Shown here in pieces: positions 1-32,000 of a stretch of 32,000 bases of DNA. The DNA is taken from NCBI RefSeq assembly GCF_001652585.1, contig NZ_LWLG01000005.1:1-32000 (forward strand). The letters are read 5' to 3'. This DNA comes from Thermosulfurimonas dismutans. Its GTDB lineage: Bacteria > Desulfobacterota > Thermodesulfobacteria > Thermodesulfobacteriales > Thermodesulfobacteriaceae. Under the pieces are notes generated by a model. The model saw nothing but the letters and a program-made list of their open reading frames with translations, made no database searches and was not told where the DNA came from. How positions within the stretch are numbered: position 1 is the first letter of the stretch; each line of letters begins with the position of its first letter. Position numbers and translations under genes: made by a program.

Positions 1-403
1 AAAACTCCTTTACAGAAACAATCGGCACCGGAGAATTTGCTAGTTCCAAAAGATGACTATCTCCAGATACTATGAAATCCGCTTTTCCATCAATGGCACA
101 CCAGATAAATTTATCGTCTTCGGGATCGGCTTCTACATAGGGTTTACCTTTGGGAACTTCTACAACTTCGAACCAGGGAAGAATCTCCTGAGTTAGCAAA
201 TAAGAAATTTCTTCTTCAGTTAGTTGAAATTTTGGATATGAAAGAACTTTGAGATATTCGTCAACAATCTCTTTCGAGCAAAGAGGAAGAATTTTACCTT
301 CTTTCCATAGATCAATAAGCTTTTCAAGCTGACCACCAAATAGAAGGGCAGAAACAACTATATTGGTATCCAGGACCACTCGAATTACTTTTCCCGTGCC
401 CAT
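1..403 (-). CDS. PIN-domain toxin of a type II TA pair (3' end runs off the window)
   Basis: My own minus-strand translation from the ATG at 403 gives MGTGKVIRVVLDTNIVVSALLFGGQLEKLIDLW...KADFIVSGDSHLLELAN... and stays open to base 1. The N-terminal D-T-N and C-terminal SGD match the PIN acidic-residue pattern. The start overlaps the 3' end of the upstream antitoxin gene (385-403). It is absent from the ORF track because it has no stop inside the window. Confidence 0.65.
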   Translation of the reverse strand, partial: MGTGKVIRVVLDTNIVVSALLFGGQLEKLIDLWKEGKILPLCSKEIVDEYLKVLSYPKFQLTEEEISYLLTQEILPWFEVVEVPKGKPYVEADPEDDKFIWCAIDGKADFIVSGDSHLLELANSPVPIVSVKEF

Positions 404-612
404 TTAACGGCCTCGGCTACCGAATCTTCAGAAAGACCAAGCTTTTTCATCTTTTGCCGGATGGCATCCAATTTTATAGGCTCTACCTGCACAGGTCTTA
501 AAATTATTGCTCCATTTTCGTAGGAAATCTCGAAATATTTTACCGGGGGAAGTTTGGCCAAAATCTTTTTCGGAATGGTAATCTGGTTTTTAGAAGACAA
601 CTTGGCCAACAT
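385..612 (-). CDS. AbrB/SpoVT-type antitoxin
   Basis: I trimmed track ORF 385..735 to the internal ATG at 612, which lies 6 nt downstream of AAGGAGG (revcomp of 619-625). The product MLAKLSSKNQITIPKKILAKL... has the looped-hinge SpoVT/AbrB signature (K-N-Q-I-T-I-P-K). The gene overlaps the PIN gene start. Confidence 0.7.
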   Translation of the reverse strand: MLAKLSSKNQITIPKKILAKLPPVKYFEISYENGAIILRPVQVEPIKLDAIRQKMKKLGLSEDSVAEAVKWAREK

Positions 613-919
613 GCCAAGCCTCCTTACTTCTTGGTTTACAGAAATTTTAATATTTTTACCGAAACAAAACAAGGTATCGGGCAAAGGCATTGCCGAACAC
701 ATCCTAGGAGATAGGCGCTGATTTACGCTTGACAAAGCTCCTTTGGCCTATGAAACTGTGAAAAATGTTTTTTTAAAATAGCCCTTCCTGAGCACGTGTG
801 GCGCAAGGCCCAGGAGCTAGCGTCGAATATAAGATCTAAATGGACGAGTTTCTAAAAGGTTGAAATAATATGAACAAGAAAAATATTTTTGATAATTTTG
901 GCTCCTGGAGGTGGAAAAT

Positions 920-1147
920 ATGATAAACATTCATGAATCTTTTAAAGATTTTGAAAAATTAATAAAACTTTATGACTTGCATATTATAAAAGAGAAAATA
1001 TCGCTTTTTGAAAAAAAGTATGGCAAAAATTTCTCGGATTTTGAAAAAGAAGTTTTATCTAAAGAAGACTTTGAAAAATGGGATGATTATTTGGAGTGGA
1101 AAGCTTATTTAAAAAGTTTAAAGGATCTAGAGAATTTATCTGAATGA
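920..1147 (+). CDS. Hypothetical small Glu/Lys/Phe-rich protein (possible orphan antitoxin-like gene)
   Basis: The track ORF runs 911..1147. The ATG at 920 lies 8 nt after GGAGG (907-911), so I prefer it as the start. The gene sits in a visibly AT-rich segment, and I recognise no family motif. Confidence 0.4.
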   Translation: MINIHESFKDFEKLIKLYDLHIIKEKISLFEKKYGKNFSDFEKEVLSKEDFEKWDDYLEWKAYLKSLKDLENLSE

Positions 1148-1405
1148 ACTTTTTAAACTGTCTTAAAAAGTTTTCTTTTGTACAGAATATAGAGGTAAAG
1201 GAAAGATTTTGCCAAACTATGCTATAACTTGTGAGGATATTTTAAAAGAAATTGAACAGATTCTAAAAAGAGAAAGATTACAGTAAATATATGTTAAAAC
1301 AAGATCGTAAATCCCTTTCGGATGAGTCGTATATAAAAATGTGCTAGATGCCAAATGTAGCCTCATGTGTTAAAATGAGACCACAATCACATTAGGAGAG
1401 GTATT

Positions 1406-1666
1406 ATGCAGGTCTCGGTGAGAGAACTTAAAAGCAACCTTTCTCGTTACTTAAGAGAGATCAAACAGGGAAAAATTATTGAAATCACGTGCCACCGCCG
1501 TCTAGTGGCTAAACTTTGTCCCGCTGGAGAACAAAAAAATGGTATTGAGGCCCTGATGGTGAATGGACTGGTCACCTGGGATGGTGGTAAACCTAAAGGT
1601 GGACGTATCAGACCAAAAATATCTGGTAAGAGTGTCGCCGAACGTGTTCTGGAGGATCGCCGGTGA
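1406..1666 (+). CDS. Phd/YefM-type antitoxin (VapB-like)
   Basis: The N-terminus MQVSVRELKSNLSRYLREIKQGKIIEIT is typical of the Phd/YefM fold (the pattern is roughly SxxELKxxLSxxL...G..v.It). The stop overlaps the start of the downstream PIN gene (GTGA at 1663-1666). Confidence 0.75.
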   Translation: MQVSVRELKSNLSRYLREIKQGKIIEITCHRRLVAKLCPAGEQKNGIEALMVNGLVTWDGGKPKGGRIRPKISGKSVAERVLEDRR

Positions 1667-2088
1667 TCCTCTATTTGGACACTTCTGCTTTGGTAAAGCT
1701 TTATGTAGAAGAGGGAAATAGCTCTACAGTTGAGCACGCGGTTTCTAAAGCCAAAATTGTAGCCACGCATTTAATTGCTTATGTAGAGGCTCATGCGGCT
1801 TTTGCCAGGCTGTGTCGTGAAGGTCTAATTTCCGAAGAAATGTTAGAAAACATCCAGAAAGATTTTGAAAAAGATTGGCCTCACTATATGAAAATTGGCC
1901 TTAACCAAAGTCTTTTAGAGCGAGCCAGTGATTTTGCGAAAGCTTTTGCTCTGAAGGCCTATGATAGTGTTCACTTGGCGGCAGCAGATCTTTTATTAAA
2001 AAAGGCAAATGAAGAGGTAATCTTTGGTTGTTTTGATAAAAAACTTAATCAGGCGGCTAAAATTATTGGTTTTCCGTTGTTAAGTTAG
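1663..2088 (+). CDS. vapC: PIN-domain ribonuclease toxin VapC
   Basis: The product is 141 aa and begins (M)ILYLDTSALVKLYVEE, which carries the first PIN acidic residue in LDTSA. A later YDSVHLAAA motif is present. A 4-nt overlap couples it to the antitoxin gene. Confidence 0.8.
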   Translation: MILYLDTSALVKLYVEEGNSSTVEHAVSKAKIVATHLIAYVEAHAAFARLCREGLISEEMLENIQKDFEKDWPHYMKIGLNQSLLERASDFAKAFALKAYDSVHLAAADLLLKKANEEVIFGCFDKKLNQAAKIIGFPLLS

Positions 2089-2156
2089 GAGTAACCAATG
2101 CCCCTGAATCCGGTCCAGTTTGGTAAGGATGTTATAGATCAGTAAGGCGTTTGGCT

Positions 2157-3917
2157 CTAAGTTCCGCTATCCTCAAGTAGTCTTTCGTAAGCTGAAAGGG
2201 CCTTTCTCAGAAAGGCTTCTTCAAGTTTGCCGTGGGGAGAGACGGTCTCCAAAATTCTTTTGGGGATTTTAAGCTTCTTTAAGGCAAATCCCCGTTTCTT
2301 TTTGAAGAAATACTTGCGTTTGAGGATCTTTTCACCGAGGAGCTTGAGGTCTTCGACGCTGTAGTCAAAGTCTGAAAGACGGAAACATTGGGCCAGGGTC
2401 TCGTAATCGTAGACACTTCTTCCGAAGAAGCAACACACCGCCGAGGAAAGGATCTGGCGATAGACCTCTTCTTCAAAAAGCTTTTGGGCCAGGCTCTCCG
2501 GGGTGATTTCTTCCGGCGAGAGTTTCTGGTCGTAGCTATAGCCTGCGGAGTCGAGATGGCTGTGCCGTGAGCCAGTAAGGTGGGTTACGTGGGCCCCGTA
2601 GCCGGTGTGGTACCCTGGCATTTCGTTGCCGCCAAAGGCCAGGGCAAAGTCTTGGCCGCCGTATTTTTGCGAAGCGTAGTCCACGCCGCTTGCCAGGGCG
2701 GCATAGAATTCGTTGGCTTTTTGGGCAAGGAGAGGAAGCATCTTGAGATAGGTTTCCACGTCGCCGAAGCGGGGTTTGAGCCCGAGGGTGTCTTTTTCGC
2801 TTACTAGGCCCCGTTCGAAGGCCTCGGTGGCCCAGGCTTGCACGACCCCGGTGCTCATGGCGTCAAGCCCAAGGTTGTCGATGGCATCAAGGAGGCGCAG
2901 GATCCCCTCGGCCGAACCGATCCCCAGCATGCTTCCGTTGGCGTAAATGGGTTCGTAGTCGTAGGAGATGAAAGTGGTCTTGTAAAAGTAAGGTTCGTCT
3001 TCGTAAGGAGTGCGGAGGGCGGCGAGATGGATACAGGCCATGGGGCAGTGGGCACAGGCCAGTCGACGGCCAAGGAGGTTTTCGGCAAAGTATTCACCGC
3101 TTATTTTTTCGGCCTCCTCAAAACGGGTGCTTCTGAGGTTTCTGGTAGGAAGGGCCCCGAGTTTGTTTAAAGGAAGAACGTTTACCGCCGTGCCTATATC
3201 GTGATATTTGCGAAGAGAAGGTGCTTCCTGAAGTCTTTTCAGGATTTCGTCGTAGGTTTCCTTGTAGAGCTTGCGGTCGTTAACAGGCAAGGCGCGTTTT
3301 CCGACAATGACAATGGCTTTCAGTTTTTTATAACCAAAGGCCGCTCCAAGGCCCAAACGCCCGAAATGGCGATAGGTCTCGGTGACCACGCAGGCGTAGG
3401 TGCAGCCGGCCTCTCCCGCCGGGCCGATCCGAAGGATGCTCCGCAGGCCGCTTCCTCCCTCACGCTCCCGGATAAAGCGCCCGGTCTCTGAAACGGTAAG
3501 CCCCCAAAGACCGCGGGCATCCCGGAACTTGACCCCTTGGGAATCTATGACCAGATAGACGGGAAAATCGCTCTTTCCCCGGATGACCACCGCGCCATAG
3601 CCGGCAAGCCTCAAAGCCAGGGCGCTTCTCCCGCCGGCGTGGCTTTCGCCAAGGAGCTTGTTGTGTGGGGAAAGGAACATGGAAACGGTCTTGGAAGCGA
3701 TGGGAAAGAGCCCGTTTGCCGGCCCCACGGCAAAGATGATGGGGTTCTTGGGGTCTGCGGGCTCAATCTCCGGAGGACATTCTTCTTCCAAAAGGGCACT
3801 GGCCACTCCGGTGCCGCCGATGTTTTGAATGAAAAGTTCCGGACGTTCAGTCACCCAGAAACGTTTGGTGCTTAGGTCAATATAAAGGACCCTTTTCAAG
3901 GGATCATTGGCGAGCAC
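2157..3917 (-). CDS. aor: Aldehyde:ferredoxin oxidoreductase family (tungstopterin) enzyme
   Basis: The product is 586 aa. The N-terminal RVLYIDLSTKRFWV...GGTGVASALL is characteristic of the AOR N-terminal domain, and an internal CAHCPMAC motif supplies the 4Fe-4S ligands. The GTG start is preceded by GAGGAGGA. The gene overlaps the upstream ferredoxin gene by 14 nt. Confidence 0.85.
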   Translation of the reverse strand: MLANDPLKRVLYIDLSTKRFWVTERPELFIQNIGGTGVASALLEEECPPEIEPADPKNPIIFAVGPANGLFPIASKTVSMFLSPHNKLLGESHAGGRSALALRLAGYGAVVIRGKSDFPVYLVIDSQGVKFRDARGLWGLTVSETGRFIREREGGSGLRSILRIGPAGEAGCTYACVVTETYRHFGRLGLGAAFGYKKLKAIVIVGKRALPVNDRKLYKETYDEILKRLQEAPSLRKYHDIGTAVNVLPLNKLGALPTRNLRSTRFEEAEKISGEYFAENLLGRRLACAHCPMACIHLAALRTPYEDEPYFYKTTFISYDYEPIYANGSMLGIGSAEGILRLLDAIDNLGLDAMSTGVVQAWATEAFERGLVSEKDTLGLKPRFGDVETYLKMLPLLAQKANEFYAALASGVDYASQKYGGQDFALAFGGNEMPGYHTGYGAHVTHLTGSRHSHLDSAGYSYDQKLSPEEITPESLAQKLFEEEVYRQILSSAVCCFFGRSVYDYETLAQCFRLSDFDYSVEDLKLLGEKILKRKYFFKKKRGFALKKLKIPKRILETVSPHGKLEEAFLRKALSAYERLLEDSGT

Positions 3918-4317
3918 TTTGATCCTCCTCTACCGCCAAGACGTTATGGGGACAATACTCGGCACAATAACCACAATGCATACAGATGACCGGTTTTTGC
4001 GTCTCTTCGTTCCAGAAGATAGCTTTAAGCGGGCAGGCCTCTACGCAAAACCCGCAACCGATGCACTTCTTAGGCGAAAGGACGACTCCTCCGCCTTTGC
4101 GTTTTAAAAGGGCACCGGTGGGGCACACGGAGAGACAGGGAGGATCTTCACAGGCCCTGCAGACGATCACCGTAAGGCCCCGGGAAAGGCCTCCCCTTGA
4201 ACGCACGTGGATGGCACATTCCGCTATGCCGCCGGTTCCGGTGCGCCGCTGACAGGCGAACATGCAAAGCTGACATCCCACGCAACGATCGGTATCAAGA
4301 ACTTTGAGTCGGGCCAT
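3904..4317 (-). CDS. 4Fe-4S polyferredoxin-type electron-transfer subunit paired with AOR
   Basis: I trimmed track ORF 3904..4347 to MARLKVLDTDRCVGCQLCMFAC, whose ATG at 4317 follows GAGGAGGA. Four Cys clusters are present: CVGCQLCMFAC, CRACEDPPCLSVCP, CIGCGFCVEACP and CMHCGYCAEYCP. Confidence 0.75.
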   Translation of the reverse strand: MARLKVLDTDRCVGCQLCMFACQRRTGTGGIAECAIHVRSRGGLSRGLTVIVCRACEDPPCLSVCPTGALLKRKGGGVVLSPKKCIGCGFCVEACPLKAIFWNEETQKPVICMHCGYCAEYCPHNVLAVEEDQSARQ

Positions 4318-4399
4318 CTTTCCTCCTCGCGTTTCGCCCTCTCTCAAGATACTACCTTTATGTTGGTGAGAAGAAAAGTTTGGGCAAGGCTTTTTTATC

Positions 4400-4467
4400 T
4401 GATTACTTTTTCCGAGCCCATTCGATAGCCTCGGCTACAGAATCTTCAGAAAGACCAAGCTTTTCAT
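4400..4467 (-). pseudogene. Relic of an AbrB-antitoxin 3' end and PIN-toxin 5' end (second copy of 382-451)
   Basis: By hand alignment it is about 85 percent identical to 382-451, with a 25-nt exact core (4440-4464 matches 422-446). A 1-nt deletion occurs in the T run. It encodes only ...LGLSEDSVAEAIEWARKK* and a PIN start, MGSEKVIR, followed by a stop. Confidence 0.6.
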
Positions 4468-4479
4468 TTCCAAAGCTAG

Positions 4480-4578
4480 GACAATATCATCGTTACCGGA
4501 GATAAAGAAATTTTAAATCTTATCCAATTTGAAGGGATTAAAAATTTGAGTTTGAGAGAATATTTGCAGATTTATTAA
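4480..4578 (+). pseudogene. C-terminal fragment of a PIN-domain toxin
   Basis: The 32 codons DNIIVTGDKEILNLIQFEGIKNLSLREYLQIY* come directly after an in-frame TAG. The (I/V)VTGDK..L motif matches the C-terminal end of the same PIN subfamily as the gene at 1-403 (FIVSGDSHLL). No N-terminal part is present. Confidence 0.5.
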
Positions 4579-4599
4579 CAATGCCTATCAAATCTATTT

Positions 4600-4628
4600 G
4601 GGGCACCGCGGGGCACCTCTGGGGCACC
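4600..4628. repeat. Three direct GGGGCACC octamers phased 10-11 bp apart
   Basis: Exact copies lie at 4600-4607, 4610-4617 and 4621-4628, in non-coding DNA about 60 bp upstream of the tRNA-like fragment. Confidence 0.6.
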
Positions 4629-4688
4629 ACACGAACTCACGATTTCTCTCAATTTCTCCCAAAATCTATACGAGAGAAGGGGTATAAA

Positions 4689-4716
4689 GAAAGTTCAAAT
4701 CTTGCCGTCCCGACCA
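4689..4716 (+). other. tRNA 3'-end fragment (T-arm, acceptor 3' strand, discriminator and CCA), a possible att-site remnant
   Basis: The sequence is GAAAG-TTCAAAT-CTTGC-CGTCCCG-A-CCA. It has the G53-TTCAAAT-C61 T-loop signature, 4 of 5 T-stem pairs, a 7-nt acceptor strand, A73 and CCA at canonical spacing. The complementary 5' acceptor strand (CGGGACG) is absent upstream, so this is not a complete tRNA gene. Confidence 0.45.
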
Positions 4717-4748
4717 TGGGCGCACTCACGGCACGCCAGGACCCGCCT

Positions 4749-4901
4749 TCAACCTTTAGTCGCAAGCCAGGCTTCCTCCCGGGTAAAGATAGGCCTTCCA
4801 CATAGCTCGCATTGGGGTAGCGTGAGGCCCCGAGTATAGAAACGGATTTTGTCCCAAAGTTCTTCACCCATGGCTTTCGGATCTGAACTCTTAAAGCGCA
4901 T
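4749..4901 (-). CDS. Small hypothetical ORF downstream of copA (50 codons to a TGA; zinc-ribbon-like if read through to 4695)
   Basis: The ATG at 4901 lies 6 nt after AGGAGGG and 27 nt downstream of the copA stop. The product is MRFKSSDPKAMGEELWDKIRFYTRGLTLPQCELCGRPIFTREEAWLATKG, ending at TGA. The ORF is too short for the track. See the findings for the TGA issue. Confidence 0.3.
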   Translation of the reverse strand: MRFKSSDPKAMGEELWDKIRFYTRGLTLPQCELCGRPIFTREEAWLATKG

Positions 4902-4928
4902 TTATGGCCCTCCTGATACTATTTCTCT

Positions 4929-7376
4929 TTAAAAAGAAAGTTTTTTAAGACGTAGAGCGTTGGTGACCACCGAGACCGAGGAAAGGGCCATGGCTGCGGC
5001 TGCGATGGCCGGGCTCAAGCGCCAGCCGAAAAAGGGATAAAACACTCCAGCCGCAAGGGGAATGGCCAGAACATTGTACCCAAAGGCCCAGAAGAGGTTT
5101 TGTTTGATTATCCGAAGCGTGGCCCGACAGAGCTTAACAGTCCAGGGGACCAGTCGCAGGTCCGCCCGCATGAGGGCTACATCCGCGGACTCAATGGCAA
5201 TGTCCGTCCCGGAGGAAAGGGCCACTCCAAGATCAGCCTGAGCCAGGGCCGGAGCGTCGTTTATGCCGTCGCCTACCATCATGACCCGCTGACCCTTCTC
5301 CTGTAGCTCACGGATCTTCTGGGCCTTGTCTTCAGGCAAAACTTCAGCCATGAAACCGTCAAGGGTAAGTTCTTTGGCGATGGAGGCCGCCGTGGCCTGG
5401 TTGTCCCCAGTGAGCATGAAAACCTTAAGCCCCAGGGCTTTGAGATCATTAATAACTTCTTTGGCCTCGGGCCTTAAGACATCGGCTATGGTGAGAAATC
5501 CCACTGCCTTCCCCGCATAGGCCACTAGCACCACCGTTTTTCCGGAGGAAGCTTCCTCTAAGACCTTTTCTTCTAGGGCCTTCGGAACCTCCACCTGTGC
5601 CTTCACCCAGTTCGGTTTTCCGACAAGAACGGTCTGACCGTCTATCTCTCCAGAAAGACCTTTGCCTGGGATGGCTGTAAGTCCCTTTACCTCCGGAAGC
5701 TCAAGCCCTTCGGCGGCCTTTACGATGGCTTTGGAGAGGGGATGTTCGGAGTGGCACTCAAGGGCCCCCGCAAGTCTCAGAAGATCTTCTTCCGAATACT
5801 CCTCCGCCGGAAATACAGCTTTTACCTCGGGTTTTCCGTGGGTGAGGGTACCGGTCTTATCAAGGACACAGACTTCAACCTGGGCGCCCTCTTCAAGGGC
5901 AAGGGCGTTCTTTATAAGGATTCCCATTTCCGCGGCCCGGCCCGTGCCCACCATGACCGCCGCCGGGGTGGCGAGCCCCATGGCGCAGGGACAAGCTATC
6001 ACCAGCACCGAAACGAAGGAAAGCAGGGCGTTGGTAATCTTCGGCTCGGGCCCCACCAGATACCAGACCGCAAGGGTCACAGCCGCTATCACCAGGACCA
6101 CCGGCACAAAGACGCCAGCCACCCGATCGGCCAGGCGCTGGATCTGAGCCTTGGATCCCTGGGCCTCCTCTACCAGGCGGGCGATGGTGGCAAGCACCGT
6201 TTCTCGACCCACCTTTTCCACTCGGAACTTGAAAACCCCGTAAAGGTTGAGGGTGCCCCCGATGACCCTTGCACCCGGGCCTTTTTCCACCGGGAGGCTT
6301 TCGCCCGTTAGCATGGACTCATCAATGGCGGTCCGGCCTTCCAGAATAAGGCCATCTGCCGGAAGGCGCTCCCCGGGTCTTACCACTACCACATCGCCAG
6401 GAAGAAGGGCCTCGGCTGGAAGCTCCACTTCCCGGTCACCTCGAATGACACGGGCCATGGGAGGGGTGAGGCTCAAGAGTTTGCGGACGGCTTCGCCGGC
6501 CCGTCCCCGGGCTCGTGTCTCAAGGTATCGCCCGAGAAGCACAAAGGCGATGATCATGGCCGCGGAATCGTAATAGACATGAAGCGGAAGCCCGGCTGAA
6601 AGAAACGGCCCCGGGAAAAAAGTCACCACCACGGAGTAAAAATAGGCCGAAAGGGTTCCCAGAGACACCAGGGTGTTCATGTCCGCGGTGCGGTGCTTAA
6701 GCCCCTTTAAAGCCCCCCGCAGAAACTCCCAGCCGGCGTAAAACTCAACCAGGGTGGCCAGAAGAAATAGGAGATAGAAACGGAGTATCAGGGGTATCCG
6801 GGACACGAAGGGAAAAAGCTTCTCCATGGAAAGTAAAAAAATAAGAGGCGCAAGGAGCCAGGCCACAAGAAGCCTCTTTTTGAGCTCCGCAAGCCTCGCC
6901 TCTTCCGCGCCCGCAGCGATGGTCTGGGTCTCCTCGGAAAGCCCCAGAAACTGATACCCCTCGTCTTCAATAACCTTTCTGAAGTTCGAAATTCCGGTTA
7001 TCTCCGGATCATAGACGATGCGGGCCCTGCCGGAGGCCAGGTTGATGGAAACCTCCAGAACCCCGGAAAGCTTCCCCAGGGCCTTTTCCAGGCGGGCCAC
7101 GCAGGCGGCACAGCTCATGCCCCCGATGGCTACCACCGTAGTCTCTTTTCTTGAGACCGCGGGCGCGAGCTCATACCCCTCTTCCTGGATGGCCTTTATC
7201 ATCTCTTCGGGAGAGATCTTCGCGGGCTCATAGACCACCCGGGCCTTGGCGGCCGCGAAATTTACGGAAGCCTCAATAACCCCAGGAAGACGAGAAAGAA
7301 CCTTTTCTATGCGGGCCGCACAGGCCGCACAGCTCATCCCGGAGATGGAAAATAGTATCTCCCGCTTGGTGCTCAT
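4929..7376 (-). CDS. copA: Cu(I)-translocating P1B-1 ATPase with two N-terminal HMA domains
   Basis: The product is 815 aa and carries two GMSCAAC metal-binding domains. Other motifs are TGES, the CPC transmembrane motif ([11 protein letters not shown]), DKTGTLT, SEHPL and GDGINDAP. Confidence 0.92.
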
Positions 7377-7585
7377 TAGCCCTTTTCCACGCGGTAGCCG
7401 GCCTCCTCGATTACACGGGCGACATCCTCAAGAGTTACACTCTCCGGTTTCTCAAAAGTGGCGGTTCCGCTCTTAAGATCCACCTTTACATCCGTTACTC
7501 CCGAGAGTCCGGAGAGGGCCTTGGTTACCCGCATCGCACAGTGCTCGCAGCTCATCCCGGAAATCCTGATGGTAGTTTTGGCCAT
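7376..7585 (-). CDS. copZ: Copper chaperone CopZ (HMA domain)
   Basis: I trimmed track ORF 7376..7861 to [20 protein letters not shown]... (69 aa), whose ATG at 7585 follows GGAGGG. It contains the GMSCxxC motif, and its stop overlaps the copA start (TAATG). Confidence 0.85.
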
Positions 7586-7610
7586 GATATCCCTCCAAAA
7601 CAACGCTTTA

Positions 7611-8609
7611 TTATAAATTACCACGCACGGCCCAGACATAGAAATGTCGGCCATGCTTGAGGCCGATGCCGACCGCGCCCTTGGCAAGATACAGGGCCCA
7701 GGCCCAGAGGGGATCGTAAAAACTGGTGGTTGAGGACCAGTAGAACTCCCGCACCTCAAGGAAGGGATGATCCCGGAGAAGGGCAGGGGAATGGGTGGAG
7801 GCGTCCACCAGGCTCTCAAGCTCGTTGATATTGGGAAGCCGCCAGTCGGAAAATCCGGCAAACCGCTGGCGGTTAAGCTCCCTTACGACCTCAAAGGCCT
7901 CCTCCCAAGTGGTAAGTCCCCCGGCAAGATCGGCCCTCCGGGTCCAGTAAAGCCCAGTCAGACAATCAAGCACCGCCTCCCCTTTGACCTCAAACCGGGG
8001 GCTCGGCCAGGGGATTCCGGTCCGGAGTTCCCCGTCCTGGCCGGTTCCAGAACAGGGTATGAGCCGGCCTTTAGCGTCAAAACAGGCGGTCTGCCCGGTG
8101 GCAAAGAGTTTTCGGTTCTCACCCCTTACCGGCCAGACCAGGCGTTCGTCCTCCTTATGACTGTAGAACATGCGTCCACCGCCGAAGTGAATGTTCCAGG
8201 CGTAGCGGGGGTTTATGGCCGCCGTGGTGGAGGTCCAGTACCAGCCGTGAAAGACGTTTTCAAAGGGGTGATCCGGAGGAAGAACCGGATTTTTGGCCTG
8301 GAGAAAAACCAGACTGCGAAGCTCCCTGCGGTTAGGAAGTCGCCAGTCAGAAAAGCCCAAAAAACCTCCCCGGTTAAGTTCCTTTACTTTCTTTAGGGCT
8401 TCCTCCCAAGGCAGAGGAAACTCAAGGGGGTTGGCGTTTTTCGGCCAGATCAGCCCGCTCAGAAGATCATGAACCAGCTCGCCCTCAACCCTGAACCTTT
8501 GGGCCAGGGAGGCCCCTACCCGGAACTCGCCGTCCTGCCCAGTTCCGGGGCAAGGGATCTCCCGCCCCGAGGTGTCGTAACACTTATCCTGGCCGGTTGC
8601 GATGATCAC
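7611..8609 (-). CDS. Tandem-duplicated DUF1566 (Lcl C-terminal domain) protein with no signal peptide
   Basis: The product is 332 aa in two homologous halves. Each half begins TGQxxC(Y/F)DxxGRxIPCxGTGQDGE(F/L)RxG and contains FSDWRLPNxxELxSLV, the DUF1566 hallmark. The GTG start lies 3 nt after the ferredoxin stop. Confidence 0.7.
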   Translation of the reverse strand: MIIATGQDKCYDTSGREIPCPGTGQDGEFRVGASLAQRFRVEGELVHDLLSGLIWPKNANPLEFPLPWEEALKKVKELNRGGFLGFSDWRLPNRRELRSLVFLQAKNPVLPPDHPFENVFHGWYWTSTTAAINPRYAWNIHFGGGRMFYSHKEDERLVWPVRGENRKLFATGQTACFDAKGRLIPCSGTGQDGELRTGIPWPSPRFEVKGEAVLDCLTGLYWTRRADLAGGLTTWEEAFEVVRELNRQRFAGFSDWRLPNINELESLVDASTHSPALLRDHPFLEVREFYWSSTTSFYDPLWAWALYLAKGAVGIGLKHGRHFYVWAVRGNL

Positions 8610-8612
8610 ACT

Positions 8613-8801
8613 TTATTCTTCCCAAGAGATCGCACTCACCGGACAGCTGTCTATAGCTTCCTGACAATCGCAGGTATTGCAGGCCTCCTGATTCTTCACA
8701 TAGGACTTCTCGTTCTCGTCAAGTTCAAAGACCTTGGGACAGACCTCCACACAGGACCCGCAACCGATACAGAGTTCCTGATCTACTACTAATTTGGCCA
8801 T
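8613..8801 (-). CDS. fdx: Small monocluster ferredoxin
   Basis: The 62-aa product is MAKLVVDQELCIGCGSCVEVCPKVFELDENEKSYV...DSCPVSAISWEE. This matches the layout I recall for the Pyrococcus/Thermotoga/Desulfovibrio-type single-cluster ferredoxins (CxxCxxC...CP). Confidence 0.8.
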   Translation of the reverse strand: MAKLVVDQELCIGCGSCVEVCPKVFELDENEKSYVKNQEACNTCDCQEAIDSCPVSAISWEE

Positions 8802-8876
8802 CGTTTGCCTCCTTAATTTTTATTGTGGATCTACTTTTAGATTAATTCGCAAAAGTTGGTGGATCCTTGACGGAGG

Positions 8877-9167
8877 TCAAAAATGGGTCTTTCCGATAAC
8901 CTTTCCCTTATAGCCCCCAGCCCGGGAGATGGCCTCCAGGAGAGCCTCCTCGGAGATCTCATCTTTGGTTACCACCACGGCGATACGATTTTGGAGAGAA
9001 GTCTTAATCCATTTTACCCCCTTTACTTTTGAAAGAGACTTTTTAATGGCGATGGGACAGAGCTTGCAAGTCATACCTTCCACATCGATGACCCACACCC
9101 TAGTGGCCATGGCCTGAGAAACGAGGATGGCCAGGACTAAAAATACAGTCAAGCCTAAACTTTTCAT
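8877..9167 (-). CDS. Periplasmic heavy-metal-binding protein, MerP-like (signal peptide plus HMA domain)
   Basis: I trimmed track ORF 8877..9287 to MKSLGLTVFLVLAILVSQAMA..., whose ATG at 9167 follows AAGGAGG. A hydrophobic leader is followed by GMTCKLC. Confidence 0.75.
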   Translation of the reverse strand: MKSLGLTVFLVLAILVSQAMATRVWVIDVEGMTCKLCPIAIKKSLSKVKGVKWIKTSLQNRIAVVVTKDEISEEALLEAISRAGGYKGKVIGKTHF

Positions 9168-9187
9168 CTTTAGCCTCCTTTTGGGGT

Positions 9188-9556
9188 TTATTCGTAAATT
9201 TTGGCAATCATCCAAGGATAGACGGTGGCTACAATGAGGAGAATCAGGGCCGCCCATGTAATCACCTTGCTTACCCTGGAGGCCCATCCCGGCTCTTCAC
9301 AGGCACACCGGAAAACCTGCTTTTTTAGGATCTTCTCTTTAAACCAGTTTCTGAGGTGATAGATGCGATAAAAAGAAAAAGCTATGGCCGCATAGCCTAT
9401 GAGAAGAAAATAGGGACGGTAAGGTTCTAGTTTGGTCAGAAACTCTAATCCGCTTATCGAGACCCCAAAAACTACAAAAATAGTAGGAACCACGCAACAG
9501 GAAGCAGCTAATAAAGAAGCTATCCCTCCCAGCAAACCACTGATCGTGTCTCTCAT
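9188..9556 (-). CDS. merT: MerT-like metal transport membrane protein
   Basis: Three predicted TM helices are present. A vicinal Cys pair lies in TM1 (AASCCVVP) and a Cys pair lies in the TM2-TM3 loop (RCACEEP), which is the MerT layout. I prefer the start at the third codon of the track ORF (ATG at 9556, 6 nt after AAGGAG). Confidence 0.65.
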   Translation of the reverse strand: MRDTISGLLGGIASLLAASCCVVPTIFVVFGVSISGLEFLTKLEPYRPYFLLIGYAAIAFSFYRIYHLRNWFKEKILKKQVFRCACEEPGWASRVSKVITWAALILLIVATVYPWMIAKIYE

Positions 9557-9584
9557 GATCATCTCCTTTACGATGGTATTTGTT

Positions 9585-11825
9585 TTAAAACCAAAAATTT
9601 AAGCCCAGACCCCAGAAATACCCCGAATGCCAGAGAAGGCGAAAGTTTAGGCGCTTGGTAAGGACGTAGTTCAGAGACAGCTCGCCCTCCCAGAAGTCGC
9701 GGCTGTCGTATTCGGCCCGAGCCTCAAACTCAAGACGTGGAAGGAGGGGCAGGCGCTTCTCCATTCCCCAACGGTGTCCGCCATCGGTATCCATCCAAAA
9801 GAAGGCCCTGATGGAAACGGGCAGAAGATACTCCGCGCCCACAAGTCCCCTTAATTCCCTGCGGTCGGTCTTCAGGTAATCGGCCCCGACAAAGGCCTTG
9901 AAGAACCGGTTAAAGTAACGCTTTACGAAAAAAAGCCACTCCCAGTCCGTTTCGGGAACCCCTTCCCAGCCTACCTCCCAGTTGGCCACCAGATCGTAAC
10001 GGGTATTTGCAAGTTTGAGATAACCTTCGGTGAGATTGGTGGCCCAAAGGGCCTCGGCCCAGGCATACCAGTGATCTTTATAGAGATAGGGCCTTACGGC
10101 CTGAACCTCGGAAGGAGGAGTGTAGCTTTCGTAGTGCACCACCTTGGCCATGCCGCTTTCCAGATGATAAAGGATGTGACAGTGGAAGAACCAGTCTCCC
10201 ACCTCGCTGGCTGGAAACTCGATAACGGTGGTACTCATCGGGGCTACATCCACCGTGTGTTTCCAGGGGGCATAGGGCCCCTGACCGTTTATGACCCTAA
10301 AGAAGTGTCCGTGAAGATGCATGGGATGATGCATCATGGTGCGATTGATGAGCACGAAACGCACGATCTCGCCCTTCCGGATGCGAATGACATCGCTTTC
10401 GGAAAGGGGTTTTCCGCCCATAAACCACACATAACGCTCCATGTCTCCGTCTAGAGTAAGGCGGATAACCCGCACGGGTTTTTCGGGGGCAGGGGTGTAG
10501 GGCTTTAAGGCCCTGAGTTTGGCGTAAGGAGGCCAGGGCCTTCGGGAATCCATGCCCTCTACCGCAAGTTCCCCGGCGGAGGAAATATCCGGAGCCAGGG
10601 GTCTAAAGTCATAGGCGAACCTTTTGCCTTTCCGATCCTTCGGGTCCGCTGGCTGAATCATCGGCTCTTCTGAGGATCTCGTGGGAGATCCCATAGGAGC
10701 CTTCATGGCGTGGCCCATCATCCCGGGGCGATCGAACTTCCCGGCCCGAACGTCCTCATTGGACATGCCCATAACATCCTGGGGCTTAAGGGCCAGGAGG
10801 CTCTTGAGGGAGACCTTTCCCATGGTGTGATAAAGGTTGGGGGAGGGCATAGCCGGAACAAAGTGTTTTTCTCCCCGGCCAAACCACAAAGAGGCCCATC
10901 CGGAGTTGTCCTGGGCCGTGGCCCGGAACTCAAAGGCGCCCACCTCGGGCACCTTTATCAGGACATCGTAGGTCTCGGCGATTACGATGAGAAAACGCTT
11001 AAGTTTCACCGGCACTACATCCTGGCCGTCGGCGGATATCACCGTCATGGGACCGCCGGCGTACTCCACATAAAAGTTGGTCCCGGCCGCGGCGTTGATT
11101 ATGCGGAGCCTGATCGTCTCCCCGGGCTTTACTTTGAGAGAACTTTCCGGTTTTCCGTTTATCAAAAAGTAATCGTAAGCGATATCCGAAAGGTCCATGG
11201 GAGGCATCCGAAGAAGCTCCCGCTTGACAAAGTCCTTGAACATTCCGGCTTTGACGGCTCCTACGAGGCTCTGGGCATTACCCTTGGCCAGGGCATACCA
11301 CTCTCGCCCGGCCTTTAGAGTCCTCAAGACCTCTTTGGGGTCTTCGTAAGTCCAGTCCGAAAGAACAACCACATAGTCTTTGTCTGCCTTGACGCGGGGT
11401 TTTTTAGGTTCAATGACGATGGCACCGAAAACCCCGCGCTGTTCCTGGAGATCGGTGTGCGAGTGATACCAGTAGGTACCGGAGTGACGGATGGGGAACT
11501 CGTAGGTAAAGGTCTCGCCGGGTTTAATAGGGGGAAAACTCACATAGGGCACGCCGTCCATTCCCGGAGGCACCAAAACACCGTGCCAGTGAATGGAAGT
11601 CTCCTCGGTTATTAGATTTTTCACGTGTATTTTGGCCAGATCACCCTCCCGGAAATAAAGGATGGGGCCTGGTACCCGGCCATTTATGGTCATAGCCCTG
11701 ACCGTACGATCCCCTATAAAAATTTCTTTTTCCTCGATAACCAGGGTGTATTCCACCACCCGGGCGCTAGCGGAAGTAAAGAGGAGAAGAAGGATTATCC
11801 AGGACAAGCTCACTCTTTTAATCAC
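9585..11825 (-). CDS. Multicopper oxidase (CopA/PcoA/CueO type) with a C-terminal CopB/PcoB-like outer-membrane barrel extension
   Basis: The product is 746 aa with a signal peptide, MIKRVSLSWIILLLLFTSASA. Copper-site motifs are HWHG, WYHSH, HPMHLHGH and HCHILYHLESGM, and there is a Met-rich loop (GMMGHAMKAPMG). The last ~163 aa (roughly 9588-10076) have alternating aromatic/polar beta-strand character and end in NFWF. They resemble my recollection of the PcoB C-terminus (..EAEYD...LRLRYE...VRLWF). Confidence 0.8.
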   Translation of the reverse strand: MIKRVSLSWIILLLLFTSASARVVEYTLVIEEKEIFIGDRTVRAMTINGRVPGPILYFREGDLAKIHVKNLITEETSIHWHGVLVPPGMDGVPYVSFPPIKPGETFTYEFPIRHSGTYWYHSHTDLQEQRGVFGAIVIEPKKPRVKADKDYVVVLSDWTYEDPKEVLRTLKAGREWYALAKGNAQSLVGAVKAGMFKDFVKRELLRMPPMDLSDIAYDYFLINGKPESSLKVKPGETIRLRIINAAAGTNFYVEYAGGPMTVISADGQDVVPVKLKRFLIVIAETYDVLIKVPEVGAFEFRATAQDNSGWASLWFGRGEKHFVPAMPSPNLYHTMGKVSLKSLLALKPQDVMGMSNEDVRAGKFDRPGMMGHAMKAPMGSPTRSSEEPMIQPADPKDRKGKRFAYDFRPLAPDISSAGELAVEGMDSRRPWPPYAKLRALKPYTPAPEKPVRVIRLTLDGDMERYVWFMGGKPLSESDVIRIRKGEIVRFVLINRTMMHHPMHLHGHFFRVINGQGPYAPWKHTVDVAPMSTTVIEFPASEVGDWFFHCHILYHLESGMAKVVHYESYTPPSEVQAVRPYLYKDHWYAWAEALWATNLTEGYLKLANTRYDLVANWEVGWEGVPETDWEWLFFVKRYFNRFFKAFVGADYLKTDRRELRGLVGAEYLLPVSIRAFFWMDTDGGHRWGMEKRLPLLPRLEFEARAEYDSRDFWEGELSLNYVLTKRLNFRLLWHSGYFWGLGLNFWF

Positions 11826-11835
11826 GGTCTTGCTC

Positions 11836-13935
11836 TTAAACCCTTAAGAGTTTGGCGTTGATGGCCACGATAATGGTACTGAGGGACATGAAAAGGGCCC
11901 CTATAGCCGGGCTCAAAAGGAGACCGTATTTGTAAAGGACTCCTGCGGCCAGAGGGATAGCAAAGGCGTTGTATCCCGTAGCCCAGATGAGGTTTTGAAC
12001 CATCTTCCGATAGGTGGCCCGGGAAAGCTCCAAGATGGCCACCACATCCAGGGGATTGCTGCGCACCAGGATCACATCCGCCGTCTCCACAGCCACATCC
12101 GTTCCGGCTCCGATGGCGATACCCACATCCGCCTGGGCGAGGGCCGGGGCATCGTTTACCCCGTCTCCGGTCATGGCCACCGTAAACCCCTGGGCCTGGA
12201 TCTCCTTTACCTTCTTGGCCTTTTCATGAGGGAGGACCTCGGCGATATAGTCGTCAAGCCCGAGTTCTTCGGCCACCCATTTGGCCACCTGCCGGTTGTC
12301 CCCGGTGAGCATGAGGCATCTTATGCCCCGGGCCTTAAGTCTGGCCAGGGCTTCCCTGGATTCCTCCCGAATCAGGTCCGCTAGGGCAATGGCCCCACGG
12401 AGCTTGCCGTCGATCAAAACGAAGACCACTGTCTTCCCTTGGGAAAAAAGTTTTTCAATTCTCTCGTCCGAAGGGCGGAGGCGTTTTTCCCGCAGGTATC
12501 CGGGACTGACCACCATGACCTTCCGGCCCTCAACGCGCCCCACGGCTCCCTTTCCCGGAATGGCCCGAAAATTCTTAACCGCGGGGATCTCTCCTTTCAC
12601 CGCCGAAACTATTCCTCGGGCAATGGGATGTTCGGAGTTGGTTTCCACGGCGGCCGCAAGGGTTAGGATCTCCTCCGGTTTAAAAGCCTCGTCCAGGCTT
12701 ACAACATCCGTCACTCCGAATTCGCCTTTGGTGAGGGTTCCGGTCTTATCAAAGATCACGGCGTTTACCAGACGGGCCCTTTCAAAGGCGGCCCGGTTTC
12801 TTATGAGAAGACCGCGCTTTGCGGCCAGGGCCGTTGAAACCGCAATCACCAGAGGCACCGCCAGCCCCAGGGCGTGAGGACAGGTAATGACCATGACCGT
12901 GACCGTGCGCTCCAGGGCAAAGGCAATATCCTTGCGGAAAAACAGAAACCAGACGACGAAGGTGAGCGAACCCGCGGAAAGGGCTATGATGGTCAACCAA
13001 AGGGCGGCCCGGTTGGCCAGATCCTGCGTGCGGGATTTGCTCTCCTGGGCCTCCTTGACTAGTTTTACCACCTGAGAGAGGAAGGATTCGTCGCCGATCC
13101 GGCGGATCTCGACCACCAGAGAGCCCTCTCCGTTTATGGCCCCTCCGATGACCTCATCTCCGGCTTTTTTGTAAACCGGCTTGGATTCCCCGGTGAGCAT
13201 GGCCTCGTTTACCGAACTCTCCCCGGAAACCACCATCCCGTCGGCCGGTATCTTCTCTCCCGGCTTTACCAGCACCCGGTCCCCGGGCCTTAAAGCACTG
13301 ATGGGGATCTCCTCAGTGGTCCCGTCGGGTAAAAGACGATGGGCCGAGGAGGGCATGAGCTTGGCGAGCTCTTCAAGAGCCCTTGAGGCCCCCATCACGC
13401 TTTTCATCTCCAGCCAGTGGCCGAGAAGCATAATGTCTATCAGGGTGGCCAGTTCCCAGAAAAACATCTTTCCCGGGAGACCTAAAACCACGAGGGTGCT
13501 ATAGCCGTAGGCCACCATGATGGCGAGTGCAATGAGGGTCATCATCCCGGGCCGAAGGCCCTTAAGCTCCTGAATAAAACCTCTAAGGAAGGGGTAGCCC
13601 CCGTAAAAAAAGATCCCGGAGGCCAGGAGGAAAAGAAGGTAGGTTTGACCGGGAAAGACAATCTTACCGTAGAACCCGAGGACCTTCTGGATAAGGGGAG
13701 AGAGGAGAAGAACCGGAATGGTCAGAAGGAGACAGACCCAAAATCTTCTCCTGAAGTCCGCCACCATGTGGGCATGGTGATCCTCATGCCCACCATGCCC
13801 CGAAATATGAGTTTCGTGTCTATGTTCGGAGCGATCGTTACCGCCTTGATGATCGTGCCGAAGGTGATGCTCACCGTGACGGTGGTCGTGCTCGTGAGCG
13901 TCGGAGTGAGATTTATGGGATAAGTGAGATTCCAT
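11836..13935 (-). CDS. copB: His-rich-N-terminus P1B-3 (CopB-type, CPH motif) copper ATPase
   Basis: The product is 699 aa. The N-terminal ~55 aa are dominated by His ([23 protein letters not shown]...). Other motifs are TGES, the TM motif [23 protein letters not shown] and GDGVNDAP. Confidence 0.88.
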
Positions 13936-13948
13936 TTTTAATCATGTT

Positions 13949-14332
13949 TTAATCATGTTTCTTTGAGTCCATATGTCTCATCTTCATCTCCATTTCCATC
14001 ATCTTTTGATGGAATCTTTGCATCTCTTTAGGATCCATATCTCCCTTTTCCATCATCTCCGCCATCTTTTCCATCTGTTCCGCCATTTCGCGCATCATAC
14101 TGGCCATTTCTCGCATATCCTTAGGTCCGCATTTCTTGCGCATCATTTTGGACATATGCTCCATCATGTCGCCACATTTCCTCATCATCATTCCATAATC
14201 TTTGGAAGATTTGGAATGCATCCTCGGCTTCATCATGTGTTCCTTTTCCGCCCGAACAGCAGAAATAGTCCCTACCCCTAAAACCAAAGCCAAACCCAAC
14301 AATAATACTTTAGCTCCAATTTTTCTTAACAT
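13949..14332 (-). CDS. Secreted methionine-rich protein (putative periplasmic Cu(I) binder)
   Basis: The product is 127 aa with a signal peptide ending AVRA. By hand count, 28 of about 99 mature residues are Met, in MM, MxM and MxxM arrays, with several His and two KCG motifs. It is the first gene of the cluster, 13 nt upstream of the CopB-type ATPase. Confidence 0.6.
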   Translation of the reverse strand: MLRKIGAKVLLLGLALVLGVGTISAVRAEKEHMMKPRMHSKSSKDYGMMMRKCGDMMEHMSKMMRKKCGPKDMREMASMMREMAEQMEKMAEMMEKGDMDPKEMQRFHQKMMEMEMKMRHMDSKKHD

Positions 14333-14362
14333 TTTTTTTATCCTTTCAAAGAATTTTTTTAC

Positions 14363-14391
14363 AGGATATAAATTTAAATGATTTCTGTCAA
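14363..14391 (-). promoter_or_regulatory. Candidate sigma-70-type promoter of the copper cluster
   Basis: The minus strand reads TTGACA (14391-14386), a 17-nt spacer, then TATCCT (14368-14363), followed by GAAAGGA and the ATG at 14332. The -35 element lies inside the last codons of the upstream MetE-like gene, and the spacer contains the palindrome ATTTAAAT. Confidence 0.35.
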
Positions 14392-15435
14392 TCTCTTTAG
14401 ATCTTTAAGGGATTTTAAGGTCAACTCCTGAGATAGGGTGCCCATGCCGCAGGAGGGGGTCAGAAGGGAATGGGATAAAAGATATTCCTCGGAAAGGCCC
14501 GTACGGAGGGAGAGCTCTTTTAAAAGATCGCGGAACCTTTCGGCCAGGGATTCCGGTGTTTCTTTCTCCAGATCTTCCGATTTTAGGGTGGGTACCAGCC
14601 CCCAGGCCACTAGGCCTCCTTTTTCTAGAAAAGACTTTAATTCTTTGTCATAAGTTATGAACTTTTCGTAAAAACCATAAGCGTCAAAATTAATGATATC
14701 CGTGGGGCTGTCGGTGAGGAGGCTCCAGTCGGTGTTTCCGCAGACATGCACCCCGGCAAGGCCCCCTTCCTTGTGAACCTCTGCGATGACCTCGGAGAGA
14801 ACGGCTAAAACCTCCTCGCGGGAGACCCCCATAAAGGCCGAAGAACCGAAACCGGAGAGGGCCGGCTCATCGAAAAAGATGATCACCGAAGGGGAAAGCT
14901 CCTTGAGTTTTCGGACCTGCCAGCGGGCTTTGAGAGCCACTAGTTTTACTACCAGGTCTCTTAGTTCGAGATCATAAAAGACGGCCTTACCATCCGGGGT
15001 CTTGAGGCCCACCGCCAGGGTAAAAGGCCCGGTGATCTGGCCCTTTACCGCTGGAAGAGGAGCCTTCTCCGAAGCTTTTTCAATAAGCACAAAAAGACCG
15101 GGGGCCTCCGCAGGGGTGAGCTTGAAGCGGGTGTTCTCAAGGTCCTCTCCAGATTCGGTGACCGCCAGATACTCTTCGTAAAACGAAAGCCTTTCGGTCT
15201 CAAAATCCGGAACTCCGGGATCAATGATGAGTCTTTCGGGATCAAATCCGGGAAGACCGCTAGAAAACTGGACCAGCATACCTTCCCGGGGATAGGTAGG
15301 AAGCTGGGGCCAGCACGGAATCTTTGGTATGTATTCCAGGATCAGCTCCACAGCCTCCTCGTGGCTTTTCAGGGGAAAACTTCCGATAAGGGTAGCCTTG
15401 CCTGAAAGCTCAATTACATTTTGGTTGTAGCTCAC
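14374..15435 (-). CDS. Catalytic-domain-only MetE-like (cobalamin-independent methionine synthase family) methyltransferase
   Basis: The product is 353 aa, roughly half the length of MetE. The HVCGN motif (H-x-C) and the later PSCGMG motif match the MetE zinc-ligand motifs (HMC... and PDCG in E. coli, as I recall them). The GTG start lies 6 nt after GGAGGGG. Confidence 0.6.
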   Translation of the reverse strand: MSYNQNVIELSGKATLIGSFPLKSHEEAVELILEYIPKIPCWPQLPTYPREGMLVQFSSGLPGFDPERLIIDPGVPDFETERLSFYEEYLAVTESGEDLENTRFKLTPAEAPGLFVLIEKASEKAPLPAVKGQITGPFTLAVGLKTPDGKAVFYDLELRDLVVKLVALKARWQVRKLKELSPSVIIFFDEPALSGFGSSAFMGVSREEVLAVLSEVIAEVHKEGGLAGVHVCGNTDWSLLTDSPTDIINFDAYGFYEKFITYDKELKSFLEKGGLVAWGLVPTLKSEDLEKETPESLAERFRDLLKELSLRTGLSEEYLLSHSLLTPSCGMGTLSQELTLKSLKDLKRLTEII

Positions 15436-16267
15436 TGCATACCCCTCCGGTTTCAGGAATAAGAAGTCCAGGCATTTCGGTAGCCCCGGGAGGGATGGGC
15501 CCCGGAGCTTTTACGGGCCGGGGAAACCTTTCCCGAAGATAAGCTATAATCGCCCCCGAACCCTGTAAAATCCGGACTCTCGGTGGTTCCTTAATCACCA
15601 AAACCGGAACCCCTTTTAAATCGAGCGATCTTAGCAACCCCAAGGCCTTCTCCCGGGGGCAGAGACTAAGATTGGCCTCTGGAATCTTTTTACAGAATTC
15701 GAGGACCTCGTGACAATGCGGACATTCAGGAGAATAGATCAGAATAAGACCGGAAGAGGACGGTCTTTCGGGAAAGGCGGAGAAGGCCACCTCTTCCAGA
15801 GGAATCAGAGAAATACTGGTGAGGTAAAAGGCGACCACTATTCCTAGAAGGGCTCCCAAAAAACCGACTACGGGATATTTAAAATGCCAAAGAACGGGCA
15901 ATGCTGATCCTACAACTCCCAGAGCCACCGCGAGACAGAAAGGACACCAGAGATGATAATCAAAAGCCTGTCTTAAAAGAAAGATAGTTTCGGCCGCAAG
16001 CCCTGAGGAGGCCAGGAGAAGAAGAAGACCTCCCAACCTCTGGCCCCGTAGAACCAAAATCAGAAGGACGGAAAAGACCGCAAAGTAACCAAGCCCCAGA
16101 AGAACCATGCTTCGATGAGAGAGACGGGCAAGCTCACCCACTATAAAACAGCTACTGAGTTCACAAAAGGCTCTGCCCTTGAAATTGAGAAGGGCCTCTA
16201 CACTCAGACCGAGAGCGAATAAAAGAGCCCATACTACTGAAAATTTCAATAAACCTCTAGAAGTCAT
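15410..16267 (-). CDS. VKOR-like five-TM domain fused to a thioredoxin-fold CPHC domain (membrane disulfide-bond oxidoreductase)
   Basis: The product is 285 aa. It has five hydrophobic segments, a loop Cys pair (FCELSSC), an intramembrane CxxC (WCPFCL) and a C-terminal soluble domain with YSPECPHCHE. This is the same architecture as I recall for cyanobacterial VKOR-Trx fusions. Confidence 0.5.
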   Translation of the reverse strand: MTSRGLLKFSVVWALLFALGLSVEALLNFKGRAFCELSSCFIVGELARLSHRSMVLLGLGYFAVFSVLLILVLRGQRLGGLLLLLASSGLAAETIFLLRQAFDYHLWCPFCLAVALGVVGSALPVLWHFKYPVVGFLGALLGIVVAFYLTSISLIPLEEVAFSAFPERPSSSGLILIYSPECPHCHEVLEFCKKIPEANLSLCPREKALGLLRSLDLKGVPVLVIKEPPRVRILQGSGAIIAYLRERFPRPVKAPGPIPPGATEMPGLLIPETGGVCSELQPKCN

Positions 16268-16342
16268 TTTGATTTCCCTTGCAAGATTAAAAATTATAAA
16301 TTAAGAATCCTAAGTTAAAAAGTCCAGAAAAAGGAGGGGGTT

Positions 16343-18106
16343 ATGAAGCTTGATCCTACCAAGATGAAAGATTGGGAGATCGCAGCTGAGTGTGAAAAGA
16401 ATATGAAGACCGTCTATCAACTTGGAGAGGAGCTCGGTCTTACTAAGGAGGAGCTCCTTCCTTATGGACACTATGTAGCCAAGATCGACTACAAAAAGGT
16501 CCTTGAGCGGCTCAAAGATCGTCCGAATGGGAAATACATTGATGTCACCGCCATCACGCCTACCCCTCTGGGTGAGGGTAAATCTACCACCGCCATCGGA
16601 CTCATTCAGGGATTGGGAAAGCGCGGCAAAAAGGTCATCGGGGCTCTGCGTCAGCCATCCGGAGGCCCCACCTTTAATATTAAAGGTAGTGCCGCCGGAG
16701 GAGGACTCGCCCAGATCATTCCACTGGACAAATTCTCTTTAGGGCTTACCGGCGACATCAATGCCGTCATGAATGCCCACAATCTCGCCATGGTGGCTCT
16801 TACGGCCCGGATGCAGCACGAGGCCAATTACGACGACGAGACCCTGGCTAAGCGGGGCCTTAAGCGTCTCAACATCGATCCCAAACGGGTAGAGATGGGC
16901 TGGGTTATAGACTACTGTGCCCAGGCCCTCCGGCACATCGTAATCGGGCTCGGAGGCAAAAGGGACGGATATCCCATGGAAAGCAAGTTCTGGATCGCGG
17001 TGGCCTCCGAGGTCATGGCCATCCTGGCCGTGGCCCGGGACCTCAAAGATCTTCGGGAACGAATTGGAAAGATTGTGGTGGCCTTTGACAAATATGGCAA
17101 CCCCATCACCACCGAAGACCTCGAGGTGGCCGGAGCTATGACCGCCTGGTTGGTAGAAGCCATCAACCCCAACATGATCCAGACCTTAGAAGGACAGCCG
17201 GTCCTGATCCACGCCGGGCCGTTTGCCAATATCGCTATCGGTCAGTCCTCCATCATAGCGGATTACGTAGCCCTCAAGCTTGCGGACTACAACGTCACCG
17301 AATCCGGTTTCGCGGCTGATATCGGTTTCGAGAAGTTCTGGAACATCAAGTGTCGGCTCTCAGGACTGACTCCGGACTGCGTAGTGGTAGTGGCCACCAT
17401 ACGGGCCCTCAAGTGCCACGGAGGTGCTCCGATTCCTCCTCCGGGCAAACCTATTCCCAAAGAGTACTTCGAGGAAAACTTGGAATGGGTGGAGAAAGGG
17501 TGCGAAAACCTCATGCACTGTGTGAACATCGTAAAGAAGAGCGGCGCCACTCCGGTGGTCTGTATCAACGCCTTCCACACCGACACCAAGGACGAGATCA
17601 ACCTGGTCAAACGCATCTGTGAGGAACACGGCGTGCGGGCGGCCATCTCCGAACACTGGCTCAAGGGCGGCGAAGGAGCCCTTGAACTGGCGGACGCCGT
17701 AGTAGATGCTTGTGAGGAAAAGAGTGAGTTTAAGTTCCTCTACGAACTCGATGAGCCGGTGAAGACCCGTATCGAAAAGATAGCTACCGAGGTCTATGGG
17801 GCCGACGGTGTGGTGTATCTCCCCGCCGCGGAAGAGAAAATCAAACTCATCGAAGCCGATCCCGAACTTCGCCAGATGCCCATCTGCATGGTGAAGACCC
17901 ACCTCTCCCTCTCCGATAATCCCAATCTCAAAGGCGTACCCAAGGGGTGGCAGCTCCGCGTGCGCGACGTGCTGATCTATCGCGGTTCGGGATTTATCGT
18001 CCCGGTAGCCGGCGACATCAGCCTCATGCCCGGAACCGGTTCAGACCCGGCTTACCGTCGCATTGATGTAGACGTGGAAACCGGAAAGGTAAAGGGCCTC
18101 TTCTAA
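16343..18106 (+). CDS. fhs: Formate-tetrahydrofolate ligase
   Basis: The product is 587 aa. The P-loop region [12 protein letters not shown] and the whole-length pattern are typical of Fhs. The RBS is AAGGAGGGGG. Confidence 0.95.
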
Positions 18107-18121
18107 ATGAGGAGAAACGTT

Positions 18122-18148
18122 CCGGCCGGGGAGAAATTCCTCGGCCGG
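18122..18148 (+). terminator. Strong GC hairpin after fhs (possible terminator or mRNA stabiliser)
   Basis: The sequence CCGGCCGGGGA-GAAAT-TCCTCGGCCGG forms an ~11-bp stem starting 16 nt after the fhs stop. The trailing T tract is weak (GCTTTC), so termination efficiency is uncertain. Confidence 0.35.
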
Positions 18149-18272
18149 GCTTTCAAACCTTCAGTAAGGTACCCGAAAATTTTACAAAAGTATCATTAGT
18201 TACGATCACAATCAGATTGGCATGTATCTTGCTAACGTTAGTGTCTTTCGAAAGGACACAAGGAGGTAAAGT

Positions 18273-19175
18273 ATGGCGGCCAAAATCATAAGCGGCAAAG
18301 AAATCTCCAAAGAAATCCGGGAAGAGCTTAAAAAAGAGGTCCAGGAACTCAAGGAAAAACATGGTGTTACTCCGGGGTTGGTAACCATCTTGGTAGGCAA
18401 CAATCCGGCTTCGGTCTCCTATGTGACGGCCAAGCAAAAGGCCGCGCACGATCTAGGTTTTTATTCCGTTCAGGACAATCAACCTGAAGATATTAGTGAA
18501 GAGGCCCTACTGGATCTCATCAAAAAATACAACGAGGATCCTAAGATCCACGGTATTCTGGTGCAGCTTCCACTTCCTAAGCACATCGACGAGCGCAAGG
18601 TCATCTATGCCATCGATCCTCGAAAGGACGTAGACGGTTTCCATCCGGTAAATGTAGGTAAGATGGTGATCGGCGAGCCTTGCTTTTTGCCCTGCACTCC
18701 GCACGGCATATTGGTCATGCTCGAGCGGGCTGGAGTGGAAGTGGATGGAGCCGAGGTGGTGGTCGTTGGTCGGAGCAACATCGTGGGCAAACCGGTTGCC
18801 AACCTGCTTCTTCAGAAGCGGAAACCGGTAGGCAATGCCACGGTCACGGTCTGTCATACCGGAACGCGAGACATGGCCTTTCATACTCGGAGGGCCGACA
18901 TCCTGATCGTGGCGGCGGGGCGCCCTAAGGTCGTTACAGCGGACATGGTTAAAGAAGGGGTGGTGGTGATTGACGTCGGAGTAAATCGTATAGGAACCAC
19001 TCCGGAAGGCAAGGCCATCCTCTGTGGAGACGTGGATTTTGAGAGTGTCAAGGAGAAGGCCGCGGCCATTACCCCGGTTCCCGGTGGGGTAGGCCCCATG
19101 ACCATCACCATGCTCATGAAAAATACCGTGGAGGCAGCCAAGCTCTGGGCAGGACTTCCCTGTGAGGTGGCTTAG
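18273..19175 (+). CDS. folD: Bifunctional 5,10-methylene-THF dehydrogenase / 5,10-methenyl-THF cyclohydrolase
   Basis: The product is 300 aa. The motifs PGLVTILVGNNPASVSYV, GILVQLPLP, VVVVGRSNIVGKP and PVPGGVGPMT are canonical FolD. Confidence 0.95.
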   Translation: MAAKIISGKEISKEIREELKKEVQELKEKHGVTPGLVTILVGNNPASVSYVTAKQKAAHDLGFYSVQDNQPEDISEEALLDLIKKYNEDPKIHGILVQLPLPKHIDERKVIYAIDPRKDVDGFHPVNVGKMVIGEPCFLPCTPHGILVMLERAGVEVDGAEVVVVGRSNIVGKPVANLLLQKRKPVGNATVTVCHTGTRDMAFHTRRADILIVAAGRPKVVTADMVKEGVVVIDVGVNRIGTTPEGKAILCGDVDFESVKEKAAAITPVPGGVGPMTITMLMKNTVEAAKLWAGLPCEVA

Positions 19176-19221
19176 GTATAAATTTCAAAATTGAAATCAA
19201 TCTAAAGTTAGGAGGATTTTA

Positions 19222-21264
19222 ATGGATCCCAGGGCAAGAATGAAGGGTAAGAGGACGCCTAAAGTCCAGAACAAGACGGCTCAGGTTATTTACGAAAGTC
19301 TGGGCGAGGAAATTCTTACGGCTCCGGCTCGAGTGGAACGCCGAGGGACCACGCCCTGTCTCTTTGGTAAAGGGGGTACCTGTTGTCGGGTCTGTAACAT
19401 GGGCCCATGTCAGGTGGTGGAGGGCGTGGAAGAACTTAAAGGCGTCTGCGGAGCTAGTGCGGCTACGGTAGTGGCCCGGAACTTCGGACGTATGGTGGCC
19501 AGCGGTGGCTCAGCTCACTCGGATCATGGCCGGCAGGTGGCTATTGATTTTTATGAAACCGTTCATGGTGAGACGCCTTTTGAGGTCAAAGACAAACGCA
19601 AGTTGCGGGTGGTAGCTCAGGCTCTGGGAGTCGATCCCAATCAGGAAGAACCGGAACTTCTGAAACAGATAGCTGAGGTTGCTTTGAGGGTTTTTAACCA
19701 GCAGGAAGGTGAAATCCCCTTTATACGTCGGGCACCGGAGAAGAGGCAGGCCCTCTGGCGTGAGCTGGGGGTGGTGCCTCGGGGGGTAGATCGCGAGGTG
19801 GTAGAACTTCTCCACCGGACTACCATTGGTGTGGATCAAGACTACCGGAATATCCTTATGGCCTGTGCCCGCACGGCTCTGGCCGATGGCTGGGGCGGCT
19901 CTATGATCGCCACCGAGCTCCAAGACTTACTATTTGGCAATCCTGGGCCTATCAAGGCCAAAGTCAACATCGGCCTAAGCGTCATTAGGGAAGACATGGT
20001 GAACGTGGCCGTGCACGGGCACGAACCAGTTCTGGCCGAGGCTCTGGCCATGGCGGCTAGCGATCCCGAGATCGTGGAAGAGGCCAAGAAAGTTGGGGCG
20101 AAAGGCGTAAATCTCGCCGGTATCTGTTGCACTGGGAACGAGATCCTCATGCGACGCGGTATTCCGGTAGCCGGAAGCTTTTTACAGCAGGAAGCGGCCA
20201 TTGCTACCGGGGCTCTTGAGGCCGTAGTGGTGGATGTCCAGTGTATCATGCAGAACGTGGTCGAGATCGCCAAACACTTCCACACCGCGGTCATCACCAC
20301 CAATCCTCGGGCCAAGATGGAAGGTGGTATTCACTTGGAATTCGACGCCCGCAAGGCCCTTGATTGCGCCAAGGCCATCCTGCGGGAGGCCATCGCTAGA
20401 TTTCCGAAGCGGGATAAATCTAAGGTCAATATTCCGGATCATACCGTGGATGTGGTGGTGGGCTTCAGTCACGAGACTATCCTTTATATGTTAGGGGGAC
20501 GTTTCCGGGCTTCCTACAAGCCTTTAAACGAGAACATCATCAACGGTAAAATCCTCGGTGTGGCAGCCATCGTAGGTTGCGACAACTATAGGGTAACCGA
20601 AGAAATCCAGGTTGAACTGGCCAAGGAACTCATCGCCAACAATGTGCTGGTGCTCACCACCGGTTGCGCGGCTACTGGGCTTGGACGGGCCGGTTTATTG
20701 CGGCCTGAGGCCGCGGAATTAGCCGGAGACAGCCTCAGAGAGGTGCTTGAGGCCGTAGGCTGTCCTCCAGTGCTTCACATGGGCTCTTGCGTGGACAACA
20801 GCCGTATTTTGGTGGCGGCCAGCGAAATGGTCCACACCGGTGGCCTGGGAGAAGACGTAAATGAACTTCCGGTGGTGGGGTGTGCGCCTCAGTGGATGAG
20901 CGAAAAGGCCATTACCATCGGTCAGTATTTCGTGGCTTCCGGGGCTACCGTGGTCTTCGGTCCGGATTTTCCGACCCTACAGAGCCAAGTGGCTACGGAC
21001 TTTCTCTTCCATGAGATGGAGAAGATCTTCGGAGCCGCCTGGCGAGTGGCCAGAACCGCGGAAGAATTTGCCTCCATTATGATCGATCATATCAAAAACA
21101 AGCGCAAGGCCCTGGGTATCGACAAACCCAAACCCAGAGTGCTCTTCGATATGGCCATGCGTCGGGCCCTTGAGAGCCCGAAGGTCACCAGTCCTTTCCA
21201 CGGACTGGGCTGTTTTGGACCACTTAGTCTAAAGGTGAATCCGGAAGAAGAAAAGGCGGCTTAA
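19222..21264 (+). CDS. acsA: Ni-Fe carbon monoxide dehydrogenase catalytic subunit
   Basis: The product is 680 aa. The N-terminal Cys motifs [19 protein letters not shown] supply the D/B-cluster ligands, and later motifs include HGHEP and GICCTGNE. It lies in a cluster with acsB, acsC and acsD. Confidence 0.9.
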
Positions 21265-21286
21265 AAATCATGGAAGGAGGCTCTTA

Positions 21287-24200
21287 ATGGCCAAGAAATC
21301 GGGAAAAGTACTCGTGGTGGGGGGAGGTATCGCCGGGATCCAGACGGCCTTGGATCTCGCAGAGCTTGGCTATTACGTCTATCTAGTGGAGAAAAAGGCC
21401 ACCATCGGGGGGGTAATGGCCAAGCTGGATAAGACCTTCCCCACCAACGACTGTAGTATCTGAATACTGGCGCCCAAAATGGTGGAGGCCGGTCGGTCTC
21501 CCAATATCGAAATCCTCACTCTGGCGGAGGTAGAAAGTCTTTCCGGAAAACCGGGAAAGTTTAAAGCAAAGGTCAAAATTCGCCCTCGCTACATCGATCC
21601 AGATAAATGCACGGCTTGTGGTCAGTGTATGCAATACTGTCCGCGTGAGGCGGTGGACGAATACAACGAACGTCTAGATTTTACTCGGGCGGCTCGCATC
21701 GACTTTCCCCAGGCCGTGCCCACGGCCTATTACATCGACGAGGACCGTTGTCTCCAGCTCAACCACGAAACTTGTATGATCTGCACTAACGTCTGCGGTC
21801 CCAAGGCCATCGACTTCAATCAGGAACCAGAGATCCGGGAGCTTGAAGTTGGAGCGGTGGTGCTCTGTCCGGGCTTCGGGAACGTTCCAGAAGAGGCCCT
21901 TACGAAATATGGTTACGGAATCTATCCCGACGTTATGACCAGTCTTGAAATCGAACGTCTCATGTGTGTTTCCGGCCCCACGGAAGGCGAAATCATACGA
22001 CCTTCGGACTTTTCTCATCCCCGAAAGATCGCCTTTCTCCAGTGCGTAGGCTCAAGGGACGTTTCTTGTGGCCGTCCTTTCTGTTCCTCGGTCTGCTGTA
22101 TGTACGCCATGAAAGAGGCCTCCATGCTAAAAGAACATGCCCCGGAGGCCGAAATCGCTCTCTTTTTCATGGACGTGCGCACCCAAGGCAAAGGCTTCGA
22201 CGCCGCCTTTGAGCGGGCGGTAGACAAATACGGGTTCCGCGTGATCAAGGCCAGGGTGCCCAAGGTAGAACAGGTGGACGGGCGTCTGGCCTTGAACTAT
22301 GTCACCGAAGAGGGCACGGTTCACCGGGAACTTTTCGATCTGGTGGTGCTCTCGGTAGGTCTTTCAGCCCCGGAAGGTGCTGAAGAGTTGGCCAAAAAGT
22401 TCGGAATTGAGCTCAATCCCTTCGGTTTTGCCAAAACCGAAGTCAAAGACCCGCTCACTGCCAAATCCGGCATATATGTGGCTGGTGCCTTCCATGGACC
22501 TAAGGACATTCCAGAAAGCGTCATGCAGGCCAGCGGTGCAGCGGCCAAGGTCTCGGAATTGCTAGCTGAGGCCCGGGGCCAGGACATGGTCGAAAAGGAG
22601 TTCCCGCCCGAGGATCAAGAACTCCTTGAGATGCCGGTGAGGGTGGGAGTCTTCGTGTGTCACTGTGGGGTAAACATTGCTGGAGTGGTGGACGTTGAGG
22701 CCGTAAGAGACTACGCCAAGTCCCTTCCTGGGGTGGTCTATGCCGAAAACGTACTCTATTCCTGCGCTCAGGACTCTCTTGAAAAACTCAAGGAGAAAAT
22801 CAAGGAACACAAACTAAACCGATTGGTGATTGCGGCCTGCAGTCCACGCACCCATGAACCCCTATTTCAGGAGACGCTGCGGGAGGCCGGGCTCAACCTG
22901 GCTTTGGTGGAAATGGCCAACATCCGAGACCAATGTTCCTGGGTGCACGCCGACGACCCTGAGAAAGCCACTCAGAAGGCTAAGGACCAAGTACGCATGG
23001 CGGTGGCCAAGGCTCGGAGATTGAAGCCACTTGAACTCCAGAAGGTCAAGGTTACGCCTTCGGCACTGGTCATCGGTGGAGGGGCTGCTGGTATGGCAGC
23101 CGCCCTTTCCATCGCGGATCAGGGCTATGAGGTACATCTTGTTGAAAAGGAGGCTGAGCTTGGAGGTCACTTGCGCCGGGTGAAATTTCTTGCTGAAGGC
23201 GAGAACCCGCAGAAGATCCTAAAGGATCTCATCACACGGGTGGAAAAACACGAAAATATTCGAGTTTACAAATCGGCTTCGGTGGAAAATATCTCGGGTT
23301 ATGTCGGAAACTTTACCTCTACTATTAAGGTCAAAGAGGGCTCAAAAGTCATAAACCACGGAGTGGTGGTGGTAGCCACCGGAGCTAAAGAACATAAACC
23401 TAGTGGATATCTTTACGGAAAGAACCGCAAGATACTCACGCAGCTTGAACTTGAGGAGAAGCTTTCGCGCGGCAAGCGTGGTTTGGGAAAGACCCGCCGG
23501 GTAGTCATGATCCAGTGTGCTGGTTCGCGGGGGGAGGAGTTGCCCCACTGTAGCAAGCTCTGTTGTCAACAAGCGGTCAAAAACGCCCTGCGTATCAAAG
23601 AGCTCTCCCCGGAGACGGAGGTTTTCATCTTCTATCGTGATATGCGAACTTACGGTTTTTATGAGGAACTTTACCGCAAAGCCCGCAACCAGGGGGTGAT
23701 CTTCCTCCGCTATGAGCCTACTCAGCGGCCCGAAGTGCTAAAGAAAGGACGAGGGATCGTGGTTCGGGGCTATGACGCCCTTCTGGGGGAAGAGATCGAG
23801 ATTCCTGCGGACCTAGTGGTGCTTTCGGTAGGCGTGGCTCCAGACAAAGAGAACCCCATCGCTCAGATCCTCAAGACCCCGATGACCGACGAGGGTTTCC
23901 TCATGGAGGCCCACGTAAAACTCCGTCCGGTGGAAGTAGCCGTAGATGGAGTTTACATCTGTGGTCTGGCCCACGGGCCCAAGCCCTTGGAGGAGACCCT
24001 GGCCCAGGCCAAGGCTGCGGCTGGCAAGGCGGTAATCCCGTTGGCCAAGGGGTTCGTAGAGGTTCCGCCGATCGTCTCTCGGGTAGAAGAAAAGAAGTGT
24101 ATCGGTTGTGGTATCTGCGCTTCCCTTTGTCCTTATAACGCCATTGAGATGGTCAAAAAGGAGAAACGCCGCAAGGCCCAAGTGATCGCAGCGGCCTGTA

Positions 24201-24352
24201 AGGGCTGTGGTGTCTGCGGTTCACACTGTCCGGTCTTCGCCATTACTCTGGGCGGCTTTACCGACGAAGCCATACTGGAACAGATCCAGGCCTTTGGACT
24301 TCCAGAGGCCGAAGAATCCAAAGAGGCTGAATTGGAAAAAGAAGCGGCTTAA
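21287..24352 (+). CDS. hdrA: HdrA-like flavoprotein, double length, with in-frame UGA (Sec) at 21461-21463
   Basis: The ATG at 21287 lies 7 nt after GGAGG and opens the same frame as track ORF 21479..24352. The translation is [71 protein letters not shown]. The UGA replaces the second Cys of the conserved HdrA DCSMC motif. A second GGGAAG dinucleotide fold and a C-terminal 2x[4Fe-4S] motif are present. Confidence 0.85.
21484..21501 (+). promoter_or_regulatory. Candidate bacterial SECIS hairpin for hdrA
   Basis: GGAGGCC-GGUC-GGUCUCC forms 7 bp including one G-U pair, and begins 20 nt after the UGA. The GGUC apical loop is the same tetranucleotide I recall from the E. coli fdhF SECIS loop. Confidence 0.5.
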
Positions 24353-24364
24353 GGAGGGGTTAGG

Positions 24365-25084
24365 ATGCAATTTGAACCCAGGATTTTAAGTTTTCTTTGC
24401 AACTGGTGTTGTTATGCAGCAGCGGATTCGGCGGGAGTGGCCCGGTTCAGTTACCCTCCGAACAACCGGGTCATCCGGATTATGTGTACTGGCAGGATGG
24501 ATCCCCAGTTCGTAGTAGAGGCCTTTTATGTTCGTGCTGACGGCGTTTTCGTAGGCGGGTGACACTTGGGAGAGTGCCATTACCAGTCTGGTAATTACGA
24601 AGCTCTAGTCATGGCGGAGACCGTAAGGCGAATCTTGGATACAGTGGGTATCAACCGGGAGCGTTTTACTATCGACTGGGCCTCCGCGGCGGAAGGCCCC
24701 CGTTTCGTAAAGCTTTTGACTGAATTCACTGAAAAAATAAAGACTATGGGCCCTCTGGGCGAGGCCGAGGGCTTGGATTGGGAAACCCTCAAGTTCCGGC
24801 TTGAAGCCGCTCGCAATCTCTGTAAAAATATGCAATTTCGAGCCCAGTACGGTAATCTGGCCAAAGAGATAAAGAAGTTGGGAGACTATAGTCCGGAGAA
24901 CATCTCCCAGGCGATAGAAAAGAAACTGGTGCCCCAGATAAGGAAGAGAATCTTCGAGGCCGAGCTCAAGGAACTTATAGCTCAGGGTCCCCAGGCGGTG
25001 GAAGTCCTCAGGGAGAAGACCGGGGCTACGGAAGAAGAAATCGGGGCCATTCTTGAAACCCTGAAAAAGAAGGAGAAAAAGTGA
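24365..25084 (+). CDS. mvhD: MvhD-family (methyl-viologen-reducing hydrogenase delta subunit-like) protein with in-frame UGA (Sec) at 24560-24562 and a C-terminal extension
   Basis: Track ORFs 24365..24562 and 24566..25084 are in the same frame and are separated only by TGA-CAC. The joined sequence reads ...ADGVFVGG-U-HLGECHYQSGNY..., against the MvhD consensus GGCHxGDCHY. The N-terminal FLCNWCCYAAADSAG is a typical MvhD motif. Confidence 0.8.
24579..24595 (+). promoter_or_regulatory. Candidate SECIS hairpin for mvhD
   Basis: AUUACC-AGUCU-GGUAAU forms 6-7 perfect bp with a loop containing GU. It begins 16 nt after the last base of the UGA. Confidence 0.45.
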
Positions 25085-25626
25085 TGGAACTTACGGTAGA
25101 AAAAAACTGGGTTTCCGAGGTCAAGAGTCTTCCCGAGACTTTGGCTCAGTGTTTTCGGTGTGGGGCTTGCTCGGGAATCTGTCCAGTAAAGCGCATCCGT
25201 AAAGACTTCGATCCTCGTGTGATTGTCCATGCCACCATCTTAGGGATAAAAGACAAGCTCTTTGGTACGCCTATCCTTTGGCACTGCTCTCAGTGTCAGA
25301 GCTGTGTGCCGGTGTGCCCCATGGAGGTAAAGCCGGCTGAGGTTATCAAAGCCCTGAGGGACTATGCCCTTAAAGAAGGCCTGGCCAGCGAGGAGACCCT
25401 CTTTGAGGCCGGAAGATTGGCCAGGGTCAATCCTAAAAAGTGCATTGTATGTCTCACCTGTGTGCGGGTGTGCCCCTTCGGGGCGCCAAGCATCAAAGAC
25501 GAAGGTTATGCGGTTATCGATCCGGCCAAGTGTCACGCCTGCGGTATTTGTGTGCAAGAATGTCCGGCCCGGGCCATAGAGCTTCATCCCGCGGCCGAAT
25601 TTGCCACTTACAAATGGGGGGTTTAG
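25084..25626 (+). CDS. Four-cluster-motif 4Fe-4S protein (HdrC-like N-terminal half plus ferredoxin-like C-terminal half)
   Basis: The Cys motifs are CFRCGACSGICP, CSQCQSCVPVCP, CIVCLTCVRVCP and CHACGICVQECP. The ATG at 25084 overlaps the mvhD stop (TGATG). No CCG (HdrB-type) motif is present. Confidence 0.7.
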   Translation: MELTVEKNWVSEVKSLPETLAQCFRCGACSGICPVKRIRKDFDPRVIVHATILGIKDKLFGTPILWHCSQCQSCVPVCPMEVKPAEVIKALRDYALKEGLASEETLFEAGRLARVNPKKCIVCLTCVRVCPFGAPSIKDEGYAVIDPAKCHACGICVQECPARAIELHPAAEFATYKWGV

Positions 25627-25632
25627 TAAGCG

Positions 25633-26034
25633 ATGGCCGATATCAAGATTGGAATCCTCTGTTGTCATTACACCAATACCTCGGACGAGGAAGACTTTAA
25701 GGGTCTGCCCGCGGACGTGATCATGAAACGTTTCCCCTGCTCCGGCCACATTGAAGTGGCGGATATCCTCAAGACCTTTGAGGAAGGAGCCGAGGCCGTG
25801 TTGGTGGCCGGCTGCGAGAAGGACAGTTGCCACAATATTTCGGGAAGCGTGCGGGCGGAAAAGCGGGTCCTAGGAGCCCGGAAAATTTTGGAAGAAATTG
25901 GCCTTTCTGGCGAAAGAGTCAGAATGGCCTTTGTACCCCGATTGGATTCGGGAACATTTATGACCGAAGTAAAATCCCTATTCGAGATTGCTTTAAATTT
26001 GAAGTCTAAGTCCAAAGGAGATGGGCAAAAATGA
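25633..26034 (+). CDS. Second MvhD-family protein (Cys version)
   Basis: The product is 133 aa. The motifs ILCCHYT and ...EAVLVAGCEKDSCHNISG align with the Sec-containing paralogue (GG-U-HLGE-C-H against AG-C-EKDS-C-H). Confidence 0.7.
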   Translation: MADIKIGILCCHYTNTSDEEDFKGLPADVIMKRFPCSGHIEVADILKTFEEGAEAVLVAGCEKDSCHNISGSVRAEKRVLGARKILEEIGLSGERVRMAFVPRLDSGTFMTEVKSLFEIALNLKSKSKGDGQK

Positions 26035-26702
26035 TAATTGCAGAAAGAAAACCCATTCCCAAGGTGTTAAAGGCTATCGAGCCTTATGACAAAGTGCTGG
26101 TGTTAGGGTGTCGGGGCTGCGTGGCCATTTGTTCGGCCGGAGGCGACCGGGAGGTCGAGACCATAGCTGCGGCCTTGAGGCTGGCCAGAAAGCTTTCCGG
26201 AAGGCCGCTTGAGACCGGAGAGGCCACGCTCATTCGGCAGTGCGATCCAGAGTATCTGGCCGTGCTTCCAGAGATGGCCAAAGATTACCAGGCCGTGGTG
26301 TCTTTGGCCTGTGGGGTAGGGGTCAATTTGATTGCGGATCTTTATCCTGAGATTCGGGTTTATCCGGGCGTGGATACCTCTTTTTACGGGGCCAACTCGG
26401 CCTTAGGAGAATGGCAAGAAAAATGTCGGGGTTGTGGAGACTGTATCCTGGATATCACAGGTGGCCTCTGTCCCATCGCCCGGTGTGCCAAAAATCTTTT
26501 GAATGGACCCTGCGGGGGGTCCCAAGGCGGACGTTGTGAGATCCGTCCAGAGGTCCCCTGTGTGTGGCACCAGATCTACGAGAGGCTTTCTTCCCGGGGC
26601 GAGCTTGAGCGGTTGCTCAACTTCTTCCCGGCCAAGGACTGGCGTCCGGCCGGACATGGAGGTCCCCGGGAGAGGATAAGAGAAGACCTGCGTATGGGAT
26701 AA
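26031..26702 (+). CDS. metV: MetV (MTHFR C-terminal-domain-like small subunit of methylene-THF reductase)
   Basis: The product is 223 aa. The motifs MIIAERKP, LGCRGCVAIC, CRGCGDCIL, GGLCPIARCAKNLLNGPCGG and CxW match my recollection of Moorella MetV. The start overlaps the upstream stop (ATGA). Confidence 0.75.
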   Translation: MIIAERKPIPKVLKAIEPYDKVLVLGCRGCVAICSAGGDREVETIAAALRLARKLSGRPLETGEATLIRQCDPEYLAVLPEMAKDYQAVVSLACGVGVNLIADLYPEIRVYPGVDTSFYGANSALGEWQEKCRGCGDCILDITGGLCPIARCAKNLLNGPCGGSQGGRCEIRPEVPCVWHQIYERLSSRGELERLLNFFPAKDWRPAGHGGPRERIREDLRMG

Positions 26703-26727
26703 AAACGGGTAGAAAAGGAGGGGAAGG

Positions 26728-29169
26728 GTGGAGCCTAGAAGCCATCTTCAAAAAGTTCTTTCCGAAGGGCACTTCGCCGTTACCGCAGAGATCGGCCCTC
26801 CCAAGAGTGCTGATGGAGAGGTCGTAAGAAAGAAGGCCCGGATTCTCAAAGGTTACGTGGACGCGGCCAACATCACCGACTGTCAGACGGCTATTGTCCG
26901 GATGTCCTCCATTGCTTCGGCGGTGTTGGTGATGGCTGAAGGGGTAGAGCCGGTCATCCAGATGACTTGCCGCGACCGGAACCGGATCGGTATCCAGGCC
27001 GATCTCCTAGGGGCGGCGGCCCTGGGGGTAAAGAATCTCCTTTGTATCACCGGTGACCACCAGAAGTTCGGGAATCATCCCGAGGCCAAAGGGGTCTTCG
27101 ATCTGGACTCCATCCAACTTACGGCCATGGTGCGCCAGATGAGGGACGAGGGTAAGTTCCTCTGCGGGGAAGAACTCACTGGTGCCCGGCCAGAATTTTT
27201 TATCGGGGCGGTGGAGAATCCCTTTGCCGATCCTTTTGAATTCAGGGTAAAGCGGCTGGAAAAAAAGGTCAAAGCCGGAGCGGAATTCATCCAGACCCAG
27301 ATTATCTACAACGTAGAGCGTTTCAAGAAGTTTATGGAGATGGCCCGAGATTTAGGGCTCACGGAGAAGGTCTATATCCTGGCCGGGATCACGCCTCCCA
27401 AGTCCTTCGGTATGGCCCGTTACATGAAGTATTTTGTGCCGGGCTTGGACGTACCAGACGAGATCCTCAAGCGCATGAAAGAGGCCAAGGACAAACGGGA
27501 GGAAGGTATCAACATTGCGGTAGACATCATTCAACAGGTACGCGAGATCCCGGGCGTGGCCGGCGTACACATCATGGCCATCGAATGGGAAGAGGCCGTC
27601 CCTGAGATCGTAAAACGGGCCGGGCTCCATCCGAGACCGCTTGAGGCTGAGGTCAAGCCGGCCATTGCAGTAGAAGTCGAACGTCCTGAAAAGATTGAAG
27701 TGGTGGCCCCACCCAAAGAGGAGGAAGAAGTGGCCGAAGGGCCGCCTAAGATAGAGATCCCCGTAGAGGCCGTCAAAGAGGTCTTTTCCTCGGTGCGTTC
27801 AAGCATCGAGTCCCTGCGTGAAGGTATCAATCTCCTTCATGACAGTTTGGCCAGGCTTGAGCGTGCTCTCCTTGGTGGAGAGGTGGTCCCGGCGGAGGTG
27901 CCGCAGGTAGAGGTCAAGGTGGAAGAGAAACCGGTGGTAGAGGAAAAACCTGCGGAAGAAGAGAAACCGGCGGTGGAAGAGAAGCCGGTAGAGGAGATCA
28001 AGAAAGAAGTCAAACCAGAAGAAGAGAAGCCGGAAGAAAAACCGACTGAAGAAGAGCCCGAGGCCAAACCGATTGCAGAAGAACCCAAGGCTGCAGAACC
28101 TAAGCCGGAAGAGAAGCCGGCGGTGGAAGAGAAGCCGGCGGCTCCAGCTGGGCCTCCGCCTGAAGGTGTGGAACTTGGTGGCTTTATAGGTGAGTACCGT
28201 CCGCTTTCCGAACGAGCGGCGGGGCTCCCCGAGGATCTCTATAAAGATCCGGGTACGGCTTTCATACGGGAGGTAGAGATCGGTAAGGGCGAAAAGGCCT
28301 TCAAGGTTGGTGGTACCAACGTGCTCCCCTTCCAGCTCTTTGAAGGCGAGATGAAAAACCAGCCTCGCATTGCCATGGAGGTCCTAGACGTAAAGCCTGA
28401 AAACTGGCCGGAGAGCCTGGCCAAATATTTCGAGGACGTCTTTGACGATCCTGCGGCCTGGGCCAAAAAGTGCGTGGAGACCTACGGAGCCGAGGCCGTA
28501 TGTGTATATCTCATGGGTACAGACCCCAACTATCTGGACTTGGATGCCAAGCATGCCCGGGAAGTAGTAGAGAAGGTCGTCAAGGCCGTGGACGTGCCCA
28601 TCGTGGTCTGGGGTGCTGGACATGCGGAGAAAGACGTGGAGGTTTTGAGGGAAGTGGCCGAGATCCTTGGAGATCGTGGAGCAGTCATTGGTCCGGTGGA
28701 GGAGGCCAATCATCGTACCTTGGGGGCCACGGCCATGGGTTACGGGCTCCCGGTAGTGGCGACGAGCCCTATCGACGTGAACCTAGCCAAGCAGTTGAAC
28801 ATCCTCCTTGAGAATATTGGAGTGTCACTCGACAAGATCCTGATGGACCCTTCCATCGGAGCCCTAGGTTACGGTCTGGAGTACACCTACTCGGTGATGG
28901 AACGTATTAGGCTTGCGGCCCTTTACGCCCAGGACGAAAAGCTCCAGGTGCCTTTTGTCTGTAACGTGGGGCGCGAAGTCTGGAAGACCAAAGAAGTGGG
29001 GCTTCCCACCGACGAGATACTGGGCGACCAGGAGGTTCGCGGCGTCCTCATGGAGGCCATTACCTCGGTGGCTTTGGCGCTGGCCGGAGGCGATCTTTTT
29101 ATCATGCGTCATCCCAAAGCCATTGAGCTAACAAAGACGATTATAAGCGCTCTTATGCAAGAAAATTAA
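26728..29169 (+). CDS. metF: Fusion protein: MetF (methylene-THF reductase, aa 1-~302), a Glu/Lys/Pro-rich linker, then AcsD (corrinoid Fe-S protein small subunit, aa ~510-813)
   Basis: This is a single uninterrupted 813-codon ORF with a GTG start after AAAGGAGGGGAAGG. The N-terminal part has MetF motifs (AVTAEIGPP, CRDRN, LCITGD, FIGAVENPF, FIQTQ). The C-terminal part aligns along its length with my recollection of M. thermoacetica AcsD (LPFxxFEGE, AMEVxD, SPIDxNxxKQLNILxxxxG, DPSIGxLGYGxEYxxSxMERIRL, MRHP). Confidence 0.85.
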   Translation: MEPRSHLQKVLSEGHFAVTAEIGPPKSADGEVVRKKARILKGYVDAANITDCQTAIVRMSSIASAVLVMAEGVEPVIQMTCRDRNRIGIQADLLGAAALGVKNLLCITGDHQKFGNHPEAKGVFDLDSIQLTAMVRQMRDEGKFLCGEELTGARPEFFIGAVENPFADPFEFRVKRLEKKVKAGAEFIQTQIIYNVERFKKFMEMARDLGLTEKVYILAGITPPKSFGMARYMKYFVPGLDVPDEILKRMKEAKDKREEGINIAVDIIQQVREIPGVAGVHIMAIEWEEAVPEIVKRAGLHPRPLEAEVKPAIAVEVERPEKIEVVAPPKEEEEVAEGPPKIEIPVEAVKEVFSSVRSSIESLREGINLLHDSLARLERALLGGEVVPAEVPQVEVKVEEKPVVEEKPAEEEKPAVEEKPVEEIKKEVKPEEEKPEEKPTEEEPEAKPIAEEPKAAEPKPEEKPAVEEKPAAPAGPPPEGVELGGFIGEYRPLSERAAGLPEDLYKDPGTAFIREVEIGKGEKAFKVGGTNVLPFQLFEGEMKNQPRIAMEVLDVKPENWPESLAKYFEDVFDDPAAWAKKCVETYGAEAVCVYLMGTDPNYLDLDAKHAREVVEKVVKAVDVPIVVWGAGHAEKDVEVLREVAEILGDRGAVIGPVEEANHRTLGATAMGYGLPVVATSPIDVNLAKQLNILLENIGVSLDKILMDPSIGALGYGLEYTYSVMERIRLAALYAQDEKLQVPFVCNVGREVWKTKEVGLPTDEILGDQEVRGVLMEAITSVALALAGGDLFIMRHPKAIELTKTIISALMQEN
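27883..28161 (+). repeat. In-frame low-complexity (E/K/P/V/A) repeat region inside the metF-acsD linker
   Basis: The peptide is ...VEVKVEEKPVVEEKPAEEEKPAVEEKPVEEIKKEVKPEEEKPEEKPTEEEPEAKPIAEEPKAAEPKPEEKPAVEEKPAAPAGPP. It includes an exact 22-nt DNA repeat, CCGGCGGTGGAAGAGAAGCCGG, at 27967-27988 and 28117-28138. Confidence 0.8.
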
Positions 29170-29184
29170 AGGAGGTTGCGAGCT

Positions 29185-31407
29185 ATGTCCAAGATCATTG
29201 CTAGCGCGGCCATTCGTGGGGCTCATAAGATTGTGGAACGGGCCCAAGAAAAATATGAGGAGGCCGTGAAGAAATTCGGAAAGGATACCGAGGTCGCTTT
29301 CCCGAACACGGCCTATTATCTGCCCATCATTTATGCCATGTTGGGTTATCCGGTAAAAAAGCTCGGAGATTGCGGAGAAGTTCTGGAAGAGGCCAAGCGC
29401 CTGCTGCCTCCGGTGCCCACAGACGAGCTCTGGACCCCTTATCTGGGGCCGGCGCTCGATGCCGGTATGGCTACTTTCTTTGCGGAAGAGATCATTGAGG
29501 CCATCCGCTATCTGGAGGATCCCAATTTCTACACCAAAACTGAGGAGCCAGTTAATGGAAACATTTGGCTTGGAGCGGCCGACGACGTGATCTTTCGTAA
29601 ACGTGGAGTGGAATTTGTGGATGGCACGGCTCCAGGGTTTGCAGCCATTCTCGGCGCTCCGCCGAACAAAGAAATTGCCGTCAAGATCGCCCAGGAGCTC
29701 CAGGAAAAGAACCTCTACGTCTTCATGCATTCAGACACCAACGGGGTGCGTATGGCCGAACAGCTTAAAGAGGCTGGGGTTCAGCTCGGCTGGCCCACCC
29801 GTTTGGTTCCCTTCGGTCCGGACACCACCTCGGTGGTCTTCGCTATCGGCTTTGCCTGCCGGGTAGCTATGGCCTTTGGTGGTATCAAACCCGGAGACTA
29901 CATGGGTAACCTCCTTTATAACAAAGACCGAACCTTTGCCTTCGCCATAACTTTCGGTCCGGTTTCCGACGAATGGTACGCCAATGGAGCCGGGGCCATC
30001 AACTGGGGCTTCCCGGTGATCTCCGACTGGGACATCCCTGAGATCAAGCCCTTTGGGGTGTGTACTTACGAACACGTGGTCTCCAAGGTGCCCCACGAAG
30101 AGATCGTGGACCGAGCCATTGAAGTCCGAGGGCTCAAGGTCACCACGGTGAAGCTCGACATCCCGGTAGCCTATGCCCCGGCTTTTGAAGGGGAAAGGGT
30201 CCGTAAGGACGATCTCTATCTGGAGTGCGGTGGTGGAAGGACTCCGGCAGTTGAACTCCTGATCTCCAAGCCCCTTGAGGAAGTGGAAGACGGAAAGATC
30301 GAGGTCATAGGCCCTGAAATAAACGAGGTGGAAAAGCTTGGCATAAAAGGACCTCCCTATCGTTTACCCTTTGCAGTAGTGGTGGAAGTAGCTGGAGCTA
30401 ACATGCAGGAGGACTTCGAGGCTATTCTTGAGCGGCAATTCCATCACCTCATCAACTACGCCCAGGGTATCATGCACGTAGGGCAACGTAATATCATGTG
30501 GCTGCGGATCAGTAAGGCTGCTGTAGAAAAAGGATTCCTCTTCAAGCACATCGGGGAGATCCTTTACGCCAAGATGCGCCAAGAGTTCGGCGCCATCGTG
30601 GACAAGTGCCAGGTGACCATCTATACCGAAGAAGAGAAGGTCAAGGAGATCCTGGAGCTGGCCAAGGAGGTCTATACCCGGCGTGACGAACGGATAGCCG
30701 GTATGACTGACGAGACCGTAGACGTGTACTATTCCTGCACTCTGTGTCAAAGCTTTGCACCCAGCCACGTGTGCGTAATCACGCCGGAACGGATCGGTAT
30801 GTGCGGGGCCTACAACTGGCTCGACGGCAAGGCCTGCTACGAGATCAATCCCACTGGTCCCAACCAGCCTATTGAAAAAGGTGAGGTTATTGACGAGAAG
30901 CTAGGACAGTTCTCCGGTATAAACGAGTTCGTGAAGAAGGCCTCCAGAGGGAAGGTAGAAAGGGTGAGCCTTTACAGTATCATGGTAGACCCCATGACGG
31001 CCTGCGGATGTTTCGAGTGTATTGCAGCCATGTTGCCCTCGGTAAACGGCATCATGATCGTAAACCGTGATTATCTTGGCATGACTCCCTCGGGCATGAA
31101 GTTTTCTACCATGGCCGGTATGGTGGGTGGCGGTCAGGTGACCCCCGGTTTCATGGGGGTCTCTAAGCACTATATCACCTCTCGGAAATTTCTTATTGCC
31201 GAAGGGGGGCTTAAACGGGTGGTCTGGATGCCCAAGATGCTCAAAGAAGAACTTAAAGACAAGCTCAAGCAGCGGGCCGAAGAGCTGGGGATCCCCGATC
31301 TCATCGACAAGATTGCAGACGAGACTGTGGCCTCTACGGAACAAGAAGTCAAGGAATGGGTGGAAAAGGTCAAACACCCGGTTCTAGAGATGGAACCCTT
31401 GATGTAA
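29185..31407 (+). CDS. acsB: Acetyl-CoA synthase (A-cluster subunit of CODH/ACS)
   Basis: I prefer the ATG at 29185, 9 nt after AAAGGAGG, over the track TTG at 29176. The sequence closely parallels my recollection of M. thermoacetica AcsB throughout (NTAYYLPII, GPAFEGERVRK, GQRNIMWLRISK, YSCTLCQSFAPSHVC, TACGCFEC, PMTPSGMKFST). Confidence 0.92.
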   Translation: MSKIIASAAIRGAHKIVERAQEKYEEAVKKFGKDTEVAFPNTAYYLPIIYAMLGYPVKKLGDCGEVLEEAKRLLPPVPTDELWTPYLGPALDAGMATFFAEEIIEAIRYLEDPNFYTKTEEPVNGNIWLGAADDVIFRKRGVEFVDGTAPGFAAILGAPPNKEIAVKIAQELQEKNLYVFMHSDTNGVRMAEQLKEAGVQLGWPTRLVPFGPDTTSVVFAIGFACRVAMAFGGIKPGDYMGNLLYNKDRTFAFAITFGPVSDEWYANGAGAINWGFPVISDWDIPEIKPFGVCTYEHVVSKVPHEEIVDRAIEVRGLKVTTVKLDIPVAYAPAFEGERVRKDDLYLECGGGRTPAVELLISKPLEEVEDGKIEVIGPEINEVEKLGIKGPPYRLPFAVVVEVAGANMQEDFEAILERQFHHLINYAQGIMHVGQRNIMWLRISKAAVEKGFLFKHIGEILYAKMRQEFGAIVDKCQVTIYTEEEKVKEILELAKEVYTRRDERIAGMTDETVDVYYSCTLCQSFAPSHVCVITPERIGMCGAYNWLDGKACYEINPTGPNQPIEKGEVIDEKLGQFSGINEFVKKASRGKVERVSLYSIMVDPMTACGCFECIAAMLPSVNGIMIVNRDYLGMTPSGMKFSTMAGMVGGGQVTPGFMGVSKHYITSRKFLIAEGGLKRVVWMPKMLKEELKDKLKQRAEELGIPDLIDKIADETVASTEQEVKEWVEKVKHPVLEMEPLM

Positions 31408-31419
31408 GGGAGGAGAGCA

Positions 31420-32000
31420 ATGGGACTTACCGGTATCCAGATAATGCAAAAACTTCCCAAGACCAATTGTGGGGACTGTGGGTTTCCCACCTGTCTGGCT
31501 TTTGCCATGAAGGTGGCTGCCGGACAGGCGGAGATTGACAAGTGTCCGCACGTGGACCCGGCGGTGAAGGAGGAGATTGCGGAGGCCTCCGCTCCGCCCA
31601 TAAGGACGGTAGTCCTCGGAAGTGGGGAGCACCAGGTCAAACTCGGCGGCGAGACCGTACTCTTCCGCCACGAAAAGCGTTTCGAGAATCCTACTGCCAT
31701 TGGAGTGCGTATCGCTACTGATATGGACGCCGGCGAGGTGGATCGTAGGGTGGAGGCCTTCAAAAAATTTCGGTGGGAACGGGTAGGGGTCATGCTTGTC
31801 CCCCAGATGGTGGCCGTGGAGGACACCGGAGCCGGAAAGGAGGCCTTTGTCAACCTGGTGAAAAAGGTACGGGAGGAGGCCCCGGAAGCCGTATTGGTTC
31901 TAATGAGCGGGGATAAAGAGGCCCTTTCGGCGGCCTGTGAGCTCTGCGGAGAGCACAAGCCGCTTCTCTACGCCGCTACACTCGACAACTTCAAGGAGAT
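31420..32000 (+). CDS. acsC: Corrinoid iron-sulfur protein large subunit (5' part; continues beyond the window)
   Basis: My own translation is MGLTGIQIMQKLPKTNCGDCGFPTCLAFAMKVAAGQAEIDKCPHV...APPIRTVVLGSGEHQVKLGGETVLFRHEKRF. The N-terminal CxxCxxxxC...C [4Fe-4S] motif is typical of AcsC. The RBS is AAGGGAGGAG, and the frame is open to the window end. Confidence 0.85.
   Translation, partial: MGLTGIQIMQKLPKTNCGDCGFPTCLAFAMKVAAGQAEIDKCPHVDPAVKEEIAEASAPPIRTVVLGSGEHQVKLGGETVLFRHEKRFENPTAIGVRIATDMDAGEVDRRVEAFKKFRWERVGVMLVPQMVAVEDTGAGKEAFVNLVKKVREEAPEAVLVLMSGDKEALSAACELCGEHKPLLYAATLDNFKE

What the first reader, a model, noticed from the sequence alone, without database searches (positions are those of the whole stretch)
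21287..24352. HdrA homologue is a selenoprotein that the ORF track truncates
The track starts this gene at 21479. The same frame is open from an ATG at 21287 with a good RBS, and it encodes the canonical HdrA N-terminus (GGGIAG FAD fold, [10 protein letters not shown]). The frame is interrupted only by TGA at 21461-21463, the position of the second Cys of the conserved DCxMC motif.

A 7-bp hairpin with a GGUC loop (21484-21501) follows at a SECIS-compatible distance. Sec-containing HdrA is known from methanococci and from some sulfate-reducing and syntrophic bacteria. Standard callers miss it and lose the first 64 codons, including the FAD-binding fold. The full protein is 1021 residues long and has two dinucleotide-binding folds.
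Basis: partly seen in the sequence, partly recalled or inferred. Interest (0 to 1): 0.7.

Follow-up and report, generated by a model that had tools for sequence, protein, structure and literature searches.

The report
Selenocysteine HdrA gene truncated by annotation
A large flavoprotein gene in the carbon-fixation operon of the vent bacterium Thermosulfurimonas dismutans contains an in-frame UGA that almost certainly encodes selenocysteine, so databases list it 64 residues too short; this is a correct but ordinary case of a long-known selenoprotein family.

Summary
An ORF from ATG 21287 (GGAGG 6 nt upstream) is broken only by TGA 21461-63 and runs to 24352, giving 1021 residues. The window is from Thermosulfurimonas dismutans, whose nr entry is the truncated 957-aa form.

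Across 115 HdrA-like genes in 80 related loci plus the window, this codon is TGC (48), TGT (28) or TGA (39), and nothing else. The hairpin at 21484-21501 meets all four published bacterial SECIS criteria. So do 36/39 Sec-type genes, against 1/76 Cys-type genes. Synonymous sites inside the hairpin are frozen.

The residue aligns with Cys197 of solved HdrA, which is Sec197 in Methanococcus maripaludis. The protein is a fused double HdrA, like Geobacter BamE, inside a Wood-Ljungdahl operon.

The next gene (MvhD-like, 24365-25084) is a second missed selenoprotein, with TGA at 24560.

HdrA and MvhD/FrhD have been listed as bacterial selenoprotein families since 2006. This is therefore a new, mis-annotated member of a known kind.

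The parts
21274..21280 (+). Ribosome-binding site AAGGAGG for the true start
   Evidence: Read from the sequence; 6 nt before ATG 21287.
21287..24352 (+). Full coding sequence of the fused double-HdrA selenoprotein (1021 aa plus TAA stop)
   Evidence: translation. Residues 6-428 match the NCBIfam HdrA2 profile as one stretch across the TGA. Pfam domains. Homologues.
21452..21454 (+). Cys56 codon (TGT), partner of Sec59 in the C-x-x-U motif; equals Cys194 of HdrA and Cys59 of BamE
   Evidence: The Cys-Sec pair is seen in M. maripaludis HdrA, and a Cys59-Cys62 disulfide in BamE.
21461..21463 (+). In-frame UGA, inferred selenocysteine codon (residue 59)
   Evidence: Census TGC 48 / TGT 28 / TGA 39 at this codon. 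Aligns to residue 197 of 5ODC HdrA, which is Sec197 in M. maripaludis.
21484..21501 (+). Bacterial SECIS hairpin GGAGGCC-GGUC-GGUCUCC; the loop (21491-94) starts 27 nt after the UGA
   Evidence: dG -11.0 kcal/mol, and all four bSECIS criteria are met. Third-codon-position entropy is 0-0.55 bit in codons +8 to +12, against 1.5-1.9 bits in the codons either side of the hairpin and 1.85-1.95 bits at the same codons in Cys-type genes. 88.8 % of cells are paired, against 32-62 % when the partner is slid.
21287..22576 (+). Module 1 (aa 1-430): thioredoxin-reductase-like FAD domain with C56/U59 and an inserted ferredoxin domain; no N-terminal Fe-S domain
   Evidence: Aligns to HdrA 145-566 of 5ODC. 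Fer4 matches at residues 102-170.
22637..24349 (+). Module 2 (aa 451-1021): HdrA N-terminal [4Fe-4S] domain, a second TrxR-like FAD domain lacking the DCxxC motif and the inserted ferredoxin, and a C-terminal 2x[4Fe-4S] ferredoxin
   Evidence: Aligns to 5ODC HdrA 4-235 and 340-648. Where HdrA has [12 protein letters not shown] it has [13 protein letters not shown].
24353..24359 (+). RBS GGAGGGG of the MvhD-like gene
   Evidence: 5 nt before ATG 24365.
24365..25084 (+). MvhD/FlpD-like partner gene (239 aa), a second selenoprotein that ORF calling truncates
   Evidence: The read-through protein matches Pfam FlpD 1-123/123 at 163 bits, against 59 bits and profile positions 63-123 only for the truncated ORF.
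24560..24562 (+). In-frame UGA (residue 66) in the motif GG-U-HLGECHY of the MvhD-like gene
   Evidence: Census TGA 34 / TGC 35 / TGT 19 at this codon. It co-occurs with Sec in HdrA: U/U 29, C/C 46, C/U 3, U/C 0.
24579..24595 (+). Conserved hairpin AUUACCA-GUC-UGGUAAU, 23 nt from the UGA to the loop
   Evidence: 32/34 Sec-type genes use the codons CAT TAC..GGT AAT, against 0/53 Cys-type genes. dG is only -4.5 kcal/mol, which fails the bSECIS energy criterion.
16343..31407 (+). Operon context: fhs, folD, cooS, hdrA-like, mvhD-like, Fe-S protein, mvhD, metV, metF(-cdhD-like), acsB (Wood-Ljungdahl pathway)
   Evidence: Pfam. The same gene order is found in Sec-type loci L001-L008, L015, L017, L020 and L024.

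Best explanation
The gene at 21287-24352 of Thermosulfurimonas dismutans encodes a 1021-residue selenoprotein.

Decoding. UGA 21461-63 is decoded as selenocysteine (Sec59) by the standard bacterial route. A SelB-GTP-Sec-tRNA(Sec) complex binds the coding-region SECIS hairpin at 21484-21501 and delivers Sec to the ribosome when the UGA is in the A site. This mechanism is inferred from the anatomy; it is not shown here.

The protein. It is a fused double HdrA of the BamE type. Module 1 carries the (probably bifurcating) FAD, the C56-x-x-U59 pair and the inserted ferredoxin. Module 2 supplies the N-terminal-type [4Fe-4S] domain that module 1 lacks, a second FAD domain without the Cys pair, and the C-terminal ferredoxin. 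One chain therefore mimics the HdrA homodimer.

Role of Sec59. By homology with HdrA Cys/Sec197, Sec59 sits between the FAD and the N-terminal-domain cluster. It acts either as the fourth ligand of that cluster or, together with Cys56, as a redox-active selenenylsulfide relay. This question is unresolved even in the solved enzymes.

Probable function (inferred). Together with the adjacent Sec-containing MvhD-like adaptor, a polyferredoxin, a second MvhD and MetV/MetF, the protein most likely forms a flavin-based electron-bifurcating or confurcating complex that drives methylene-tetrahydrofolate reduction in the Wood-Ljungdahl pathway. Gene callers stop at the UGA and restart at ATG 21479, which loses the FAD-binding fold.
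For: - Sequence anatomy and RBS.
- Continuous HdrA profile and structure-sequence alignment across the UGA.
- The source protein in nr is the 957-aa truncated form. 96/120 closest homologues are truncated, and the full-length ones have Cys at the site.
- The codon is only TGC, TGT or TGA in 115 genes, and all 39 TGA genes stay in frame with conserved flanks.
- All four published bSECIS criteria are met.
- 36/39 Sec-type genes pass those criteria, against 1/76 Cys-type genes.
- Synonymous sites are frozen only inside the hairpin and only in Sec-type genes.
- Other stem sequences occur at the same place: L053b GGAUGUC/GGCAUCC, with a G-C to U-A double change, and L059 GAGUCU/AGACAC. A second hairpin family, CUGGUCG-AGGU-CGGCCGG, sits 5 nt upstream in 16 genes.
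- TGA is a normal stop for other genes in the operon.
- There is a second in-frame TGA at a conserved Cys with its own conserved hairpin in the next gene, and it co-varies with the HdrA TGA.
- These are the only two read-through candidates with a hairpin in all six frames of the window.
- The site equals Sec197 of M. maripaludis HdrA and Cys62 of BamE.
- The two modules are complementary, as described in PMC9012536.
- Wood-Ljungdahl synteny is conserved among Sec-type orthologues.
- HdrA and FrhD/MvhD are established bacterial selenoprotein families.
Against: - selA, selB, selC and selD were not verified. The T. dismutans assembly is not in the accessible contig collection, the window has no tRNA, and no sel genes or tRNA-Sec lie in the fetched loci.
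- The genome paper never mentions selenoproteins.
- Taken alone, the hairpin is not statistically unusual (z = 0.13; 4.5 % of TGA triplets have one).
- Within the window-type hairpin family, support comes from conservation rather than covariation. There is one compensatory pair, and 62/500 shuffles reach the observed covariation score.
- The sequences compared are phylogenetically related, so the Fisher p-values overstate independence.
- Rfam has no matching family.
- No proteomic or 75Se evidence is available.
- The physiological role (MetVF coupling) rests on synteny and on analogy with Moorella. No HdrB (CCG-domain) subunit is encoded in the cluster.
Confidence: 0.93

Rival explanations
1. 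The annotation is right. The gene starts at ATG 21479, and the 58 upstream codons are a decayed remnant or an independent small ORF ending at a genuine TGA stop (a pseudogenised N-terminus or a sequencing error).
For: This is how nr lists the protein (957 aa). TGA is a normal stop codon in this genome. The Sec machinery was not verified.
Against: The truncated protein would lack the GxGxxG FAD-binding fold of module 1. The TGA and the flanking residues KTFPTNDCS[IL]*IL[AS]PK are conserved in 38 other genes from many lineages, which is incompatible with decay or error. A strong RBS precedes 21287 but not 21479. The hairpin's synonymous sites are under selection only in TGA-bearing genes.
Confidence: 0.02
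2. The UGA is read through, but not as selenocysteine. Examples are near-cognate Trp or Cys insertion, or Cys carried by tRNA-Sec, with the hairpin acting only as a read-through stimulator.
For: The inserted residue was not identified here, and the Sec machinery was not verified. A Cys at the site would be functional, since 76 homologues have Cys.
Against: The hairpin meets the SelB-type bSECIS model, including the G[G/U] loop signature and the spacing. The same site is a structurally observed Sec in M. maripaludis HdrA. HdrA and MvhD/FrhD are established selenoprotein families. If Cys were wanted, a single-base TGA-to-TGC/TGT change would give it, yet TGA is retained in 39 genes.
Confidence: 0.04
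3. Termination at the UGA is functional. The cell makes a 58-residue peptide and a separate 957-residue protein that assemble non-covalently (a split gene).
For: ATG 21479 lies 15 nt after the UGA and could in principle restart translation.
Against: There is no RBS before 21479. In relatives the first ATG/GTG/TTG after the UGA varies in position, and some called starts are 20-60 residues further on, so a restart site is not conserved. A 58-residue fragment carrying half a Rossmann fold is unlikely to fold on its own. The conserved hairpin overlaps the supposed restart region.
Confidence: 0.01

Closest known systems
HdrA of Methanococcus maripaludis / methanococci (Sec197), structures of HdrABC-Mvh/Vhu (5ODC, 8RVU; PMC13518236)
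   Same: Same family and the same residue. Sec59 here aligns to residue 197, in the motif DKTFPT(N/L)DCSxC/U-ILAPK. The partner Cys three residues upstream is present. The TrxR-like FAD domain and inserted ferredoxin are the same.
   Different: The archaeal enzyme is a 650-aa homodimer-forming subunit with its SECIS in the 3' UTR, and it reduces CoM-S-S-CoB through HdrBC. Here there is a 1021-aa fused pseudo-dimer, a bacterial coding-region SECIS, no HdrB in the operon and no CoM/CoB metabolism. The NCBIfam HdrA2 score (1012) is below the family cut-off of 1100.
BamE/BamF of the class II benzoyl-CoA reductase of Geobacter metallireducens (bioRxiv 10.64898/2026.04.10.717634)
   Same: BamE is a fused HdrA dimer with two TrxR modules, only the N-terminal one carrying the bifurcating FAD and the Cys59-Cys62 pair. 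BamF is an unusually long MvhD-like adaptor that is a selenoprotein. A 58 %-identical homologue is annotated 'bamE' (P0107). The architecture is confirmed.
   Different: BamE has Cys, not Sec, at the site. BamF's Sec is residue 19, in the N-terminal motif, whereas here the MvhD-like Sec is residue 66 in GG-U-HxGECHY. The genomic context here is Wood-Ljungdahl/MetVF, not BamBCD-GHI.
HdrA-MvhD-MetFV complex genes of Moorella thermoacetica (Zhang et al. 2006, PMC1794560; discussed in PMC9012536)
   Same: HdrA and FrhD/MvhD are listed as selenoproteins in Moorella. Its HdrA is a fused double HdrA with complementary loss of Cys197 and the N-terminal domain, and it is clustered with metV/metF. The pathway context is the same.
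   Different: Moorella also encodes HdrB and HdrC in the cluster. Here only a 181-aa polyferredoxin (partly HdrC-like) is present, with no CCG-domain protein.
Bacterial SECIS consensus (bSECISearch model; E. coli fdhF prototype)
   Same: A stem-loop in the coding region just 3' of the UGA, a 4-nt loop starting GG-U, a 7-bp stem, 27 nt spacing and dG -11 kcal/mol. All model constraints are met.
   Different: There is no sequence similarity to the E. coli element. The MvhD-like gene's hairpin next door is AU-rich and fails the energy threshold.

Membership tests
Bacterial selenoprotein gene (UGA + bSECIS) | In-frame UGA at a position occupied by Cys in homologues | tested here: met
   TGC 48 / TGT 28 / TGA 39 at the codon and nothing else. 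The full-length database homologues have Cys there.
Bacterial selenoprotein gene (UGA + bSECIS) | Apical loop of 3-9 nt and upper stem of 4-16 bp | tested here: met
   Loop GGUC (4 nt) and a 7-bp stem, of which 6 bp are conserved. Criteria from PMC13188914.
Bacterial selenoprotein gene (UGA + bSECIS) | G in one of the first two loop positions (G[G/U] signature) | tested here: met
   The loop is GGUC. In 19/21 window-type sequences the codon supplying the loop's first three bases (GGU) is GGT.
Bacterial selenoprotein gene (UGA + bSECIS) | 16-37 nt between the UGA and the apical loop | tested here: met
   27 nt.
Bacterial selenoprotein gene (UGA + bSECIS) | Hairpin free energy <= -7.5 kcal/mol | tested here: met
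   -11.0 kcal/mol at 37 C, and -5.1 kcal/mol when computed at 74 C.
Bacterial selenoprotein gene (UGA + bSECIS) | Genome encodes selA, selB, selD and tRNA-Sec | not testable with these tools
   The T. dismutans assembly is not retrievable and there are none in the window. Indirect support comes from the second Sec candidate in the operon.
Bacterial selenoprotein gene (UGA + bSECIS) | Selenium physically incorporated at the site | not testable with these tools
   This needs 75Se labelling or mass spectrometry.
HdrA (heterodisulfide reductase subunit A) superfamily | TrxR-like FAD domain with GxGxxG and the DKTFPTxDCxxC motif | tested here: met
   Residues 6-428 align to HdrA 145-566 with E about 1e-124. 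The motif is present with U at the last position.
HdrA (heterodisulfide reductase subunit A) superfamily | N-terminal [4Fe-4S] domain, inserted ferredoxin and C-terminal ferredoxin domains | tested here: met
   All are present but split between the two fused modules.
Methanogen CoB-CoM heterodisulfide reductase HdrA/HdrA2 (NCBIfam NF040770, NF041778) | Score above the curated family cut-off | tested here: not met
   1012 bits against a cut-off of 1100 for HdrA2, and 741 against 1400 for HdrA. It is HdrA-like, not a bona fide CoB-CoM reductase subunit.
Methanogen CoB-CoM heterodisulfide reductase HdrA/HdrA2 (NCBIfam NF040770, NF041778) | Partner HdrB (CCG-domain catalytic subunit) encoded alongside | tested here: not met
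   None of the operon proteins scanned with Pfam in the window matches a CCG domain.
BamE-type fused double HdrA | Two HdrA modules in one chain with complementary domain loss (the Cys pair in one module, the N-terminal Fe-S domain in the other) | tested here: met
   The pattern is described.
BamE-type fused double HdrA | Association with BamB/C tungsten benzoyl-CoA reductase and BamGHI | tested here: not met
   The neighbours are Wood-Ljungdahl genes. The AOR-family gene at 2157-3917 is 17 kb away on the other strand.
MvhD/FlpD (FrhD) selenoprotein family (neighbouring gene) | Full-length FlpD domain with UGA at a conserved Cys | tested here: met
   Pfam FlpD 1-123/123 at 163 bits after read-through. 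Census TGA 34 / TGC 35 / TGT 19.

The most novel reading that the evidence does not exclude
In T. dismutans and a clade of thermophilic Thermodesulfobacteriota, the methylene-THF-reducing step of autotrophic CO2 fixation depends on two selenocysteines, HdrA-like U59 and MvhD-like U66. The whole Wood-Ljungdahl operon would then be selenium-dependent. The Sec form is the orthologue-specific ancestral state of the Wood-Ljungdahl-linked enzyme, while the nearest Cys forms serve other pathways. The MvhD-like gene would also use a conserved AU-rich hairpin that falls outside the standard bSECIS energy model and is predicted to be nearly unfolded at about 74 C. That would imply a distinct SelB-recognition mode in thermophiles.
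Probability: 0.35. Interest if true: 0.4.

Novelty: new member of a known kind. Interest (0 to 1): 0.25.

Why it matters
The practical value is in annotation. The public protein record for this gene lacks its FAD-binding N-terminus and is named only 'FAD-dependent oxidoreductase'. The same error affects 96 of the 120 closest homologues, and also the adjacent MvhD-like gene. Metabolic reconstructions of Wood-Ljungdahl carbon fixation in sulfur-disproportionating thermophiles therefore miss an HdrA/MvhD electron-bifurcation module and its selenium requirement.

Biologically it adds another natural Cys/Sec pair at HdrA residue 197, whose role is still debated (cluster ligand or selenenylsulfide relay). 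It also gives a clean example of a SECIS hairpin constraining both codon choice and amino-acid sequence: ...EAGRSPN in the window-type Sec genes, against mostly GRH/N/D at the corresponding positions in Cys-type genes.

It does not reveal a new kind of system.

Tried and rejected
- Rfam gathering scan of the window: no hits. This was expected, because these coding-region bacterial SECIS elements match no Rfam family.
- tRNA scan of the window and ARAGORN on all 80 loci: no tRNA-Sec.
- Three attempts to retrieve the T. dismutans contig beyond the window, to reach the fdhA gene TDIS_1010 and possibly sel genes: the assembly is not in the collection.
- MccSep paper: it lists a T. dismutans homologue (TDIS_RS01570) but does not say whether it is Sec or Cys, and no supplements are held.
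- Look-up of a U-containing full-length protein in the cluster database: the tool rejects 'U'.
- Single-sequence folding statistics: uninformative.
- Covariation within the window-type hairpin family: weak, because the stem is almost invariant. The argument therefore rests on synonymous-site conservation, the Sec-versus-Cys contrast and the alternative stems in other lineages.
- Global TGA reassignment: considered and rejected, because other operon genes end in TGA.
- I ran no further search on SelD/SelB. Only the best 120 hits are listed, so a query from a distant species would not surface the T. dismutans orthologue.
Full report
**1. The observation**

- AAGGAGG lies at 21274-80, and ATG at 21287-89 follows 6 nt later.
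- A single frame of 1022 codons runs to TAA 24350-52. It is interrupted only by TGA at 21461-63, which is codon 59.
- The mechanically called ORF starts at ATG 21479, which is codon 65 of the same frame.
- The N-terminal 58 codons read [58 protein letters not shown], a dinucleotide-binding fold followed by the HdrA motif.
- The hairpin GGAGGCC-GGUC-GGUCUCC occupies 21484-21501.
- Pfam finds two Rossmann-type FAD/NAD folds, at residues 7-41 and 594-629.

By itself the hairpin is not remarkable. The local fold is no better than shuffled sequence (z = 0.13), and 41 of 905 TGA triplets in the window are followed by a hairpin that passes the same rules. The case rests on comparison with other genes.

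**2. Source and database state**

A 100 %-identical nr entry, 'FAD-dependent oxidoreductase [Thermosulfurimonas dismutans]', is 957 aa, which is the truncated call. Of the 120 closest homologues, 96 are 890-972 aa and 24 are 1004-1058 aa. The short ones mostly begin just after the site ([29 protein letters not shown]). The long ones read KTFPTNDCS[IL]C-ILAPK. The T. dismutans genome paper lists the neighbouring Wood-Ljungdahl genes but contains no occurrence of 'seleno'.

**3. Codon census**

I fetched 80 related loci from one genome per species. I then read the codon at this position in every HdrA-like gene in those loci and in the window. The result was TGC 48, TGT 28, TGA 39, and no other codon.
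- All TGA genes are bacterial: Thermodesulfobacteriota, several 'Deltaproteobacteria' MAGs, Desulfobacteraceae and one Deferribacteres MAG. All the archaeal homologues have Cys.
- All TGA genes stay in frame, with highly conserved residues on both sides of the TGA.
- This excludes a sequencing error, a pseudogene or an independent N-terminal ORF.
- TGA also ends two other genes of the operon, so the code is not reassigned globally.

**4. The SECIS**

The published bacterial SECIS model requires four things (PMC13188914): a 3-9 nt apical loop on a 4-16 bp stem, a G in the first two loop positions, 16-37 nt between the UGA and the loop, and dG <= -7.5 kcal/mol. The window hairpin has a 4-nt GGUC loop, 7 bp, 27 nt spacing and -11.0 kcal/mol.

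Applying the same test to every gene, 36/39 Sec-type and 1/76 Cys-type genes pass.

In the 21 Sec-type genes that share the window's stem, codons +8 to +12 after the UGA (GAG GCC GGU CGG UCU) have third-position entropy of 0-0.55 bit. The codons either side of the hairpin have 1.5-1.9 bits, and the same codons in Cys-type genes have 1.85-1.95 bits. The hairpin even fixes the amino acids: these genes read EAGRSPN, whereas Cys-type genes mostly have H (also N or D) in place of the Ser.

With the structure imposed, 88.8 % of cells pair, against 32-62 % when the 3' partner is slid by 1-3 columns. The outermost pair holds in only 10/23 sequences, so the conserved stem is 6 bp. Covariation inside this family is thin: one compensatory G-C to U-A change, in L053b.

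Other lineages carry different stems at the same place. L059 has GAGUCU-GCC-AGACAC. Sixteen Desulfobacteraceae-type genes share CUGGUCG-AGGU-CGGCCGG, shifted 5 nt upstream.

**5. What the residue is**

Residues 6-428 align to solved HdrA structures with E about 1e-124 to 1e-125. Residue 59 corresponds to residue 197 of 5ODC.
- In the crystal structure, Cys197 is the fourth ligand of the N-terminal-domain [4Fe-4S] cluster of the partner subunit (PMC9012536).
- In the 2026 M. maripaludis cryo-EM structure the residue is Sec197. It is seen linked to its neighbouring Cys and is proposed to act as a selenenylsulfide relay between the FAD and cluster A3. The authors state that its role is unresolved (PMC13518236).
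- In Geobacter BamE the same pair is Cys59-Cys62. It forms a disulfide in one state and approaches cluster E3 to about 3.5 A (preprint).

**6. Architecture**

Module 1 (aa 1-430) has the TrxR-like domain, the C56/U59 pair and the inserted ferredoxin, but no N-terminal Fe-S domain. Module 2 (aa 451-1021) aligns to HdrA 4-235 and 340-648. It has the N-terminal Fe-S domain and the C-terminal ferredoxin, lacks the inserted ferredoxin, and has [13 protein letters not shown] where HdrA has [12 protein letters not shown].

This is the complementary 'self-heterodimer' pattern reported for fused HdrAs, for the Moorella MetFV-associated HdrA and for BamE.

The protein scores below the NCBIfam cut-offs for genuine methanogen HdrA and HdrA2, and no CCG-domain HdrB is encoded nearby. 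It should be called HdrA-like rather than a heterodisulfide reductase subunit.

**7. Context and a second selenoprotein**

The + strand from 16343 to 31407 encodes fhs, folD, cooS, this gene, an MvhD-like gene, a polyferredoxin, a second mvhD, metV, a metF fusion and acsB. The same order recurs in Sec-type loci L001-L008, L015, L017, L020 and L024. The nearest Cys-type relatives lack these neighbours.

The MvhD-like gene is also truncated by ORF calling.
- From ATG 24365 it reads MQFEPRILSFLCNWCCY...VFVGG-[TGA 24560]-HLGECHY... and continues to 25084.
- Read-through raises the Pfam FlpD match from profile positions 63-123 (59 bits) to 1-123 (163 bits).
- Across the loci, the codon is TGA 34, TGC 35 or TGT 19.
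- Sec in HdrA and Sec in the downstream MvhD go together: U/U 29, C/C 46, C/U 3, U/C 0.
- Its hairpin, AUUACCA-GUC-UGGUAAU (24579-24595, 23 nt spacing), is built from the His-Tyr and Gly-Asn codons. 32/34 Sec-type genes use CAT TAC..GGT AAT, and none of 53 Cys-type genes do.
- At -4.5 kcal/mol the hairpin fails the energy criterion.

A six-frame scan of the window finds no other read-through candidate with a hairpin.

**8. Mechanism, and what is shown versus inferred**

*Shown:* an in-frame UGA at an invariant Cys/Sec codon; a hairpin that fits the SelB-type model and is under RNA-level selection only in UGA-bearing genes; a second such gene in the operon; and homology of the site to a structurally observed Sec.

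*Inferred:* SelB-dependent Sec insertion; the redox or ligand role of Sec59; and the physiological role as an electron-bifurcating module feeding MetVF.

*Not testable here:* the presence of selA/B/C/D in the genome and physical selenium incorporation.

**9. Novelty**

Zhang et al. 2006 already rank FrhD/MvhD and HdrA third and fourth among bacterial selenoprotein families. They list both in Moorella, Syntrophobacter, Carboxydothermus and others, and they note hdrA-hdrA fusions. The 2026 review repeats this.

The finding is therefore a correct identification of a new, mis-annotated member of a known kind. It is valuable for annotation and gives a tidy example of SECIS constraints, but it would not surprise a specialist.

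Noticed in passing
window 24365-25084 (TGA 24560-62; hairpin 24579-24595): The next gene, a long (239 aa) MvhD/FlpD-like protein, is a second selenoprotein candidate that ORF calling truncates to its C-terminal part. The UGA replaces the Cys of GG-C-HxG[DE]CHY. The census across the loci is TGA 34 / TGC 35 / TGT 19, and it co-occurs tightly with Sec in HdrA.
   Followed up: yes
window 24579-24595 and 33 related Sec-type MvhD genes: The MvhD hairpin (AUUACC-loop-GGUAAU) is strongly conserved at the codon level (32/34 Sec-type genes against 0/53 Cys-type genes). It is AU-rich, at only about -4.5 kcal/mol at 37 C and about 0 when computed at 74 C, so 33/34 fail the standard bSECIS energy threshold. 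It may belong to a distinct SECIS class, or it may need a lower stem or SelB for stability.
   Followed up: partly
window 21485-21499 (codons +8 to +12 after the UGA) and related loci: The SECIS constrains the protein. The 21 Sec-type genes that share the window's stem all read EAGRSPN (GAG GCC GGU CGG UCU), whereas Cys-type genes mostly have H, also N or D, in place of the Ser and use codons freely. A second Sec-type family (16 genes, mostly Desulfobacteraceae) uses a different hairpin, CUGGUCG-AGGU-CGGCCGG, 5 nt closer to the UGA and reads EVGRH.
   Followed up: partly
public protein databases (15 hit list): There is systematic mis-annotation. 96 of the 120 closest homologues in a 5.8-billion-protein collection are N-terminally truncated calls, most starting just after the Sec codon. 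They carry generic names such as 'FAD-dependent oxidoreductase'.
   Followed up: yes
window 26728-29169: A single 813-aa ORF combines an N-terminal MTHFR (MetF) domain (residues 7-299) with a C-terminal CdhD/AcsD-like domain (515-756). At the 1e-10 threshold used, the C-terminal part matched in only 3 of the related loci (L001, L005, L023), while the MetF part matched in 22. A MetF-corrinoid-protein fusion would be unusual, but I did not examine it further.
   Followed up: partly
window 21287-26702: The HdrA-like/MvhD/MetV/MetF cluster contains no CCG-domain HdrB. It has only a 181-aa polyferredoxin (25081-25626) whose N-terminal part matches the Fer4_8 and Fer4_17 dicluster families. This differs from the Moorella hdrCBA-mvhD-metVF arrangement.
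   Followed up: partly
L069 (Candidatus Delongbacteria MAG) 3811, 9757, 13275: One locus carries three Sec-type MvhD-like genes next to a Cys-type HdrA. These are probably the three C/U cases of the 78 HdrA-MvhD pairs that break the Sec/Sec co-occurrence; I did not trace the pairs individually.
   Followed up: no
window 4929-13935, minus strand: A copper-handling cluster: two P-type ATPases (815 and 699 aa), one with two HMA domains, a 746-aa multicopper oxidase and a small HMA-domain protein. It lies next to an aldehyde:ferredoxin oxidoreductase gene (2157-3917) with its Fe-S partner (3904-4347).
   Followed up: no
window 29176 vs 29185: The ORF list starts acsB at TTG 29176, immediately after AGGAGG. 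An in-frame ATG at 29185, 9 nt after that RBS, is the more plausible start.
   Followed up: no

Follow-up and report, generated by a model that had tools for sequence, protein, structure and literature searches.

The 32,000-nt stretch of Thermosulfurimonas dismutans DNA analysed here (contig NZ_LWLG01000005.1, positions 1 to 32,000), which we call the window, carries on its forward strand an hdrA gene followed after 12 nt by mvhD1. Downstream lie a gene for an Fe-S protein, a second MvhD-family gene (mvhD2), metV and a metF fusion gene (Table 1). mvhD1 and mvhD2 are part of a single, tightly coupled operon in which stop and start codons overlap; the start of the Fe-S gene overlaps the stop of mvhD1, and this gene is kept after mvhD1 in related loci. 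A scan of the operon for promoters and terminators gave nothing above shuffled expectation, and no gene for HdrB (CCG-domain) was found among the forward-strand ORFs of the operon, which were scanned from 16343 to 31407.

Table 1. Coordinates of the genes and sequence features of the mvhD1 operon within the window
Feature	Position	Strand	Description
hdrA	21287..24352	+	tandem, two thioredoxin-reductase-like domains
In-frame TGA of hdrA	21461-21463	+	
hdrA hairpin	21484-21501	+	7 bp, loop GGUC
Shine-Dalgarno GGAGG for mvhD1	24353-24357	+	7 nt before ATG 24365
mvhD1	24365..25084	+	239 codons; PF02662 domain, residues 7-129, and helical tail, residues 135-239
UGA codon for predicted Sec-66	24560..24562	+	in one of four family-wide Cys columns
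Putative SECIS element, within coding sequence	24575..24599	+	core 7-bp stem, loop GUC, 24579-24595
Stop codon of mvhD1 (TGA)	25082-25084	+	
181-aa Fe-S protein	25081..25626	+	HdrC-like Fer4_8/Fer4_17 N-terminal half and 2x[4Fe-4S] ferredoxin half
mvhD2	25633..26034	+	133 aa, PF02662 E=1.2e-23; stop overlaps metV start
TGC (Cys) codon of mvhD2 aligned to Sec-66	25813-25815	+	reads AGCEKDSCH
metV	26031..26702	+	DUF5981 / MTHFR C-terminal family
metF fused to CdhD/AcsD-like domain	26728..29169	+	MTHFR residues 7-299, CdhD 515-756

Results

A probable selenocysteine codon in mvhD1

The coding region of mvhD1 appears as two ORFs, 24365..24562 and 24566..25084, joined in an unbroken frame across the TGA at 24560-24562 that reads ...DGVFVGG*HLGECHYQSGNY...; the peptide predicted to span residue 66 is ADGVFVGG[U/C]HLGECHYQSGNYEALVMAETVR. 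With Cys placed at the stop, the profile PF02662 (FlpD/MvhD) gave a single match running across the TGA (residues 7-129, E=3e-48, 163 bits, against a curated cut-off of 22.3 bits). In the related genome loci the codon aligned to this TGA was TGA in 64 of 77 and TGC or TGT in the remaining 13, and in no case TAA or TAG. On both counts the data agree with an earlier sequence-only reading of this DNA, which had taken the two ORFs for one MvhD gene. Solved MvhD chains matched MvhD1 with E values down to 6e-48, and their aligned segment, VFVGGCH(L/I)GDCHYDSGNY, has the GGCHxGDCHY-like motif that the same reading had expected of ordinary MvhD proteins at the TGA. The AF2 model of P0005, a 56%-identical homologue, was superposed by Foldseek on the PDB chains 5odh_D and 8rvu_F with TM scores, normalised to target length, of 0.87-0.93.

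The four Cys positions of the family correspond to C12, C41, U66 and C71 in MvhD1, so that Sec would fill one of the columns; the N-terminal motif has Cys at 12, 15 and 16. Database homologues with 72-98% identity were all N-terminally truncated fragments, and the full-length, more distant homologues carry Cys at the Sec-66 site. The split into 65 and 172 aa recurs in at least four contigs from four samples among the matches listed, seven of which were read. We conclude that mvhD1 of T. dismutans is very probably one gene for a 239-residue selenoprotein, with UGA-66 read as Sec.

A hairpin downstream of the UGA

The perfect hairpin that had been noticed at 24579-24595 is borne out: its core, ATTACCA-GTC-TGGTAAT, forms a perfect 7-bp stem beginning 16 nt past the TGA, and around the core there are possible U.G, G-C and C/U-A pairs about a C.U mismatch. 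Only 20 perfect hairpins of this type occur on the forward strand of the 32-kb window, and the probability that one starts by chance 8-30 nt past a given site is about 1.4%. The arrangement resembles that in the bSECISearch literature, where the stem-loop lies just downstream of the UGA and has a G in its apical loop; the G that opens the loop is invariant here. The element lies within the coding sequence in mvhD1, whereas the archaeal VhuD gene has its SECIS in the 3'-UTR.

The strongest contrast was seen between genes with TGA and genes with a Cys codon. Among 65 TGA-type genes the stem was a perfect 7 bp in 53 and 6 bp in 12, whereas it was perfect in only one of the 13 Cys-type genes. In the TGA-type genes no synonymous variation was seen at codons +6 to +8 or at codons +10 to +11, the codons CAT-TAC-CAG-nnn-GGT-AAT having zero synonymous entropy against 0.5-1.9 bits for the flanking codons; in the Cys-type genes these same codons vary (0.5-1.5 bits). 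No compensatory covariation was found in the mvhD1 stem because the stem is invariant, and support for a SECIS comes only from the way in which Sec-type and Cys-type genes differ. The z-scores from single-sequence folding were near zero for the SECIS regions of both mvhD1 (z = -0.24, an energy unremarkable against shuffles) and hdrA, so that thermodynamics alone is uninformative on this point. Searches against Rfam returned no SECIS or other relevant family, either with gathering thresholds over the whole window or with permissive E-values over 21200-25200. Judging from its synonymous sites, which are frozen only together with TGA, the hairpin behaves as a SECIS element. Going by its conserved anatomy, the mRNA hairpin would recruit SelB.GTP.Sec-tRNA(Sec) to the ribosome.

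The C-terminal tail of MvhD1

Residues 135-239 of MvhD1 extend past the Pfam domain and past all solved MvhD chains (129-141 aa). This agrees with the charged helical extension of about 100 aa, absent from ordinary MvhD, that had been proposed at first sight: the tail is 105 aa long, its K/R/D/E content is 37% against 22% for the domain, and in the AF2 model of P0005 (the homologue, rather than the window protein) the region is entirely helical with a pLDDT of 87.9. The modelled tail ends in two short helices, and longer homologues go on with a possible wing; one of the homologues, P0043, has a Pfam match to the DprA winged helix. Foldseek searches of the PDB with the P0005 model matched the MvhD domain only and gave no solved structure for the tail. 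The helical tail is a trait of the whole MvhD1 subfamily.

The upstream HdrA

The HdrA protein encoded upstream has an FAD Rossmann motif (residues 7-45); a second Pyr_redox_2 region lies at residues 530-830 of its C-terminal 957-aa fragment, which is about 594-894 of the full protein, and tblastn revealed internal self-matches. HdrA is encoded upstream of mvhD1 in 77 of 80 loci; in the other three (L010, L015 and L030) the DNA begins too near mvhD1. The Sec or Cys states of HdrA and MvhD1 co-vary, with 52 Sec/Sec, 8 Cys/Cys and 1 mixed pair. MvhD1 would serve this tandem HdrA, which also contains Sec, as its MvhD-type [2Fe-2S] electron adaptor.

The second MvhD protein

The presence in the same operon of a second MvhD-family protein with Cys at the aligned position, also pointed out in the sequence-only reading, is confirmed by the PF02662 match of MvhD2 and by its TGC codon. 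The two proteins have 26% identity over 117 residues and differ in length (239 and 133 aa); MvhD2 is without the 105-aa tail, and the column that holds Cys15 in MvhD1 is not occupied by Cys in MvhD2. MvhD2 itself matches a T. dismutans protein at 100% identity. Wherever the site could be located in MvhD2 orthologues (L007 not included), the codon is TGC or TGT. The gene lies between the Fe-S gene and metV in loci with a Sec-type MvhD1 (L001-L007, L010, L011 and L019) and also in loci with a Cys-type MvhD1 (L009, L013 and L014).

Discussion

Alternative readings of the UGA and of the paralogue pair

The 32-kb window contains neither selA, selB or selD nor a tRNA gene. The operon has a second gene with an in-frame UGA and hairpin, hdrA; we count this, and the complete selABCD set reported in certain Thermodesulfobacteria genomes (PMC5389517; see below), as indirect support for Sec machinery. 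UGA-66 might instead be read as Cys, either permanently or only under selenium shortage. The decoder would be selC*, a tRNA(Cys) that resembles tRNA(Sec) and has the anticodon UCA, perhaps delivered by a SelB-type factor, and one gene would give a Cys or a Sec form depending on the selenium available. According to PMC5389517, anaerobes including Thermodesulfobacteria have such tRNA(Cys) genes, and in E. coli a deltaproteobacterial selC* suppressed UGA by inserting Cys. Cys is indeed tolerated at the Sec-66 column, as the 13 loci with a Cys codon show, and the selC* route would account for selenium flexibility without a backup paralogue. We nevertheless consider this route unlikely: that TGA and SECIS are strictly kept in 64 loci speaks for selection of Sec itself, and the window is devoid of a tRNA gene of any kind. 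Furthermore, PMC5389517 reports a complete selABCD set in the selC*-carrying Thermodesulfobacteria genomes, so that the selC* route would add to Sec insertion and not replace it.

It had also been asked whether the Sec/Cys paralogues occupy distinct sites and whether they allow selenium-dependent switching. With switching in the manner of VhuD and VhcD, MvhD1 and MvhD2 would be isoforms able to replace each other at one site. Both are PF02662 proteins of one operon, and Sec/Cys isoenzyme switching does occur in Methanococcus (PMC13518236; PMC2702500). A Cys backup like VhcD would be expected to resemble its Sec counterpart closely and would have no use where MvhD1 is itself of the Cys type, whereas MvhD2 is divergent, lacks the tail and the Cys15-column Cys, is always of the Cys type and is retained where MvhD1 already has Cys. 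In addition, the gene arrangement points to transcription of mvhD2 together with metV, to which its translation is coupled, and not to separate regulation. The pair does not fit selenium switching, and we regard interchangeable isoforms as very improbable. Most likely MvhD1 and MvhD2 occupy distinct sites, as their synteny suggests, and MvhD2 would be an additional adaptor with a role of its own at MetV and not a selenium-free substitute.

That translation stops at 24560, leaving a split gene or pseudogene with a 65-aa N-terminal piece and perhaps a 172-aa piece from TTG 24566, is hardly credible even though gene callers make this split in every database copy and a G-rich stretch precedes the TTG. 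Such a stop would break the PF02662 fold between the third and the fourth of its conserved Cys. Over 77 loci and many families the codon is TGA wherever it is a stop and a Cys codon otherwise; both of its flanks are conserved at the protein level, and the hairpin that follows is synonymously frozen only where TGA is present. The restart codon is not conserved, the called fragments starting at different residues.

Sec-66 and known Sec-containing adaptors

Sec-66 stands where PF02662 proteins have one of their four conserved cysteines. It therefore most likely ligates the [2Fe-2S] cluster or is directly beside it, as far as the alignment can tell. A literature search on which MvhD cysteines ligate this cluster returned nothing usable, the Nature 2026 paper (PMC13518236) treating only Sec197 of HdrA.

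Sec-containing MvhD proteins are already documented in Methanococcus, Desulfobacterium, Desulfococcus and, as BamF, Geobacter. VhuD of Methanococcus (PDB 9sfi_K) belongs to the same fold family and has Sec in the same column (AG-U-KPNEC in VhuD, GG-U-HLGEC in MvhD1), the X in 9sfi_K at the column of Sec-66 being the second Sec of M. maripaludis VhuD. It likewise acts as a [2Fe-2S] adaptor and binds an HdrA that contains Sec (PMC13518236; PMC13188914). Unlike MvhD1, VhuD has an extra Sec in the N-terminal CxxU motif, where MvhD1 has Cys15, is only 134 aa long without a helical tail, and is partnered by hydrogenase or formate dehydrogenase and not by MetVF.

In Geobacter metallireducens the adaptor of the class II benzoyl-CoA reductase, BamF, contains Sec and pairs with BamE, a fused HdrA dimer of two thioredoxin-reductase-like units; it extends more than 100 aa beyond classical MvhD, with a winged helix-turn-helix that touches a partner subunit (bioRxiv 10.64898/2026.04.10.717634). 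The layout of a long Sec adaptor with a tandem HdrA is that of MvhD1 and its HdrA, the tails being likened by description. By analogy with BamF, the tail of MvhD1 probably docks the adaptor on partner subunits. The two differ in the place of Sec, which in BamF is Sec19 of the N-terminal motif near the cluster and not in the GG-U column, and in the downstream partners, which are BamGHI/BamBC for BamF and MetVF for MvhD1.

In PMC2702500 and PMC5109826, a Sec-MvhD is annotated beside hdrA/hdrL in Desulfobacterium autotrophicum and Desulfococcus multivorans. As with mvhD1, these are bacterial genes for PF02662 selenoproteins directly after a Sec-hdrA that gene callers split in two; the hosts belong to a different class, Desulfobacteria, whereas the host of mvhD1 belongs to Thermodesulfobacteria.

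A tentative HdrB-less reductase

The HdrCBA-MvhD-MetVF ('Met') complex of Moorella thermoacetica resembles the window in that hdrA, mvhD, metV and metF are clustered in a Wood-Ljungdahl locus (PMC5736913; PMC6085437). The operon in the window differs from it in having no HdrB, a 181-aa HdrC-like/ferredoxin fusion in place of HdrC, a tandem Sec HdrA, two MvhD genes and a MetF fused to an AcsD-like domain. From the gene order and translational coupling we propose that MvhD1, the HdrC-like Fe-S protein, MvhD2, MetV and MetF-AcsD would form an HdrB-less variant of the flavin-based, electron-bifurcating methylene-tetrahydrofolate reductase of the Wood-Ljungdahl pathway. It is possible, though we hold this tentatively, that this would be an undescribed HdrB-less reductase with two MvhD adaptors in series: a long Sec adaptor, with the selenolate ligating the [2Fe-2S] cluster, on the tandem Sec-HdrA, and a short all-Cys adaptor on MetV, with MetF fused to the small corrinoid-protein subunit. 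Both the composition of the complex and the role of the tail are drawn from synteny and from the analogies with BamF and the Moorella complex. If this arrangement of two adaptors without HdrB is correct, the methyl group would be handed directly to the acetyl-CoA synthase machinery, and the shared Sec state of HdrA and MvhD1 would mean that their two selenium sites work as a pair on an electron path that starts at the cluster and ends at the bifurcating flavin.

Gene callers cut each of the hdrA and mvhD genes associated with the Wood-Ljungdahl pathway in two, both in T. dismutans and in related organisms, and the text of the T. dismutans genome paper makes no mention of selenocysteine. Metabolic models of these vent autotrophs consequently miss a need for selenium at the methylene-H4F reductase step. 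The mvhD1 genes also offer a natural contrast for selection on SECIS elements, the same codons being frozen with TGA and free with Cys. Neither this contrast nor the annotation gap alters what is known of the MvhD family. HdrA and MvhD switch between Sec and Cys together, and in one locus of Candidatus Electrothrix (L044) the hdrA-mvhD1 pair stands alone among unrelated genes, which suggests that the pair is a portable module.

mvhD1 is one gene, very likely read through a TGA codon

ORFs 24365..24562 and 24566..25084 share one frame whose sole break is the TGA at 24560-24562, and a GGAGG lies 7 nt 5' of the ATG at 24365. With Cys placed at the stop, a single PF02662 (FlpD/MvhD) match covers residues 7-129 and spans the TGA (E=3e-48), so the two ORFs are indeed one gene, as the sequence-only reading had it. 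MvhD1 aligns end to end with the solved MvhD chains, the window's VFVGG*HLGECHY corresponding to their VFVGGCH(L/I)GDCHY.

The nearest relatives in the genome collection come from Thermodesulfatator and Thermosulfurimonas MAGs (79-84% identity). In the protein database, homologues at 72-98% identity are all fragments beginning past the TGA, and full-length homologues (45-63% identity) carry Cys at the TGA column. Of 77 related genome loci, 64 have TGA at this codon and 13 have TGC or TGT; TAA and TAG do not occur, and both flanks are conserved. The same split into 65 and 172 aa is found on four contigs from four samples (the four shown of seven read), which rules out an assembly error. The comparative sequence support for this TGA as a putative Sec codon is strong.

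The exact mvhD1 product is absent from a collection of 5.8 billion proteins, where the top match is a 172-aa fragment (98% identical), whereas MvhD2 is present there, identical at 100% to a T. dismutans protein. The difference hints, though it is no proof, that mvhD1 is unannotated or labelled a pseudogene in the deposited T. dismutans record. The published genome analysis gives the cluster as TDIS_0997 to TDIS_1010 and nowhere mentions selenocysteine.

A hairpin conserved only in TGA-type genes

The sequence ATTACCA-GTC-TGGTAAT (24579-24595), beginning 16 nt past the UGA, forms a 7-bp hairpin without mismatches, in agreement with the perfect 6-7 bp hairpin first seen here. Perfect 7-bp hairpins are scarce (20 on the + strand of the window), and the chance of finding one at that distance is about 1.4%. 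The hairpin does not stand out by folding energy, and the region has no Rfam match.

In 65 TGA-type genes the stem codons CAT TAC CAG nnn GGT AAT (+6, +7, +8, +10 and +11) show zero synonymous variation, against 0.5-1.9 bits of codon entropy at adjacent codons. In contrast, all of these codons vary in the 13 Cys-type genes (0.5-1.5 bits). The stem is perfect in 53 of the TGA-type genes and has six pairs in the other 12, but is perfect in only one of the Cys-type genes; loop base 1 is an invariant G. Such a pattern is the signature of a candidate RNA element that would be selected only where UGA must be recoded, and the contrast between Sec-type and Cys-type genes within one family is the decisive point for a SECIS. 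As the stem never changes, compensatory covariation is not demonstrable. Given the codon counts and a stem frozen in TGA-type genes only, we consider the earlier assignment of TGA 24560-24562 as Sec very likely to be right.

Two Cys-type mvhD1 genes (L080:6193 and L013:6193) retain an intact SECIS-like stem (CATTACCAG...GGTAAT), and in L080 the upstream hdrA remains TGA. Both genes appear to have changed from Sec to Cys recently.

The Sec position and the HdrA partner

In M. maripaludis VhuD (PDB 9sfi chain K) the unknown-residue marks at CYQ-X and AG-X-KPNEC are Sec; the latter aligns with MvhD1 residue 66 and the former with Cys15. MvhD1 has Cys or Sec at 12, 15, 16, 41, 66, 71 and 153, and MvhD2 has Cys at 10, 11, 36, 61 and 66. 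Columns 12, 41, 66 and 71 (MvhD1 numbering) are common to MvhD1, MvhD2, VhuD and the other solved MvhD chains. In BamF, a long MvhD with Sec, the N-terminal-motif residue Sec19 lies near the [2Fe-2S] cluster (bioRxiv 10.64898/2026.04.10.717634); by our own reading it is not itself a ligand. By elimination, from the shared columns and with a Sec19-type residue read as a non-ligand, residue 66 probably ligates the cluster.

The reading frame of the adjacent hdrA also contains a TGA, at 21461-21463 (…NDCSI*ILAPK…), with a 7-bp hairpin and GGUC loop 3' of it (21484-21501). Where both sites lie on the contig, the HdrA and MvhD1 states match in 60 of 61 loci (52 Sec/Sec, 8 Cys/Cys), the remaining one being HdrA-Sec/MvhD-Cys and none the reverse. 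HdrA has about 1,020 residues and two FAD/thioredoxin-reductase-like regions, the 'type II' or fused-dimer layout described for BamE (bioRxiv 10.64898/2026.04.10.717634) and archaeal type II HdrA.

The C-terminal tail of MvhD1

The tail (residues 135-239) is 37% charged and conserved as a subfamily feature; every homologue of 200-266 aa retains the first half or more, with the motif R..(Y)GNLAKE..K.GDYS.E.I. The AF2 model was built for P0005, a homologue with 56% identity to MvhD1 (mean pLDDT 87.9, pTM 0.89), and places five helices (139-154, 156-172, 177-207, 212-219 and 223-235) after an MvhD domain at 1-128, which bears out the charged helical extension of about 100 aa originally described. 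With this model, Foldseek against the PDB matched the MvhD domain alone and not the tail.

[quoted passage not shown] Longer homologues of MvhD1 have about 20-30 extra residues past the final helix, with a DprA winged-helix Pfam match in one (P0043). Their ends are consistent with a BamF-type winged helix-turn-helix but do not establish it.

MvhD2 is most likely a distinct subunit

The Sec/Cys paralogue pair proposed earlier stands insofar as the operon has a second, Cys-containing MvhD-family gene, a genuine PF02662 protein of 133 aa; its role in selenium switching is unsupported. MvhD2 shares only 26% identity with MvhD1 and lacks both the tail and a Cys in the column of Cys15. Orthologues of MvhD2 have TGC or TGT wherever the site is readable (L001-L006, L009-L011, L013, L014 and L019), and the order Fe-S gene, mvhD2, metV is kept beside Sec-type (L001-L007, L010, L011, L019) and Cys-type MvhD1 (L009, L013, L014) alike. 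Hence MvhD2 is most likely a separate subunit, in the simplest case another [2Fe-2S] relay located towards MetV. The low identity, missing tail and retention beside Cys-type MvhD1 argue against a selenium-free stand-in.

A tRNA(Sec)-like tRNA(Cys)UCA, selC*, is reported in Thermodesulfobacteria and other anaerobes, in genomes that also have a complete selABCD set (PMC5389517). If the lineage has selenium flexibility, this route is more plausible than an MvhD2 backup. The 32-kb window contains no tRNA or sel genes.

Gene arrangement and distribution

From 16343 to its end the window's + strand is a single densely packed Wood-Ljungdahl cluster with several stop/start codon overlaps.

Genes of the Wood-Ljungdahl cluster
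Gene	Position	Strand	Remarks
fhs	start 16343	+	
folD	start 18273	+	
cooS	start 19222	+	
hdrA	21287-24352	+	
mvhD1	24365-25084	+	PF02662 match across TGA
181-aa Fe-S protein	25081-25626	+	HdrC-like N-terminal half fused to 2x[4Fe-4S] ferredoxin
mvhD2	25633-26034	+	PF02662 match, E=1.2e-23
metV	26031-26702	+	
metF-cdhD/acsD fusion	26728-29169	+	813-aa ORF
acsB	29176-31407	+	

The operon (16343-31407) has hdrA but no gene for HdrB (CCG-domain), and the 181-aa protein holds the sole HdrC-like element. The metF fusion comprises MTHFR (residues 7-299) and CdhD/AcsD-like (515-756) domains; the roughly 200 residues between them match no Pfam family. It is one continuous match in L002-L004 and L007, and two separate matches in L001, L006 and the Desulfobacterota loci.

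The hdrA-mvhD1 pair occurs throughout Thermodesulfobacteriota, and in Thermodesulfobacteria and some of the Desulfobacteria it lies within Wood-Ljungdahl clusters. Most of the fetched loci of Desulfobulbaceae type showed it with none of the other operon genes alongside. In the cable bacterium Candidatus Electrothrix sp. YB6 (chromosome, L044, 2876-6612) a Sec-hdrA/Sec-mvhD1 pair stands alone among unrelated genes, between a DUF6155 protein upstream and a dihydroorotate dehydrogenase downstream, with no redox partner evident in the neighbourhood. As it also stands outside Wood-Ljungdahl clusters, the pair is a portable bifurcation module. A contig binned as Promethearchaeota (Asgard; L008, JAIWHJ010000031.1) has a bacterial-type cooS-hdrA-mvhD1 cluster, complete with TGA and a bacterial-style hairpin inside the coding sequence; contamination of the bin or transfer of the locus is the probable cause.

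Selenoprotein families verified by experiment include PF02662 (FrhD/MvhD/VhuD), and hdrA-frhD operons encoding selenoproteins have been noted in Deltaproteobacteria (PMC13188914). Published annotations place Sec-containing mvhD beside Sec-containing hdrA in Desulfobacterium autotrophicum (four mvhD; PMC2702500) and Desulfococcus multivorans (PMC5109826). mvhD1 thus belongs to a well-known selenoprotein family, overlooked in this lineage, and matters mainly for annotation and for its clean SECIS contrast. A link to MetVF has a known precedent in the HdrCBA-MvhD-MetVF complex of Moorella (PMC5736913, PMC6085437). Unlike that complex, the window's operon lacks HdrB and has a ferredoxin-fused HdrC-like protein, a tandem HdrA, two MvhD genes and a MetF fused to an AcsD-like domain. 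In a limited literature search this precise combination did not turn up, and only the architecture of the HdrB-less, double-MvhD MetVF module might prove new.

Upstream, 13949-15435 (- strand) holds ORFs of 127 and 353 aa, neither with a Pfam match, between a VKOR-like protein (15410-16267) and a copper/heavy-metal island (4929-13935, - strand). The island encodes two P-type ATPases, one of which bears two HMA domains, and three more HMA-domain ORFs, of which two overlap other ORFs. It also encodes a three-domain multicopper oxidase plus a MerT-like and an Lcl_C-domain protein. Positions 1663-4347 carry a PIN-domain protein on the + strand and, on the - strand, an aldehyde:ferredoxin oxidoreductase together with the polyferredoxin that partners it.

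What the first reader, a model, noticed from the sequence alone, without database searches (positions are those of the whole stretch)
26728..29169. Single ORF fusing methylene-THF reductase MetF to the corrinoid Fe-S protein small subunit AcsD
The 813-codon ORF has a complete MetF domain (aa 1-~302) and a complete AcsD domain (aa ~510-813). They are joined by about 200 residues that contain a predicted amphipathic helix (VEAVKEVFSSVRSSIESLREGINLLHDSLARLERALL) and a long E/K/P-rich spacer. There is no stop or frameshift between the domains.

MetF makes methyl-THF. AcsD, together with AcsC, is the corrinoid acceptor of that methyl group via the methyltransferase AcsE. I am not aware of a described MetF-AcsD fusion.

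A flexible tether would physically link the last methyl-branch reductase, and through MetV-MvhD-HdrA its bifurcating module, to the CFeSP/ACS machinery. That hints at a WL supercomplex with substrate or electron channelling.

There is a caveat. An internal GTG (VELGGF..., near 28168) could also allow separate AcsD translation.
Basis: partly seen in the sequence, partly recalled or inferred. Interest (0 to 1): 0.8.

Follow-up and report, generated by a model that had tools for sequence, protein, structure and literature searches.

The report
Conserved MetF–AcsD fusion with structured tether
A real gene, conserved across one clade of sulfur bacteria, joins the last methyl-branch reductase of the Wood-Ljungdahl CO2-fixation pathway to a subunit of the corrinoid protein that receives the methyl group, and annotation has overlooked it even though it is common.

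Summary
Window 26728-29169 (+) is one 813-codon ORF from Thermosulfurimonas dismutans. It holds a complete MTHFR/MetF domain (aa 1-300) and a complete AcsD domain (aa ~506-813), joined by about 200 residues.

It is neither an artefact nor unique. All 120 best database homologues are the same fusion. At least 29 species genomes in three classes of Thermodesulfobacteriota carry it, always next to acsB-acsC.

The linker is more than a floppy tether. It has a conserved 37-residue heptad helix (aa 346-382) and a conserved motif just before AcsD (aa 488-505). Between them lie disordered E/K/P tandem-repeat spacers. Many relatives add a coiled coil and TPR repeats.

The MetF catalytic residues are invariant. 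The internal GTG has no ribosome-binding site.

The most likely function is to tether MTHFR to the corrinoid Fe-S protein, giving fixed stoichiometry and local hand-over of methyl-THF. This is inferred, not shown. The link to MetV/HdrA is not universal, because Desulfobulbia keep the fusion without those genes nearby.

Ten open-literature searches found no description of it. Databases call it simply 'AcsD', which hides the MetF domain.

Verdict: a new variant of a known kind, of moderate interest.

The parts
26716..26721 (+). Shine-Dalgarno AGGAGG, 6 nt upstream of the GTG start of the fusion gene
   Evidence: upstream sequence aaAGGAGGggaagg GTG scores 6/6, like the other real starts in the operon.
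26728..29169 (+). metF::acsD fusion ORF (813 aa plus stop); TDIS_1006 by gene order in the genome paper
   Evidence: ORF. (100% identical NCBI protein P0001). (PMC4911364 lists TDIS_1006 as MTHFR and TDIS_1009 as acsE).
26728..27627 (+). MetF / MTHFR TIM-barrel domain (aa 1-300), with catalytic E21, D110 and Q191
   Evidence: aligned to human and T. thermophilus MTHFR motifs. (E21, D110, Q191 invariant in 119 sequences). (pLDDT mostly >90). (TM 0.78-0.83 to solved MTHFRs).
27643..27762 (+). Spacer 1 (aa 306-345), acidic and Pro-rich, predicted disordered
   Evidence: pLDDT <50 for 316-344. (composition). (low conservation, 0.35-0.49).
27763..27873 (+). Conserved amphipathic heptad helix (aa 346-382); putative coiled-coil or docking module
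   Evidence: H346-382, pLDDT 65-73. (11/11 a/d positions strongly hydrophobic against 3/26 elsewhere; positions 353, 356, 360, 363 are 96-100% hydrophobic in both subgroups). (conservation island 0.54-0.58).
27874..28167 (+). Spacer 2 (aa 383-480), E/K/P-rich and disordered, built from in-frame tandem repeats
   Evidence: repeats of period 15, 18 and 27 nt at 27918-28141. (pLDDT about 30). (E32 P20 K15 of 98, net charge -17).
28168..28170 (+).
   Evidence: no SD in the proper window (2/6); no + strand promoter-like site in the linker.
28189..28242 (+). Conserved lead-in motif EYRPLSERAAGLPEDLY (aa 488-505), upstream of the canonical AcsD start
   Evidence: hhalign between linker subgroups, probability 91%, E 9e-7. 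(R496 invariant). (2h9a_B residue 6 aligns to aa 505).
28243..29166 (+). AcsD / CFeSP small-subunit TIM-barrel domain (aa 506-813)
   Evidence: (pLDDT >90). (TM 0.91-0.95 to 4djd_D and 2h9a_B, 42-43% identity).
26031..26702 (+). metV (DUF5981, 'MTHFR C-terminal' zinc-ribbon/Fe-S protein)
   Evidence: PF12225, E 1e-36.
25633..26034 (+). mvhD-like gene 2
   Evidence: FlpD PF02662, E 1e-23.
25081..25626 (+). HdrC-like poly-ferredoxin
   Evidence: Fer4 families; TIGR03290 68 bits, below its cutoff.
24365..25084 (+). mvhD-like gene 1, with in-frame TGA (24560-24562) read as selenocysteine
   Evidence: same TGA in 6 related loci; Cys in L020. (FlpD).
21479..24352 (+). hdrA-like flavoprotein (957 aa) with ferredoxin domains
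   Evidence: Pyr_redox_2 and Fer4 families.
19222..21264 (+). cooS/acsA (Ni-CODH)
   Evidence: Prismane PF03063, E 1e-156.
16343..19175 (+). fhs (16343-18106) and folD (18273-19175)
29185..31407 (+). acsB (acetyl-CoA synthase); the start is probably ATG 29185, not TTG 29176
   Evidence: NF040764, 1116 bits. (SD before 29185).
31420..32000 (+). acsC (CFeSP large subunit) 5' part; runs off the window
   Evidence: N-terminal CxxCxxxxC...C Fe-S motif. (AcsC follows AcsB in related loci).

Best explanation
The ORF is a real gene translated as one ~90 kDa bifunctional polypeptide.

Anatomy:
- An N-terminal, catalytically competent flavin-dependent methylene-THF reductase (MetF).
- A C-terminal small subunit of the corrinoid iron-sulfur protein (AcsD), which pairs with AcsC, encoded two genes downstream.
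- A structured tether between them: a disordered acidic/Pro spacer, then a conserved 5-heptad amphipathic helix, then about 100 residues of disordered E/K/P tandem repeats, then a conserved lead-in motif.

Distribution: the fusion forms one clade, most simply explained by a single fusion of adjacent metF and acsD genes. It is maintained in Thermodesulfobacteria, Dissulfuribacteria and Desulfobulbia.

Inferred mechanism:
- The covalent tether fixes MetF and CFeSP at 1:1 and keeps MetF within roughly 10 nm of the CFeSP/AcsE methyl-transfer site (my own polymer-scaling estimate, not from a tool).
- Methyl-THF made by MetF is then used locally, and THF is recycled locally (proximity channelling).
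- The long spacer still lets CFeSP move between AcsE and acetyl-CoA synthase.
- The heptad helix most likely drives self-association (a parallel coiled-coil dimer would fit the two-fold MeTr:(CFeSP)2 assembly and oligomeric MTHFRs) or docks a partner.
- In T. dismutans, electrons for MetF probably come from the MetV/HdrA-like/MvhD(Sec)/Fe-S proteins encoded immediately upstream.

Shown: gene, domains, conservation, linker anatomy, gene context.
Inferred: a single polypeptide in vivo, tethering and channelling, the role of the helix, the electron donor.
For: - ORF and domains.
- Not an artefact: an identical NCBI protein exists, and 120/120 top homologues are fused, with linkers of 170-475 aa that all keep the frame. 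Fused genes occur in at least 29 GTDB species genomes.
- One clade: only two full-length representatives remain at 50% clustering, and the fused AcsD domains are monophyletic in an NJ tree.
- Plausible precursor: adjacent, unfused metF-acsD in the same gene order in L018 and L020, with no linker.
- Catalytic competence: E21, D110 and Q191 align to MTHFR catalytic motifs and are invariant.
- Linker under selection as protein: a conserved helix island and pre-AcsD motif, a perfect heptad, and TPR or coiled-coil modules in relatives.
- Spacer repeats have periods that are multiples of 3.
- AF2 shows two confident barrels, one isolated helix and disordered spacers.
- The fusion start has a strong SD; the internal GTG has none; no promoter or terminator lies in the linker.
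- Context is metV upstream and acsB-acsC downstream. acsE is TDIS_1009.
Against: - There is no protein-level evidence that the ~90 kDa species exists or survives proteolysis of its disordered linker.
- Channelling is purely inferential. Fusion of neighbouring pathway genes can be selected for co-expression alone.
- AF2 gives no fixed inter-domain geometry (pTM 0.54), and I could not run multimer models.
- Homology of the helix between subgroups is only suggestive (hhalign E 6e-4, probability 30%).
- T. dismutans has a second MTHFR, TDIS_0870, so the MetF domain need not be the only reductase.
- Desulfobulbia lack metV/hdrA next to the fusion, so the electron-donor part of the model does not generalise.
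Confidence: 0.62

Rival explanations
1. The gene is fused, but the mature proteins are separate. The polyprotein is cleaved in its disordered linker, or AcsD is also initiated internally. In that case the fusion serves only co-expression and stoichiometry, not physical tethering.
For: About 140 linker residues are predicted disordered and would be accessible to proteases. In-frame GTG codons exist in the linker, including 28168. Unfused adjacent metF and acsD work in L018 and L020.
Against: No internal start has a properly spaced SD, whereas real starts have AGGAGG. No promoter-like site lies in the linker. The linker carries conserved protein-level features (heptad helix, pre-AcsD motif, TPRs in relatives), which would not be maintained if the linker were simply discarded. 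Linker length is retained at 170 aa or more in 120/120 homologues.
Confidence: 0.13
2. The linker is an interaction hub that makes the fusion the scaffold of a larger Wood-Ljungdahl metabolon. Through the heptad helix (and TPRs in relatives) it would recruit AcsE, ACS/CODH or the electron-donor module.
For: The heptad helix is conserved across the family. TPR repeats and long coiled-coil segments, typical protein-protein interaction modules, occupy the linker in many homologues. All candidate partners are encoded in the same operon. Other covalent WL fusions exist: AcsB-AcsD, AcsD-CooS, MetV-MetF.
Against: No interaction data exist and multimer modelling was not possible. T. dismutans itself has no TPRs. 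The helix could simply homodimerise. Desulfobulbia lack the Hdr/MetV partners next to the gene.
Confidence: 0.2
3. The MetF domain is not the pathway reductase. It would be a non-catalytic or regulatory folate-binding module attached to CFeSP, with a separate MTHFR (TDIS_0870) doing the chemistry.
For: A second MTHFR gene is reported in the genome. Genome papers on relatives assign MTHFR to other loci.
Against: The catalytic Glu, Asp and Gln equivalents, and most of the barrel, are invariant across 119 homologues. The MetF domain is the best-conserved part of the protein (0.85). metV, the dedicated MetF partner, lies directly upstream.
Confidence: 0.04
4. The fusion is an assembly, sequencing or frameshift artefact that joins two separate genes.
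For: Low-complexity repeats in the linker are error-prone. A few MAG loci (L011, L027, L054) do show broken frames.
Against: The same architecture appears in 120/120 independent homologues, from isolates with complete genomes (T. marina, 1.76 Mb contig; Thermosulfuriphilus ammonigenes, 2.29 Mb contig) and from many metagenomes. Linker lengths differ, yet all are in frame.
Confidence: 0.01

Closest known systems
Corrinoid iron-sulfur protein small subunit AcsD/CdhD (Carboxydothermus hydrogenoformans 2H9A/2YCL, Moorella thermoacetica 4DJD, 9FZY)
   Same: The C-terminal 308 residues are a full-length homologue: E 5e-80, 42-43% identity, TM 0.91-0.95. The gene sits with acsB and acsC.
   Different: Canonical AcsD is a stand-alone protein of about 310-320 aa. 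Here it carries a 505-residue N-terminal extension containing an entire MTHFR and a structured linker. A conserved 18-residue lead-in motif precedes the canonical start.
MetFV-type methylene-THF reductases associated with HdrA/MvhD (e.g. the MetFV-HdrABC-MvhD complex of Moorella thermoacetica, as cited in PMC10553843; details from my own knowledge)
   Same: The MetF domain is preceded by metV, mvhD-like, Fe-S and hdrA-like genes. Stand-alone MetF proteins 60-70% identical to this domain follow metV/hdrA/mvhD in Chloroflexota, anammox bacteria, Actinomycetota and Firmicutes.
   Different: MetF is covalently joined to AcsD. No HdrB (CCG-domain) gene is in the cluster. MvhD contains selenocysteine. 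In Desulfobulbia the fused gene has no metV/hdrA/mvhD upstream.
Other covalent fusions of Wood-Ljungdahl and C1 enzymes: AcsB-AcsD (P0212, P0266), AcsD-CooS (P0136), MetV-MetF (P0124), MetV-MetF-MetH (P0179); bifunctional homocysteine methyltransferase/MTHFR (NCBIfam NF006396)
   Same: The principle is the same: consecutive or interacting C1-pathway components on one chain. At least the AcsB-AcsD type also has a spacer before AcsD that aligns to part of this protein's linker (query aa 448-805).
   Different: The partner differs. None of them joins the methyl-branch reductase to the corrinoid protein, and none was seen with the heptad-helix/TPR linker.
Swinging-arm Ala/Pro/charged linkers of 2-oxo-acid dehydrogenase E2 subunits (analogy from my own knowledge, not tested)
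   Same: Long Pro- and charge-rich, extended, repeat-evolving spacers that tether a mobile catalytic or carrier domain within a multienzyme complex.
   Different: There is no sequence relationship. Here the tethered unit is a whole enzyme, not a carrier domain, and mobility has not been shown.

Membership tests
MTHFR / MetF (PF02219) | Full-length match to the family profile above the curated cutoff | tested here: met
   144 bits against a cutoff of 24, profile positions 2-287 of 287, aa 7-299.
MTHFR / MetF (PF02219) | Catalytic Glu (E. coli E28), Asp (D120) and Gln (Q183) equivalents present | tested here: met
   E21 in 'aEigPP', D110 in 'tGDh' and Q191 in 'iqTQ' align with 'EffPP', 'rGD' and 'itQ' of human and T. 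thermophilus MTHFR. They are invariant in 119 homologues. The E. coli numbering is from my own knowledge.
MTHFR / MetF (PF02219) | (beta/alpha)8 barrel fold like solved MTHFRs | tested here: met
   pLDDT mostly >90; TM 0.78-0.83 to 8eac, 1b5t and 1v93.
MTHFR / MetF (PF02219) | Binds flavin and reduces 5,10-methylene-THF | not testable with these tools
   Needs biochemistry.
AcsD / CdhD, CFeSP small subunit (PF03599; NCBIfam PRK04452 subfamilies) | Match to family models above the curated cutoff | tested here: met
   PF03599, 149 bits against a cutoff of 24.8. NF003376, 374 bits against 280. The narrower models NF040759 (295 against 430) and NF003377 (461 against 527) are below cutoff, so it is an AcsD but not a member of those exact subfamilies.
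AcsD / CdhD, CFeSP small subunit (PF03599; NCBIfam PRK04452 subfamilies) | TIM-barrel fold superposable on solved small subunits | tested here: met
   TM 0.91-0.95, rmsd 1.6-1.9 A to 4djd_D, 2h9a_B, 2ycl_B and 9fzy_E.
AcsD / CdhD, CFeSP small subunit (PF03599; NCBIfam PRK04452 subfamilies) | Encoded with acsC, acsB, cooS and acsE | tested here: met
   acsE (TDIS_1009) is reported in PMC4911364 and lies outside the window.
AcsD / CdhD, CFeSP small subunit (PF03599; NCBIfam PRK04452 subfamilies) | Forms a heterodimer with AcsC that carries the corrinoid | not testable with these tools
   No multimer modelling or biochemistry was available.
Hdr-coupled MetFV reductase complex (Moorella-type MetFV-HdrABC-MvhD) | metV adjacent to metF | tested here: met
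   PF12225 at 26031-26702, 25 nt upstream of the fusion.
Hdr-coupled MetFV reductase complex (Moorella-type MetFV-HdrABC-MvhD) | hdrA and mvhD in the same operon | tested here: met
   hdrA-like 21479-24352; mvhD-like 24365-25084 and 25633-26034.
Hdr-coupled MetFV reductase complex (Moorella-type MetFV-HdrABC-MvhD) | hdrB (CCG domain) and a bona fide hdrC present | tested here: not met
   there is no CCG-domain protein among the cluster genes. The 181-aa Fe-S protein scores 68 bits on TIGR03290 (cutoff 160). This is therefore a related module, not a demonstrated member.
Hdr-coupled MetFV reductase complex (Moorella-type MetFV-HdrABC-MvhD) | The association holds across the fusion family | tested here: not met
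   about 20 Desulfobulbia-type loci have cooS directly followed by metF::acsD, with no metV/hdrA/mvhD. PMC7117923 also reports metV absent in a Desulfobulbus MAG.

The most novel reading that the evidence does not exclude
The MetF-AcsD polypeptide is the organising scaffold of a Wood-Ljungdahl metabolon in Thermodesulfobacteriota.

Its conserved heptad helix (plus TPR and coiled-coil modules in relatives) would dimerise the protein and recruit AcsE, ACS/CODH and the reductant-supplying module. The folate cofactor would then cycle between MetF and the methyltransferase without leaving the complex.

In Desulfobulbia, which lack MetV/Hdr next to the gene, the linker would dock a still unidentified electron donor for MTHFR. 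That would define a new functional type of MTHFR.
Probability: 0.2. Interest if true: 0.75.

Novelty: new variant of a known kind. Interest (0 to 1): 0.5.

Why it matters
First, the fusion is natural "Rosetta-stone" evidence that the last methyl-branch enzyme and the corrinoid methyl acceptor work in physical proximity. That makes the long-discussed idea of substrate channelling or a supercomplex in the Wood-Ljungdahl pathway directly testable in cultivable organisms (Thermosulfurimonas, Thermodesulfatator, Desulfocapsa, Desulfurivibrio).

Second, it has a practical consequence for annotation. NCBI and JGI name these proteins only 'acetyl-CoA decarbonylase/synthase subunit delta', so the WL-cluster MetF is invisible to name- or KO-based pathway reconstruction. 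Published genome analyses of relatives assign MTHFR to other loci, or discuss a missing metV, without noting the fusion.

Third, in Desulfobulbia the fused MetF has neither MetV nor Hdr neighbours. That reopens the question of the electron donor of MTHFR, the energetically critical step of the pathway, in sulfur disproportionators and their relatives.

Tried and rejected
- **Literature.** Ten full-text searches and targeted reading of nine papers found no description of a MetF-AcsD fusion. The 'fused' and 'fusion' hits referred to other things (HdrA-MvhD, HdrL, a GC column). Adam et al. 2018 PNAS is not held, so prior mention in papers not held in the library cannot be excluded.
- **Rfam.** The whole-window scan gave no hits.
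- **SECIS.** The fold downstream of the mvhD TGA is no better than shuffles (z 0.54). The Sec call rests on comparative evidence instead.
- **Helix homology.** hhalign of the whole linkers detected only the pre-AcsD motif. After trimming, the helix modules were each other's best match, but only at E 6e-4 and probability 30%, so homology is inconclusive. My strict regex motifs under-counted members and were abandoned.
- **Trees.** NJ trees without bootstraps disagree on whether the split metF/acsD pairs (L018, L020) are ancestral or a secondary fission. This is left unresolved.
- **Genome scan.** The GTDB scan keyed only on MetF motifs, so it cannot count stand-alone AcsD genes or show whether fused-lineage genomes hold metV elsewhere.
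- **TPRs.** TPR remnants in the T. dismutans linker were looked for and not found (E <= 0.01).
- **Artefact and internal start.** Both hypotheses were rejected.
Full report
**Observation**

The window contains a single ORF at 26728-29169 on the + strand: 813 codons, a GTG start and no internal stop.
- Pfam places a complete MTHFR domain on aa 7-299 (profile 2-287 of 287, E 6e-42) and a CdhD/AcsD domain on aa 515-756 (E 3e-43).
- NCBIfam AcsD/CdhD models cover aa 510-812; NF003376 scores 374 bits against a cutoff of 280.
- Against PDB sequences, aa 505-804 match the CFeSP small subunit of Carboxydothermus (2h9a_B, E 5e-80) and Moorella (4djd_D). Residues 9-306 match human and Thermus MTHFRs.

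**Source and context**

The protein is 100% identical to an NCBI entry from Thermosulfurimonas dismutans, named only 'acetyl-CoA decarbonylase/synthase complex subunit delta'. The taxonomy is Thermodesulfobacteriota, class Thermodesulfobacteria.

It lies in a Wood-Ljungdahl operon:
- fhs (16343-18106)
- folD (18273-19175)
- cooS (19222-21264)
- an hdrA-like gene (21479-24352)
- mvhD (24365-25084)
- an HdrC-like Fe-S protein (25081-25626)
- a second mvhD (25633-26034)
- metV (26031-26702)
- metF::acsD (26728-29169)
- acsB (29185-31407)
- acsC (from 31420)

By gene order the fusion is TDIS_1006. The 2016 genome paper lists that gene as one of two MTHFRs (the other is TDIS_0870), with acsE as TDIS_1009, and does not mention a fusion.

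**Not an artefact and not unique**

- All 120 best hits of the database search (of 1006 with E <= 1e-10) carry PF02219 plus PF03599 in one chain of 783-1085 aa.
- My domain mapping shows that every one has a full MetF domain (70-94% identity), a full AcsD domain (57-92% identity) and a linker of 170-475 residues.
- Named sources include Thermosulfurimonas marina, Thermodesulfatator, Caldimicrobium, Thermosulfuriphilus, Dissulfurirhabdus, Dissulfurimicrobium and Desulfobulbaceae.
- A scan of GTDB species representatives, followed by ORF-level classification, found the fused gene in at least 29 genomes.
- At 50% clustering the family collapses to two full-length representatives, and the fused AcsD domains are monophyletic in a rough NJ tree. 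The fusion therefore forms one tight clade, most simply explained by a single origin.

**Gene contexts**

1. Thermodesulfobacteria and Dissulfuribacterales have cooS-hdrA-mvhD-FeS-mvhD-metV-metF::acsD-acsB-acsC, as in the window.
2. About 20 Desulfobulbia loci (Desulfobulbaceae, Desulfocapsa, Desulfurivibrio) have fhs-folD-cooS-metF::acsD-acsB-acsC with no metV, hdrA or mvhD upstream. A Desulfobulbus MAG paper also reports metV as absent.
3. Two Desulfobacterales loci (L018 and L020, Ca. Desulfaltia) have separate adjacent genes, metV-metF(~348 aa)-acsD(~330 aa)-acsB. MetF stops right after its domain, an intergenic gap of about 130-180 nt follows, and there is no linker.
4. Chloroflexota, anammox Planctomycetota, Actinomycetota and Firmicutes have stand-alone metV-metF that is 60-70% identical to the MetF domain.

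The adjacent split arrangement is a plausible precursor of the fusion. However, the MetF and AcsD trees disagree on whether it is ancestral or a later fission.

**Linker anatomy**

AlphaFold2 with a 119-sequence alignment gives:
- two confident barrels (aa 1-300 and about 490-813, pLDDT mostly above 90);
- one isolated helix (aa 346-382, pLDDT 65-73);
- two disordered segments (aa 316-344 and 383-480, pLDDT about 30);
- a pTM of 0.54, which fits independent domains.

The helix is a conservation island: 0.54-0.58 at full occupancy, against 0.22-0.44 in the flanking spacer. It has a perfect heptad pattern. All 11 a/d positions are strongly hydrophobic (V-V-F-V-I-L-I-L-L-L-L), against 3 of 26 other positions. 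Positions 353, 356, 360 and 363 are 96-100% hydrophobic in both the Thermodesulfobacteria-type and the Desulfobulbia/Dissulfuribacteria-type proteins. Profile-profile comparison makes the two helix modules each other's best local match, but only weakly (E 6e-4, probability 30%).

A second conserved element, EYRPLSERAAGLPEDLY (aa 488-505, R496 invariant), precedes the canonical AcsD start.

The long spacer contains 32 E, 20 P and 15 K in 98 residues. At the DNA level it consists of imperfect tandem repeats with periods of 15, 18 and 27 nt, all multiples of three.

In Thermodesulfatator and Thermosuluriphilus, two TPR-like repeats follow the helix. In Dissulfuribacterales a long coiled-coil segment precedes the helix module and TPRs follow it. 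In Desulfobulbaceae the spacer is A/E/K-rich. T. dismutans has no detectable TPR.

**Competence of the domains**

The MTHFR catalytic motif residues align to E21, D110 and Q191, which correspond to Glu28, Asp120 and Gln183 in E. coli numbering (from my own knowledge). They are invariant in 119 homologues. The MetF domain is the most conserved part of the protein (0.85, against 0.77 for AcsD and 0.40 for the linker).

Foldseek superposes the C-terminal barrel on solved CFeSP small subunits (TM 0.91-0.95) and the N-terminal barrel on bacterial MTHFRs (TM 0.78-0.83). No solved chain spans both domains.

**One polypeptide or two?**

- Genuine starts in this operon have AGGAGG-type Shine-Dalgarno sites, including the fusion's own GTG (6/6 match). 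The internal GTG at 28168 has none in the proper window (2/6).
- No + strand promoter-like or terminator-like site lies in the linker.
- Conservation of protein-level features inside the linker argues that the linker is translated and functional.

Proteolytic processing cannot be excluded without protein data.

**Mechanism (inferred)**

MetF produces CH3-THF. AcsE transfers the methyl group to the Co(I) corrinoid held by AcsC/AcsD, and CFeSP then delivers it to acetyl-CoA synthase. This is established pathway knowledge.

Covalent tethering of MetF to AcsD would fix the stoichiometry and hold MetF within the reach of the spacer. I estimate about 9 nm rms and up to about 35 nm contour length for 98 residues. 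This is my own polymer-scaling estimate, not a tool result. Tethering would favour local use of CH3-THF and local recycling of THF, while still allowing the large movements that CFeSP needs.

The heptad helix most plausibly forms a coiled coil, either by homodimerisation or by docking a partner. In T. dismutans the upstream MetV, HdrA-like, MvhD (Sec) and Fe-S genes are the likely electron-input module. The cluster lacks HdrB, so it is not a demonstrated Moorella-type MetFV-HdrABC-MvhD complex. The Desulfobulbia context shows that the fusion is selected independently of that module.

**Comparison and novelty**

AcsD fuses with several other partners: AcsB-AcsD, AcsD-CooS, and on the MetF side MetV-MetF and MetV-MetF-MetH. 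The principle is therefore ordinary.

The specific MetF-AcsD architecture, with its structured linker, is present in databases but hidden under the name 'AcsD'. I found no description of it in ten full-text searches or in the genome papers on T. dismutans, strain F29, Dissulfurimicrobium, a Desulfobulbus MAG, Desulfobacterota WL evolution or D. autotrophicum. The Dissulfurimicrobium paper assigns MTHFR to loci outside the WL cluster.

I classify it as a new variant of a known kind, of moderate interest. Papers not held in the library could not be searched.

**Limits**

- There are no protein-level, interaction or kinetic data.
- No multimer modelling was possible.
- The trees have no bootstrap support.
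- The genome scan used MetF motifs only.
- Whether fused-lineage genomes have metV or a second acsD elsewhere was not testable.

Noticed in passing
window 24365-25084 (TGA at 24560-24562): The '172-aa' MvhD ORF is the C-terminal part of a 239-codon mvhD gene with an in-frame TGA inside the motif GG-U-HLGECHY. The same TGA sits at the same position in six related loci (L001, L003, L005, L010, L018, L024), and Ca. Desulfaltia (L020) has Cys there, so this is very probably selenocysteine. The downstream hairpin is no better than shuffles, and Rfam gave no hit.
   Followed up: partly
window 21479-26034: The Hdr-like module next to metV has an hdrA-like gene (957 aa, with N- and C-terminal ferredoxin domains), two mvhD-like genes and an HdrC-like Fe-S protein. 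It has no HdrB (CCG-domain) gene, so it differs from the Moorella MetFV-HdrABC-MvhD set.
   Followed up: partly
window 29176-29187: The acsB ORF is listed from TTG 29176, but ATG 29185 has an AGGAGG site 6 nt upstream and is the more likely start. That leaves 15 nt between the fusion's stop codon and acsB.
   Followed up: partly
window 4929-13935, - strand: A heavy-metal resistance island: two P-type ATPases (4929-7376, with two HMA domains; 11836-13935), HMA-domain proteins (7376-7861, 8877-9287), MerT (9188-9562), a multicopper oxidase (9585-11825) and an Lcl_C-domain protein (7611-8609).
   Followed up: no
window 1-4347: GC falls to 0.375 in the first 2 kb, against about 0.55 elsewhere. This stretch holds a PIN-domain ORF (1663-2088) and no direct repeats. 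It is followed by an aldehyde:ferredoxin oxidoreductase (2157-3917, -) and a poly-ferredoxin (3904-4347, -). It may be a horizontally acquired segment.
   Followed up: partly
L022 14469-18638; L007 14853-18692; L004 9484-11676: In Desulfobulbaceae loci, acsC is followed by an 845-aa GltD-like/Fe-S/FdhA-N ORF ending '...HCARL*', with the rest of FdhA continuing after the stop. This is probably a selenocysteine NAD(P)H-linked formate dehydrogenase. L004 instead has an hdrA-like gene after acsC. These are candidate redox partners in clusters that lack metV/hdrA upstream.
   Followed up: no
P0136, P0212, P0266, P0215, P0128-P0131, P0124, P0179: Other covalent architectures of WL components exist in public data: AcsD-CooS (1122 aa), AcsB-AcsD (1209 aa), AcsD with a C-terminal extension of about 200 aa and no Pfam match (506-532 aa), MetV-MetF (546 aa) and MetV-MetF-MetH (1681 aa).
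   Followed up: partly
L011 6324-9211; L027 1-2631; L054 2348-5066: Three MAG copies of the fused gene are broken by a frameshift or an in-frame stop inside a domain. These are most likely assembly errors and not real fissions.
   Followed up: no
L018 5281-7474; L020 7887-10087: Desulfobacterales and Ca. Desulfaltia genomes have metF and acsD as separate adjacent genes, with no linker, in an otherwise identical operon. This is the only unfused state seen within the phylum sample.
   Followed up: partly
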